From: Bispira polyomma | Lineage: Eukaryota | Direction: 5' to 3' | Length of the DNA stretch: 64,000 nt | Assembly: GCA_965649765.1 (NCBI GenBank) | Contig: OZ287753.1 | Location: 68,944,001 to 69,008,000 of the forward strand | In this document: positions 1-64,000 of the stretch, piece by piece | How the letters are laid out: the number at the start of each line of letters is the position of its first letter | Numbering within the stretch: position 1 is the stretch's first letter | Position numbers and translations under genes: made by a program | Notes under the pieces: generated by a model | What the model was told of the DNA's origin: nothing | What the model saw: only the letters and a program-made list of their open reading frames with translations | Databases searched by the model: none

Positions 1-330
1 CTACTAAACCACTCTTTTAAACAATCTAAAATATATACCGTAAATAATATAAACTATATATTACAAATCTGATCTGTAATTTTGTCTCTTTATCTGACTA
101 TATGAACTCGATGGGATAACTCAAGCTAATTTCCAAATATATTAGAATGAAATATGCTGAGGAAATACAAACATAATTTGAATCAATCGAAATATTTATA
201 GTATTATATTACAACTACAAATACTACTGCCTCATCTGAAATAAACTCAGATATACATTCTCTTACATCAAATATACAAAATTATATATTTGCATACAAA
301 TATAAACAAAAATATAAGAATAAAGTTAAA

Positions 331-775
331 CGGTGTTCTTATGGTAACCGTACAGTATTACTATTTTAGATCTAGTATTTTATCTGGTATAACAATAAAC
401 TTAAGCGGTGTTCTTATGGTAACCGTACAGTATTACTATTTTAGATCTAGTATTTTATCCGGTATAACAATAAACTTAAGCAGTGTTCTTATGGTAACCA
501 TACAGTATTACAGTAGAACCTCTATTATCCAACCCTCTATTATCCGACTATTCTATTTTACGGACTCGATTTCATTCGCCCAAACTTAATTTTTTGCTAT
601 TGTTTTATACTAAAATGTGCTTTCTATTTTACTAAGCCTCTATTATCCAAACAAATTCTCACTCTCCCAATATGGTCAGATAATAGATTTTCTACTGTAC
701 TATTTTAGATCTACTATTTTATCTGTTATAACAATAAAGTTTAGCAGTGTTCCTATGGTAACCCAACACTATTAC
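331..775. repeat. 75-bp tandem repeat (~3.4 copies), interrupted by a MITE
   Basis: Unit cggtgttcttatggtaaccgtacagtattactattttagatctag... starts at 331, 406, 481 and resumes after 699. Confidence 0.85.
511..697. mobile_element. Tc1/mariner (pogo/Tigger-like) MITE
   Basis: Imperfect TIRs cagtagaacctctattatcc / gataatagattttctactg, TA duplicated on both sides; removing it restores the 75-bp repeat unit. Confidence 0.75.
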
Positions 776-821
776 TAACTTACAACAGTCTGTTTTCTTG
801 TAAAATGCCTAATAAATACAC

Positions 822-2521
822 TTACAGCTCAACCTCTTCCATCTCTATTGTATCTGACTCTTTTTTAGACTTAGACCTGGTGACCATTCCACTTTCCCCA
901 CCTTTCTTAGCTTTATCCCCCTTTGAAGATTGTGGGCTTCCCAACAAGTCAGTGTTTTCCTCATCCTCATCTGAATTATCTAATTTTAGATTAGCTAATC
1001 TTAACTCTGGATATGGAACATTACGTTTACACTTTTTCCTCAACATACAAATCACCCAAACAATGCTGGAAGTGATACTACTTAATACTCCTATAGGCAA
1101 TGAAATTTCAAGAATATGAATTGTTTCTTTTTCCCTCTCATCAGACTCATCATCAACATTTTGGAAAATAATTTTTGGTTCTTTAATTTTGTCTACTTCA
1201 CCTTTACCTTTTATACCATTATTTACCCCACCAAATTTTTCCTCTTTATCACTCTTATTATTACTCTCTTTATCAGCATCATCACTAGTATCATATACAT
1301 TTACACGTTCATCACTGTTGCTATCACTATCTTCTCTACTCCTCAACTCTTCTTCTGTATCTTACTCCTCTACATCCCCCTCTGAATCCTGATCTTCCCT
1401 ACTAGACTGAACTTTACCCTCTGCTTCCTCCTTCGAATCCACATCCTCTCTACTAGTCTGATATTTCTCCCCGTCGTCTTTCTCTTCATTCTCACCATCT
1501 ATTGTACAAAAAAATATTGCAAAATATTAATATATAATTATAATTTTTTTAGGCACCAGTTTGAGTAGAAATCCTCAATCATGAGGATGTGGCAACAGCA
1601 CCAGCTGTTGAAGCGATGTCAGCTGTCATCGAGGTGGGTACAGATGAGGAGGATGACCTCCCCCTGGAGGACTTCAATACATCTGAGGAAGGCGAGGAGG
1701 AGGAACTAGGCTGGGAAGTGGAGCTGACACCTGAGGAGGAGGAACTAGACCAGGAAGTGGAGGTGGTGTCACCTCCAAGATAAATTATTTATCCAGATAG
1801 CTCGGATATCGATTACTTCGAGCAGGATATTTCGTCAAGTGACGATGAACTTAATTTATACTAACAATCAGGTTAATTTTTTCTACCTTGAAAATAAAAG
1901 CTAAATTATTGTAAATAATTTAAAATAAATGAATATGGTATTATAGAAATTATCTTTTTATTCATATTATAATAATTATCACCTCCTTTAAATAGTTATA
2001 TCTCGATTTTAGACTATGTCCTCTCATTTAACCACTAATTTAACACCTTGTACTGAAAATCTACAGCTTTTTTTATCTAGAACAGGAGATTACATACGAT
2101 TTTACTCGTGTATAAATAATACGAATAAATAATAATAACGCAACAAACAGAAACACAAACAAAACAAAAAAAACGATAACAACATACCTTAAGTATCTAT
2201 TTAACCTTAATTAACCTCTTTAATACCGTATGCGCATCCTTTCACTGTAAAACTTTCATCGGCTATGTAGCGACACCGAACCCTGCTTTGAATCACAATT
2301 TCGTCAATCTGAGGCATATTAACCTTCATTTCAATTCCATCTACCCAACTAATATCGCTATTGTAAATCACCAACGCTCTAACCGCATGATCACTCAGCT
2401 CATATAAATCGGAATTAGTCATATCAGTGCAGTACATCCTTTGGCTGCGCAGGAAGCGACAGCGGTATGTCACAACACCGGGACATAAAAACAGCAATAG
2501 CAAACAAATCAAACAAACCAT
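822..2521 (-). pseudogene. Polinton cargo: spliced type-I membrane protein (signal peptide, Cys-bounded LRR-like ectodomain, acidic stalk, TM, cytoplasmic tail); exons ~2521-2227 and 1498-822, one in-frame stop near 1363
   Basis: ORF 2521 begins with hydrophobic MVCLICLLLLFLCPGVVT; phase-1 donor G|GTATT at 2227 matches phase-1 acceptor tttttgtacaatAG| at 1499; downstream frame has D/E-rich stalk and TM ISLPIGVLSSITSSIVWVICML-RKK. Confidence 0.5.
1553..1864 (+). pseudogene. Acidic terminal exon of an unknown Polinton gene (includes ORF 1589-1783)
   Basis: Acceptor tttttttAG at 1552, E/D-rich frame continuing through two internal stops to TAA at 1864, AATAAA at ~1893. Confidence 0.4.
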
Positions 2522-3031
2522 ATTGTAATCTCAAACAGTCCTAATGTTTTATTTTCTTTAAAATCTCTCACTTGTCTTCTTTCTCGAGCCTTCTTATCCC
2601 ACACACGCCTTTTGAAAGCGGATATCCGAAATTTTATTTTACAGCCGCTTGTATACACAGAATATGGTACGTACTAAATCTTCAGAAATATTTATCGAAT
2701 AAACTTTTCTTTGCTCAATACAAATTCTCTTTACACTATAAAATCTCTCAAATATCCACCCTTTTTTAACAAATAATTACAAAACCTGTCTGCAAAAAAA
2801 CTATTTTACATACCCTATATCAGTCAAGAGACAGACTGCAGAAAGAGTTAAAGCTGCTGTTTAAATCTGTCAATCTGTCAGTTTCATTCAAAATTGAAAA
2901 ACTATCGTATATAACGTCATCGCATTCTTCTTCACTATGATGTGAATGTTGTTAGAGTATATCAACTTTAATCAGTCTTAACTCGACTTGAGCTTTATAT
3001 TTTTAATCCCGTTGTTATTAAAAATACGAGT

Positions 3032-3832
3032 TTAATAATAAAATAGTTTCAAATATACCCACCAATTACTGCCTCTTTCAAACAGCTGTACCCCGTCTAC
3101 TACTCTGGCAGAGTATATAGGGTTTTCTCCCATTTCCATGTTCAAATCCTCTAAATCTAACCTCCTTCCTGCTGGTGGAGGATGTCTCCTTTTGCAGATC
3201 ATAACTATAACCAAAAAAGTGGATAGCAAACCTAATAGATATGCTATCACACTCAGAATAATCTTTATATGTGTATTGTTTCTATCAGTGGATATTAAAT
3301 AATTTTCTGTGAAGTTTCGTCCAATATTTCAATTGTAGAAATCAATGTAGAAGACTCTACAAGGGTTTGATCCTCAGGATAGGAAACTGACACAAATTTT
3401 GTTTGTGATGAGGTATGGAAATTAGCACTGCTTCTGCTTGTCATGGCATGGCTAATGTAGTCCCTGGTACTCATAAATGTGGATAATTGCTCCATATTCG
3501 TAGGGGTTACAGTCACCTTCTCGAACTTGCACATATTGGTTACAAGTTCTATATTAGCAGGAATCAATTTCAGAGAGTTACAATCCAAATCTCTCATGAA
3601 CAAGAGAGATAACTTTCATATATTTGGAAATACTTCCAAAATCTCCTCCATATCCGCAATCCTGACATCCTCTAAATATAGACTCTCAATCAAATTCCCT
3701 TTACCCTTAAACTGTGGATGATTCACACTAATACATTTTTAAACTTTAAGTTTGCTCTGACTAAAAAACCCTGTATACTGAAAATATGAACAAATGACTC
3801 ACAATCCCCAAAAGCAGTAAGACTTGTAACAT
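3032..3832 (-). pseudogene. Polinton cargo: second type-I membrane protein (signal peptide, LRR-like segment, S/T-rich stalk, TM, NPxY tail), disrupted
   Basis: ATG 3832 MLQVLLLLGIVSHLFIFSV; IESLYLEDVRIADMEEILEVFPNI*KLSL; S/T-rich ORF 3603-3295; TM IAYLLGLLSTFLVIVMIC-KRR and NPIY in ORF 3250-3032; stops/frameshifts between. Confidence 0.5.
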
Positions 3833-4047
3833 TACTTGCTTTTTCTATTTATTGAAGTGATCCTGTTTCTTTGACTGGGGCATAAAACCGAGCCTGCATA
3901 AATAAACAATCTTCCAAAGATAATAACATCAATTAGCATAAAGCTCTCATCTATATGACTTTGATAGCAAGCAGATGTAAATTACCTCTTTAATATAAAC
4001 AGAATAAGTCTTTTATCACCTATTTAGTACCTCTCTCTTGGCATGTA

Positions 4048-4490
4048 TTACATTTACACTCTGGCAGAATACGTAACATCAGTGTGCGTTTCCATCTACT
4101 CAAATTTTACTTATTGAATGGTATGCTTTACATTTACACACTGTTAGAATACGTAACACCAACTTGCACTTCCATCTAATCCATTTTTTACTTATTGAAT
4201 CTTTACATTTACACTCTGATAGAATACACAAAATCAGCGTCCGTTTCCATCCACTCAAATGTATTAGTTTAAAAATTAGCTCATCGCATATGTGAAAACC
4301 TAGCTTAAAGGGGGGGGGGGGCTCTCTAGGTAAAAAGCAGCTTTTATCACCACGCTATAGCAAGATTCTCTAAGTAGAATGATAAGTAGTTACGGACATA
4401 GCTCATCGCATATCTGAAAACGTAGCCTAAGTATACTGTCTAGCTGTAAAGCAGTTTTATCTCCACACTATAGTAAGGAAATCTAAATAG
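4048..4490. repeat. Two tandem repeat families (3x ~76-79 bp; 2x ~122 bp) in the divergent intergenic region upstream of polB
   Basis: ttacatttacac..gaatac at ~4048/4127/4203; tagctcatcgcata..gaaaac at ~4277/4399. Confidence 0.75.
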
Positions 4491-4758
4491 ATTATTTGTT
4501 AAAACCTTTTGAATATAATTCAATGAGAGTTTTTAGTAACAGAATGTATAAAATGCGTCATAGCTATGGTTTATAAACATTTTATAATAAATATGATTCA
4601 TGCTATAATTTGTAAAATCAAGTATAGTTGTCTATTTATAGAAATGATTGAGTCATGATAACTGAGTGTGTATATATATAGATATAGCTCAACTTTTATA
4701 AACTCATAAGGCATTTGTTGATGCTACCCTGCTAAAACCTTCTCACACTGAGAATGGA

Positions 4759-7700
4759 GTGTCCTTACTGTCAGAAGTTTTTAATGAGAAACAGAAATCT
4801 AAAGAGACACTTAAGGAGTGTGTACTATTAAGGGGGGTAAAGGAAATGGTATGCCCCCATTGTCAAGAGATTTTTACTGAATATAACAATTTGGGTAAAC
4901 ATTTAGAGAAATGTACTCCTCCAAGGTCGTCTCATCAAGACATTGTCAATTGTCCCTATTGTGACAGACACTATAATAACGTTGATCAAAAACAAGATCA
5001 TGAAAGAACATGTCTTAAATGTTATAGGTGTGGTACTTCTTTTAACACCCCACTCAAAAAAAGACTTCATCTAAAAGAGTGTAGAGTTGCTAGGTCTGAA
5101 TCGCAGATATACTGTGAAGACGAAACTGAGGTAAAGGTTACTAAAACAGATTCAAATGATAATTCTCTTCAAACAGAATTTGACAAAGTTTGGGATACTC
5201 ATAAATTACCAAAAAATGAGACGCATACTAAAAAGCTGATACATAAACAGTGTACTTCAAATCATGGTGATGATAGAACTTGTACTGAGAGTTATTCCTG
5301 TAAAAAATGTCATCATCAATTTGATTCTAGGTGGAATCTTTATATTCATACTATTACGACTCATAATCAAACAGGTGGTCAAAGTCATCTGCAAGATCCA
5401 GTCCTACCCCCAGATTACGAATTTGAAACTGTAAATATGTCAAATGCATACAAATCAAACCTTCAGCACATATTAGCTCAACATAACAGAGGTACATTAA
5501 AGACAACCTATAACTTTCCTACTGATGATTTATCGCGTGGAATGAGGGAAATATCAGAACATTTAAACGGAATATACAACGATCAAAATAATGCCTTTAA
5601 AATTAACCTATCTTTTGGTTTGATACTTAAAAATACTGAAAATGATGACTACCGTTATTATGTTCCATTTTATAACCAACAACTATTCCCCACTCCTTTT
5701 ACTATATCTCGCAGAGGTAATATCAGACATCTTTATCACAAAATAAGAGGACTAGATCTACCAGAATTTGTTAGACAGCTCAAACCCAATAGTAAATGGG
5801 TACCGGTTATGATTACTAATATTAATTATAACGTCATTCCAACGGCTTACTATTTAGGGTCTAATGCAATCATTCTTCCAGATTATATAAAAAATTCAAA
5901 ATCGATTATAGCATTAGATACTGATACAAAATCACTGCCATATGGAGATCATCTATGCGCTTTTAGAGCCTTAGCAATGCATAATAAGCTGAGCGGTATA
6001 AAGGACATGGCAACCAATTACTATTATAAATGGTGTGATTTTATAAACATACAAAAACATCATTTAGCATATCAAGGTCTTTTATTAGACCAGATACACC
6101 TTTTTGAGGAATGTTTTCATTTAAATGTTAACATTTATTCCCTTAAAGAAGACAATCTTGTGGTACCGGTTTATAAATCTATGTTGCGATATGATAAGGT
6201 TATGAATCTAAATATGTACCAAAACCATCTCAGCTATATCACAGATATTAGCAGATACAGTCGGAAGTATCAATGTACTCAATGTGACAAATTTTTTAAA
6301 ACAACTTCTACACTTAAGAGACATCTGGATAAGTGTTACAACAAAACGCGTTACGTATATCCAGGTGGTTTTTATCAGCCTAGTAAAACTATATTTGAAA
6401 AGCTCAGTGGTTATGACACCCAGGTTGAGACTGTTAGAAGGTTTTATCCCTATTTTGTAGTTTTTGATTTCGAATCTATGTTATTAAAGAGGGAGGGGGG
6501 AGAACCAACAAACACTAAATTGATTTACACTGTAGAGCATCACCCCATCAGCGTTTCTATATGTTCAAATGTAGATGGATACAAAGAAGCCAGCTGTTTT
6601 GTAGAGGCAGATGTGGACAAACTACTGAAAAGATAGAGACTTTAAAGGGAGGTATTTTAGGGGAGAGCTTTAATTCTAATCATATAGAGTTATTAGAAAA
6701 GGAATTTCTAAGGTATATTAGACAAATTCCTGTGTTGGGATTTAACAGTGGAAAATACGATTTAAATTTAATTAAATCCCAACTGGCGGGTCATTTATTT
6801 CAAAATAAAGACAGGGCAAATTTCACCGTTAAAAGAAACAACAATTACTTATCTCTCAGTACAAATAAGTTAAAATTTTTAGATATTAGTAACTATATTG
6901 CTGCGGGTGTCAGTTATTCAAAATTTCTCAAGTGTTATGGGGTAACAGAAACTAAAGGTTATTTTCCTTACGAATGGTTTGATTCTTTAGATAAGCTTAA
7001 TTATAGAACATTACCTCCTTATGATGCTTTTTATTCTACATTAAAGCAATGCAATGTTTTATCTGATAGGGACAATTATACTTTACTCCAGAATGTCTGG
7101 AAAGACAAAAACATGCAGACTTTTAAAGATTTTTTACAATGGTATAATAACCTAGATGTAGTCCCATTTTGTACCGCAATCACAAATCTGCAAGAATATT
7201 ATATTAATAAGGGAATTGATATTTTTAAAAATTACATATCAGTGCCGGGAATAGCTAGAAAAATGCTTTTTGATTCTACAGATTGCAAATTTTCACTTTT
7301 TGATGCTAAAAATAAGGATCTATACCTTACAATGAAAAATGGGATTGTAGGAGGTCCTTCCATTGTATTTCGACGTTACCACGAGGTAGATAAAACATTT
7401 GTGAGGGAAAATATAGATAAACCTGTTAAACTTATCGAAGGACGGGACGCGAATAGTTTGTATTTATGGTGTTTTGCCCAAAAATTGGGAACATGATTAT
7501 TTGTAAGAAGACACAAAGAAACTGGTTTCAAAGGAGAGGTTCCAGTGAAATATCTAGAACAATACATTTGGCTAGATTATGAGGCAGAAAAAAATAATAT
7601 TTATATACAACACGGTTTAAATAGTAGCAAAGAGTTTCGTATTGAACCTTATTAGTGGGGGGGATGAAGGCTGAACAAATTTTTTTAGCAACACCACTTT

Positions 7701-9089
7701 TAAAATGGTATTTAGATCATGGTATGAAAATTACTCAGATATATCAGGTTGTAGAATACGTAGCCAAAAATTGTTTTGATAATTTTACCTCCGAAATTTG
7801 TGATAGAAGGAGGCAGGGAGATATTAGTCCTGATAAAGCTATAATAGGAGAACTCTCTAAGCTACAAGGTAACTCAGCTTTTGGATCCTCAATTATGTCT
7901 AAAGAAAGACATTTAGACATTAAATATGTAAAGGGGGTGAGAGAGGCTACATTACTGGTTAATAATCCGTCTTTTAAAAATTTAACAGAATTGAAAAATG
8001 ACATGTATGAGGTCGAGAAATATAAAACCAAAATTACCTTAGATTTACCTATTCAAATAGGTTATTTTATTTTACAATATGCCAAATTAAAACTATTGTC
8101 TTTTTATTACGACTGTTTAGATCGATATGTAGACAGATGAGATTTTGAAATGATAGAAACGGATACAGACAGCGCCCTCAGTAAAAGATCCTTTGAGGAG
8201 AGTATCAGACCGTCCTTACGTTTGGAATATAGAAAAGATGTTTATGAATCTTGTAGAGATAATTTTACACCTAAGTGGTTTCCAAGACTTTGCTGTTCTA
8301 CCCACATAGCCTTTGACAAAAGAAGTCTAGCCTTGTTCAAGGTCGAATGCCTTGCCTCCAAGGCTATTTGTCTGTCTTCTAAAACCTACATAATGAGAGA
8401 GTTAAATGAAACGGATAAAATATCATGCAAAGGGATTTCTAAGAAAAGTCTTAATAATGCTATGAAATTATTTGAAAGCGTACTAAATAGTCAAAAGCCA
8501 CAACCATCTACAAATATGGGATTCAGAGCAAGATGCAATACAATTTACACATACACTCAGGAAAAATTAGGTTTCTCATATTACTATATTAAAAGACAGA
8601 TGTTAGAAGACGGTATACAAACTAAAGCTTTAAACATAATATCAAAACCTTGGCCAGACGATATTGTTATAGTGAAAAGCGACCTTGACCTATTAGCTAA
8701 TGGTTATTTATTTGATATTAGTATAGAGGGTAATAAATATTTGAATATAAACAAATATTTTGATGAATATAAAAAAAAACATTATTTATCCTCTATATCA
8801 ACTAGCTCTAGCAATCTTAAAGACTGGAAGTGGTTTAAACAAAGAGATAACATTATGTATACAATACTACTTTATAAAATACAACAGTGTCCTCGTTTTG
8901 CAGATGCACTGCATAAAACAAAAAAAAACTTATATATGCTATAATGTAACAGATAATTTATATTGGAATGTCGAATTAAGTAATAATCTGATGAGGGTTA
9001 TAAATAGGGACTCATATCCAGGTCAAAATCAAATGGGAGAGTTATTAATGAAACTTAGAGATACAGTTTTAATGACCGCGTCACTATGA
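4759..9089 (+). pseudogene. polB: Protein-primed family B DNA polymerase of Polinton (Zn fingers, terminal-protein region, OTU-like domain, exonuclease, polymerase, C-terminal NADAR-like domain); broken into 5 ORFs
   Basis: ExoI FDFES, ExoII GFNSGKYD, KGYFPYE, ExoIII YNNLDV, motif A DANSLY, motif B KLQGNSAFG, motif C ETDTDS; stops at 7494 and 8138, frameshifts near 6630, 7650, 8925. Confidence 0.92.
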
Positions 9090-9718
9090 GTATCAAATTT
9101 GAAGATCCTGCCAGTATACTTATGTCTGGGTGTAGTAATTCGGGCAAGACCACATTTCTATACAAACTCTTAGCCAATAAGAGAGATATGTTTGTGAGAC
9201 CGCCTAAAAAAATATTATATTGCTACTCTGTCTGGCAACCTATTTTCGATTCTCTTCAAAATAAAATTGACATCGGCTTTATTAAAGGACTGCCTGATCA
9301 GAGTGTAATTGATTCTATGAATGATGGAAATCATAATATTTGTATAATAGATGACCTTCAAGAAGAGGTTTCTGGTAATAAATTTATAGAAAAACTATAT
9401 ACCACATTATGTCATCATTATCACCTCACAGTCATTACTATTTTACAAAATTTATTTTATCAGGGTAAAACCTTAAGAACTATTAACCTAAATAGTCATT
9501 ATTTAATTTTATTTAAAAATCCGCGTGACATCAATCAAATAAAGTATTTAGGACAGCAAACAGGTTTCAAAAAAACTTTGGAAGAAGCATATAAAGACGC
9601 CACGGATGAGTGTTATAATTATCTGTTATTAGACTTATCTCCGCATTCCAGTACACAATACAAATTAAGAACCCACATATTACCTAGTGAAGACATAGTA
9701 GTATATTTAGCCAGGTAG
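9086..9718 (+). CDS. A32/FtsK-like genome packaging ATPase
   Basis: Walker A GCSNSGKT, Walker B IIDD, LQN, RTINLNSHYLILFKNPRD typical of Polinton ATPases. Confidence 0.93.
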   Translation: MSIKFEDPASILMSGCSNSGKTTFLYKLLANKRDMFVRPPKKILYCYSVWQPIFDSLQNKIDIGFIKGLPDQSVIDSMNDGNHNICIIDDLQEEVSGNKFIEKLYTTLCHHYHLTVITILQNLFYQGKTLRTINLNSHYLILFKNPRDINQIKYLGQQTGFKKTLEEAYKDATDECYNYLLLDLSPHSSTQYKLRTHILPSEDIVVYLAR

Positions 9719-9737
9719 GGTAATAAAGCCTATAAAT

Positions 9738-10070
9738 ATGACTGGTAGACTTAAAGGCGGGGCAGATTTTATTAGTTTTTTGTTAAACACCCACTCCAAA
9801 CAGAGACAGGCGATACTAGACACTTTGAATGAAAAACAGATTGGAGTAATAGTAGAAATAATTCACAACATCCTACGACTGAACCATTTAAAGAAGTATA
9901 AGGCTATTATTGGTAGAAACCTCAGAGTTTGGAAAAAATTAACCAATAGAAAAATAGGATGGAAGGATAAACAGAGGGTGATAAAACGAAATACTAAAAA
10001 AATAGAGAGTCTTATTGATTCGGTAAGGGGAGATCTACTGACTATATTAGGGGCTTGGCAGTATGAATAA
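9738..10070 (+). CDS. Small basic conserved Polinton protein (putative core protein)
   Basis: K/R-rich 110 aa, EIIHNIL motif, position directly after ATPase, overlaps next ORF. Confidence 0.65.
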   Translation: MTGRLKGGADFISFLLNTHSKQRQAILDTLNEKQIGVIVEIIHNILRLNHLKKYKAIIGRNLRVWKKLTNRKIGWKDKQRVIKRNTKKIESLIDSVRGDLLTILGAWQYE

Positions 10071-10497
10071 ATTTGTTTTAGTGCCTTATGAAAGATATAA
10101 AAATTGGACAAATTCTAAACCAAACTTTACTCAAGAAAAACATGGGTTAAATAATGATAATATACCAATTGACAGTATTCACCAGCCTCAACCGAAGGAA
10201 GATAAAGCATTAAATAATACGCCTGATAATAAAGCGACAGAGTTAGACACAAGACCTGATAATAAAGGGCCAGAGTTAGAGGCAAGATTACCAGATGGTG
10301 TTGATGTAATAAAATCAAGTAAGTCTGTAAAAAAGGTCATGGTTAAAAAAGTTGTAAAACCCCCTCAGATTGGAAAAGGAGTAGATAATATTAAATTACC
10401 TCCACCAGGTTTGCCAGATAATACGGGTAAATTAAAGGTAAAGACTTCTAGGAGGGGGGCGTACAATGTCTGGGTAAAAAAATGGGAGAGGTATTAA
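10063..10497 (+). CDS. Polinton hypothetical protein (K/P-rich)
   Basis: MNKFVLVPYERY start, QIGKG, PPPGLP and C-terminal W..KW; operon-like packing. Confidence 0.65.
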   Translation: MNKFVLVPYERYKNWTNSKPNFTQEKHGLNNDNIPIDSIHQPQPKEDKALNNTPDNKATELDTRPDNKGPELEARLPDGVDVIKSSKSVKKVMVKKVVKPPQIGKGVDNIKLPPPGLPDNTGKLKVKTSRRGAYNVWVKKWERY

Positions 10498-10578
10498 TAT
10501 ATAAGTCTGAACAAATTTAATATATTCTTGACTGTTGAACTTAAACTGATTGTATTTTAAAGTCTCAGCCGCATAATA

Positions 10579-11710
10579 ATGGAAAAAATTAAGACAGATT
10601 ATTTACACGACCTATATTACAATCCTAAAAATCCAACCTCATTCATCGGTTTCAATAAATTCTACACTTTTGTAAAAAATGATAATAAATATCCTTCTAC
10701 TAAGAAAGATATAAGAGAATGGATGGGTAAACAAGACGCCCTTATATTGCACCGTCCAGTTATAAGAAAATTTAAGAGACCTGTTACCATAGCTGTCAAA
10801 AAGGATCAACAGTGGAATTCAGACACAGCCAATATGGTTAAATTTAAAAAATACAATAAGGGCTATCAACATTTTTGTGTGGTGATAGATAGTTTAACCA
10901 GATATCTGTGGACCTTTCCAATACATAATCTCACAGGATTAGAAATGAAGGAGGGATTTAAAAAATTACTAGGAACCCACAAACCCCATTTTTTATTTTC
11001 TGATAATGGCAGTGAGTACAAAAGCAAAATATTTCGTAATTATGTTAAGGAACAAGGTGTGCAACATTTCATGAGTACTAATGAGACTAAGGTAGCTTTG
11101 GCTGAGAGAGTAATAAAAAACATTAAATTAAGGTTGATAAGGCGAATGACAGGACAAAATAATTTTATATGGTATGATGGGTTATCTAGCCTGACTGAGG
11201 CGTATAATAGTTCTTATCACAGAATTATTAAAACAACACCGTCAAATGCTAGAAATATGGATGACTACGATTTGTGGACAAATCAGTATAGTATTGGATA
11301 TAATGCAAAGAAGAAAAAGTATAAAAAAAAACAAGACTGCACCCTCTCCACAAAAATTACCATATAAATATAGGGTGGGAGATGTGGTAGAGGTAGCCTA
11401 TTTATCTAGACCGTTTGAAAGAGAATACGACAAAAAGTATTCAGGAGAAAATTTAATCATTGCTGACAGACATATAAATCAGGGTAAAGCACAATATAAA
11501 GTTAAAGATCTCAATAATAAGCTGATCGGTGGTAATTTTTTTAACAACGAATTGCAAAAGGTATATATAGATAGCGAAACTACATATCGAATAGAAAAAA
11601 TACTTAAAAGTCGAAGTAGAGGGGGAAAAAAGGATTTTTTGGTGAGGTGGGAAAATTATTCTCCAAAGTTTGATAGTTGGGTGACTGAAGAAGATATTAA
11701 AGATATATAA
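10579..11710 (+). pseudogene. Retroviral-like (c-)integrase with C-terminal chromodomain, frameshifted in an A-run near 11325
   Basis: YYNPKNP, QWNSD, FSDNGSEY, AERVIK, YNSSYH; chromodomain YRIEKIL...FLVRWENYSPKFDSWV. Confidence 0.92.
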
Positions 11711-11734
11711 TGAATTATTCTATTAAATAACATA

Positions 11735-12139
11735 ATGAATCATTTATACTTCTACATACATCCTACGGATTCTACTAAATATCACCCACAAAATAATTCA
11801 TGGGAATTTATTATCAAATTAAACGACGTGTTAGAGCTAGATGGAGTGTGGAAATGTGGATTGGCTGAAATTAGATACGGCGATGAAATTAAAGAACAGT
11901 TATATGTATATTGCGATATTGTAGATGAGAGTTTTATAGAGGATCATTGTAGACCAATTTTAAGAGTAGTTAATTCACCCACAGTTTTTAATCATATTTA
12001 TTATAAACGAGTGGTTAGACAAGATTTAGCTAGAATTAGAGTATATATAAGAGGTAAAGATTTAAAAAAAGTTACTATTAGTAATACTCCAACCTTTGTG
12101 GTATTGTCACTGATAAAACAGAGAGTTCAAAATGGTTAA
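11735..12139 (+). CDS. Minor capsid protein (penton-like, single jelly roll)
   Basis: HPQNNSWEF..L...LELDGVWKCGLAEI and LYVYCDIV...ILRV motifs; located between integrase and major capsid gene. Confidence 0.78.
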   Translation: MNHLYFYIHPTDSTKYHPQNNSWEFIIKLNDVLELDGVWKCGLAEIRYGDEIKEQLYVYCDIVDESFIEDHCRPILRVVNSPTVFNHIYYKRVVRQDLARIRVYIRGKDLKKVTISNTPTFVVLSLIKQRVQNG

Positions 12140-12419
12140 TTGGAATAAAGTTTGTGAGAGTATGAGAGACGGGAAGTTAACAATGGATAGAAACCTATAT
12201 ATAATAAGAGAATAGACAGGAGGGGGCACTAATGCAAACGATCTGGTAACAATAATTTCACCTACTGAGCAGCAGGTGGATATGGCTAGGTCGCAAATTA
12301 AAAATAAAACTAAAAAAAGAGTGGTTGTTAAAAAGAGAAAAAAATTGAGTAAAAAAGGGAAGATAATTAAGAAGACTAAAAAGACGAAAAAGACAAAAAA
12401 GACTAGAGGGAAAAGATAA
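12132..12419 (+). pseudogene. Small basic core-like protein with protamine-like K/R tail; premature TAG
   Basis: MVNWNKVCESMRDGKL...IRE*TGGG...ISPTEQQVDMARSQIK...KKTKKTKKTRGKR*; not in ORF track because of the stop. Confidence 0.65.
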
Positions 12420-12536
12420 GACGACTAAAAGTATATATATATAGAGAGAGTTAGTAAGTAAACAGTTTAATCGTCAGTTGGTATCCGGATTGTAGTTGAC
12501 TAAAACTTAAGTATAAGGAAAAACATAAATAGCAAG

Positions 12537-13838
12537 ATGAATGTCTTTCAAGAAAAGGTGGCTCTGTTCCAAAAGCCGTTAATAGACCCCTCCATACATC
12601 ATATTGACTGGGTAGAATACAGACCTTCTGGCCAAATTAAAAGCGGAAATGTAATTGAGATTAATATAACTGGTGATGGAGCAGATTATATAGATTTAGA
12701 AAGAAGCAGATTGCATATAACAATGAAAGTTGTAAATAAGGACGGAACTAATCTAGCAGCTACAGCTAAGGTGGCTCCGGTAAATTTAGCCCTGCATTCC
12801 CTCTTCAGACAGGTGGATTTGTCTCTACAGCAAGTCAACATTTCACCCGGTGTGGGAATTAACTATCCTTATAAAAGTATAATAGATATTTGGTTACATA
12901 ATAGTTTTGTGGGCGAACAGGGACAGTTAGAAAATGAACTATTTGCTAATGATACCGCTAGTTATCACGATGATACAACTGGTGATGGTAATACAGGTTT
13001 TGGTGGGAGACAAGATAGATGTGCTCTGAGTACTGTGGTGGATTTATACGGCCCTTTACATCTTGATTTAGCCGAGCAGGAAAGACTTATATTAAATGGT
13101 GTGCAAATAAATGTAAAATTATATCCCAGTACTGATACTTTTAGATTAATGTCGGGTGATAATGCCCAAGAATATAAGGTAGAGATGGTTAATGCTGCTT
13201 TACAAGTATGTCAGGTAAAATTAAATCCTGAACTAGTTTTAGCCCATGCCAAGGCGTTAAAATTAGGCCCTGCATTATACCCTTATTGGCAAAGTGATTT
13301 TAAAACGTTCACCATACCTAAAGGAAATATGATGTGGAGTGATGATGGAACTTTTCATGGAGAGGTGCCAAGCAAACTAATTGTAGGTTTTGTCCCTGGA
13401 GAAGGTTATAGCGGTAGTTATACAAAAAAACCCTTTAAATTTCATCACTACAGTTTAAATTACTTAGAATTTAGCGTAGATGGGTTACCTGTTCCATGTC
13501 GCCCATTTAGACCTAATTATGTAGAGGGTTCTATCAGTGCAAGACCCACCTTTACAACTGGACATTATGTGGAAACGTATAATAGTCTATTTTATGGTAA
13601 ATATGGTGAAAATGAAAACAATCTGATTAAATATACCGATTATCCTAACGGGTGTTGTCTGTACGTATTCAATATAGATAGTAATGTGAGCGGACCGCTA
13701 AAGTCAGAACGTAAAAAGGGACATACAAGGATAACGGTTAATTTTGGAAAGGCTTTAGCCGAAAGTGTTACAGCTATATTATATGGTCGTTTTCCTGCTA
13801 TGATAAGTATTGATGAGTCTAGAGCGATAGATCAATGA
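12537..13838 (+). CDS. Major capsid protein (hexon-like, double jelly roll)
   Basis: 433 aa intact; WVEYRP, YIDLERSRL, LHSLFRQVDL, NYPYKS, GPLHLDL..QERLILNGV, PFKFHHY motifs of Polinton major capsids. Confidence 0.9.
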   Translation: MNVFQEKVALFQKPLIDPSIHHIDWVEYRPSGQIKSGNVIEINITGDGADYIDLERSRLHITMKVVNKDGTNLAATAKVAPVNLALHSLFRQVDLSLQQVNISPGVGINYPYKSIIDIWLHNSFVGEQGQLENELFANDTASYHDDTTGDGNTGFGGRQDRCALSTVVDLYGPLHLDLAEQERLILNGVQINVKLYPSTDTFRLMSGDNAQEYKVEMVNAALQVCQVKLNPELVLAHAKALKLGPALYPYWQSDFKTFTIPKGNMMWSDDGTFHGEVPSKLIVGFVPGEGYSGSYTKKPFKFHHYSLNYLEFSVDGLPVPCRPFRPNYVEGSISARPTFTTGHYVETYNSLFYGKYGENENNLIKYTDYPNGCCLYVFNIDSNVSGPLKSERKKGHTRITVNFGKALAESVTAILYGRFPAMISIDESRAIDQ

Positions 13839-14280
13839 ATACCTCTCAATTAAGGGTTAAAATGTTGTCTGACATTTATATCAGACAATATTATGGTGGG
13901 GTATATGCAGCAAATGAATTACCCTTAAAGTTAAATAATTTACCTAAAATTATAATTGTTAATACCAAACCTTATCCACATCTAGGTGAACATTGGATAG
14001 CCATGTATGTGGATAAAAACCGGATAGAATATTTCGATTCCTTGGCTGGTTTAACTCCAAAAGTTTTGAAAATTTCCTTTTGAGACATCAAGATAATTAT
14101 AGCAAAAATACTGTTAGAGTACAAAGTTATAAGTCTATGTTATGTGGCGAATATTGTTTGTATTATGCCTATCATAGATGTAGGGGTAAGAGATATGTCG
14201 ATATATTAAAGGGTTTCGGTGATAATTATAATATTAATGACAAAAAAATAAGTTCATTTTATGATTCTAAATTTAGTTAA
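13835..14280 (+). pseudogene. Adenain-like cysteine maturation protease, frameshifted near 14080
   Basis: GEHW, EYFDS, Q....LCGEYC catalytic motifs across two overlapping ORFs. Confidence 0.9.
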
Positions 14281-14695
14281 TATGACTGTGTCCAAGGGAT
14301 AGATGGCATCTAGCAGTTTTCTTTGTGCTAGATGGGTTTCACTCTGATATAGAAATGATGTCATTTAGTCTAGGTTAAAATTGTTGACAAATAGTTTTCT
14401 TTGTGTAATGGAGGGTTAGTCTGGTCTCAAAATGATGTCATTTAGTCTAAAGTATATTTGATGACGAGGTTTTATAGTGGTGATGTAAATGGTCTAAAGA
14501 GACAAAGGGTTCTAATATTTACATAATGTAAATGTTAATCTATGACATAATTTAAAGGGGGTTTCATCTTATGAGTCAGTGATTGATGATGCAATTGAGG
14601 TGTTGTCATAGTGAAATTATGAATAATAAAAGGTTAGGTAATGAGTTATAATTAGATTTCTAGGGGGGAAAAAGGGTATATATTAGGGGGAGAGA

Positions 14696-15427
14696 ATGAG
14701 TGAGAGATTAATTTCAACTGAAAGATTAAAGATGGCTACTACTACTACTACAAATGCCAGAGGGGTAGGACAAGTAAGAGGAGAAGATGAAGCTGATTGT
14801 GTGGTGGCAGCATCGGCATCAAGTTTTAGAAGGAGGGCGGACAAAAAGCAAAAAATGGAGAAACTTACAAATAAGTTCACAAATTTCCAGTTAGAGGAAG
14901 AATCCTTATGTATGTGTCGAGATTGGTTAGACTACAAACTCTACTATAATAGGCTGGAAAGTTTCAGGGGCTGGCCCAGAGGGGTTGGTATCACACCTAA
15001 AGAACTAGCCAGAGGAGGATTCAGGTACAGCGGGTATGGAGACAACTGCGTCTGTCCTTGGTGTAACATGCAGGTCAAGAATTGGAACTATTTCGATGAA
15101 CCTCTGAGACTGCATGCCAAACAAAACCCCAGTTGTGAGTATGTACAAACGGTGTCTCCTACTACAAATAAATTTATAGAAAGAGGAAACTACAAGTTGT
15201 ATCAAAACCGACTGGAGAACTTCAGAGGGTGGAAAGTTGGCGATATAGTTAGACCTGAGCAATTAGCTAGAGCAGGCTTCATGTATACAGGGTTAGGCGA
15301 CAGATGTCAGTGTTTGTGGTGTTCCGTCATATTACATTCTTGGCATTATCTAGACGAACCCCTGACTGAACACAAGAACAATTCCAAAAACTGTGGGTAC
15401 TTAAAAATGATTCTGCATGATGAATAA
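14696..15427 (+). CDS. Inhibitor of apoptosis protein with two BIR domains, no RING
   Basis: Two R..(S/N)F..W ... LAR.GF.Y.G..D.C.C..C ... H......C repeats with all Zn ligands; intronless; TATA-like tatatatta at ~14677. Confidence 0.92.
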   Translation: MSERLISTERLKMATTTTTNARGVGQVRGEDEADCVVAASASSFRRRADKKQKMEKLTNKFTNFQLEEESLCMCRDWLDYKLYYNRLESFRGWPRGVGITPKELARGGFRYSGYGDNCVCPWCNMQVKNWNYFDEPLRLHAKQNPSCEYVQTVSPTTNKFIERGNYKLYQNRLENFRGWKVGDIVRPEQLARAGFMYTGLGDRCQCLWCSVILHSWHYLDEPLTEHKNNSKNCGYLKMILHDE

Positions 15428-15989
15428 GTGCTCCTAGACATTTTTTGAGGGGGGAAAGATGACTGTAAAATAATTATATTTTGAAATGAATAAAATAATT
15501 AAAATAAAAAATATAAATATATATATATATATAAAAAAATATTAAAAATATTATATATGTTGTATAAATTGCATGTCGATTTTGTGTTATTGCATATCTG
15601 AGTTAGTTAGATTTTTATATTTGTGTAAATATATATATATATATATATTGTATATTTGATGTAATTATTGTAAAATAAAAGTAGACTAGATTAAAATTGT
15701 GTTGTTGTTTATTTAAAAAAAATGTCTATTTTGTTGACATTAGAAAATGCTGATTGTGAGAGTAATGTCATTGTCAAATGGAAATTATATGTTGAAGAGA
15801 CTAATACCCCTTTAGAATTAAGGTGAGCTCTATAAAAATCAAATATTTTATAATACATTGTGTCAGTCAAGCGAACGCTTGTTATTTATACATAATGTAT
15901 ATAAAAGCGATAGACCTCTAGCTCCCTTCACAATCTTATATCAGTGCTTGGTCAAATTTTGATGCTAAGAAGTTGCGTATATGATATAA

Positions 15990-16299
15990 CGAGTTCAATC
16001 ATCTCATATATATCGTTACCCTATTAGATCTCTCGGGGTAAAATATCCCAATCATCTCATATTTATCGTTTGCCTATTAGAGGTCAGTTAGATGGTAATA
16101 AAGGCTGTATAAAGCGCTGTAGTAGTACATGGCGTATCTACTAATTTGACGGTAACAACGTCCACATACACAAGTCCATATCATGTCCTCATATTTGAGG
16201 AGCGAAAATGAGCGAAAAAGGGGCTCCCATCTACTTTGTACAGGGGGCGAAAAGAATGAGCGAAAAAGACCTGGCTATCGGCTTACTTAACCTACTACT
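15990..16299. repeat. Probable right terminal inverted repeat region of the Polinton with internal short repeats
   Basis: Duplicated atctcatat.tatcgtt..cctattaga, repeated gagcgaaaa, ends CTACTACT; inner boundary not determinable. Confidence 0.6.
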
Positions 16300-17138
16300 T
16301 ACATAGATGATCTGGTTGCCATAGAAACTAGTGACAAAGCAACAGATTCTTTCCAGCAACTGTACGCATTAATTGAACACCTGGGTCTGCCCATTAACCC
16401 GAAAAAAGTATTTCCCTCCTCTCATGAGGTGGTGTGCATGGGTATACTTGTTAATGCAAAATTGGGGACATTAAAGATTCAAATTTGCTGGAATATCGCA
16501 TCTATGTAAGCAGTGGCTTCCAAAATCACAATGCACTTGAAGAGACTTGCAGTCTATTTTGGGCAAATTGCTCTATATAACCAGATGTGTGGCCCCTGCT
16601 AAGTTGTTTTTGAACCGCATGTTGAGACTGTTACTGTTAAGAGAAACTTACCCGAATAGAAATGTTATTCTCACTAGAGGCAGACTTAAGATGGTTTACC
16701 AAATTCCTCACTTCATTCAATGGAGTGGTAGCAATGCACCTGAAAAGCGAGCCTACTTATGATGTATATGTGGACGCATCTCTGACGGGCATTGGGGCAG
16801 TCTGGTCAGACAATGTTTATGCAGTTTGCCTCCCGACAGGAACACCGACGGACATGACCATAGTTCATTTTGAAATGTGAAATATCTTTGTAGCTATGAG
16901 AGTTTTGGGAAAATGCTTCCAGAACTGCACCATAAAGTTATGGTGCGACAACGAGGCGGTAGTAGCTGGCTTGAATTTAAAGCGATTCTATGAGAAAAAC
17001 CTGGGCATGCTGGCTCTTTGTATTTGGCTTGAGACTGCAAAATTCAATGTAAAATTGAAAATTGTACATATCCTAGGGGTGAAAAACTTCCAAGCGGATT
17101 ATCTGTCTCACATGTACATCCTTGGGTATAGGGACTAA
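16300..17138 (+). pseudogene. RT C-terminal half + RNase H of YR retrotransposon
   Basis: YIDDLVA...LGLPINPKK...CMGI; LQSILGKL; DLRWF; VDASLTGIG; WCDNEAVV; HILGVKNFQADYLS; several frameshifts/stops. Confidence 0.9.
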
Positions 17139-17209
17139 AAATTTAATGAAGTAAAAGATAAAAAGTGGTGGTCAGTGAGTAAGGACAAATTTGCACTCAA
17201 CACCAAATT

Positions 17210-18183
17210 TTGATGTACTTTTTAAGTACCCCTTTGCAAAAACTCCTACTAAGATCAGCTTCCACCAGGCTTGAAAATGCCTTAACTGAAAGAACCCAGC
17301 AAGTATATGGAAATTGCATTAAATTGTTTCTGGCATTTGCTGTGTTCTTGGGAGTGGAAAAAAAGTTTATGTTACAATTTTTAGAGTATCAAGCTCAGCA
17401 GGGGTTAAACCCCCTTATAATACAGAACTACGTGTTAGCCATAAAGCACCATTTTTAATTGTGGTCTGTTCCAGTGGGGGTGCTGTCTCATCCCCAGATA
17501 ACATTATTTTTCAGATCTTTATCCATGTCAACTCCCTATTCTCCCAGGTTAAAGGGACTTATCACCTTACCCATTTTGACTGCCATAATCCTGCAGAAAA
17601 TTCAATTCCACATTCTTATGTGTATCAGACGTTATTCCTAACGACCTTTCATTGGGATTTTCCGCTTGTCAAACTTGGTGCCTTCTAGCATTGGTCAATT
17701 TAATCCTGAACGGCACTTAACTTGTCAAGATTTTGTATAGGGATCTCCTGGAGTTCATGTCGTTTTGCATTGGGCAAAAAATTTACAAAAATACAATTAA
17801 TATCACGTGGTTCAATTGCCTGCCCTTAGAAATCCTCTTTTGTGCCCAGTAACAGCACTAAGGCTAATGTTTGCCAAAAATAGGAACACCCAGGAATCCT
17901 CAGTGTTTATGTGTAAAGTAAATGACAAACTGGTACCCCTTACTGCCTATAAAGTAAGGCGAGTGTTAAGAGAAATCATCGTGTCTTTGTCTCTTAATCC
18001 ACAGTCTTTTAGTTTTCACTCTTTCAGACGATCTGGGGCGACCTTGGCATTCGACAATCACGAATTACAGGCCATTATGGCCATAGGGGTTGGCGTTCTT
18101 CATCAGTATGGGTGTACCTGCAGTCCACCCCTAACGCTTCAGCCTTTGTCGCCCGTTCCCTACAAAGTATCATACCTAAATAG
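17210..18183 (+). pseudogene. Tyrosine recombinase of YR retrotransposon
   Basis: SAM-like N-terminus, FRLSNLVP in a shifted frame, LCPVTAL, FSFHSFRRSGAT, GWRSSSVWVY (catalytic Tyr), stop at 18181-18183. Confidence 0.88.
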
Positions 18184-19924
18184 GGTATATACTATACCTC
18201 GGAATAGAGCTGGAATCGAAATGGAATCGGAATGCCGCCCTGTACTGCCGCCCTGTACTGCCGCCCTGGTCATATAAGCTTGGTACTTGTATGTAAGTTT
18301 AAATATCTCAGCCATTTCTTAACGGATTTTGATGCAACAAAAAGCATAGGAATTACAATAAAATAAGCTTTCTTATCTTATTTTATTGCAAATTTTATCT
18401 TAACTAATTTCTGAGTTTTAAATAAATAATCACCATTTTGAGTGCAAAACCCACCAAAAATGACTGAAGGTTGCAATGGCAGTTGGAATGTACAGGAAAA
18501 TAGGTTGTAATGGGGATTGGAAAGGAGATATACCTCTCTACAAGGAGGCAGGTTGGACTGAAGGTTGGAATAGGAGTTGTAATGGGGATATACTTTTCTA
18601 CAGGGCGGAAGGTTGGAATGAGGGTTGGAATAGGAGTTGTAATGGAGATATGCTTCTCTCCAGGGCGGCAGGTTGGAATGGGAGTAGGAATGAGAGTTGT
18701 AATGAAGATATACTTCTCTCCAGGGCGGCAGGTTGAAATGAGGGTTGGAATGAGAGTTGGAATGGGGATAAACCTCTTTATAGGGGGGGGGGCAGACTGG
18801 ACTAAAGGTTGGAATGAGAGTTGGAATAGAGATATACTTCTCTTCAGGGAGGCAGACTGGACTGAAAGTTGGAATGGGAGTTGTAATGGAAATGTACTTC
18901 TGTCCAGGGCATTGTTAAATTCACAGGGCGGCAGGTATGGGAGTTGGAATGGAGCTAGGCTTCTCTACAGGGCGGTAGGTTAGAATGGGAGTTGGAATGA
19001 GAGTTGGAATGGGGATAATCTTCTTTATAGGGAGGCAGACTGGACTGAAGGTTGAAATGGAAGTTGTAATGGAAATGTACTTCTCTCGAGGGCGGCAGGT
19101 TGGAATGGGAGTAGGAATGAGAGTTGTAATGGAGAAATACTTCTCTCCAGGGCGGCAGGTTGGAATGGGAGTAGGAATGAGAGTTGGAATAGAGATATAC
19201 TTATCTACAGGGAGGCAGACTGGACTGAAGGTTGGAATGGGAGTTGGAATGGAAATGTACTTCTCTACAGGGCGGCAGGTTGGAATGGGAGTTGGAATGA
19301 GAGTTGTAATGGAGATATACTTCTCTCCAGGGCGGCAGGGTGAAATGGGAGTAGGAATGGGAGTTGGAATGGAGATATACTTCTCTACAGGGAGGCAGGT
19401 TGAAATGGGTGTTGAAATGAGAGTTGGAATAGAGATATACTTCTCTCCAGGGCGGCAGGTTGGAAGGAGGGTTGGAATGAGAGTTGTAATGGAGATATAC
19501 TTCTCTACAGGGCGGCAGGTTGGAATGGGGGTTGGAATGAGAGTTGGAATGGAGATATACTTCTCTACAGGGAGGCAGACTGTACTGAAGGTGGAAATGG
19601 AAGTTGGAATAGAGCTATGCCTCTTTAGAGGGTGGCAGGTTGGACTGGAGGTTAAAACTGGAGGAATTTTAAATATACAATCCAAATTTAACTATATCCT
19701 CATCAGCATTTTATTTGAATTATAATTAGTAAAACCTATCACAAGGTACATTATAAGAGCTTTCTAGTAATACCAAAATGAAATTTTTGGACGAAATATT
19801 TCGATAGATACATCCATTTATACAATTTTTTTTTTCATGTTGCACCTTAATCAAGTTGCCGCCCTGCCGCCCTGTTCCAGGGCGGCTGGAATAGGGCGGC
19901 AATTCCGAGGTATAGTATGTACCC
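18183..19924. mobile_element. Non-autonomous TIR element containing a satellite array
   Basis: 23-bp TIR gggta(t/c)atactatacctcggaat at both ends; ctaaata duplicated at 18176-18182 and 19925-19931. Confidence 0.85.
18476..19650. repeat. 60-bp tandem array with 12-bp sub-period
   Basis: Unit cagggcggcaggttggaatgggagttggaatgagagttgtaatggagatatacttctcta visible in register line after line. Confidence 0.93.
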
Positions 19925-20039
19925 CTAAATAGTACTAGCATGGCGTTTGGGCTTTGTATATAGTTAGTTTTACATGTAATGGTAATATATAGTAACTACT
20001 AAAACTTATCATGAACTATCAATGCCAGTTGACTTTGGA

Positions 20040-20465
20040 AGGTAGCCCTTAAAGTTGCGTTCACTTAAACTGCTAAGGTACAATTTCTTAAGGTGACCTT
20101 AAGTCAACCTTAAATTTTATTTGTAGTGCTTTATAATATGTAGGTGGCTTTAAGTCGCCCTACTTCTTTTAAGTTAACCTTAAAGTTAAAACTCTTCAAT
20201 TAACTAATGTAAAGTGTAAAAAGTTTAACTTAAGATGACCTTAAGTCACTCTACAAAGTTAACCTTAAAGTTAAACTCTTCATCTAACTAATGTAAAGTT
20301 GAAAAAGTTAAACTTAAGGTGACCTTAAGTCACTCTAGATAAATCTAGTCAATTGTAATTGTAACTGTGTTAGTGACCTTAAAGTCACCTCCCCTTTTTC
20401 ATTCTTATGTAAAGGTTAATTTAATGGTATAAGGTGACCTTAATCTTCCGGGTCACCTCAGTGAA
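20040..20465. repeat. Array of palindromic TAAGGTGACCTTA motifs, probably a transposon subterminal region
   Basis: Many exact/degenerate copies plus a local ~80-bp duplication; related motifs at ~46795-47050 and 52497-52548. Confidence 0.55.
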
Positions 20466-21335
20466 TTTAACAATGCTAACCTTTTAGTCTTATATGTTAG
20501 AGTATGTGTGTAGAAATAAATGTCTAAAAGTCTTAATGCTGTTATCATTATTTATCATCTGGCTTCCCTTTCCCCCTTTCTGAGGTTATCCTGTGGTCTG
20601 AATTATGAAGGACCTACTTTGCTGATCACACTGTTGCCCATCAATTGTTTATGTTTATTTATAAAGGTCTTGATTAATAACGTGACTCTGTCGTATTGTA
20701 AAGTATTAATATTTTGAAGATTATAGTGTTTTTTTCAGGTCTTCCTTAGAAAGGATCATGTTTCAGTCATGATATTGTTACTGCATGCCATGAATGCAAT
20801 ATGTCATTCCAAAATGTATTTTTTCTCTTCAGGCATAATTCTTGCAAGACCACTGGGGTATCTTGTCCAAGTTTACAATATAAAAATGTTTATAGAGGTA
20901 CCCATAACATAACATGCAATGAATCCTCATTTTTAGTTTTATAAATATAAGCAATGCAGATGCATACAAGGCACATACATGAGATTATCTGATGTCAAAC
21001 ATATGTGCTTTCTCTCTATATAGTTGAACTCTATCAAATAACTTTTTGTCTACTTTTAATTTAAATTTAATGAACCAGTAGCATAAATCAATTCTGTTTA
21101 ATTATAAAAAAAATTACTTCAACCAGTGTCACAGAAGAATTTTTCAATTTGAATAAAATCAGTAATTACTTCTGGTAAGTAATTGTTTAAGTTTTGCAAC
21201 ATTTCTTCCCTTATAACAGCAAACATTTTAGAAAATAGTGGGAAATATTTTCAGTATCTGCAAAACAATTGGGGACATAAGCTATTATATAGCCATGAAG
21301 TGGTAAAACTTTAAAATATTTTCTTTTTTTTTCAG

Positions 21336-21591
21336 GTATGACTGTTCTTCGCCTGAAGAGGACAAGGTTGTTGTGTTTGTTAATGAGGAACTGGTCACAC
21401 TTCCTGTTGCTAGCTGCACCAATAACATTTGTCTCGTCAGTGCTCTCGTTGAACACTGAATATCTACCTCAAAAACATGTAATGTGCATATAATATATGA
21501 CCTTGTCAGTGTGTCTACCCAACTCACTCCATCACTCACTGCAATGATGAATATTTTATTATTGCTAGCTTTCGCAAAGTTGCAAGCCTAA
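21336..21591 (+). pseudogene. Terminal exon of a MINPP1-like paralogue with premature stop
   Basis: ttttcAG acceptor, YDCSSPEEDKVVVFVNEELVTLPVASCTNNICLVSALVEH* aligns with exon 9 of the downstream gene (YNCSNGEEDKVAVYVNEELVTLPISQCTDGICPVSALIDEW). Confidence 0.85.
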
Positions 21592-22370
21592 ATATGTTGG
21601 ATGGCTTTGCAAATATTCGGATTTGTGCACAAGGATTCATGAAGTGATATTGAATGGGGTGATTTTGAATTAAAGAATTTGAACACCATTAGGTTATTTT
21701 GAATCATTTCTCATAAAATGATTCTGCAGATGTTTAGTCGCCCATGTGACTTATATTTGTTTATAAAATAAATATATATTTATATCATATAATTAATTGC
21801 ACCCTATAAATAAAAGTCTTACATATGATGTTAGTCGAACCCACAGCTCAACTTTATCATATAGTAAACGTTATAAATGTGTAGATTTATAGTCTGATAT
21901 CACCTCATTATCATCCGACTTTAGAATTTACACCCCAGTCTGGGTTCTTTTACATATCAACCAGTTATTCCTTTTCAGTTCCCTTGGAGAGCATAGTAGC
22001 CATGCTGCTACATATACCACAAATACTAAACTCATTAACGGCCATGTACCCATTTATATACATATGGGTGGAGAGGGACAACTTTGTTTGAAGTACCTTG
22101 TCCAAGGGTACAATCTCCAGGCCACGAGCAAGGATTCTACCTAGGACACTCTGATCCAAAATTGAACACGCTAACCACTAGGCCACAGAGTGCTCTGCCA
22201 AATGACACACCCTCCTTATAAGTTGATACATTAGGTGGTACTTATAAAAGTATTATATTTGACTTCAAGCTTTTAGTAAGTCAAACATGCAATTGCATTT
22301 TATATATCTTTCACCAAGATACAACTCTACGCATATTTTGAGGTAGTGGTGAGTTTAAGACCCTTGATAG

Positions 22371-22605
22371 GGGCATCAGTGGTATAACACTCACATTCCA
22401 CCTCTGCTGTCGTGGGTTCAAATCTTAATTGGCCCAGACGTGTATGTGGGAATGTTAAGAGTAGACATACTGAAGGCTGGAGGTTTGCAGAGTAGATAAA
22501 ACCTTGACCAACTGTTTGTCAACCCTGGTCTGATTTTCTTTAATAATAAGCTGCAGATCGTGATATGACACCAAACTTATTAAAAACAACGTCCATATTA
22601 ATATA
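22371..22605 (+). mobile_element. Degenerate tRNA-derived SINE
   Basis: A-box-like agtggtataa, B-box-like gggttcaaatc, tgtatgtgggaa core and acgtcca tail similar to the copy at 49275-49521. Confidence 0.55.
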
Positions 22606-22869
22606 AATTTGTACCTTTACATAAACATTAACACAGGTTTCAATTTGATTGACCTTGAAGTATCCTGTAATCATTTGTCAGAGGAAGCGCATATTGGTGC
22701 ACAAATATTGAACTCAAATGGGTGTGTTCAGACCCCAGTATAAGCCTACAGTTAAAACATTGGATTTAACTCTGGCCTAAACAAATGTCTGCATGTCTAC
22801 AGGCTAATAATATTGTATAGATAGCAAATATCATTGGCTTACATATGTTCCAATATTGTAAGAAAAAAT

Positions 22870-23085
22870 GGGAACCCGGTGGACTGGTTGTTTCTTTATA
22901 ATCACTGATATCTCACCAATGTGGGATTGAATCTTGTTCATTCCTTCATGGGGAAACGTTTATCAGGTACTTGCCGTGGGCTTGTGGTTTACAGCGCTTA
23001 AGCACTGGCTTCCTTCACTATTGAATCTAGTTATCATGATATGATCTCAACTGTTAACAGTAACGTCAAACCCAACTAAATCCAA
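22870..23085 (+). mobile_element. Degenerate tRNA-derived SINE
   Basis: Similar head/core (catggggaaa...acttgccgtgggcttgtggttt) and tail (aacgtcaaaccc). Confidence 0.45.
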
Positions 23086-24616
23086 AATTATAATTCCATT
23101 TAATGGTTCCGACATTTAACAAGGGAAGATTGTGTTGCCTGTTATTTTTGAATGGTTGATCTATGATAAGTTATATACATTGATAAAGTAATTTAAATAA
23201 TTACAAATTAATATTATGATAAAATTGTTAATTAATGAAGTAGATATTAAATCTGTATTTGACATTTTGTGAGTTTCTTTCTCTGTAGACATATTCAGTT
23301 GATAGAAAAAATACTTTTGCATGAAGGGATCATGTCACGTCCCTTACCCTCCAAACTAATAATGGATTAAATAATTGTGAATCAATTTTCATTTACAGTA
23401 AAGCTTTATTTGTTAAAACACCAAGCCCACTAAACTACACCACACAATATTTAGTTAAGTATAAAAACATATAAAATTAAACTGATTGGTGACTTTGCTG
23501 AACAACAAAGTCAATGAAAAAAAAATTGCCTAATGCGAATTGTTCACACACGTTTTGACTTTCAATATGTGTGATAAGAAAGACAGCCTAGTATGTTCAG
23601 ACACTTCAGCTTTTAACAGACACGGGCAGCATGTATTACCTAGTTAAGGATATCTTGATATCTATGTTTTTGATTAAGTGGCAATAAGTCACACCACACT
23701 TAAACTAAATGACTATTCGTTAAAAGCCCACATATACCATTTGGTTACTTTTTGGGGGCCAAGATACTTTATTGTAACATGCAAAAGATAATGCTTTGTT
23801 GATTTTTCCTGAGATGAATGTTTTTTTTTTGTGGTAAAGGAACATTCAAAAGCTACCTTTATTTCTAACATTATGTGCAAATTACATTTTGAGTAAACAG
23901 AGAAAAGTACATTAATTTTAATATTAATAACAAAAAAAGAGAAAAAAGTAGAAAGAACAAAAACAGAAAGAAAAATATATATTATACTGTAATTGTAAAA
24001 CAACAATAGTTAAAAGACATAGGCGTGTGAAATACAGTAACGTTGATATGGCCACTATATACTCAGGCCCTTCTCAGTTTGGATGGGTTGATTGCTCCCA
24101 ACCAATCCATGAAGGCCTTACATATTATTACTAAGATGGCAGTGGGGCTCTTTCAAAGATGACGTTCCCCTTATCAGAATGGAAACAATATTAGGCTATG
24201 CCTGATAAAAAGAATGATGTAAATTTTTACTGCACATCAGCCAGCTCAAAGACAAGCAACGAACATATTGCAAATTCACACGAACAATAGATTATGATAC
24301 TTGCATTGACGTTAATATCTAAATGTATGAGCAAACTAAATTTGGTTATCATTTTTTTACCCATATTCTAAATGCAGCCGTATCACTGATATAACAAACC
24401 ATTACAAATCATGACTTGGATAATAAACCACTTCAGTATGTGTACCTGGGTTTGCGTTTAAATATATAACTAAAGGTTTTATATATTTGTGCATTCAAGT
24501 ACATTATTCCTCGATTGCAAACATCACAGATTTTAAGTTGTACAAATATATCCACGGTGTATATTTTGAAGAAAGGACACACATTTATATATGTTATAGC
24601 ATTAATAGATCTGAGA

Positions 24617-27600
24617 ATGCTACGTCTTGTAGTAGGTTATACTGTGGGTATATACTTGTCTGTACTACTTACTGTGGTAAGTGGGTACTGCTACAATACA
24701 GACACAAACCCATATAGGTTTTATACCACTGAGACCAGATATGATACAGTACTGGACACGAAGGCCAGCACACACTTGAATACTTCACATATAGAAGGTG
24801 AGATAGTTGTTTATGTACTATAAAGTTATGAACTAAGATGTGTCGGTTTTAGTCTAATATTGTTTTTATTCTGAAAAGGGGTGCCACCATCTTAAAAATA
24901 ATAAGTATAAGGCCTTCATGGACTGGGTGGGAGCAATTGACTTGGCCAAACTTAGGGTGTGAGATTAATATTTGCAGGGGTGCTGAGCGTGATGGAGTGT
25001 AAAACTTTTGAGTTGTATGTGCAGGCATTCCGTTGTTAAATCGGTAAGGTGCCTGCTGGTGCTATTTCTTCTGTTTCATAACAATCATGGAAATGAGTGA
25101 CAAGGTAGAATTTTGACATATTCATATCCCATACTAGAATGTAGTAACCATATCAACGTTAGTATATTTTACACTGTGCACCGATATCTATTTTGTAAAA
25201 TACAACTCTTGTTTTAGTATAAAACTGTGGCACTCCTTAATCATCAGTACTTTAACACCCCCAGACCTACTTGGTAGGCATGCACTAGCCTAGATAATTC
25301 CTTAACAACCAGCTACTGGTTTCATGAACAAGTAAATCCTTGCTGCCAAACGCCTCAAGCGTAAAATGGAACACACCTGGCATCAAACCAATACAATCAT
25401 ATGCTGGAATTTTTCAAACATAGCCATTACACTAAGCTTGTTTCTACAAATCACGACAATCCAAAGAACCCAAAAAAATACTCCACAAATCCTCTACGGC
25501 TGTACTACCTATTGGGTCCAGTCCTATTTATAACGTAGAAAGTAAAAAAATCAAAATTGGTCATAAATTCTCATAAGCTCTCGCATTCCCTCATGGTGTT
25601 CCACCAGGTTCTGTATTTAGCCATCTTCTCTTTTCCATGTACACCACTCACCTCAGTAAAATATTCTCTCAGATTAACGTCACTCATCACCTGTATGATG
25701 ACGACACACAAATATATTTAGCATTAGATACAATAAACTTGGGCTCTAGCATATCAGAGTTGGCAAAATGACTTGAGGCTGTGCAAATATGGATGGAAAG
25801 TGTCAAGCTTAAACTCAATCCAGACAAAACTGAATTTATTACTATAGGTGACAATGCTACTTGAGACAGTTTTCAAACCATTCAGGTTCCTTGACTACAT
25901 TATGTCACCATCAAGTAAGGTAAATAACCTTGGTGTTATATTTGACCAAGACAACTCACAGAGTAGTCATGTAGCCATTGTCTGCCAGGCCTGCTACTAC
26001 CATTTACGGGATCTGTACTGAATACGCAGGTATCTCAGTCTTTTTATTCCCCCGTTTAAAAATTTATACACACCAGAACGCAACATAAAGAGTAAAGGGG
26101 TTGGGAAACCTCGCTCTGTGGTGTTGACAATTTGTAGCATCTCGCAGGATGCGTTTTTAGATATGAAACCAAAAGAAAGACATAGAACAACCATTCATAT
26201 GTATGTAAAAAAAACTTAAGAAGTCTCTATTTATCCTGTTCACAAAAGATAGATTTACTACTTGGAGAAAAACAATTTTTTGGAAAATATTTTAGTGATT
26301 GATGAAGTTAATTATTATATTTGAATAGTAAATTCATTTGTTAAATTGTTGTAAAGCTGTTAAAACTGTACATTGTACCTTATAGTGCAGATATATAAAA
26401 TCCTGGGTAATATGTTTTGACACTGAAAAACAACAAAAAGCCTCTTGATGAAATTAAGCTACTTGGAAACACAAATACCAGTAATGTGTTAGCAGGAAGA
26501 CGTCATTAGTATAGTGGTTAAACACTGGCGCCCCATCTCTACAGTGGGGGTTCCGTTCTCAGTCCCGAGATGTATGTGAGAAAGTTGGCAGGGCACTTGC
26601 TGAAGGCTGGTGCTTTAAATTAAAGTGCAGAAAACTATTACTAACTACCCAGCTATACTGTGCAATGACTAAGTCTGGTGAGTATTTGAGTATTTACATT
26701 TGTTAATACAGGCAAGTAATATTCAAAAATCATAAACTAATACAATAGATCCTCCATTATCTGAAGTTTTCTTATCTGAATATTCAATTTTAGGAACAAA
26801 ATTTTTATGTAGCAAGATGAATGTGTTGCTATTGTGTTATTCTACAATACATGTTCAATTTTATGCACCTTCTCTTATCCAAATATAGCTATTCACTCTT
26901 CCAAGGTATTTGGATAATAGGGGCTGTACTGTGTTGCCGTTGAAATGTACACAACCTGTATATATCCATGTGTAAAGTTTACACTGAATGACCTGTCCAC
27001 TGTAATAATGTATGTGATTAAGTGATGAATCATTTCTCCTACATTTAGGCTGTGAACCCTCTGTCTTCTACCTGCTGGCACGTCATGGCTCAAGATATGC
27101 CAATCCAGACACAATAGCAACTATGGCAGAAACACTACCGAAGTTCCAAGATATCATCACATCATCAGGTCAGTATATTTATCATTATATAGTGGTACCA
27201 TACCGGTTCACTCTCAGGACCAGTTCACCGATCAAAATAGTCAATATTTGTTTGTATGTTTATTTATTTTCAACACTGATGTTAGCAGTTTATACATGGC
27301 AATATACTTATTATTTCACCTTAAAATTGGGTGTGCTGGCTTTATTGGTAAACTACTAATTTTTAAAATCTTTTTACATTGTGGGCGTGAGCTGGCCCCA
27401 GGTGGGAACTGGCACAATATTAGTACTTGTTATAATATTAATACACAAATACGTTGAATGAGTTGCGAGCGTTGTATGCAACCAGTTATGATACTACTGG
27501 TGTTAAGGTTGTTCGCTACAATTTTTTTTCTCAAAAAAAAAATTTCAATATATTTTTATGAAAATTGCAGAAAATGTGCTTTATTCAATTGTCTGTGGGG

Positions 27601-30600
27601 AATGATGTGTCATTTTACCCTTTTAAAAGCCACTCTGCTATAAATATAATGTTTATCTTCAGAAAAATTCGAGATATTTCCTATTATTTCAATAGAAACA
27701 TAAGGTTTTGGGCCTTAAAAATTCCAAACAAACTGAAATTTAGAAAATTTAGTGCGGTGACCCCCTGTTTTTTTCTCATGTTTAGTTTCAGTTTGTAATT
27801 TACCACAACTGGTGGGAACAAAATAAAATTCTGTGGGGTGAAATTTTTTAAAAGTAACTTTTTATGAAATTTTTCCTTCCCAAAACAGCCTTTTCCATTG
27901 AAAACAATAGGCAAATGAATGGAAATGCATACTATATTCAAAGCTCTGTAGATTTTAAAAGAGCCTGGTGTGATATAGTTTTTTTAATATTTTGTTCAAC
28001 ATATTAATCAAGCTTTTCATAAAAATTTTTTTTTGAAAATCTGTCGGGTAAAAAAAAATGGTAGCGAACAACCTTGAGGTTGGATTCTCTGTAATAACTA
28101 ATAATCTGGTTTCATTTCTTAATTATAACTTGACAATTGCCTTTGCCTTTGGGTTGTTTTGGTCAAACAAGTTATTCATCTTCTTTTTGATATGATATCT
28201 GATTAGGCCTGTAGCTAAACCAAAGTTTGCACTGTTGTGAGTGCTCTTGTTGATTTAATCTCAAATTATTCCATTTCACTAAAATATGAATTACAGAGTA
28301 ACATAAATTTGTTATTGACAAACTCCTGCTTTAGAACAGTACTTGAGCAAGTAAGTAAACTTTCAAAATAAAAATAGCTTTGACCTTGGAGTAATTTATT
28401 AATCATAAATCTTATTTTGACAGCAGATAGTGTATTTTGTGGAGCTTTCATGTAGACATAGTGTGTACACCTTATGCCTTATTCTCTTGACATAGATGTG
28501 TTGCTGTGTGATGAAGATTTTGACGCGATTGAAGGATGGATGATGAGGATGCAGGAAAGTGACGGTCTACAACTATCAGACAGTGGCTGGCAAGAGCTAA
28601 GGGATATGGGTATTTTAAAACTGAGTTTTAAATATTAACAAAACAATTTTTTTTATACATTTATTGTAATTATCCAATATTTTTATATTTAGTGTAAAAC
28701 CTGCTCTAAAGTTTTTAAAATTTGATTTATATATATATATTTCATTTGTATCACTAAGAAACATTCCAGATATTACAAAAAAGTGTATCTGTCTGTCTGG
28801 CCTATGTACAGAAAAATGCATAGCTTTTATTTTCTTGACATATAGTTACATGGTGTACCTATTTATTCAAACTGTACTCACTTGGATCAAGTGGATCAAC
28901 TCACTCAATAATTCAACAGTTCATAAAATTAACCTACCTCTTGAAAATCTGCTGAACTCTACTGTACAACAGCGAGGAGTTAGAACATCTGGTTTCTTGC
29001 ATTTCCTTTTTAGTTATTTCAGTACCTTTACATAATCATATAGTATATGTTTCTCTATTTAGCACAAAGGTTTTCCCTAAGTTTCCCTGAACTTCTGGGA
29101 ATTCCCTATGACAGCTCGTGGTTTGAGTTCCTCCATACAGAAACGGTAAGAACTGGAGATTCTGCCAGGGCTTTCGCCGAGGGGTTGTTTGGGAGTTATG
29201 GTTAGTTATCAATGATCCATTACATTTTTACATATACTTTAAACGACCATTAATTATGTTAATTTAGTAATTTCATATTTTCCACATATAATGGAAGCAT
29301 TTTTAGAGCGCAAAATTGATGAGAACATCCCCATGGTTACTGATATCCAAAAATGGAAGGTAAAAGGGCTTGCACAAGGTCAGTACTAAAAAGCATCCAC
29401 CAGAGAAGGATGACTAAGGAGACAGTCTGAAAAGGTAAGTTTTCAGACGGCATATGAAACCAATGATTTTATCCTGTGATCTGACAGTCCGTGGGAGCTT
29501 TTTCCAATTAACAGTAGCCATGACAGCAAAGCCGTGTTTGTCGATTTTTCATTTTGGTCAGATTGAGGAAATGGAGCCAGGGCGTTTTCATTTATTCTCT
29601 AGAAACACACTATTCTATAATTTCAATAATACTATTACAAATTCCTTCTCTTGTACATGTTCTTTCATCAATCATTAATGATGTTACTGCATGTATGTGT
29701 TTAAAGTAAAGAGTCAGTTGATAGTTTTTTGAGCAATACACTTTTCAATATTTTATTTTGTGGTCAATCTACTCGAGGGGTATATGAATTTATGCAGATG
29801 ACGTTGACATACAAGAGCTTGAGAAGGATGGAGACTGGTTGCTTTACTTTTATGAGAATTGTGACAAGTACATAGATACGGTATGCTTGTCTGTACAGTG
29901 TTTGCACTATAAAGTTGGAAAATTAATTCACATTGAGTGACATTTGAAATATAATTAAAATGACTGTGTAAATGATAAGAATAAAAAGTGTTAAAACTGA
30001 AATATGTTACAATTATTACTCAGTAACAAAACTTTATTCAATTTCAAAATCACCCGTTATGAAGTCGTAGTTATTTTGCTCTTTAGTTTACAAAAGCTCT
30101 ATCATGTGTATTTCACTAGATATATTACCCCCTTATTCTTCCTTATATTTGAACTGTCAGGTACCAGACAAGATGCAAATGTATGAGGCTTTCAGAAATG
30201 GCCCAGAAATGGCAGAAGTTTTCCAAAGGATACAGAATAGAACTGGCATAGTAGTAGATAATGCTGGTATGCATGTCATAGCCACTATGATCTATATAGT
30301 CGATAATAACACAATTACTTGAGTTTGTAGGACTAAAGTCCAAGGGTGGACAATGATTCTTGAAGGGTTGCTGTATACCTATACAGACAGATATCTTGTC
30401 AAATCATGTTATTACTATTATTATCAGTTATTTTGTAGAGATGGCCAACTCTGATCAACGTTATTACTTCAACCTCACCTCAAATGTACTGGAATTAGTA
30501 AAATAGTACACTAAACTGTAATAGTTTGGAGAAAAACAAAGCAAAACAAAGCTATCATAAAAAGAAATATTATTTTTGTGACAGGAACAACTACGAGTAT

Positions 30601-33600
30601 CCGGCTGAGAGCCACTTATGTCATCAGCGGTCCCAGGCCTTGCCAGTTGAAGTAATGTTCAAAACTATGGACCTAGTATTAACATAATACCAGTAACACG
30701 CTACTTACTGATAATAATATAATTGATCATCAAATAAGTTATTTTTATAACCCCCATAAGTTTCCTATTTATTAATACCATATTTATTTTTGCCCCATTG
30801 TTTTAGCAAACATAGGTGATTCTAAATGAAAATATTGATGGCAAATAGGCAGAACTAAATTATATACTGGTAGAATGGTATGGGAATTTATATTTTTGCA
30901 TCATAATGCATCACTTCCGGAGGACTGAGTTTTAACCATTTTTTTTGTGGGCTTACTGGTTTAGGTAAGATTTAATATTATTACTGCGAGCGAAAATAGA
31001 AAAAGCTAGACAGTATTTAATATAACACCTTTTGAATAAATGACCCACTGCTAACTAGCTACTTGTTCATTATTTGCGAGACTAGTAAAATAATCTGTCC
31101 GTGTATTGGAGACACATGCACAGTAACTTTCTTTGCAGTGGCATTATTATGTTGTGGCCACCAAGCTCTTGTTGGATATTTAACCCGTACAAAAAATGCT
31201 TTTAAGGGAAAATGTCATACTTTTAGTTTAATATTTACACAATGGTTTATAATTAAAATTAGTTTTTCGTTTTGTATATGTGCAGATTAAAGGTGGTTTA
31301 TATATTAGGTTATACCAATATCACTCGTTGGTCATACCAACCAGACCTTTGATCTTCATATATATTTCCAACCATAATTCGGGCTTCTCCCTCACTAGCC
31401 TGTTTTAAAAAGCAGCTTAAAACCCACTTGTACAGTAAAGCATACCTAACTTAGTCTCAATCATCCCCCGGCGCGCTCTGTGGTGCTGACCCTTTTCTGT
31501 CCCTTGATTTTGGAAATTGGATTACTGTGTTTTGTGCTGGTGCGCTTTAGAGTCCCCTTTGTTAAGGAGGGATTAAGCGCGATAAAATTCTAATTACAAT
31601 TACAATTAACCAGAAAGTTGTTTTTGTCTCCAAGAACAATATCTTTTAAATCTTCAAATATCTACACACTTGGCACATGGTGCAGCATGGTTCCTATTCC
31701 ATAAAATACTTAATAAGGAATTATACTCATTGAGTATTGTATGAGATGCAAGACAGGGAGCCACAATAACCTAGGTTATTGATAGTTCATCACATAAACT
31801 TAATATGATATTATTTGTAGAAACCCTAGATCTTCTTCATGACTCTTGTTCCTTTGAGTACCAGGTGTATGATGATTCCCCTTGGTGTGCATCATTCATC
31901 CAGGAAGATTTAGAGGTGTATGAGTATGCGGAAGATATCCAATATCATTGGACAGATGGTTATGGTGATGCACTGAACTATGAACAAACATGTGAACTAT
32001 TTAAAGACATTGTTTATTATCTTAGGTAAAGTTTCTAATGAACATATCTTTTATGCATTTGTTTTTATTTTCTTCAAGTGTTATAACAGGCTGATAACAC
32101 AGCTTTGGAACTAATAAAACAAAACTGTTGTGGTCATGGTGCTGTATATGTGGTCAAGCATTATACCAGTTAAAGTTATTCTTGTAAGCAAAAGTTTAAG
32201 GATAGTAATGATATTTTGAGTTTATTATGAATTATTGTTGTAACAGAGTTGCATTCACACTTTCCAGTAGAATAATAGATCTTTCATTTGCATAGGTTTG
32301 TTCTATGATTGCAGTTTTAGAGATTATCAAGATTTAGTGTATCAAATTACAACTTAAATACCATAAATGAACACTTAAAGCTTTGGTAACATCATTTGGT
32401 CCGATGATTGTTTAGATTAGATGACAGAGCTTCCACACCTACCAGACATAGAGTTCTGACCAGATTTGCCCACTCAGGAGCATTGTTTATGCTCTTTGCA
32501 AGACTGGGGCTCTTTAATGATGGTTACAACTTGACAGATTCAGGGTATGAGACCAGTAAGGACAGGAAATGGAGAGCTAGTCTAATTAACCCAATGGCTG
32601 GAAATATAGCATTTGTCAGGTGGGTGTAGATTGTGTGTATGGGATAAATCAAGGCTCAGCTGTTTAGGGGTGATTATTGTGCTTGCAAATCGTCTTACAA
32701 TATATTGTATTTATGATATGTATTGAGTTATATTGGATCATTTTTCAGTGATATGTTTTCAAAAATAAATTTGAGTTCGAAGATCAAATATTGTTTCTGC
32801 CAATGCTTGCGCAGTAAAAGCCAGAGGCAGTACCAATATGTATCAGGTTATTTTTTCCAATTTCTTATTGCAATTTTTTTTATCCACTGTAATGTCAGTA
32901 TGACGTTTTTGTTGCTGATACGGGCCGGGTGATACAGTAAACTGTAACATCCGGCTCCTGTGAATGTGTAAATGATAACTGCAAGTACAGGAATTGGCAA
33001 TGTTTTTAATGCCATTTTGAATGAATATTTCAAATAGTAAAGTGATAAATAGTGTGATTAACATAAATATAAACCTTAAACAACATAATGGTATCTTAAA
33101 CTCGTTTTTAGTGCGTTATGAATGCATCTTTGAGGTTAATCCTTTATGGTAACAACTCTGTTCTTCTTGGCTTTCAGATTTGCATTGTGACGCCATAATA
33201 GAAGGTTTTGAAATGTAAACAAAACGATATAGACTTATGGGTTGTTCCAATGCTTGTGCACAGTAGTATGGGGTCAAAGGTAAAACGAGAGAGATATGAC
33301 GAGATTAATTGATTTCAATATTATATGTGGTTTGGGCTCGGTCCACTAGAGGTGGACACACTACGATTTGTAAGTATTATAGATACTCGGTACTTGCACA
33401 TGGACTTCTACTACAAAGCGAAAATTAGGAAATGCTTTATTATTATTATCATAGGAAAGCAAGATGGATGGAAATCTGAATAGATGAACTCTTAAATGAT
33501 TAAATATATTGTAGTTTGAATATGTGAGTGAAATATATCCGCGTATGAAGGTTCACCCTATTTTCGGCCTATTAAGCCAATAATCAACACTTTTGGTTTT

Positions 33601-34702
33601 CAGGCTATTTTTTTTAAGTAAGTTTCAAAATAAACTGATACTGGTCCAACATTAGGAAAGCATATGTTCGTTTACAGATAATAATTTAACCTCTATTTAA
33701 GACTAAAAGCGTGATAATGGCTGAAAATATGAGGAAGGCCGAAAATACGAGGATTAACCAACCATACTGGTGTATTATGTAGAATATATCAAAATTAGTC
33801 TGTCTTTTAAATGTTCAGAATATCAGCTGATATGCTCTGTTCCTAAATTACGAAAATGGAAATGTAAAATGTAAAGTATTATGTACTTTGTGATAGATGT
33901 CACGATTGTTAGTTAGAGTTGGAATGTATTTCCAAAATTGTTCAAAATGTTTTTTACAGTGGTTTTTCCAAGCCATGTAATGTTTATTGTTAAGATGCTT
34001 AAAAGAGTCATGTGTGTGTGGTCAGCCAAAGATGAAGTTGTAAGTTAAAAAAACAAACTTTTCTGAGCTATCAAAAGAGACAAAATATGTTATTTCGCAG
34101 TTATTAATCTAAATAATGACCTCACATTTTGACAGAAGATGCGAAAGTATTTATTCGTTGTAAAAATATTCCCTTTGTTGTTAAAGGGTGACAAAAGGGT
34201 GTTATCAAATTTCCGGGTTGAATTTAGATGCATATGAATTTACCATATATGTTTGTGGTGTTAATTGAGCCCATAAAATGACTGCAACAAGATAGTTTTC
34301 AACAGGCAAAAAAGGTTCTTGTTTAATATTAATCTGGTGAATTATTAGGGTACATATATAGTTTCAATATGTCCTGAAAGTTTACCATAATATGCAAAAT
34401 TCATGTCATCCTCAATTCTACACTGTTTATCTGGTAAATTATTGTGATTATGGTTTAGGTACAACTGCAGCAATGGCGAAGAGGACAAGGTTGCTGTATA
34501 TGTGAATGAGGAATTAGTCACGCTTCCCATTTCTCAGTGTACCGATGGAATCTGTCCTGTCAGTGCATTGATTGATGAATGGGTTCCTATCACAAGCACA
34601 TGCAATATTAATGATATATGTGATCTTCCAATAAGTGCAGGCAAACAGTTTAATGTATCGTTATTTGTGTTCTTTGTCAGTTTGATATTGGCTTGGTTCT
34701 AA
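24617..34702 (+). CDS. MINPP1: Multiple inositol polyphosphate phosphatase 1-like histidine phosphatase, 9 exons, 464 aa
   Basis: Exons 24617-24797, 27049-27168, 28496-28609, 29063-29200, 29798-29880, 30161-30266, 31821-32025, 32416-32619, 34459-34702: all GT-AG, phases consistent, 1395 nt without stop; signal peptide, RHGSRY, RTGDSARAFAEGLF, SPWC, LEVYEYAED, FAHSG, WRASLINPMAGN. Confidence 0.9.
25230..26050 (+). mobile_element. Degenerate L2/CR1-like LINE fragments
   Basis: WMESVKLKLNPDKTEF, NLGVIFD, CYYHLRDL remnants with deletions. Confidence 0.65.
26495..26640 (+). mobile_element. Partial tRNA-derived SINE
   Basis: agtatagtggttaa head, tgtatgtgagaaagttggcag...gctgaaggctgg core. Confidence 0.45.
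26743..26931. mobile_element. Tc1/mariner-like MITE related to 511-697
   Basis: Ends caatagatcctccattatc / ggataataggggctgtactg, same length and internal layout. Confidence 0.55.
27507..28073. mobile_element. MITE with GG termini and TTAA-like target (Kolobok-like)
   Basis: TIR ggttgttcgctac.atttttttt at both ends; flanks ttaa / ttga. Confidence 0.75.
31330..31608 (+). mobile_element. L2-type LINE 3' end
   Basis: FKKQLKTHLYSKAY stop, gcgctttagag...gattaagcgc stem, (ATTACA)n tail. Confidence 0.7.
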
Positions 34703-34769
34703 AATCATCAAAATTAGTTTCCTTTCATTACAAGTGTTGAATTATGATGAAGTATAAATTAATGACTTT

Positions 34770-35070
34770 AAGCTGTTTTCATGTATTAATTAAAATAAAT
34801 GGTCTAAGTTTAGACTAAGTATAGACTGTTTTCATATATTAAATAAAATTTATGGTCTAAGTATAGGCTGTTTTTGTGTATTAATTAAACTAAATGGTCC
34901 AAGTACAGACTGTTGTCATGTATTTATTAAACTAAATGGTCCAAGTATATGCTGTTTTCATGTATTAATTAAACTTAATGGTCCAAGTATATGCTGTTTT
35001 CATGTATTAATTAAACTTAATGGTCCAAGTATATGCTGTTTTCATGTATTAATTAAACTTTATGGCTTTA
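34770..35070. repeat. ~41-42-bp tandem repeat just 3' of MINPP1
   Basis: Unit gtccaagtatatgctgttttcatgtattaattaaacttaatg, about 6-7 copies. Confidence 0.85.
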
Positions 35071-35789
35071 AATTTAAGCTTCAATTCTAGGCTTAAACGT
35101 GGGCCCTGGTGGGAGAAATGTAAGTAATGACATATGCTGAGATGATTAACTCAGATATCAGATATTGTATTATGAGTTGTAGAGAAATTATGTTTCATCA
35201 CATTTAGCTGACATAAGTATACACACCACCTGGTTATCATGGCATCCCACCTACAGACCTTATGATGTTTTTTTAAATGTCCTGTATTGTAAGTTTTAAA
35301 CTTAGAAATTAATTGTGTGTCGTGATACAATTGAAGTAAGCCACACCTAGTCAATGGTTATTTCTACAATAATGCTCTTACAGCCAGTACAACCTTTCTC
35401 ACATGAAGGAACGAATGGGATCCATGCCCAGAGTGGTAAGAGTCCAGTGATTCTGAATCAGGCACTTCTAACCACTAGGCCCCTTTCGTCCCACACTAAG
35501 ACAACGCATTGTAAAAAATTGTGAGTTTGCATTTCTTGTCAACTCCTGTCAAGGACATTGACACAACAGTAAGAAGTCACAATTAAAACCAATTTTGACA
35601 GTTCTAAAGCAGTGCTAACCATACAAGACTTATAAGGAACTGCCAGAACAATATATGAGCTATAAATAATCTAGATCAATCATAACTCATAAGATCGTAT
35701 GACCTTTATAACCTCATTTGACATTTAAAAACTTAATGTGATCTTTCATCAATTCATGTGACCTGTTATTCTGACTTTTGATATCTTCA

Positions 35790-36490
35790 GGTGACTTTTC
35801 TTACGTGTATGTTGCTCAATATAAGACTCTCCCTGAAAGTGCCACTTCTGGGTTAAGGGTCGACACGGCACAGGTTGATGATTGCTTGAAAATGCTGGTA
35901 GGCAGTGGTGTCTGGATTGAAGATTGTTTCCCCGTGCTTATTGTCTGTGATCTCAAGGGTGTGGTTGAACGAGGAGTTGCTCCAAGGGAGAATGATGGTG
36001 TTGGCTTGAAACCTGCATTCCTGGATATGTGGCAGATACTATGCAGCCTGAGAAAGTCGAAGTTGTCCTCAACCCATGACTGCCTTGCAGTGTGATCTGG
36101 TGCAACTTGACCCGACTTTATCATGCTAAATGTTCTCTAGATCATTCTTTGGGATTAGAACCACTCTTTCACCTCGCTGGCATCTAACCCCTTGAAGACA
36201 CAGAACTCTGGCCACGTAATGTCCTTTCTCTGGGTGTCCTGGTAGATATGTATACAGCCACTCATGCTCTTTTAAGAAGTCTACCTACTAGCACTGTTCG
36301 CATGTTTCTGTTTTTCTGGCTCCTGCTGAAGCCAGCCACTTCACTGTCTCCAGCTGTGTCCTCTGTGTCTAGTAGGTCTTCAGTCCCTTCATCCTGTGTC
36401 ACTTCATTCGGTGTCCCTTGTGGAACCTCGTGTGAGTTTGGAATGGCCACATCTGCTCATGCTGCTGCTGCATCCCCCGTTCTCTCTAAT
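35790..36490 (-). pseudogene. MADF/Myb-like DNA-binding gene remnant (Harbinger-associated type)
   Basis: YQDTQRKDITW...VKEWF*SQR...KSGQVAPDHTARQSWVEDNFDFL pattern with stops and frameshifts. Confidence 0.55.
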
Positions 36491-37510
36491 AATAAAATTC
36501 CATAATACTTTTCTGTAGTTGAATTATTCTTTTGAATTCTATCTTTTGTTGGCCTCGATTTATCTTTTAAATTTGGGTGAATCAAACAAACTATCATTGG
36601 CTCATGACATGATAACTTGGGTTGGGGGAGGGTGGGGGGGGGGGTTGTGGAAGATGAGTCATAATGGCCCCACCTATTGTTAGAGATAGGAGGATAAGTT
36701 TGAATGTAGAATGGTGAATTTTTGAATGATTTTGGTCCTGGAAGAGGCAGACTGAAAAGATAAGTTGTTGTATGGTAACGATAACTCGGGAGAACGTTAC
36801 GAATGGTCCCGATTGACCATGACCAATTAGCACCCACTCACAGAGGTTAACATGTTAAAAACCCATAATCGCAATGGTTGGGAGCTATGATCGGCATAGT
36901 GGAACAGAGGTATAAGTGATCACAAAGCGAATTTCAGTAAATTTCACTCCTTTTTAATGTAATATTTACGTGTCTTCATATTATTTTTCTGTTACATTGA
37001 AGGATTTTCTATTTGATTTGCTGTCATGGTACTGTTCCCACTTTAATTAACACAAGAGCAAAAACAGAACATATTGGACAATAAAAACACACTTGCGAAT
37101 ATGGAGAATACTGGTCGCGCAAAATAGAATTTGAACGGGTTCTCAAGTAACTACGCACAAGCGCAATACATACCCCTTACAACGTGAAAAGATTTACAAA
37201 GAGAATATGATGACAGGTTGAAGGTAGGTATGTCATAATGCAAATTTGCCCAAAGGAGGGTGGGGGCTTAGGAAAATTTGTTAGACACACTTTCCTATTA
37301 GTTGTTAAAACTAAAAACATTCACTGTGGCCAAAACGAAACCAAAACTGATCACTATAGCTGTGTTGTAGTGTTTGTATTTCAAGCCAGATGTTAATTGT
37401 TTAGAAGATCCAGTAAACATGTTGCAATTCGGAATATTTATTTCATAATTTATTATACTTAATATCTTTTATCTGATAAGATTTTCCATATTGTTCATCA
37501 GGTTCCATCA

Positions 37511-38436
37511 TTACTGTTGTTCAGCTGGCTGCCTCTTTAATATGCTGTGTTCAAAAGGCTGTTCAGCTGGCTGTCTCTTCAGTATGCTGTGCTCAAATGG
37601 TTGTTCAGCTGGCTGTTCAGCTGGCTGCCTCTTTAATATGCGGTGTTCAAATGGTTGTTCAGCAGGTTGTTCAGCTGGCTGCCTCTTCAGTATGCGGTGT
37701 TCAAATGGCTGTTCAGCTGGCTGCCTCTTTAATATGCGATGTTCAAATGGCTGTTCAGCAGGTTGTTCAGCTGGCTGCCCCTTCAATATGCTGTGTTCAA
37801 ATGGTTGTGCAGCTGGCTGCCTTTTCAATATGCGGTGTTCAAATGGCTGTTCAGCAGGTTGTTCAGCTGGTTGCCTCTTCAATATGCGGTGTTCAAATGG
37901 CTGTTCAGCTGGTTGTTCAGCTGGTTGCCTCTTCAATATGCGGTGTTCAAATGGCTGTTCAGCAGGTTGTTCAGCTGGCTGCCTCTTCAATATGCTGTGT
38001 TCAAATGGTTGTTCAGCTGGCTGCCTCTTCAGTATGCTGTGTTCAAATGGCTGTTCAGCAGGTTGTTCAGCTGGCTGCCTCTTCAATATGCGGTGTTCAA
38101 ATGGCTGTTCAGCTGGTTGTTCAGCTGGCTGCCTCTTCAGTATGCGGTGTTCAAATGGTTGTTCAGCTAGTTGTTTAGCTGGCTGCCTCTTCAGTATGTT
38201 GTGCTCAAATGGCTGTTCAGCAGGTTGTTCAGCTGGTTGCCTCTTTAATATGCGGTGTTCAAATGGCTGCTCAGCTGGTTGTTCAGCTGGCTGCCTCTTT
38301 AATATGCGGTGTTCAAATGGCTGTTCAGCAGGTTGTTCAGCTGGTTGCCTCTTCAATATGCTGTGTTCAAATGGCTGTTCAGCTGGCTGGTCAGCTGGCT
38401 GCCTCTTTAATATGCGGTGTCCTGTCAGTCTCTTTC
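37511..38436 (-). CDS. Putative repetitive exon: 17 units of KR-QPAEQP(AEQP)FEH(R/S)IL (54/42-bp tandem array)
   Basis: Open frame, acceptor ttatctAG at 38437, unit variation mostly synonymous in this frame; gene context unresolved. Confidence 0.45.
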
Positions 38437-41400
38437 CTAGATAATGTAAAGGTAAATGTGACCATAAAATGTGTCACTTGTGTGTTGTTGTACATAACCA
38501 AACTTGTATGAGGTAATTGCTTTTTATAGATTTATTTATTTAATTAATATGTAAGAATAATAATAACAACAATTAAGATTGAGCAATAATATTTGTGTAG
38601 TAAACCTCATAGGGTGTAAATACATCACATTCAACAGTGTAAATTTAAAATTGTATGCCAACAAAATTATAACTCTCTCTTTCAAAGAATAATGAAGACA
38701 TATTAAAGCTTCTACACTGCATACAACAATATTGGTGGTTCCCTTAGCTCTTCATCTAGGCACTGTAATTGGAATGAAATTGGTGGGAACCCTAGTTGGT
38801 ACTGCTATGGAAGGGGTTGCAAGTTTTTAGTATCGACGACAGAAAGCAACATCTTTGATGATATTACAATGTGTATTTAAGACTGATAATTTGAAAGCTG
38901 TGCTAGAGAGATACTTCAACCATCTGTTATGTTGATAAATACACATATAATGCAATTTTAGACCACACATATGAATTTAATGCATTTTTACAAAAATGAT
39001 TTCTCAGCAATTACCTTTGGTCTGACTTCTGGCAGGACCCGAAACTGTCAGGATAACAACCAACAATATATGTACCGTCAATAGTTTCATGGCTGAAAAT
39101 ACATATATATTTGGCTAAACTCTAGAATTCCCCTAACTTGCCATCTATTTCAAAAGTCGTACCAAATACTGTCAACCTGTATACATATATATTTTTTATC
39201 CAGTTCTTTTTTTTCGTTTACCTGTCGGCCTGACAACCTATATATGTATACTTTATAGTTCACAACATTTCAACCTGTCGATCTATATATGAAGAAAATG
39301 TATAGAGAAACTATATTTGTCAAATATCTATAATACATGAATTCCTACACAGAAGTATATTCCTACACAGAAGTATACACAGGTAGGGGAATAACAGAAT
39401 CGTTCCAAGTATTTTTTCTACAGTAGCCACAAATTGCAATAGCCCAAAATTGGAATATTTCGAGGAAAATAAGATAATATGTCAGAGCAAACGGCTAATG
39501 CTAATACACAGATAGTGGTTAGTGTGGTGGTAAATTCATAGAACACAATTAACTCAATTAAGAAGTGGGTGGGGGGGGGGGGGGGTGATTTTAGATAGCG
39601 AAGTTCTCAGTATTAAATGTCATAACTGGCAATCTTCGACTGATCTACAGGATCGCTAAAAGTGTTCAAAAATACAGCCAGCTTCGGTTGCCTTTGGTGA
39701 TACTCTCTTCAGAGATGTAAAACCATTAAAATGAATTGAACTGAAACAAGCTTTACAGGAGGAGTGGAGAAAGTTAACCCAAGAACCTCACAGGGCCCTG
39801 TAAATCAAAACCTTTGTTAAAATGCCAACTAACGAAGGTGCAACGACCAAAGTACGAGAAGATAACTGAACAACTGTGGGTAAATAGAAAGCGTTGGTTA
39901 GATTTTCGTCAGTTCAGCCCAAACGAAGGTCTAACTAATGTGATTCTCAGACATCATATGATGTGGTTACAATATAAATGTAGTAGTTATGTTCCATCTA
40001 ACATACACTAAGCTTTTAGATGTCCTATACATTGGTATTGATCCAAAAAGTGTAACATTAACAATCACTAATGAGTATTTAATGTTTATAACCCAGCAAT
40101 ATACACAAACCAGAATGTACTCATGTACATCAACAAATGCTATGACAGATATCATGACAAAGGTGTATGAGTGCATTGGCCATATAAACACACGTGAACC
40201 AGTGTTAACTTTATTGCTTTTTTTACAGGCTGTTTTACCATATAAAGTCAAAGGTAGTGCAGAATTGGAAAATATTTTCTGGCTTTTTACAATTGTTTTA
40301 TTGATTTATTGGTGATTATAATGTCTAACTGATACCTAATGACAGGGTCTGAGTTGTCGTTCAATTTAGGGGGTTTCACGAACAAAGTTAACTAACAGAG
40401 GGTTTCCAATGAGCCATAACTTTCTCAACTAAGGCTTAACCAATATGTAACGAGTTAGTGGAACAAGAGCTTTGATTTACAGGTCCCAGATCTGTACACA
40501 ATACTGAACGAATTAACTGTAGTCAAATGTCTGATAATTAAATTAAAATGCAGTGCCTGCAAGAATATTGTGTTAATGTGATCCTTTCTTGGGATTAGTC
40601 CAGCAAAGACGAGAGGCAGCGCTGTGGTTTTAAACGAGTGTGCACCCGGAGTGGATTGGAAACTGTGTAAACTGGGGATGGTGGGCAAAAAACAACATAT
40701 GATCAAGCTTTGATAATCACTGCCTCACATTTATAGTAGATAAATTTGCAAAAAGATCAGGTTTTGCTTATCTTGTCAACCAAAAATTATCCAAATTGAT
40801 CTGCTAAAAATGTGAGGCAGTGATTATTAGGCATTCCTATAATTCATGCAGCTTATTGAATTTCATTGAAAACGTAAATGTATAAATGACGCTCATAAAT
40901 ATTAAACATAAATTTAAAATTTATAAAATTGCACTTCATTTGCTTTTGTGTCTAGTGATCAAACAAAATAAAGTGATCAGTAATACAGAATAAGTCAATT
41001 TTACTAGAGTCAACTAACACAAAAATATGCCTTTCATTTAAAACAAATGCAACACAATCACCTACAAGTCTGATTAGATTTAATTAATTATCTATTTTCT
41101 GTGAAAAACATTAATAATATAATCCACCTAAAATATATATAAATACATGTTATTCAATATTTTGGCCTATGTTCAATAAAGACCTTCCATCACCTTACCT
41201 GTAGCTTTTAGAACTTGCTTTTTGCTTGCTCAGATGAGGAATCTGATTGCCATGTTTTGGTGTGCGTTTATTTATGTATAAATATTACATGCAATTTGCC
41301 AACACATTATACCTGTGTAAAAATATGAAACCGTCATTTGATGACCAACAGTTTTAGCACCTGCGCCCTATTATGATGACTGCAATTAGAGAAGAACAGT

Positions 41401-41439
41401 GATTCGTATGATTTATCCCACCTGACACAGTCTTATTGT

Positions 41440-43905
41440 TTTTTTTTATTTTCAATTTACTTCAGACACTTGGTCCATATTACAAAAATTGCAAAACATT
41501 ACAGGAACATGGTCAACACCCATTTGTACATATATGCCACTCATACTGACACCAGAGCCTCGTCGTATACACATAAAATTTCTAAAAACATTATTGAAAG
41601 CAACAGTCACTATGTTAATAACGGAATTTGGATAGTTCATCCACAACTGAGAAGTATAAAAATTACATATATAGGATTTAAACAGATGGACCTTCACTTC
41701 ACTCGAACACATTTTGAACCTATTTATCAGCATATTTCCCTGAGTATATATAGAGCGGATTTGTCTTTTGATGTCATCTGTATCACTAAGATTATGTGCT
41801 AATATATGGCCAAGATATTTATAGACAGTAACGAAGCTTAGGGCACGGTCACCCAGAAATAGATTTGGGTACACAGTATGTCTATGTTGTAGTACCCTAA
41901 CTATCATTCCTACAGTTTTAGTCTGATTAAACCAAATATCATGAGCATCTCCATATTGCTTACATATATATTTACTAACTTTTGTAATCCTTTTTATATA
42001 TGGGCAGATGAGAGCTATGTCATCAGCATACATTATGTGATTTGTTGAATGATTACTGATAAAGCAGCCAGCATGGCAATTGTTTTTGTAACTTTTCAAT
42101 AATATATGATATGTGTGCTACTGGGGTACCCCGTTTTTGTAACTTTCCAAATAACTTGTCATATCTTATTCTATCAAAAGCTTTAGAAGCATCCATGAAA
42201 CAAGCAAAGACTGAAAAGTTGTGTGTATTGTAAAAACATACAAGTTCCTTTAACACAACTATAGCCATTTCAGTACTATGATTGGGTTAAAAGCCAAACT
42301 GATTATCAGTAGTTTTAATATAGTTTAACATCATATTACATAAAATATTTTCAAAAACTTTTGATGCACATGTTGAGAGACTTACAGGTCTGTGGTTTGA
42401 CTTGTCATATATATTTCCACACTTGTTTTGAATTACTGGTACAATAACCGAATTCATCATTTTGTTTGGCATATATCCATGACTAAGCATTGCAGAGAAC
42501 AATATAGAGAAAGTTACACTAATGTATGGATCTGCATATTTAAGATGTTCTGCCATGATGTTATCAATGCCGGAACTCTTGCTATTTGGGAGCGACACAA
42601 TTGCTTTAGACACATCCACAGAGCTAACAATCATGCTATCCTCATAGCTCACACTACCATAGACAGTCTCTTGTTCAGAAGGAACACTTATTAAAGAGCA
42701 ACTCAAAGTGACCCTTCCAAATATTTGTAACATTTTCAATACAACTGGTATGATTGATACTGTATGGTAATAATACTTAATTATTGTTGGTGCGGCGAAT
42801 TTCTCTCGAAAAATCCTTATAGTAATTGTTGCTTAGAGTGTTTGCTATCTTGTTTGCTTTAATCCTGTCCACATGTTTTCAACACAAGCACAGAGCATAT
42901 TTGAGGCTGGCCAGTGTTCATCTCATTAGTTCTGCAATTGGACCATTTTTGGGCTTGTTGAAGTTCATCCAGAGGAAGAAAGCATCACGAGCAGCCAGAT
43001 GGGCTTCCTTGACAAGATTGTGCCAGCCAGGAGTTTGTTAAATCATACATTTGCGGAAACCTTTTGCTGTTTTATTGACAGATAATTTTTCAGATTCTAG
43101 TAAATTTTCAATAATGTTGTCATGCAAAGACTCTATATGCTGTCTATAATAGTTAGATTGGCAGTTTGGATCATAACACACAAATGTAGCCCCTGCAATG
43201 TTAATCTTACGTAGAAGATCACCAGATGCTCTGTGGTACAAGGATAGCTGGTCATTTGAAATATTACTCCACTTTAATTTGTCGCCTTTTTTCAAAAAAG
43301 GTGTCCTTTATATTGTTTGGAAGAAAGTCTAGATCTAATTTAAGGCACATAGGTTTATGATCCGAGGATATGTACTTTTAATGAATCTTAATATCAACAA
43401 TTGAGGAATGAGCATATTTTGAAGAAAAAAAGTGATAGATCCAGGAGGTGGTATACCAAGCATCACTAACAAAGATGAAAGAATTATTAGACAATAGTAG
43501 GTTGTCAGAAATACATAAGTCAAGGTCATTTATATATTCTTCTATGATATTGCCAAAAGAATTATTCTCCCTTGAATCACCATTAAAATCACCCATGATT
43601 ATCACATTTGTGTATGAGCTATCAGAGATAATAGAGTTCAGTTTTGCCATATGACATGTATATTTATCAATATTGTCACGACTATAATATGGTAAATACA
43701 CACCAATAAGTAAAATCTTTTGGTCACATGAGTTTACTTCTAGGCCACAAGCCCAATCAAGGGCATAATCAAGGGCTTTTTTCAAATATAACCCACTCCT
43801 CCATATTTGCGGCCACTATTTATTCCATCAACAGCTTTGACAGGAGAAACACCAAAACCTGTAGAATTCTCATCAAAAGTGTTTAGAGTACCAAGTTCAG
43901 TATTT
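41440..43905 (-). mobile_element. 5'-truncated non-LTR retrotransposon (APE + RT, L2-group-like), pseudogenised, with A-rich tail
   Basis: GRKYGGVG, IGVYLP, MGDFN, SWIYHF; NHRPVSL, NQFGF, DASKAFD, MYADD, KYLGH, LFKSY..YTSQLW. Confidence 0.88.
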
Positions 43906-44800
43906 GAATTGTCTTGAGCAGGCCTCTTTTTTAAAGAATCGACTTCTGGCCAGAGTTCTGGATTATCTCCACTAGCTCCCTCTTTTGTAACAGGAGAGTA
44001 AACACCAATGTCTTACCTAATACAACTAAATTAGCATAATGATAACTAGTCTATATTTTTATATGCAGATGATACAGAAAAAAATCTGGGATTGATTTGC
44101 AAAACAATTAGATGCATTATATGAGTGAAGATAAACAAATTGTCAATAAATATCAATTGCAAAAAAGTAGTTTCATTTAAAGTTAGGTAATGCTTCTCTC
44201 GTAATGGTGAATAGGTAACATTATCTAGAAATGTTTTTCAATAACTGTACTAATATGGGTGAGATAACATCAGTTTTAGCAGATTCAGTTTTAACAGTCC
44301 CCATCAAGCCAAGGTCAAGAATAAATCAATGAGGGTATATAATTTTACGAAGTCGCTGGGGAACCGTTGCCGGTTCCGCAAATAAACGCTTTGCAGAGCC
44401 GTTGTCGGTTTTTCAAAGAAGCACATTGGAGAACCGTTAATCACTAAATTCTGTTTTGCATTTGATCTACTACATAATCCGTGAGTGACATACTGTGAGT
44501 GACACCTTATTAATTGGGTACAAATATTTTTTTCAATCAATGAATTGGGCTCTGCATTGCATTTCATCTACTACATGATCCGTGAGTGACACACTGTGAG
44601 TGACACCTTATTAATTTTGTACAAATATTTATCTGTTACCCATTTAAGATTACGTATACAATTTTTAAGTACAATCACAGATAACCATTGTTTATATTGT
44701 GATTACAATTAACAATGGACTAGTGAGTATAAGTAGCCCTGTAGCAGTCGTCATCTTCATTGTGCTTGTTAAGTTACATACACGGATAGTTGATTGTAAA

Positions 44801-46682
44801 ATGGCTCTCAGTTTTCAAGTTGGTGATACTTTCCAAGACTATGCAACTTTGTAAAACTTTGCAAGACTGACTACAGAAAAATAAAAGCTGCTTCAGTTCG
44901 TTGCCCAAATAGAGGCTTCAATGACTCCATAGTGTACAGTGAACTTAAGTACTCATGTATCCATGGTGGTAAATCTTTTAAATCAAAATCTAGGAGTCTT
45001 CGTCCTAATCAAAACACAGCTAAGATTGGTTGTCAGTTTGTACTAAAATTGAAAGCAACCACAGATGGACAGGCCTCGGAGGTTATGAAATTTTTACCAG
45101 AACATAACCATGAAGTTACAGAACTGGAATACAAGTTCCACCCAACAGTGAGAAAAGTCAATAACAAAACTGAGAAAAGAATAGGAAGACATCTTCACCT
45201 AGTCGAAAATTGGTCCAGCAAACTACAGAGAAAAGACAGGAAAGACAATTATGATGAAAGATCTTCATAATATTGCCACCCGTGCTAAAGTGAGCAGCAG
45301 CCAGAACTCCACTTCCTCTTCAGAAGTCCAAGGCCTGGCTGATTGGATTGAAGATGAATACCCAGGAATTGACTTTGAATTTGTAGTAAATGAGAACAAT
45401 ATCTTGAGTGGCATTTATTTACAAGATGCAGAAATGAAATCTACTTTCATAGATTTCCTGAGGTCATCCTAGCTGATTCGACCTACAAAACCAACAACCT
45501 CAATATGGCCCTGTATGCCATGTTATCTGTGGATGGTCATGGGGAAAGTCATCTGGTGTCTGCTTTTTTGTCATCAATAAAGATAAGACATCACTGGGGG
45601 ACATGCTGTTGAGGTTCAAGAGAGGAATTCAAACTGGAGTGAGATCTGTACTGTCATTACAGATAAGGATATGACAGAAAGAAGTGTCTTTAAAGCGTCC
45701 TTCCGCCAAATCCAGCTGCAGATATGTTTATTCCATACACTGAGAACATTCAGCAGAGAGGTGACTATGGAAAAGTTAGGAATCACATCTGCACAACAAA
45801 GATTATCCTCAGAGCACCTGGAAAAGCTGGCATATTCCGAAGATGAGAATGGGTACCAGGAGAAGTATGCTGAATTTACTGCTGAAGTTCCCACTCGTGT
45901 GGTAACCTACAACTGGCACACCATTCATGTTGAATAAGTAAAAGGGTTGAAGTCTTTTCACTTAGGGAATGACACCACCAACAGAGTTGAGTCATTTTTC
46001 TCAAAATTGAAACCTTACTTTTCGCCCAAGTCAGCACTAAAGGAAATTCTGTCAGGATTGATGAGCTGTGTCGAATCCCTGAGATGTGAGAGACGTTACA
46101 GGCAGCTCAGACATATCAACAGACTCCAGGTTCAAGATATGTCAATCACTGACTTGGAGAAAAAATAAAAGCAACTACTAACTCCTCATGCTTTTTCCAT
46201 TGTGCAGTCTGAGCTGCACAAGAGGTCGGCCAATACTGATGTGCACGAAACAACATCTGATGAATGTCAATGTATTTTTTTTTCGTGGAATGAGGCTGCC
46301 ATGCAAGCACATTTTTAAATATCTGGAAGAAACGAATGCTGACCTGTACCAACCAAACACAGTTTCCTTGAGGTGGACACAACAATACAATAGCATCATA
46401 AATGTACAGAACAGGACTGCTGAAATTCGTGCTACTATGGGGACACCCATAAGAGAAAGAACTGTACTGACTGGAAACCAGAAATTTCGAAAGGCAACTA
46501 CAAAACGACAAAAACTGGCAACTCTTATGGCTGATGAGGGCATGAATATCTTTTTAGACAGAATGTCCTTCATTGACAATTTAATTTCGTTTTGGGAAGA
46601 AAGGAAACAGTGCACCTTAGTAGAAACTATTGGCATGGAAAGTCTAGATCTTGATAACAGTGAGTTTAATTTTTTTGTATAA
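44801..46682 (+). pseudogene. MULE transposase with N-terminal Zn domain and C-terminal SWIM finger (ZSWIM3-like)
   Basis: YSCIHGGK...KIGC...EHNH; ADSTYKTN; TDKDMTER; ICLFHTLR; NDTTNRVESF; MRLPCKHIF; multiple frameshifts. Confidence 0.85.
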
Positions 46683-48019
46683 AAATGTGTATATATAAAA
46701 TGGTATAGTATAAAATACACTCTGAGCTACTGTCCATGTACATCTCTTCATAGTTTATACTACATAATTAGAGATTACAAGGTTCAAATTTAAGCTAAGG
46801 TCATCTTAAATTTAATTTTTGTTTTAGATTAAGTTTTAAGTCAGACTCTTTTCGGGGAGAGCTTGAGTTGCATTTTATGGTGATCTTAAAGTTGTGTTTA
46901 AGATGAAGTATAGTACCAACCTGAAGTATAGTACCAACCTGAAGGCCAATACGATGACCTTAAATTGAGTAGTTTGAGGTGGCCCTAACTGAGTGGCCTT
47001 TCATCAAATTTAAAGACAATTATTTTATTTTATTCAAATTGACCTTAAATCACACTCAAATATCTCGATTTAATGCATAGCCCATAGCATTTGTCAGTAA
47101 TTTTAATGGGTTGTTACAATAGTTATAAAATATTATTTGCCACCAGGTGAATGTTCTATTTGATTTACCTTTAAAAACAGCGGTGTTTTGGCTGTTTTTG
47201 GCCAAAGGCCTACCTTAAATAATAAAGGAAGTAAAACTAAATTTGTCGTCCATATCTTTGATCTAATGCCAGTCCTTAGTTGATACAGAGTACCGTATAT
47301 CTCAGCCACATAATTGTATTGTATTATACATTTTTAACAAATCTGACACGGCAGTCTATTATATTCTCTTCAACGGGGAATATACAGCAATATTTTCTAA
47401 TAATGGTATTTAATTAATCAAGTACGTTTAGGTTGGCCATAAGTTATAATATTGTGTATGACTATTGTATTAATCAATATACAACCACAGATTAAATGGA
47501 AAGGTGATAGTTTTTTTGTTATAGGTGCTGTGTTAAATTTGTGAAGTTTTGTTTATGCTAACCGATCTGCTCCTTGCCATGCATACTGTCAGTAAATCGA
47601 AGCGAGGACAGAAAACTCGGTTTAAACCTTTAGGATGATTTTGTCTGAGGATGAACTAAAATAAGTCATTTAGCACTGTCCATGCAGAATAGAGGTGGGT
47701 AAGATAACCCCTTCCACCCTATTTCCCTATTACAAAGTCATGTGTCACTTCAGGGGTTCTGTAGTACTATAGTTACTGAAGAACGTAAACAACCTCTCAC
47801 AAGTGGTAATTATTTTCAATAATTATGTGATATATTAGTGTGTTGCAGATATTGTGAAATTGCAGATCAGAATAACTCCCACACCATGACACAATAATAC
47901 TAATTTGTAAAAACCTAGGAATGTAAACATTATACAAATTTGTATTGACTAATTGACTTCCCTGAAAGTTTACAATTAAAAAATATTCCAGCTGTGTAAA
48001 TGTTAGCCTTTGTGCCTTG

Positions 48020-48830
48020 GACAAATGATGTGTATCAACAACACATCCTGTCCAGATGTTTGGTTTTAAGTCTCATATATCAGAGATGGCATAGATCTGA
48101 GAGACATATGATTAACCCCACTGATGCTATGTATCAAGAACACATCCTGTCCAGATGTTTGGTTTTTAGTCTCATATGTCATAGATGCCCTAGATCTGAG
48201 AGACATATGACCAACCCCAGGTTCACTGATGTTGAACTAACAACTATGATTGTAAACTTGTGTACATAATATATGTATTGCATTATTTCTAAGTTTTAAT
48301 GTTTTTCAGTTCTAATATGTTATTGTAAAATACTTTATGTATCAAACTTAAATTAATACATATTATATGTATCATATGTATTCCGTGTATTATAAGTCAA
48401 ATATTGCTTTATAAGCCCATGTTGGACTGACATGCATATGTTCGATATGTTTTGATCTCATATGTCATAGATGCCATATATCTGAGAGACATATGGCTAA
48501 CCCCAGGTTCACTGATGATGGACCAACAACTGTGATTGTAAACTTGTATACATAATTTTTGTATTGCATTATTTCTAAGTTTTAATGTTTTTCAGTTCTA
48601 ATGTTTTATCGTATAATACTTTATGTATCAAACTTAAATTAATAAATGAATAAATATTATATGTATTCCATGTATTATAAGTCAAAGAGTGCCTTATAAG
48701 CCCATGCTTGACTGATATGCATAAGTTCAATATTGATATACTAAATACAATTGATGAACATGCATCCTCTGTGACGCACATCCCAATCAGTATGCAAAAG
48801 ATAGGCCAATAGGATAAAAAATTTATTATC
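48020..48830. repeat. Locally duplicated segments (~100 bp and ~290 bp units); another copy at ~50485-50715
   Basis: Direct repeats of tgtccagatgtttgg.., ccccaggttcactgatg.., ttcagttctaat...gcccatg. Confidence 0.75.
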
Positions 48831-48839
48831 CGAGTTTAG

Positions 48840-49160
48840 TCGTGACCTGCAGACAAATGTTAAGGTGGAAAAGCGAGTTGGTACAGATGTGTTTTGAGCC
48901 TTTTTGTGAAACCTGTACTCCTTGTCTCAGTTCAAAGACTAGTAGGGAGACTATTCCACTCAGCAGGTGCTGCAACTTAGAATGCTTTTGAACCAGCCAT
49001 TCAAGGGTAAGAAGCCAGAGGTGGAGAGATAACTTATTTGGTAAGATGGCAGAGAGCATAGATGATAAGTAGGCAGGGTACTGCACATGGACAGTCTTAA
49101 AAATGAGGACAATTACCTTGAATTTAACACAGAACTTAATAGGCAGCCACTGCAGCTTTT
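48840..49160 (-). mobile_element. L2-type LINE 3' fragment
   Basis: LQWLPIKFCVKFKVIVLIFK...PAYLS. Confidence 0.65.
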
Positions 49161-49274
49161 TTTCAGTTATATATACACTGGGAGTGCAGATGACACTAGA
49201 ATACAAAAGATTTATCTCTATCTCTCTTTATCTCTATCGCTCTTTGTCTCTCTGTGCACAGGTGTTGTGGAATT

Positions 49275-49521
49275 GGGATATTTAACGTCCATTCTAGTAC
49301 CTGTTTTTGGTTATATTAGGACGGGTAGTTGGAAACGCTGGAGAAAACACTGCATACAGTTGATCAAGGTTTTGCACTGAAACCAGCGGCCCACAGTAAG
49401 GAACTACCACCTTTCCCACATAGGCATCGATAGGATTCGAACTCACGCCGCTGAGAGGAGAGAGACCAGTGATTGTGAAGCGCAATGCTTGCTTACCACT
49501 AGACCACCGCGGCCCCCACAT
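49275..49521 (-). mobile_element. tRNA-derived SINE, well preserved
   Basis: A box ggtctagtggt, B box gttcgaatcc, non-tRNA body, ggacgttaaa tail. Confidence 0.75.
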
Positions 49522-50776
49522 GTGTTGTGGACGAAATAACTACATTGTAACAGAACTGGTCAGAAACCATGTACACCAGAAACAGTTACAGATACTGTAT
49601 AAGTGGACATTTTAACTGGAAGAAATTATCACTATGTTTCTATTTTGAAGATATTCAACTGAATTAATTTTCACAACTTTTAAACATATATTACCTACTT
49701 ACTATGTTCCCAACTTGAAATCAAGCACCTACTACGGTAAAACTGGTCCCAGCTTAACGTGTAGAAGTTAGAAGTAGAACTTTGTGTCAGTCAGTGAGTG
49801 GCCTCCCCTTCCTTAGAGAACGTATTGCCATCACCCCTCTTATTTTCCCCAGTAATGGACTGTTCCATTTAAAGCTCTGCGGTACAAAATGGAACTATAA
49901 AACCCGGTGTTTCAGTCACAACTGTGTCAAATAAGTGTTCTGAGAAGAACAGACTGCTTGATTGCCCACCGTCCACATCCCCCCCTTTTCCTTGTCTAAG
50001 TTAAATAAAAAAGTATTGTAATTATATATAAATGTTTGTAAACAACAATATGACCGGTATTAAATGTGTGTGTAATGTATTTTGAGGTACAAGAGCATGT
50101 GCTTTCTGGGAAGGGATACATGGCTTCATCACCTGGGACTCTTCGCAAAGTTCAAGTGCGTCACACAGAACTCATAGTGAACAGTTCAATTTAAAGCACA
50201 TGAAACCACTTAAAGATTGCATGACAGCGCCATGTATCATAACGAAAAAATCATGACCAAAAGTTTCTCTGATATGGTTGTTATTGTGGTTTTATTAACA
50301 AAGCTTTTACTTGTTATACATGTAGCTTCCCCAGAACACTTGACTTAAAACACGTAGAGGACTATATAAATGTAAATTATGTATGTGTGTAACTTTTATC
50401 ATGTAGCATTGTAAAGCAAGAAGTTTTTATTATTATCTGTATTCTATGTTAAAAGTCGGGCGTTTATTTTCCTTTATAGTTCTTATGAGTTTTAATGTTT
50501 TCAGTTCTAATGTTTTATTGTATAATACTTTATGTATCAAACTTAAATTAATAAATGAATAAATATTATATGTATTCTGTGTATTATAAGTCAAAGAGTG
50601 CCTTATAAGCCCATGCTTGACTGATATGCATATGTTCAATATTGATATACTGTATACAATTGATGAACATGCAGCCTCTGTGACGCACATCCCAATCAGT
50701 ATAGGCCAATAGGCCATATATTGTATTTTACATCCTGCATTTTGATACTGTCTAGCTGTGATTTGTTACTTTCTAC

Positions 50777-52497
50777 TTGCTTTGGTTCTTTTTACTTTTT
50801 CTTGTTACTGTTCCTTCACCACTGAGATGTGGAAGTTCTGTTTCACACTTCTGCTGCTCTCCTTCAAATACACCATTTTTCGACCAATTTGCACTTGGTC
50901 CATCTCTCCTAGCCTCCCTGGATAAGGTGAACACTTCTTTTTTAGCCTTTCAAATTACCCGCCGTCCTAACCCCAGGGTTAACAGTGTTTGGATCCTTCT
51001 GCTGACTGCTCTCTGTGGAGACGTCAGCATAAATCCAGGCCCCCGAGCATCCATGCTCAAGATCGGTGCATTTAACGCCCGTTCCTTGCAGAATAAGGCA
51101 CCTGCAACCATCAACTTAGTCATAGCCTAGGACCTGGATATTACTGCCGTCTCCGAGATGTGGCTCAACAGTAGGGATACAACATCTTTTTTGTCGGATA
51201 TAACTCCTCCAGGTTATAAATTTCTTCAGTTTCCCAGGTTGCACAAACGCGGAGGAGGAGTTGGCATTTTTGTAAAAAATACCCTTTCCTGTGAAATTTC
51301 AAAAAAACTAGTCCTACTCATCTTTTGAACACATTTCATGCAAGATTTTAAATGATTATCACTCATTCCTAGTTTCCTCTTTTTACAGACCACCCATCCC
51401 TTCTTTAACTACCTTTACTCAAGGTTTTCTGAATTCCTAGAGACCTTTAACCTTCTCCCATTTAAAGCTATCATCCTTGGTGATTTCAAAATCAAGGTTG
51501 ACATAGAAAATACCTTTACAAAAGATTTCAACAACCTCCTTGACACTTTTGGGTTCTCACAGTTTATCTCCACTTCAACCAAGATCCACAATCACATACT
51601 TGATCTGGTAATCGCAAGACCAAATTCAAATCTCATCAGAGAATCACGGGTAACTCCAACTAACCCCCATGAATGGACCAACGCCGCCATTACAGAGGCC
51701 AAAAGACACAAATGCCAACTTGAGCGTCAATGGTGATGCACAAAATCCTCCTTTGACAGAAATCATTACCGTATCGCCACAAATAATTACAACCGGCTAA
51801 TAACTGATGCAAAAAAGCAACATTACGACTTCATCATCAGTGAAAACCAGAATAATCCCAAAAGGTTATGGGCCTCCATAAACAAAATTCTACATCCAAC
51901 ATCGGAGAAAGTTGTCCCCATAAACAAATGCCTTACTTTTTTAGCCAAAAAATTTGGAAAATTTTTTATAGAAAAAATCAGCAACATTCGTGACGCCTTT
52001 CCATCGATAGATCACTTCAGTCCTCCAGCCCCAGGATATAAGATTTGTAACCTGTTTCATTTCAGTACACTGTCGGAGCATGAAGTTCTGAAACTCATCA
52101 AATCCCCTACTATTAAAATCATGTGAATTAGATCCCATCCCAGCAGTTATTCTAAATCAATGTCTTGACATTCTAGTCACACCCATAACAAACATATTAA
52201 ATTTTTCTCTTCGGGATGGTGTTTTTCCCACCTGTTTCAAGATGGCAAATGTAACTCCCTTGATTAAAAAACAAGGGCTTGATAAAAACCAGCTCAAAAA
52301 CTACAGACTGGTGTCGAACCTCAGCTTTGTCTCAAAAGTCATCAAAAAAGCTGTACCTAAACAAATTTCTGACCACCTTAATAGACAAAACATTAAAAAT
52401 CGCCACCAGCCTGCCTACAGAAAATTTCACTCTACAGAAAGTGCCCTTTTTACATCAGCAATGATATCAAACTTGCATTGGACCGCAACAACAATGT
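50777..52497 (+). mobile_element. L2/CR1-like LINE ORF2 5' part (2A-like motif, APE endonuclease, start of RT), pseudogenised
   Basis: CGDVSINPGP; FNARSL, AVSEMWL, RGGGVG, ILGDF, HILDL; [32 protein letters not shown]. Confidence 0.88.
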
Positions 52498-54699
52498 AAG
52501 GTGGCCTTAAGGTCACCCTTGTTGTGGTGATCTGTGTTAAGGTCACCAGTGTATGTTTTTGATATTTGATGTATTAACACTATTAACAAGTAGATGTTAG
52601 ATGTGTGTAGATCAATAAATGCCCAAAGAGCTATATCATTTGTATTTATTATAACTTCATATCTCATTGGTCACTCTCCCGGGGGTCCCCGTTGACTGAC
52701 ACACAACGTTAAACACTGGAAAAGCTCCAGATTCCCACTGCTGATGTTATGTTTTCCCTGTTAAACCCCAGACCTGGACATAATAACACATTGTTTAAAC
52801 AGTAGATCTATATATGATTGGTATTTACAGCATGAAAACATGAAGCAAAGTTATTGGTTTTGTATGATGCCATTTTTGTGAAGTTTATTGCCTTCTTTTG
52901 TCACTATTTTGTGGTTTCAGTTCCCCAGACCAAGATAGGGATACTAATATACTTTACAATTTAAAGACGCAGAATGTGAAATATTTTTTATTTTAGGTAT
53001 ATATAATCTAAAATATCTTTACATTCAGTTTAGTCTGAGTTTAAGTTACTCAAACTCATTACTTACATGACATTTTAAGAACATAGTTTAAGATTCTCCG
53101 TAAGTTCAATAAACATATATAAGTTATCAGTTTAAGTTGCACACTTGAAGGTCACCATAATTTGACACCATAAAGAGACCCACTGTACTAAATCATGATT
53201 AACTGTAGATATAATATTTACAACTAGTATTTTATCCTTTAAACACTCCAAAGAGTAGAATTTACAAAGCCTTAAGCACCAGAACTTGGTATGTGCAGAA
53301 AATAAGATACTACGAAAAGTATCAACCACTAGGGATCCCATGTCAGAGGATTCAGAATTATATTTTATAGGTGGATAATAAATGTAAAATAACCCTCAGA
53401 AAGGGTGGAAAAACCTGGAAAAGCATGCCATTCGGAATACTGTTGTGACAATACAAAGACATTGTATGTAGTTCTTAAACCTGAATGGGAGTAGAACCCA
53501 CTATTAAAAGGTAATTTTTTTAATAAATTGGCAACTTAAAGCCAACTATTGTTTTCTTGACATCTGTAAATCTGTCTGCTTGTGACTTAGGATTTCTCAC
53601 CCATCACATTCTTTGCTTGGTAATTCCTTAAATAAGTTTTTGGGTGGAAGCAACAATAGCTCGAAAAAAGGACAATCAATGTGTTTATAGAAATACATAT
53701 CAAATTAATTAAAATTCTCCACACTTTCGAAATTACCAACATTTATATGTCTAAGTCCTATTCTATTTTGACCAGTGTATATTTGATCAAGTATCCATTA
53801 AGTTATAGGTTTTTTTTGTTTTTTTTTTGTAATTTAAATTTTTATCAAAATAATGTTTTGTTTTTTTTACATGTCGACCTGGCAACCTGTCGCCCTATCA
53901 ACTTATAAATATACTATATTTTTCATAACATCTCAACATGTCAACCTGTTGACCTATAATGATAATATATAAAGGGGAACTATATTTTGTCGAATATTTA
54001 TATACATGAATTCCTAGACGGAAGTCATAGGGAAAAAATTTGTGTAATTTTTTTTTTTGTAAAAAATGATAAAAAAAAAAAAAAAATGCTGAAGAGTACA
54101 AAAATAGTGGACTAGTCACTGGTCGAGAAGATGGTGTAGTATTGCCCAACTCGTTTGTACAAAACATCTTATATTTTCGCTTACCCTAATGTCTTTCAGT
54201 ATGAAGCGATTCTGATTGGCTGATCACACCACGTGACGCTTTTTAATAATAAATATTGCATAGTTGGGAAGCATGTGGACATTTGGAAAGCAAATTGAAG
54301 GGAATAATAGATGAAATATACATTTTTGGAAATGTGTTCCGAAAATTTCCGGAAAAGGGCTTGCTTTTATATTATTTTATATTCACTACGTAATTGTTAT
54401 ATGCACAGACCTTATATTTTTTTAAGTCTGTGGCTGTTTGATCTGCTTAATATATTCAAAGTGGCTATTGAAGTGGTCCTCATCACGACCAACAATATTT
54501 TGTTTTAAAAATTTGAAAATATAGTGAGAAAGTTTATTTCATTTTGGTTATTGTCCTTTTTGTTGCATCAAAATCCGTAGAGAAATGGTTGAGATATTTA
54601 CCTTCAAAGCTGTTTATATCCTATTCGCAGTAACCTAATGGATATATACTCACAGGAAGTACCCCAAGTACACACAATATCCTTATATACTTTTTATTA

Positions 54700-55668
54700 G
54701 TTAAATCACGTATATAACTGCCTTGTTGATGTACAACACTGGATGGCAGCAAATAAACTCAAGCTGAACCCTGAGAAGACTGAGTTTATTTTGTTTGGCT
54801 CCAAGTCGCAACAGGAAAAATTGTCCAGCTGTTTTCCACTTGACATTCTTGGCAGCAGGTTTTTTCCAGCTGACAAAGTACGAAACCTGGGTGTGGTGCT
54901 CGATTCTGAATTCTCCTTCTCTAACCATGTCCCATCAGTGTGTAGATCATGTTTTGTTGGCCTCCGTGATTTCAGGCGGATTCGACGCTATCTTTCCAAA
55001 TCCATTGCAATTACTTTTGCCAATGCTTTGGTCAGCAGCAGGCTGGATTACTGCAACTCTCTGTTCCGTATCTCGTAGTGATCTCAGATACCTTCAGAAT
55101 ATCCAACACTCATTGGCACGTATTGTGACCAAAACTTATAAATTTTCCCACATTACTCCTGTACTCAAGTCACTGCACTGGGTCCCAATAAAATATCGTG
55201 TTGCTTTCAAAACAGCAACAATAATAAATAAATTTCTAAATTCTGGATTACCCACTTATTTTAGCCCCCATCTATCCAAATAAACATGTTCAGTCAGGAC
55301 AAGGCGCAGTAACCCTGATGAATTATACCTTAACATTCCCACTTTCAACCCTTGCATCCACAAATCCAAAGTTCAATTCAATCACTGCCTAGCTTATGAT
55401 GGCACCCTCATTTGGAACAGCCTACCTGATCATGTTCGCCTGGCTCAAACTTTCTCCTCTTTCAGGAGTAAGCTGAAGGCCTACCTTTTTGAACAGGCTT
55501 TTCCACCTTAGCCGTCACAACCATTTACGGTAGTCTCCCTGGTTACGACTTCCATCCGCCCACAATTTTTGATTTTCGATTAATGTTTTGGGTTTGTTGC
55601 GCCTTAGAATTTGTTGTACAAAGATTAAGCGCTATAAAAGTACGACTAGATTAGATTAGATTAGATTA
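54700..55668 (+). mobile_element. L2-type LINE 3' part with (TTAGA)n tail
   Basis: WMAANKLKLNPEKTE, RNLGV, SRLDYCNSL, HITPVLKSLHWVPI; 3' stem gcgccttag...ttaagcgc and tagattagattaga. Confidence 0.9.
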
Positions 55669-57677
55669 TATGAACGACAATGGAAGAATTTGATAGAAAA
55701 CCGTATTGTGCCGACCTGTGGCGGAGCGAGCCCAAACTTTTGAAATCAATTAATCTCTCTAAGAGGTCTGACCTTTGATCTGATATGCTTGAGTTACTGG
55801 GCAGGTACATTGGAAACGGCACAGATTTTCAGCCAATCACAGTCTTGCATGATTTAATTACGTTAGTCGCCATATTGTGATCATCCGTTTATATACAACA
55901 AAGATAGCCGTTTCGAAATTTTAATGGATTGAAGCAACTATATGTACATATGAGGTAATATTTGGTCAAATATTATGTGATAATAATGTTTTTATTGAAT
56001 ATAGGCAATTTCTTCTCTTTTGGCCACTTCTCCCCCATCGTTTAAAAAAATAGGGTTCATCTCCTGCTTAAGGTCTTCATTGTTTACAAAAAAACACAAT
56101 GTAGTGTGTCGCTGTCTAGTGGTCGGACCAAAGTTAGGAAGAGGTGCCTTATGGTGACTTAGAAGAAGTAACAGAAAGTTGCCAGAAAGTGAGCAGAAAG
56201 TGTAATATATATTCTATATATATATTCGCAAACCCATGCTTTTCCTTGTATATCTATCTCTCACACATGTCCGTTGAAGCGAGGAAAGATATAAGGAAAA
56301 ATGTGGCAATTACTACACTAAAGTACTAAACGTATTTAACTAACAAATAAAATAAAAAAAATAGATATATTATGATATGATCATCGTCCTTAGTAGTAAA
56401 CACTATAAGGTACGAAAAATGAAGTAAAAATTATATATGGAGATGGTAGAAAGTGCTGTCTACACACAAGAATTTTCAGGGCCGCGTAATTAAGATGGTG
56501 ATAAAAAAACATATGACTCAAGAAGATAAAACCATATTGTATTGTACTGATTATCTTCTTTCGTCATATATATTTTTAAATATACACCACTTGAGTAGTT
56601 TTACTATTGTATATTAAGGGAGTGCATTATGTTTACTTTTGACTATGGAAATTCTCCAAGCCAGCTGTCATAATGTACTGATGTATGACAGCAGAAACTC
56701 CACTACTGGCTAAGTTGGAAACTAGACCTGTCCGCACCCGTGGCTGCACCCGTGTACGTACCCGTACCCGCACCCGTTAAAGAGAATTTCACTGGTCCCT
56801 ATTTAAATCCGCAGTTTTACCCTTGATAGCCACAAATGACTAAAATGTGACATGGTAAAGACATACTTCTATTTTGTTTGTGCTACGGAATCCATTTCTA
56901 CATCCCAAATCCAACAAAATCTTGTGCCATGAGTTTCATCTTCAGCAAAAAGTAAGTCATTATTTAGAACAATTTTTTTAGTTTTTCTTTATATTTTATT
57001 ATTTAGACCTACCATTTATTTAGTATTTATACTTTGTAAAATAGGTTATATTATATGACAGTATATAAAAATAAAAAAGTTCCAGATTATTTTATAATTA
57101 TTCTAGAAATGAAATAGTTTTTTAAACTTTCAAAATCGAAGTGGACATTATTTAGAACACTTTGATCGTTTTTGGTGACAGTAATTCTAAAAAAATCAGC
57201 TTAAAAACAAATAGGCATCCATATTGTCATATTTCAGGTTAAAATTAATAAAATTGCTTTGAAATATTTGTTATTGTTTAACATGGGCTGTAATTATACA
57301 TAATTATCAAGGCTTGTTTCAAAATATATGCCAGTGGAATTTTATTTTACATTTCTTTTATTTAAACTACAACCTTACAATTTACTGTATTTTTGTTCCA
57401 ATTAATGTTCATTCCTGACCATTGTAAAAAAGTATGTAATTACAATTACTAAGAATAAGGCAGGAATTGTTAGTGTTCACCAAAAATGTGGTAATAGATG
57501 TTATATCCTTGAATTGACCTCCTCTGTAAAGTATTAATGTTGTGATGTTACCTTGGTTGTGGTTTTTGTATTTGACCTTGTGTCTGTTATTTGTATTTTT
57601 GCCTATAAAAGGTTTTGTCACAGTCATCCTTAACTTTATAAACATTAAAAATATTTAAAATCTCCCTGTCATATAAT

Positions 57678-59257
57678 ATGTATCTTTCCTCTGCAGTTAT
57701 GGTAAATGTGGCTCAGCAAGTAGAGCTGCTGTACTGGTACAGACAATGCCATAGACAAAGAAGGGGCAGGAGGGTGTGGGTAGAAGACATGTTGTGCCGA
57801 AGAAATGCTTTAGGTGAATATCACCAGTTGGTCCAAGAACTGGAGTTAAATCATGCTCTATTCCATCAGTACTTCAGAATGAGCAAAGAGCAGTTTAGGA
57901 TGTTACTGTCTTATGTTGAAGAAGACATAACCAAGATGAGCACCCATTTCAGGGAGAGTATTAGTGCCCGTGAAAGATTAGCTGTAACAATAAGGTAACA
58001 GAAATAAAACTTTATTGAATATAATTAAATGAACTGGTCAATCATAATTAACAAAACACTAATTAAATTACAAAAGAAACATAAACGAAAAAATACTTGA
58101 CTTTGTGTGAATAAATGCTCCCAAATTAATGTAATTGTTCATCAGTCAGCAAAGACATAAATGTGGTGTTTTGGGTGTTCTCACTGCAACCCTCAAGTTG
58201 CACATCACCAACCAAATTTGTGGCAGCACCACCAACTGTATGAAAAGATGATGCACTAGCAAATAATGTTGCATAGGCTAAAGTTTGTGCCTCATCTAAA
58301 GAAGCCGCAGTCATGACAGTAGGGGCAACACATGGAGCTTCAGATTGAGTCGAGAACTGCATAATGAGACGCAACTGCACAATATTGACTCGGGCTTCAT
58401 ATAAGGCTTTCTTCGAAAGTTCTTTTAATTGCTCCAAGCATGATTTCATAAAGAACTCATCTCCATCAGGGGCCTTTGGTTGGGAAACAGTGGGCTGTTT
58501 AGTTTTCTCTAGATTTACAAGCTCAATCACTGCTTGTCCAACTGGATCTTTTAATGTGGGGGTAGTTGATCAACCAGAAAAAGTATATCAGCCAACTACA
58601 ATTACAAGGGATTTTTCTCAATTGTCCTGATGGCGGTAGCTGATGCCAATTACAAATTTCTTTATGTGGATGTTGGGTCGCCAGGTCGAAAAATAGTGAT
58701 AGTGGCATATTTGCCAATTGTTCATCAGCTAAAGGTTTAAGGAAAGGCAAACTAAAAATTCCAGATGCTGAGAATCCACCCAGAGATAACACTGTTGGTC
58801 GGCTTCCCTTTGTGATAGTGGGTGATGAGGCGTTCCCACTAATGAAAAACTTGATGCGTCCATACCCAGTTTCAAAAAGAGTGGTAAGTGAAGAGCAGCT
58901 GATTTTTAACTACCGCCTGTCAAGAGCCTAAAGAATAATTGAGAACTCTTTTGTGATTCTTGCCACACGCTGGAGAATTTATCACACCAAGATTGTGCTA
59001 GAACCCAACAATTTGATTCCTGTAGTCATAGCTACATGTGTCTTACACAATTTCCTACAGAGCAGTTCAACACCAGCTGAAATTACTAATATACGTCAGG
59101 AAGCTGAACAGGTTTGTGAAAATTTGATACCATTGGCAAGATTGGGCAACAGATGGGGGAATGAAGCTACTGATATTTGCGGAAAGTTTACCACATATTT
59201 CTCCGGAGATGGGTCTGTTCCATAGCAAGTTAATTATGTACGCAGAGCAACCTTTTA
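57678..59257 (+). pseudogene. Harbinger (HARBI1-like) DDE transposase; exon 1 57678-57994, remainder ~58595-59257
   Basis: GEYHQLVQEL, YFRMS..QF, ERLAVTIR|gt; YNYKGFFSIVL.AVADANYKF, SDSGIF, VGDEAFPL...LMRPY, FNYRLSRA*RIIENSF, CVLHNF. Confidence 0.9.
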
Positions 59258-60593
59258 GTTAGTTACCTGCTTACTGACGTGCATAATATTTTAAACCTAC
59301 TTCAGGATACAGTTGAACAATGTCTGCTTGAAAACATATTTATTTATAACAATAAATTGTCCTTGCATTTTCTTTTTCAGCCTACCTTGTTTTTGTGTCC
59401 TTCTTGCAATTCTTAAAACAATGAATTATGATTGGTTGTTAAACACAGTTAACTTTACTTGTTTTTGGGATTTAGTATTGCAACAGTTTCTTTGGTGGGT
59501 GTTATTTGAGATAGTATTTTTTTAATTTTTCAACAATGTCAATAACCTTGCAGTTTGGGTATATGGAATAAAAAATTTCATAAAGGGATACCATTTCCAG
59601 TGTTGTAGCTTGTCGTTTGTGGCTTGCCTGCTTTTGGTTTTTGCCTTTTTTAATTTTAGGAAATTGTCTCTCTTCGACCACCATTTTTTTGGCCAATTCA
59701 CCTGAAATTTCCCGAGGAATGATTTTTGATTACCTCTAACCCACTGCTACTTCACACACACATCACACATCCAAAATAACACAAACTGGCAGTACACATA
59801 TTGCAATGCAGCACCAAATAATTACAGTTTTTACCATTGATTAGATTGATACATAAATTTCATATTATACTCTCACCTGTTAGTAGGGAACTAGACCTAT
59901 GAGAGAGTGGAAATATAGAAACATTAATATACAACGAAAAATGTGTTGTTTAATATTCAACTGGTTTGGTGTTACATATTTACATAATTATTTCATGACA
60001 TGAAATAAATTTTAGCTCCTATTATCAGTATAAAACATTTGTCATGGTTCTTCTTAAAACATTAAATGTTTATCCTATTTGAGAATTTGGTGTTACTTTC
60101 AAAAATTTTAATAAGTAGTTAATTTACAAACATTTCTTTTGGTCTTTTGTTCTTTAGCACTTTCAACTGAAACGTCTTGGTCATGTACATTTCAACTTAT
60201 TTGAAAAACTTAAAGCTGGTAACACAATTTGATGTGGTCTTTGTACTTATACAAAGACCAATAGCTTACCACATTTTATGTTTTCGTATAACCGGGGACA
60301 CCACACAATTGCAGTTACAATATTTTTCCTCTAACAATAAGTTTAACCATTTATATTTATGGTTGCTGCATTGAGAGATATTTTACTGAGAATACCGTGT
60401 ATGGTTATGCTATGCAGAGGTATGACAATACAAATTAAATCCAGCAACACCCCTTACTACTGATATCCAGGGCCTTGCCAATGGAGTTCCACAGGTTTTT
60501 GTTTCTTTGGACATCGCGGTATTTGGCATCTTGGGGGTTGTATAAGGAGGGATGGTTCCTAACTAGATTGATTTATTTCTCCACCTCGGACAT
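58126..60593 (-). pseudogene. Harbinger MADF-BESS DNA-binding protein; exons 60593-60458, 59701-59547, ~58570-58126
   Basis: INLVRNHPSLYNPQDAKYRD...LWNSIGKAL|gtaag; KWWSKRDNFLK...KTKSRQA...WKWYPFMKFF; BESS-like DGDEFFMKSCLEQLKEL...EARVNIVQL. Confidence 0.8.
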
Positions 60594-60899
60594 TTTTTTT
60601 ACGTTGTGAGTAGTTCCGCTTTGACGACAATGACTTCAAAATGACGGGTCCAGCCACCCGTATCCATGAACAAAAGGGTCAGGAGGCATACAGTGCGGGT
60701 ACGTATATTATTTTAAGCGGCTACGGATGCGGACATATCTGAATGCGTCTGGTAATTTACTTACAACCCTTATTTTTGCGGGTACGGGTACGTACACGGG
60801 TGCGGGGATCGTGGACAGGTCTTATTCCTGACTAATGTGGTATTCACGATAAGGCTAACCTAAGACTTTGCACTAGATCAAAGAAAAAGTCATGGCTTA

Positions 60900-61584
60900 G
60901 CCTACGCTTCCTTTCAGCATGTTTTTATCGGCCGACGTCGGCCGATTTTTCCCCTCATTACACATTACTACCAAGTGCTTCCTTTCATCAGATTTGCATC
61001 AGATCGGATCAGACGTCGGCCGACGTCTGTTTGGGCAACAGTTTTTATCTGTCAGGGAGGGGAAAAAACGGGTGGACTGTCCGATTTTGAACTAAAAATG
61101 GCTACAAAACCACTGTCACAGTTATAGTTTTCATCCAATAAATACTGAATATTCGTCGGATGTTAAAGTTGAAAATGGTATGAGAAAGCTTATTTTATTG
61201 TCATTACTGTGCTTTTTTCCTCACTAAAATCCGTTAAGAAACGGCTCAGATATTAAAGTTTATAGAAGGGTACCCCATTTAACTTCCCTTTCTACAGTGA
61301 ATTATAGGTCACAGTGATGTCATAATGATGTCAGGTTTTGTAGCTACGTCACAACTTACACACCAGGAAGTAAAAATGGATGCCCTTTTTTAACTGTATA
61401 TATCTCAGTCGTTTCTAAACAAATTTTTGTGGTAAAAAAAGCACAGTAATCACAATAAACTAAGCTTTTTCATGCCATTTTCAAAGTTACCATCCGACGA
61501 ATAGTGAGTATATATCTGATGAAAGGAAGCGCTACATCGGCCGACGTCGGCCGACGTCGGAATGTGCTGAAAGGAAGCGTAGGC
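60900..61584. mobile_element. Harbinger/Tourist-like MITE
   Basis: 20-bp TIR gcctacgcttcctttcagca, TTA duplicated on both sides, internal palindromes tcggccgacgtcggccga and long internal inverted arms. Confidence 0.88.
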
Positions 61585-62545
61585 TTAGTCCTTTTAAGAA
61601 TACCACCCCAGACCTGTGGCTATTCTAAATTCCTCCAAAAGGGTCCATAAGGGTCTCCAAAAAAGTTCTAAACATTAAATATCTAAATGAACCTCGGCCC
61701 ATATTCACAAACGGATTTTGGCTAATTTAAGCTGAGCCTTAGATTTAAATCTAACATACCTGAACTGTTTTAGCACCAAGCTAATACATGTTGAATAAAA
61801 AGAGTGACATTAACCAGAAAAGAAAACTCCCTTGGCCTTATGTTGTGTGCATATAAATCATCATTTCAAAACGTGGAATCTTTTTATGGAAGGAAGAAAT
61901 CTACTGCTAAAATATTTCCAAATAAACGTTGTGTACTGTGTACAAGTATAACCAGCATATGGATAACGTATATTGTTCATGTATGTTGCATAAAAGTATA
62001 AAAAACGTTGTGTTGCCATCAGTCAGCCAAGTTAATATTGAAGGCACGTGAATCTGGAAGACTGGAAGTTCATTCCTAAACCATATTTTGTTATTACAGC
62101 CTGTGGCTTGAATAGTACAGTGCTCTATTCCTTTGGGGTTACAAATATTAAATGGATATATTAAAACAGTGTTTTTTCTGCACTGATTATAGTTGGAGGA
62201 GTGAAACAGGTCAGAAATTAATGTAGATTTTACATTGATTGAAGAACAGTTGAGATAATGTGTTCATATGGGGTGTACTGCAGTACCTAGCGTTATAATT
62301 TTGCAGAAAGTTTTACCTGGATGGACAGCTGAATGATACTACTCAGTAACTTTTTATTGGTTCTATGTGTTATATTGTTGTTTAAAACAATAAAAAAAAC
62401 CCCTAACTTTTTGTCATTGTTATCGAGAAGCAGCATTACTGAATGGTTAGTTTCTAACAAAAAGTTATCACCTGGTTTACAATGAACTCTATATGTTTTA
62501 ATTACAGTTTATGTAATATAACGGACAAGTGTGTTGGCAGCTTAA

Positions 62546-62923
62546 ATGGTGGTTCCACATTGCCGATTTGGTTCCCAACCTTTCCGATTTTGATTTCCGG
62601 GCGTGTCTAGGGAGATATTTTGTAAAAGTGCCCCGACATGCCTCCCGGACCTCTAAAAACGAGGAGGTTGGCTTCGGCGAATAAGTTCGATCTTATTTTC
62701 AATACGTTCTGTCTGATCGGTCCTATCTCACTCCAGACCTGTCCTAACACTGTTAAAACGTATAGGTTAGGGGGCAAAAACGTGGCAAACGGGGCAGTCG
62801 GTAAGAATATATGCACGAAAAAACATATATAAGCATATTTTGTCAGTTACTTTTTTGCCCTGACCACCCTGATCTCGAAATCGGGCCTATTTTGCCGATC
62901 GAACTTGAATGTGGAATCACCAC
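62546..62923. mobile_element. MITE flanked by TTAA
   Basis: Ends atggtggttccacatt / aatgtggaatcaccac. Confidence 0.65.
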
Positions 62924-62981
62924 TTAATATGGGGAACTAGACCTATCCTCACTAACCCGCACCTGTGTACATATCCATATA

Positions 62982-63202
62982 CTGCCTCGCTAGATATTTT
63001 CGTCAATTAGATATTTTTGTCATCGGCAATATATATATAAATATACTTTTAGCAAAAGCAAAGACGTGGAAGTAAGAGTAACGGTTAGATTATATCTCAA
63101 TCTATCAGAATAATTCTAAAACATAGAAGTTTATTAAATTTAGTGGCATTTAAAATAGCAATGACGAAAATATTTACTTGACAAAAATATGTAGCGAGGC
63201 AG
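62982..63202. mobile_element. Small TA-flanked MITE
   Basis: ~50-bp inverted arms ctgcctcgcta.atattt..gtcaa / ttgac..aaatat.tagcgaggcag. Confidence 0.65.
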
Positions 63203-64000
63203 TATATATATATATTTATACATGATAACCAGACATTTAACCACACATATAACAAACACAATCGATTTACGTAATTTCCCACCGCATTTGCAGAAAAAGG
63301 GTTTGGAAGCTTTTTCCACAGTTGCGGACGGAAATGACGCAAATCGGTTAACTTTTTTTTAAAATTCTTTTTTTCTTATATATATATACACACATATACA
63401 GAACAGAAGAATATTTAGATGAAGGCACATACATAAAAGAAACAAAAAATATACTGATCGTGATTTGAAATAAAACAAGTGAATGACATTTTGTATTAAA
63501 TTCAAGTTTTACAGAATTAACTGTATTTTTTGAATTTGATTTGATTCTTACAATAAAATAAAAATGTGGCTTTAGGTTTCCATTAATTTATTATTCACAC
63601 CTTTATATTTGTAGAGGTTGTATTGAGCTTCAGTTCTGCTTTTTAGTTCAATTAAAAACAGAGTAGAATATAGGTTTATCCTTGGTCTTGCTGTTATTTA
63701 ACTACCATTTTCCAAGAATTTTTAGGTATACCAAATAATATTTCACACAAACGAATCCAATCTTAATAGTGTTAGTTTGTAACTTAACTAAAACCTAGAT
63801 GATATTCAAATGACACTTTTATGGAAATAATTCCCTGAATTACTAAAATTAATGTCAAGTTATATTGACCAATTACTCTACTTTAAAATAACTTAAAAAT
63901 ACTTTGCTATTAAATTACTTTATAATTTACAGAACCTTATAACTGAAAAAATATTACTGGAAATTGTTTGCAATAAATTACTCTATAGTAATGTTTGAAA

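Follow-up and report, generated by a model that had tools for sequence, protein, structure and literature searches.

Beta adintoviruses and OTU-PolB Polintons (PMC8502044; bioRxiv 10.1101/2024.03.25.586562) are host-integrated elements with an inverted-repeat end, an OTU-bearing PolB outside PF03175, an FtsK-like ATPase, an integrase-chromodomain protein, a hexon, an adenain and IAP cargo. The locus described here shares these features, its hexon being a probable one, and differs from them in being a broken copy and in carrying a NADAR domain and membrane LRR-like cargo, neither of which is named in the available portions of those two sources; in the adintovirus survey (PMC8502044), the available main text and supplement do not name NADAR.

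NADAR domains are described from Phytophthora nicotianae (8BAU) and E. coli (YbiA, 2B3W), and residue roles were taken from PMC11543638. There, K50 was essential for phosphate binding and hydrolysis, subfamilies allowed D or H at the third catalytic site, the E88A change mattered little in vitro, and substitution of the third site abolished efficient activity of the E. coli enzyme. Clam CARP-1 modifies guanine N2, as cited in PMC11543638. Phage AdfN/gp30.3 NADARs act against DarTG1 (PMC11825919, PMC11125620) and restore DNA replication (PMC11825919). NADARs also occur in giant viruses and in polyproteins of invertebrate RNA viruses, where the domain is carried with a replicase, as here; the available part of that source (PMC9503650) names phages, NCLDVs and RNA viruses as carriers, not Polintons or adintoviruses. 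A search of the literature on Polintons, Mavericks and adintoviruses, on NADAR and on virus DNA polymerases found no description of a Polinton PolB-NADAR fusion.

A decayed Beta-type adintovirus

The window (the whole 64-kb stretch of DNA analysed, numbered from its first nucleotide) contained a set of genes at 1–16299 bp (no strand assigned) fitting the adintovirus-like identity proposed in an earlier note, and with high confidence the locus is a decayed copy of a Beta-type adintovirus (a Polinton with a VSR-type pPolB). The right end (15900–16299, minus strand) reads AGTAGT from the terminus, which we take to be a Polinton terminus. It lies immediately before the YIDD motif of the reverse transcriptase of a decayed DIRS-like retroelement, whose 3′ part (16300–18277, plus strand) gave weak reverse transcriptase and tyrosine-recombinase matches (E 0.05–0.1). 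At this right end, the element is thus integrated into the DIRS-like retroelement. The host genome is probably that of an invertebrate. A Pfam search with a candidate host exon at ~27030 gave no fitting match.

To the left the element reaches past 822, and its left end is beyond the window. A second terminal inverted repeat (TIR) was not found within the 64 kb; a weak inverted motif would put the left end about 370 bases ahead of base 1. The earlier note had reasoned that the membrane genes would fall outside the element if the left TIR lay to their right, and none was found there in the window; an AGTAGT at 4385 was rejected as the left TIR because it did not match the right end. Direct repeats of 75 bp (284–782, no strand) are broken at ~510–696 by a short high-copy host repeat, MITE-like with inverted ends, where read depth is very high and contigs break off by the hundred at 509, 639 and 674. 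A non-coding region with 75–80-bp repeats (4039–4500, no strand) separates the leftward cargo genes from the rightward core genes; the sign of GC skew flips nearby, and the region is probably a divergent promoter region.

The integrase (10579–11710, plus strand) claimed earlier was confirmed, an rve domain and C-terminal chromodomain being detected in two frames (Pfam E 6e-9 and 1e-10). The claim of a full morphogenesis module was borne out for the ATPase and the protease and, less firmly, for the major capsid. An open reading frame at 9086–9718 (plus) encoded an FtsK-like packaging ATPase with a P-loop, visible Walker A and B motifs and weak AAA matches. An adenain-type protease (13835–14280, plus; Pfam C48 E 0.0015) had its His, Asp and Gln/Cys motifs distributed over two pieces in two frames. 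The probable major capsid protein (hexon; 12537–13838, plus) was an open frame of 433 aa with 173 full-length homologues, unnamed or hypothetical (best identity 45%) apart from one named, from Pinctada imbricata (38%). A weak double-jelly-roll match was seen in two of 30 homologues scanned; the hexon matched no PDB sequence, and an IMG/VR scan with the capsid query found nothing. The minor capsid and core-like proteins of the claimed module were assigned by position and composition, family searches giving no informative match: a candidate penton of 134 aa (11735–12139, plus) and two small frames of 110 and 144 aa that may be virion accessory proteins (9738–10497, plus) by position, and a Lys/Arg-rich, core-protein-like small frame (12216–12419, plus) by composition.

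Decay, which the earlier note did not mention, is extensive: PolB lies in six pieces, and frame breaks divide the integrase, the protease and each of the membrane genes. This copy can encode neither a functional polymerase nor a functional integrase or protease.

The polymerase and its vOTU domain

The protein-primed PolB (4846–9089, plus strand) had the order N-terminal C2H2 fingers, vOTU, exonuclease, palm/thumb and NADAR. Its pieces were colinear with an intact 1583-aa relative (P0007) at 33–50% identity, confirming the pPolB claimed earlier. Motif C was interrupted by a gap, and ~160 codons were missing near 7650, the VSR region in relatives. P0007, the nearest intact relative, has a VSR-like nuclease inside the polymerase, resembling the VSR-bearing pPolB2 Polintons described from molluscs and from a marine nematode (bioRxiv 10.1101/2023.08.22.554363, in which neither "NADAR" nor "C-termin" occurs); from the window copy this region has been lost. 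The Alpha-type profile PF03175 matched neither the window pieces nor P0007, and 3 of 60 relatives reached it only below the cut-off. By the absence of PF03175 and the VSR insertion in P0007, the polymerase is assigned to the Beta class. Searches with a second intact relative (P0002) gave no match among PDB sequences and nothing in IMG/VR.

The vOTU domain (5900–6250, plus) contained both the catalytic Cys and His motifs. Among six PolBs checked that had no NADAR, the Cys motif was present in all six and the His motif in four. An OTU domain belongs to both adintovirus PolB classes in the available text of PMC8502044, and vOTU has been proposed to release the terminal protein, although viral OTUs can also deubiquitinate (PMC11071308). 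The OTU-like domain noted earlier is real; it is standard equipment of the family, with a proposed role in replication.

A NADAR domain at the C terminus of PolB

The C-terminal NADAR domain (8636–9089, plus strand, one frame break) was recognized weakly by Pfam (E 0.007 and 0.003 for its two pieces) and clearly by a profile built from the tails of relatives (E 1.3e-10 and 2.6e-11), for which the next best of 1944 window segments scored E 0.3. Fusions in a single reading frame were found in P0001/P0007 (a cluster of 135, with at least three members of 1583 aa) and in P0002, showing that NADAR is fused behind the polymerase thumb. A programmed frameshift into NADAR was rejected because relatives carry the domain in one frame. 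In a set of 142 PolBs reaching the C terminus, which is biased towards fusions, Pfam NADAR was detected in 42 at E ≤ 0.01 (29 exceeding the gathering score); the tail profile added 12, giving 54 fusions and leaving 88 PolBs with no recognized NADAR. Fourteen fusions were 1500–1800 aa long. In 21 metagenome loci with distant PolBs there was no NADAR match (best E 0.36) and no gene context for a fusion.

The fold was examined on a model of a relative, P0020 (pLDDT 93.8, pTM 0.84). Residues 359–513 of the model aligned with 8BAU (Z 19.6, rmsd 2.0, 155 residues aligned; Foldseek E 2.5e-8), the model matched E. coli YbiA at Z 16.3, and residues 12–332 matched phi29 polymerase at Z 11.8. The tail is thus predicted to have the YbiA fold of the NADAR superfamily, by the model for P0020 and by the tail profile for the window pieces; a single-sequence fold of another fusion, P0099, reached pLDDT 29. 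The linker between PolB and NADAR was 18–21 residues in 37 of 39 tails, and linker length and pTM suggest that NADAR may dock rigidly on the polymerase.

All 57 fusion rows fell in one 90-row half of a PolB tree made with FastTree (7 of 151 proteins were excluded for short coverage, and P0067 was counted as a fusion on a weak score, E 0.08), requiring 12 changes against 45 when shuffled. Tail and PolB similarities were correlated (rho 0.43, equalled in none of 2000 permutations), with the nearest neighbour the same for a tail and its PolB in only 9 of 39. The tree suggests that NADAR was gained early in one large Beta PolB branch, passed on together with the polymerase and then lost on several occasions. 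Deep supports were 80–92, so several gains may have occurred.

Residues of the NADAR tail and its possible function

Alignment of 39 tails with the P. nicotianae enzyme showed that W89 was kept in 35, R/K93 in 28, D/E130 in 29 and W133 in 21 (an aromatic in 29), against K/R50 in 16, E43 in 12 and E125 in one. R/K79 was present in 20 and G78 in three. The catalytic triad (E43, K50, E/D/H125) was complete in one tail and wholly absent from 18; at the third site, 32 had Tyr, Asn, Phe, Val or Gln and two had E, D or H. The complete triad was in P0099 (E/K/E/D/W aligned to 8BAU, 97 bits on Pfam NADAR), and six further tails retained E43 and K50. P0020 and P0002 have the E and the K, and P0007 has the E alone. 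The window copy retained equivalents of K50, W89, R93, D130 and W133, with those of E43 and E125 replaced, and so does not carry the signature of an active YbiA-type hydrolase. The predicted fold is that of 8BAU and YbiA with W89, R93, D130 and W133 mostly kept, but the domain is fused to a viral DNA polymerase and most of its catalytic positions are changed.

As the best reading of the locus (probability about 0.5), we propose a dead Beta adintovirus copy whose PolB bears an old NADAR fusion that now serves mostly as a binder or scaffold. The intact element would have copied itself by its protein-primed polymerase, with vOTU freeing the terminal protein, as has been proposed; the rve integrase would have inserted it, packaging would have been possible, and the IAP would have been ordinary anti-death cargo. 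The ancestral tail would have been a guanine-ADP-ribose hydrolase. In most lineages, including that of the window, the alignment shows loss of the glutamates for gripping and cutting at the distal ribose and retention of the residues holding the pyrophosphate. Such a tail would bind ADP-ribose marks, or similar nucleotide groups, beside the DNA leaving the polymerase, and this would help replication to continue once host enzymes mark the DNA or its ends. That the tail binds these marks and does not cut them is proposed tentatively, at somewhat less than even odds, from residue conservation. Against it, W89, R93, D130 and W133 could be retained for the fold alone, K50 is missing from most tails in spite of its essential role, and no guanine ADP-ribosylating enzyme is known for the host.

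Next in plausibility, though unlikely, is a tail that has become purely structural, acting in thumb extension, DNA grip or processivity, or partner binding with no relation to ADP-ribose. The total loss of the triad in so many tails agrees with this, as do the short, fixed linker and the faster divergence of tails than of PolB (median identity 22% against 40%). So do about eight tails, such as P0038, shortened to 110–135 residues, which have lost much of the helical core and retain only the ends with the W-x-G and PG-x-N-x-x-G motifs, and the best-kept columns, which are Gly, Pro, Asn and hydrophobic. Against such a role, the polar ligand contacts at 93 and 130 are still present in most tails; P0099, a natural fusion, retains the full triad, and most relatives replicate tail-free.

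An eraser active throughout the family, removing guanine ADP-ribose from viral DNA at the fork with altered catalytic residues, as AdfN acts against DarT1, is improbable, and equally so its opposing an invertebrate DNA-ADP-ribosylating defence. Points in its favour are P0099 and the six tails with E43 and K50, the NADAR subfamilies whose third catalytic residue may be D or H, the minor effect of E88A, the rescue of replication by phage NADARs and the modification of guanine by clam CARP-1. The residues found at the third site in 32 of 39 tails are of another kind, however, the E. coli enzyme no longer worked efficiently once that position was substituted, and the window copy has lost both glutamates. 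The phage AdfN proteins are likewise virus-encoded, and the tail, like them, could protect DNA replication; yet they are free, active enzymes of phages and their opponent is known, whereas the Polinton tail is tethered, mostly altered and has no known opponent. The claim that this domain counters ADP-ribosylation is still a proposal because its catalytic residues are mostly replaced; the NADAR itself, also claimed earlier, is supported by the profile and the intact fusions.

Cargo genes

The dual-BIR IAP claimed on the right was borne out: an open frame at 14696–15427 (plus strand) encoded two BIRs (E 4e-36) with zinc ligands in both and no RING. IAP cargo has been published for adintoviruses as labels on two maps in Fig. 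S2, in the available part of PMC8502044; a literature search for mollusc Polintons with IAP gave no match.

The two membrane proteins claimed on the left were found as remnants with signal peptides and transmembrane helices. Gene 1 (2073–2521, minus strand) had a signal peptide, a short Cys-containing ectodomain and, on a piece of its own, a single transmembrane helix; its first Atlas match was LRR (0.91, recognition below threshold), and no homologue was found among proteins of 57–182 aa. Gene 2 (3032–3832, minus), in at least four pieces, had a signal peptide, an LRR-like stretch, a Ser/Thr-rich stalk, a transmembrane helix and a tail carrying NPIY (Atlas match LRR 0.80, below the reliability mark). 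Pfam LRR matched neither gene, and a literature search for LRR cargo gave no Polinton paper among those listed. Both genes are broken. The name "receptor-like" is a lead only, as is the LRR likeness. An acidic low-complexity remnant in two pieces (822–1526, minus) and a short acidic remnant split by a stop (1565–1860, plus) matched no family.

The earlier note had joined these parts into one package against apoptosis, ubiquitin signalling, ADP-ribosylation and surface recognition; genes of all four kinds do occur within 1–16299, where no TIR separates them, the vOTU dyad is intact in a domain whose viral kin can deubiquitinate, the IAP frame is open, and contig depth in run X1 was alike over membrane genes (97–118) and core genes (122–162), a depth that is not copy number from contigs none of which joins cargo to core, but such a coordinated kit is very improbable, since vOTU is family-universal with a proposed replication role, the IAP is known cargo, the membrane genes are broken and of no identified family, the NADAR is catalytically eroded and nothing shows joint expression or joint inheritance.

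Implications

Most parts of the combination that the earlier note did not recognize as described are standard equipment. The new part, seemingly undescribed, is the NADAR at the end of PolB, common to dozens of related elements; everything else about the element is unremarkable. The NADAR adds a C-terminal domain to the recently dissected Polinton polymerase, with its terminal protein, vOTU, exonuclease and palm and its HNH, VSR and helicase add-ons. The natural series of polymerase-fused NADARs, from a full triad to none, also provides small soluble domains for assay.

The fusion bears on what NADARs and DNA ADP-ribosylation do in animals. By analogy with DarTG1 and AdfN, a large branch of animal Polintons/adintoviruses might have tethered an ADP-ribose eraser or reader to the DNA polymerase against ADP-ribosylation of viral DNA by invertebrate hosts, and the tails, ranging from fully catalytic to binding forms, might be the record of an arms race pointing to an unrecognized innate defence, an idea that we regard as doubtful. 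If the tails bind or cut guanine-ADP-ribose, DNA ADP-ribosylation would become a candidate antiviral defence in invertebrates.

Gene content and state of the element

The first 16.3 kb of the window contained leftward cargo genes, a repeat-rich spacer (~4000–4800) and a rightward gene block comprising, in order, PolB (4846–9089, +), ATPase, two small ORFs, integrase, a candidate penton, a basic ORF, hexon, protease and IAP. Pfam matches were clear for rve, chromo and both BIRs; those for ATPase, protease and NADAR were weak. The capsid ORF had 173 full-length homologues, the only named one being from pearl oyster (38%); the host would be an animal and may be a marine invertebrate. The double-jelly-roll model was touched by 2 of 30 scanned capsid homologues, below the model's cut-off. 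The candidate penton and core proteins were assigned from position and composition only. The element (1–16299 within the window) is an ordinary, decayed Beta adintovirus/Polinton. In PolB type it comes nearest to the VSR-bearing Polintons reported from molluscs and a marine nematode (bioRxiv 10.1101/2023.08.22.554363).

This copy is dead. Compared with P0007, an intact 1583-aa relative, its PolB lay in six pieces, lacked P0007 residues 917–1078 (VSR region) and had a gap in motif C. The integrase, protease and both membrane genes were split; ATPase, hexon, candidate penton and IAP were open. Contigs from three sequencing runs of one study covered all 30 bins, fell into several variant sets and for the most part lacked a number of the breaks seen in the window, as expected of a small family of copies. 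Assembly errors may account for some of the breaks, although the stops and deletions differ from the usual kind. In one run (X1), contigs over the cargo (97–118) and the core genes (122–162) were alike in depth, which is not copy number; no contig in the three runs spanned both.

Ends and insertion site

The right end was at 16299, with the terminus reading AGTAGT, which we take to be the mark of a Polinton terminus. The bases directly after it encoded a reverse-transcriptase YIDD motif and were followed by remnants with weak tyrosine-recombinase matches, indicating that the element had jumped into a DIRS-like retroelement. Neither a partner TIR nor the 5′ half of this retroelement was found within the 64-kb window, so the left end lies off-window. 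The earlier note had counted the membrane genes as cargo; no left TIR was found to their right, and they are most likely inside the element. A 59-bp AT-rich inverted match (80%, 17 exact bases) was seen between the left part (263–321) and the right subterminal region (15611–15664). Its score was 57 where 200 local shuffles gave no more than 43, and 55 where 59 control stretches gave no more than 47. It may be an inner part of the TIR, in which case the left end would lie ~370 bases to the left of base 1; alternatively, it may be a 3′ signal common to both sites. A high-copy MITE-like repeat (510–696) was inserted within 75-bp repeats of the element.

Beyond the element lay a 60-bp tandem array (18450–19720, ~19 copies) of very high depth in sequencing runs, and a 54/42-bp tandem array (37511–38473) whose minus strand carried an open, QPAE-rich repeat ORF (320 aa), for which no meaningful family match was found. 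A probable host exon (27030–27160, +) had an RHG-S-R motif, presumably resembling histidine phosphatase, for which a Pfam scan of the exon gave no support. Decayed host transposons (41450–43800, 44800–46700, 50700–55300 and 57600–58900) included a MULE/FAR1 element, remnants of LINE-like RTs and what may be a Harbinger-like remnant.

A NADAR domain fused to PolB

A search with the C-terminal PolB piece returned three long proteins, two with NADAR in the same chain; one such fusion represented a 135-member cluster in which three or more proteins were 1583 aa long and lay on long contigs. Among the best 150 matches of a full search with the relative P0002, 142 reached the PolB end and 60 had a tail of at least 40 residues. 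Pfam NADAR was detected (E ≤ 0.01) in 42 of the 60, and 29 of the 42 exceeded the gathering score. A profile built from 39 tails recognised NADAR in 12 more PolBs and also matched the two pieces from the window (1.3e-10 and 2.6e-11). The fusion share (54/142) is inflated because P0002 itself has NADAR; no two representatives are more than about 50% alike, indicating many lineages. No NADAR was found in 21 distant metagenome PolB loci. In one metagenome contig (L017:3695–4780, −), a related PolB without NADAR faced a capsid-like ORF whose end resembled the window hexon.

A model of the relative P0020 (82-row alignment) reached pLDDT 93.8 and pTM 0.84. Its tail matched 8BAU, the Phytophthora nicotianae NADAR (Z 19.6, rmsd 2.0, 155 aligned), and YbiA (Z 16.3), and its front matched phi29 polymerase (Z 11.8). 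In a BFVD search, the two halves separately matched viral NADARs and adintovirus-type PolBs. The NADAR-like domain reported from the window sequence was borne out by profile matches, same-chain relatives and this model, and the fusion is real and widespread.

A FastTree phylogeny restricted to the PolB core (144 rows) placed all 57 fusion rows within one 90-row half; the fusion label required 12 changes versus 45 when shuffled, and the window PolB was sister to P0007 (support 94). Tail similarity tracked PolB similarity (rho 0.43; 0/2000 permutations), but the nearest neighbour was the same for both in only 9 of 39. The simplest reading of these sequences would be one early gain with repeated losses; several independent gains may also account for the pattern.

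Tail variants included two tandem NADAR-like units (P0040), a zinc-finger-like Cys-rich extension after NADAR (P0074, P0123) and a 55–60-aa Cys-rich tail instead of NADAR (P0044, P0047, P0092, P0114), P0044 and P0047 lying near the window's branch.

OTU, IAP and membrane genes

The earlier note had proposed that one element counters apoptosis, ubiquitin signalling, ADP-ribosylation and surface recognition. Known features account for most of this. An N-terminal OTU domain occurs in both adintovirus PolB classes (PMC8502044), OTU-PolB with chromo-integrase is the definition used in bioRxiv 10.1101/2024.03.25.586562, and vOTU has been proposed to cut off the terminal protein (PMC11071308). The vOTU Cys and His motifs were present in the window PolB, and PolBs lacking NADAR had them as well; vOTU may have an anti-ubiquitin side role, which would require no special kit. 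IAP and Bcl2 homologues are published for adintoviruses, with IAP labels on two maps (PMC8502044, Fig. S2).

Membrane gene 1 (2073–2521, −) encoded a signal peptide with a short ectodomain; its transmembrane helix lay on a separate piece. Membrane gene 2 (3032–3832, −) encoded an LRR-like stretch and a Ser/Thr stalk besides a signal peptide and a helix, and its tail contained NPIY, an NPxY that we take to be a sorting motif. Atlas pointed to LRR proteins (0.91 and 0.80, respectively), below its own reliability marks; a Pfam scan of both genes gave no match, and a homologue search with gene 1 found none. Signal peptides and helices are present in these broken genes, and the description "receptor-like" is a tentative lead. 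The products may be decoys or entry factors.

Predicted function of the NADAR tail

In NADAR, E43 and E125 have been assigned to the distal ribose, and K50, R79, W89, R93, D130 and W133 to the pyrophosphate (PMC11543638). When P0099 was aligned to 8BAU, all three catalytic residues were present. Among the 39 tails, E43 was found in 12, K/R50 in 16 and E125 in one (Tyr at this site in 15); one tail had all three and 18 had none. Other residues were W89 (35), R/K93 (28), D/E130 (29), W133 (21), R/K79 (20) and G78 (3). The window tail kept K50, W89, R93, D130 and W133 and lost both glutamates; its E125 position was identified by eye in the second piece. The PolB–NADAR linker was 18–21 residues in 37 of 39.

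These residue patterns suggest, with a probability of roughly 40%, that the tail is a former eraser, now mostly a predicted binder docked on the thumb. A purely structural appendage is less probable, and is favoured by about eight shortened tails. These form a clade-like set (P0038, P0039, P0041, P0050, P0059, P0143, P0149 and P0150; ~120–135 aa, 69 aa in P0150) with much of the helical core gone and the C-terminal motifs kept. An active eraser with altered chemistry is improbable.

Among viruses, NADARs have been recorded in phages, giant viruses and RNA viruses (PMC9503650), and phage NADARs rescue replication (PMC11825919, PMC11125620). No description of a Polinton–NADAR fusion was found in the literature within scope, which took in few subscription papers; the fusion is apparently undescribed, and a label for it may yet stand in the PMC8502044 slides and sequence files or the bioRxiv supplements. 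HNH, VSR and helicase have been described as pPolB add-ons (bioRxiv 10.1101/2023.08.22.554363, PMC12721341); relatives of this element would add a C-terminal NADAR.

Follow-up and report, generated by a model that had tools for sequence, protein, structure and literature searches.

The Polinton element and its polymerase gene

The DNA analysed here, referred to as the window, is a stretch of 64,000 nucleotides of Bispira polyomma, taken from a host assembly of 1.04 Gb. A polymerase gene was located on the forward strand at 4702..8632 from its open reading frames, from C2H2 fingers found in a Pfam scan, and from motifs of a sister frame. What we take to be the exonuclease and the polymerase A, B and C motifs were placed in this sister frame, which is naturally open and 1669 codons long. 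The family profile of the polymerase also contained a weak VSR-like insert (E 0.007), and the thumb region matched viral PolB models in a Foldseek search (E 0.009).

The polymerase ends with the peptide KRQMLEDGIQTKAL (8591-8632) and is followed, on the same strand, by a stop-free linker that ends in Pro-Trp (8633..8653) and by a domain of the NADAR/YbiA fold with a remodelled pocket (8654..9089), which was recognised by Pfam, by a structural model and by Foldseek. A sequence-only reading had proposed that the polymerase is fused to a NADAR-like domain, and the peptides it quoted were all present. In the frame 8141-8944 no stop separates the polymerase end from the NADAR-like segment, the remainder of the domain, DNLYW...PGQNQMGELLMKLRD, was found in the frame 8751-9089, and the frameshift, as had been proposed, falls inside a run of A at 8920-8928.

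Upstream, too, the polymerase gene of the window copy was broken: the alignment to a sister copy had gaps near 6630 and 7650, and a stop codon interrupts the frame at 8138-8140. With two gaps, a stop and a frameshift, the window copy is a dead insertion. The sister-copy alignment had overlaps of 9-10 bases at both gaps (6626-6634 and 7644-7653), which suggests deletion between short repeats. The frameshift may be real at the locus or a slip of the assembly. Programmed frameshifting was rejected, since 17 of 48 loci are open and the shift of the broken copies falls in one or the other of two A-runs; public-run contigs spanning the break, which seem to come from sister copies, also lack the shift seen in the window.

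Four further genes lie downstream on the same strand. The ATG of a packaging-ATPase-like gene (9086..9718) overlaps the polymerase stop codon (ATGA, 9086-9089); its P-loop and Pox_A32 matches were weak and all below cut-off, and the packaging role is presumed from the usual Polinton gene order. A retrovirus-type integrase with a chromodomain occupies two frames (10561..11710; Pfam rve E 6e-9, Chromo E 1e-10). The likely major capsid protein, of the double jelly-roll type (12504..13838), had no Pfam match and was assigned from an Atlas feature that scored 0.98 to clusters in which 22-30% of the members have PF21738, a recognition below the threshold of the tool. An IAP (inhibitor-of-apoptosis) gene with two BIR domains (14687..15427; Pfam BIR E 4e-36) belongs to the element, as it is common to the sister copies, and IAP homologs are among the adintovirus genes described in PMC8502044.

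The element thus combines a protein-primed PolB with an rve integrase, the pair by which Polintons and adintoviruses are recognised, and the absence of a PF03175 match suggests that it is of the Beta type. Homology to the sister copies extends from base 1 to approximately 16,300 of the window, so that the left end of the element lies outside it; no long inverted pair (terminal repeats) was found in the first 30,000 bases. Further features were seen at 17801-18277, 18378-19725, 27018-27359, 37449-38473 and 41452-42832. From their motifs we take these to be a tyrosine-recombinase-like fragment, minisatellites, a histidine-phosphatase-like exon and LINE fragments; the three that were scanned with Pfam gave no match.

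Fold of the C-terminal domain

When read through the frameshift with an X at the break, the domain matched Pfam NADAR (PF08719) with 46.6 bits (E 5.7e-12), above the curated cut-off of 35.1 bits, while its two halves taken separately fell below the cut-off (E 0.0068 and 0.0026). Three natural open sister frames scored 45.1, 39.8 and 45.8 bits, all above the cut-off. A natural copy was modelled with a pLDDT of 89.7, with the deletion in place, from a 74-row alignment that included intact NADARs; the model from eight family rows alone was poor (pLDDT 43.7). The predicted fold is a helical core with small flanking sheets, as in the solved NADARs.

The only two PDB matches of the model at E<=0.001 in Foldseek were the YbiA-type NADARs of Phytophthora nicotianae (8bau) and E. 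coli (2b3w). VIA-align superimposed 8bau with a Z of 13.9 and an rmsd of 3.2 over 140 residues, and 2b3w with a Z of 11.9 and an rmsd of 3.3 over 128 residues; the next row after both NADARs had a Z of 2.6. A PDB search with a single sequence had missed the NADARs.

Residues of the ligand pocket

The residues of the domain were mapped onto 8bau by profile alignment. The account of that structure in PMC11543638 assigns E43 and E125 to the distal ribose, K50, R79, W89, R93, W133 and D130 to the pyrophosphate, and G78, V81, Y84 and D86 to the adenine. The same source describes that D171A and D171N, at the position of E125, and K95A, the equivalent of K50, abolish efficient hydrolysis. In a Streptomyces YbiA-type NADAR, E167D and E167Q are described as abolishing activity, so that even the exchange of Glu for Asp is fatal (PMC12945103). 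An active hydrolase was expected to have in its last strand a Glu, as in YbiA, an Asp, as in DarG1, or a His, as in phages.

In the window copy, the first helix (8750..8773, forward strand, as are the following segments) has Asn at the position of E43 (8750-8752) and retains Lys at K50 (8771-8773). The lid that follows (8774..8830), equivalent to the 8bau segment in which K75, G78, R79, V81, Y84 and D86 contact the adenine, is shortened; this adenine-binding segment has 16 residues in the window family versus 31 in other NADARs. Two phosphate contacts are retained as Trp and Arg at W89 and R93 (8831..8845). The last strand and loop (8940..8969) have Tyr at E125 (8940-8942), Asn at D130 and Trp at W133, and the Gly that follows W133 is replaced by Asn in the window copy. 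The substitutions that had been flagged from the sequence are real, and most are common to the family.

All four subfamily representatives have Tyr at the last-strand catalytic position. None combines E43 with K50: subfamily A has only the Lys, subfamily B only the Glu, and subfamily C has His and no Lys at E+7, as read by eye from a four-row alignment. Each representative thus retains at most one of the three catalytic residues. The positions of W89, R93 and W133 are kept in the window family, and D130 in subfamily C only. Of the 67 database fusions, 3 had the full trio of the E43/K50/E125 type, two of them with Glu (P0003, P0007) and one with His (P0038), versus 29 of 29 LINE NADARs of the host, many of which are close copies. 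The E125 column was gapped in 16 of the 67 fusions, and when the whole end of the strand was considered, Glu was present in five.

Compared with 8bau and 2b3w, then, the Polinton domain shares the fold, the W89, R93 and W133 positions and the terminal Gly-x-Asn-x-x-Gly helix cap, but has Tyr at E125, lacks E43 or K50, has an adenine segment of half the length and is fused to a DNA polymerase. It has the NADAR fold but, to judge from these residues, not the makings of an active NADAR hydrolase, and the domain of the window copy is probably no enzyme. A basic DNA-binding surface was considered and found unsupported, because there is no increase in net charge (median +2 in the fusions and +3 in the window family, versus 0 to +2.5 in free NADARs).

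Distribution and origin of the fusion

Among 48 sister loci, 17 hold the polymerase end and the NADAR end in one stop-free frame (two of the open pairs being near-duplicates), 22 hold both ends but are broken, and nine are without one or both of the search motifs. The open frames across the junction measured 1669, 1659, 1256 and 511 codons. The proposed fusion with a NADAR fold was thus borne out, in that neither a failure to recover the fold nor a stop between polymerase and domain common to the sister copies was encountered. The polymerase parts of the three window-family subfamilies were 64-76% identical, and the NADAR domain 42-50% identical between the deep subfamilies. The same host contains a second, larger group of Polintons, with seven subfamilies at 49-66% identity, in which the fusion was in one frame at 28 of the 30 loci fetched.

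Beyond this genome, a HMMER search with a profile that joined the polymerase tail to NADAR gave 1198 cluster representatives at E<=0.001. Of the best 150 of these, 67 cover both the junction and the complete domain, approximately 14 have shrunken tails and approximately 19 end without the domain; the last two classes were picked by eye and some of the domain-less polymerases are perhaps truncated. The linker Pro is retained in 93% and the Trp in 60% of the 67 fusions. Of the NADAR fold, the shrunken tails, 110-135 residues long, retain only the first strands together with the last loop and helix; the core plus the last loop and helix survive across the fusions, these tails included. Shrunken-tail polymerases include P0045, P0069, P0074, P0078, P0083-P0086, P0088, P0108, P0121, P0145 and P0149, and the two scanned with Pfam, P0083 and P0149, gave no match. 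Word-index homology searches returned almost nothing (one polymerase without the domain), a low sensitivity that HMMER exposed, and no relative was found in the viral contigs searched. The spread of the profile matches, together with the second Polinton group of the host, indicates that the fusion is old and widespread.

The trees do not settle whether the fusion had a single origin or what its donor was. The fusions grouped together across a branch of low support (SH-aLRT 78), and a tree joining the window family to the host LINE NADARs was not rejected (p-AU 0.62) and scored 9.2 log units above the quick free search; these trees left out subfamily C and rows with fewer than 90 filled columns. 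In the polymerase tree, forms with and without the domain interleave, mostly on weak branches.

A tandem array of approximately 100 units of about 1.15 kb was also observed inside a subfamily-B Polinton (G000:C5:44.91-45.03 Mb), each unit consisting of most of the NADAR part and the DNA after it.

Selection on the domain

The pooled dN/dS between subgroups was 0.42 for the domain (95% interval 0.25-0.74) and 0.16 for the polymerase (0.11-0.23), a 2.6-fold difference; the intervals of single comparisons and of half-domains reach or pass 1. Private variants, meant as a neutral control, gave 0.35-0.78 instead of 1 and were a poor control. Of the last 46 residues of the domain, 27 are invariant over the three subfamilies, and the codons differ at 13 of 24 degenerate sites, so that the constraint acts on the protein and not only on the DNA that precedes the next gene. 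The substitution pattern indicates that the NADAR domain is under moderate purifying selection.

Other NADARs and ADP-ribosyltransferases of the host

A host search for a pierisin-type transferase with PF22596 gave no match, but the control was blank too; no guanine ADP-ribosyltransferase was found among the 16 window frames scanned with Pfam. The host has 44 PARP-domain matches.

Intact-looking NADARs were found genome-wide at the end of L1-type LINE ORF1 proteins (at least 150 matches; 2147 first-look candidates). NADARs, most of them with an intact trio, also occur in a second class of LINEs, presumably Tx1-like, whose ORF1 has a zinc knuckle. A Penelope-like element (a reverse-transcriptase-like frame with GIY-YIG; G000:C11:57.20-57.25 Mb), with copies about 9 kb apart, has an upstream frame of 938 codons with a NADAR (66.6 bits) and, by eye, a hydrolase-like tail; such frames lie at L105:2897-5713 and L108:2299-3909. 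Two other long open frames contain two NADAR domains each (L106:2129-4063 and L104:1525-5673). The presence of NADARs in two LINE classes and a Penelope-like element keeps alive the idea of a pressure exerted by the host.

Function of the domain

The replacement of the essential glutamate together with the shortened adenine-binding segment points to a non-catalytic accessory. The explanation that we favour, and to which we give about an even chance, is that the domain derives from a captured NADAR and would be packed behind the thumb, where it would help to hold the enzyme together or on DNA. An ancestral Polinton would have captured an active NADAR that countered base ADP-ribosylation. Most descendants would then have lost the chemistry and kept the fold by means of the short Pro-Trp linker, and some would have shrunk the domain further or lost it. 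The intact fusions show that an enzyme form exists, and the scattered loss of pocket residues, with the linker, last loop and helix kept, fits a structural job, as do the purifying selection and the confident model. Several observations count against an accessory: the net charge gives no support for the gripping of DNA, the dN/dS is 2.6-fold that of the polymerase, with half-domain intervals that reach 1.0 and a neutral control below 1, three phosphate contacts are retained, and the good fold model drew on intact NADARs. The domain is also dispensable, as related polymerases end without it. A prediction of the complex between the domain and two pieces of the polymerase, made without alignments, scored 0.00 and was counted neither way.

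The domain might instead be a reader that has given up cutting but still recognises ADP-ribose or a similar nucleotide, or else ADP-ribosylated DNA. The Tyr would stack on this ligand, and the domain would thereby detect or shield lesions at the fork. We consider this unlikely. The W89, R93 and W133 positions are kept, as is K50 in subfamily A, 27 of 67 database fusions and 25 of 28 second-group loci have an aromatic residue (Tyr or Phe) in the column of E125, and the fusions retain on average 3.6 of the six ADP contacts. All six, however, are present in only two of the 67, the adenine-binding segment of the window family is halved, and the second host group has E43 in 28 of 28 loci but K50, R93, E125 and W133 in none. 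As the window family and the second group have lost different pocket residues, no common ligand pocket survives. The reader proposed from the sequence is therefore weakened.

A doubtful alternative is that the domain is the relic of a once useful enzyme, a slowly eroding tail that folds only enough to spare the polymerase. Its higher dN/dS (0.42 versus 0.16), its lower identity between the deep subfamilies relative to the polymerase, and the graded series from full to lid-less, shrunken and absent domains are what erosion would produce. Yet the domain has stayed in frame over dozens of lineages that are less than 50% identical, though a stop codon would remove it, and its C-terminal loop and helix are strongly conserved at the protein level. 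The earlier caveat of a binding-only or decayed domain thus came closer to the facts, except that purifying selection disfavours plain decay.

Very improbable is an active eraser, or an N-glycosidase with changed chemistry, that travels with the replicase: phage NADARs are described as stripping ADP-ribose from viral DNA as a counter-defence (PMC11825919), P0003 and P0007 have intact catalytic residues and the intact NADARs of host retroelements suggest that a pressure exists, but the whole family has Tyr at the essential position, with no more than one catalytic residue of three per subfamily representative, Glu to Asp alone kills a YbiA-type NADAR (PMC12945103), the host search, which had no working control, found no pierisin-type transferase, and the guanine-N1 mark of human PARP15 is, according to bioRxiv 10.64898/2026.03.31.715305, not removed by NADAR. 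The replicase-borne eraser of the sequence-only reading accordingly found no support in the window family, though the intact fusions P0003 and P0007 leave it standing in a few distant relatives. The non-catalytic accessory remains the reading that we prefer for the window family.

Relation to known systems

The element shares with Beta-type adintoviruses and Polintons, as described in PMC8502044 and PMC11161782, the PolB motifs, the VSR-like insert, an ATPase-like gene, the rve integrase with chromodomain, a capsid-like gene and the IAP, and differs in the added C-terminal NADAR. An extra domain on a Polinton-type polymerase is also described for the helicase-pPolB fusions of Tlr1 and Oxyrrhis elements (PMC12721341, PMC11161782), but there the partner is a helicase or nuclease and not a NADAR fold.

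The orphan AdfN NADARs of phages that act against DarTG1 are likewise encoded by a virus and are the model for the counter-defence idea; as portrayed in PMC11825919, AdfN is a separate active enzyme directed against a known transferase, whereas the Polinton domain is fused and lacks the essential catalytic residue. NADARs on the replication machinery of genomic parasites are described in oyster Tx1 LINE ORF1 and Ectocarpus Gypsy Pol (PMC12477816), and NADARs fused to the replicase polyproteins of RNA viruses in PMC9503650. By hypothesis these act on RNA intermediates, whereas the Polinton domain sits on a DNA polymerase, and the host LINE NADARs, unlike the domain of the window family, keep the catalytic trio.

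No report of a NADAR in a Polinton, Maverick or adintovirus was found in the literature searched; supplements and de Souza and Aravind 2012, which lie outside it, may bear on the novelty. The main texts of PMC11161782, PMC8502044, PMC12721341, bioRxiv 10.64898/2026.10.13.758929 and 10.1101/2024.03.25.586562 do not mention NADAR. The accessible part of PMC9503650 lists phages, giant viruses and RNA viruses as carriers and no Polintons, which are likewise unmentioned in the accessible part of PMC12477816, and the roles of animal NADARs are called unclear in PMC11125620.

The NADAR is thus a domain apparently not reported before for the DNA polymerases of a large Polinton group. The group offers a natural series that begins with the intact enzyme, passes through several forms disarmed independently of one another and ends with shrunken domains and their loss; this series can be assayed directly. 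That one genome has NADARs both on a DNA element's polymerase and on several classes of retroelement points to a pressure of base ADP-ribosylation on mobile elements. A bolder proposal, which we regard as improbable, is that animals of this kind attack mobile DNA and RNA by ADP-ribosylation of the bases and that Polintons answer with a NADAR welded to the DNA polymerase. It would be an active, fork-coupled eraser in some lineages (P0003, P0007) and would act in most of the rest as reader or decoy, and the NADARs of the LINE and Penelope-like elements in this host would be further cases. If true, this would amount to an undescribed anti-transposon defence of animals together with its counter-measure.
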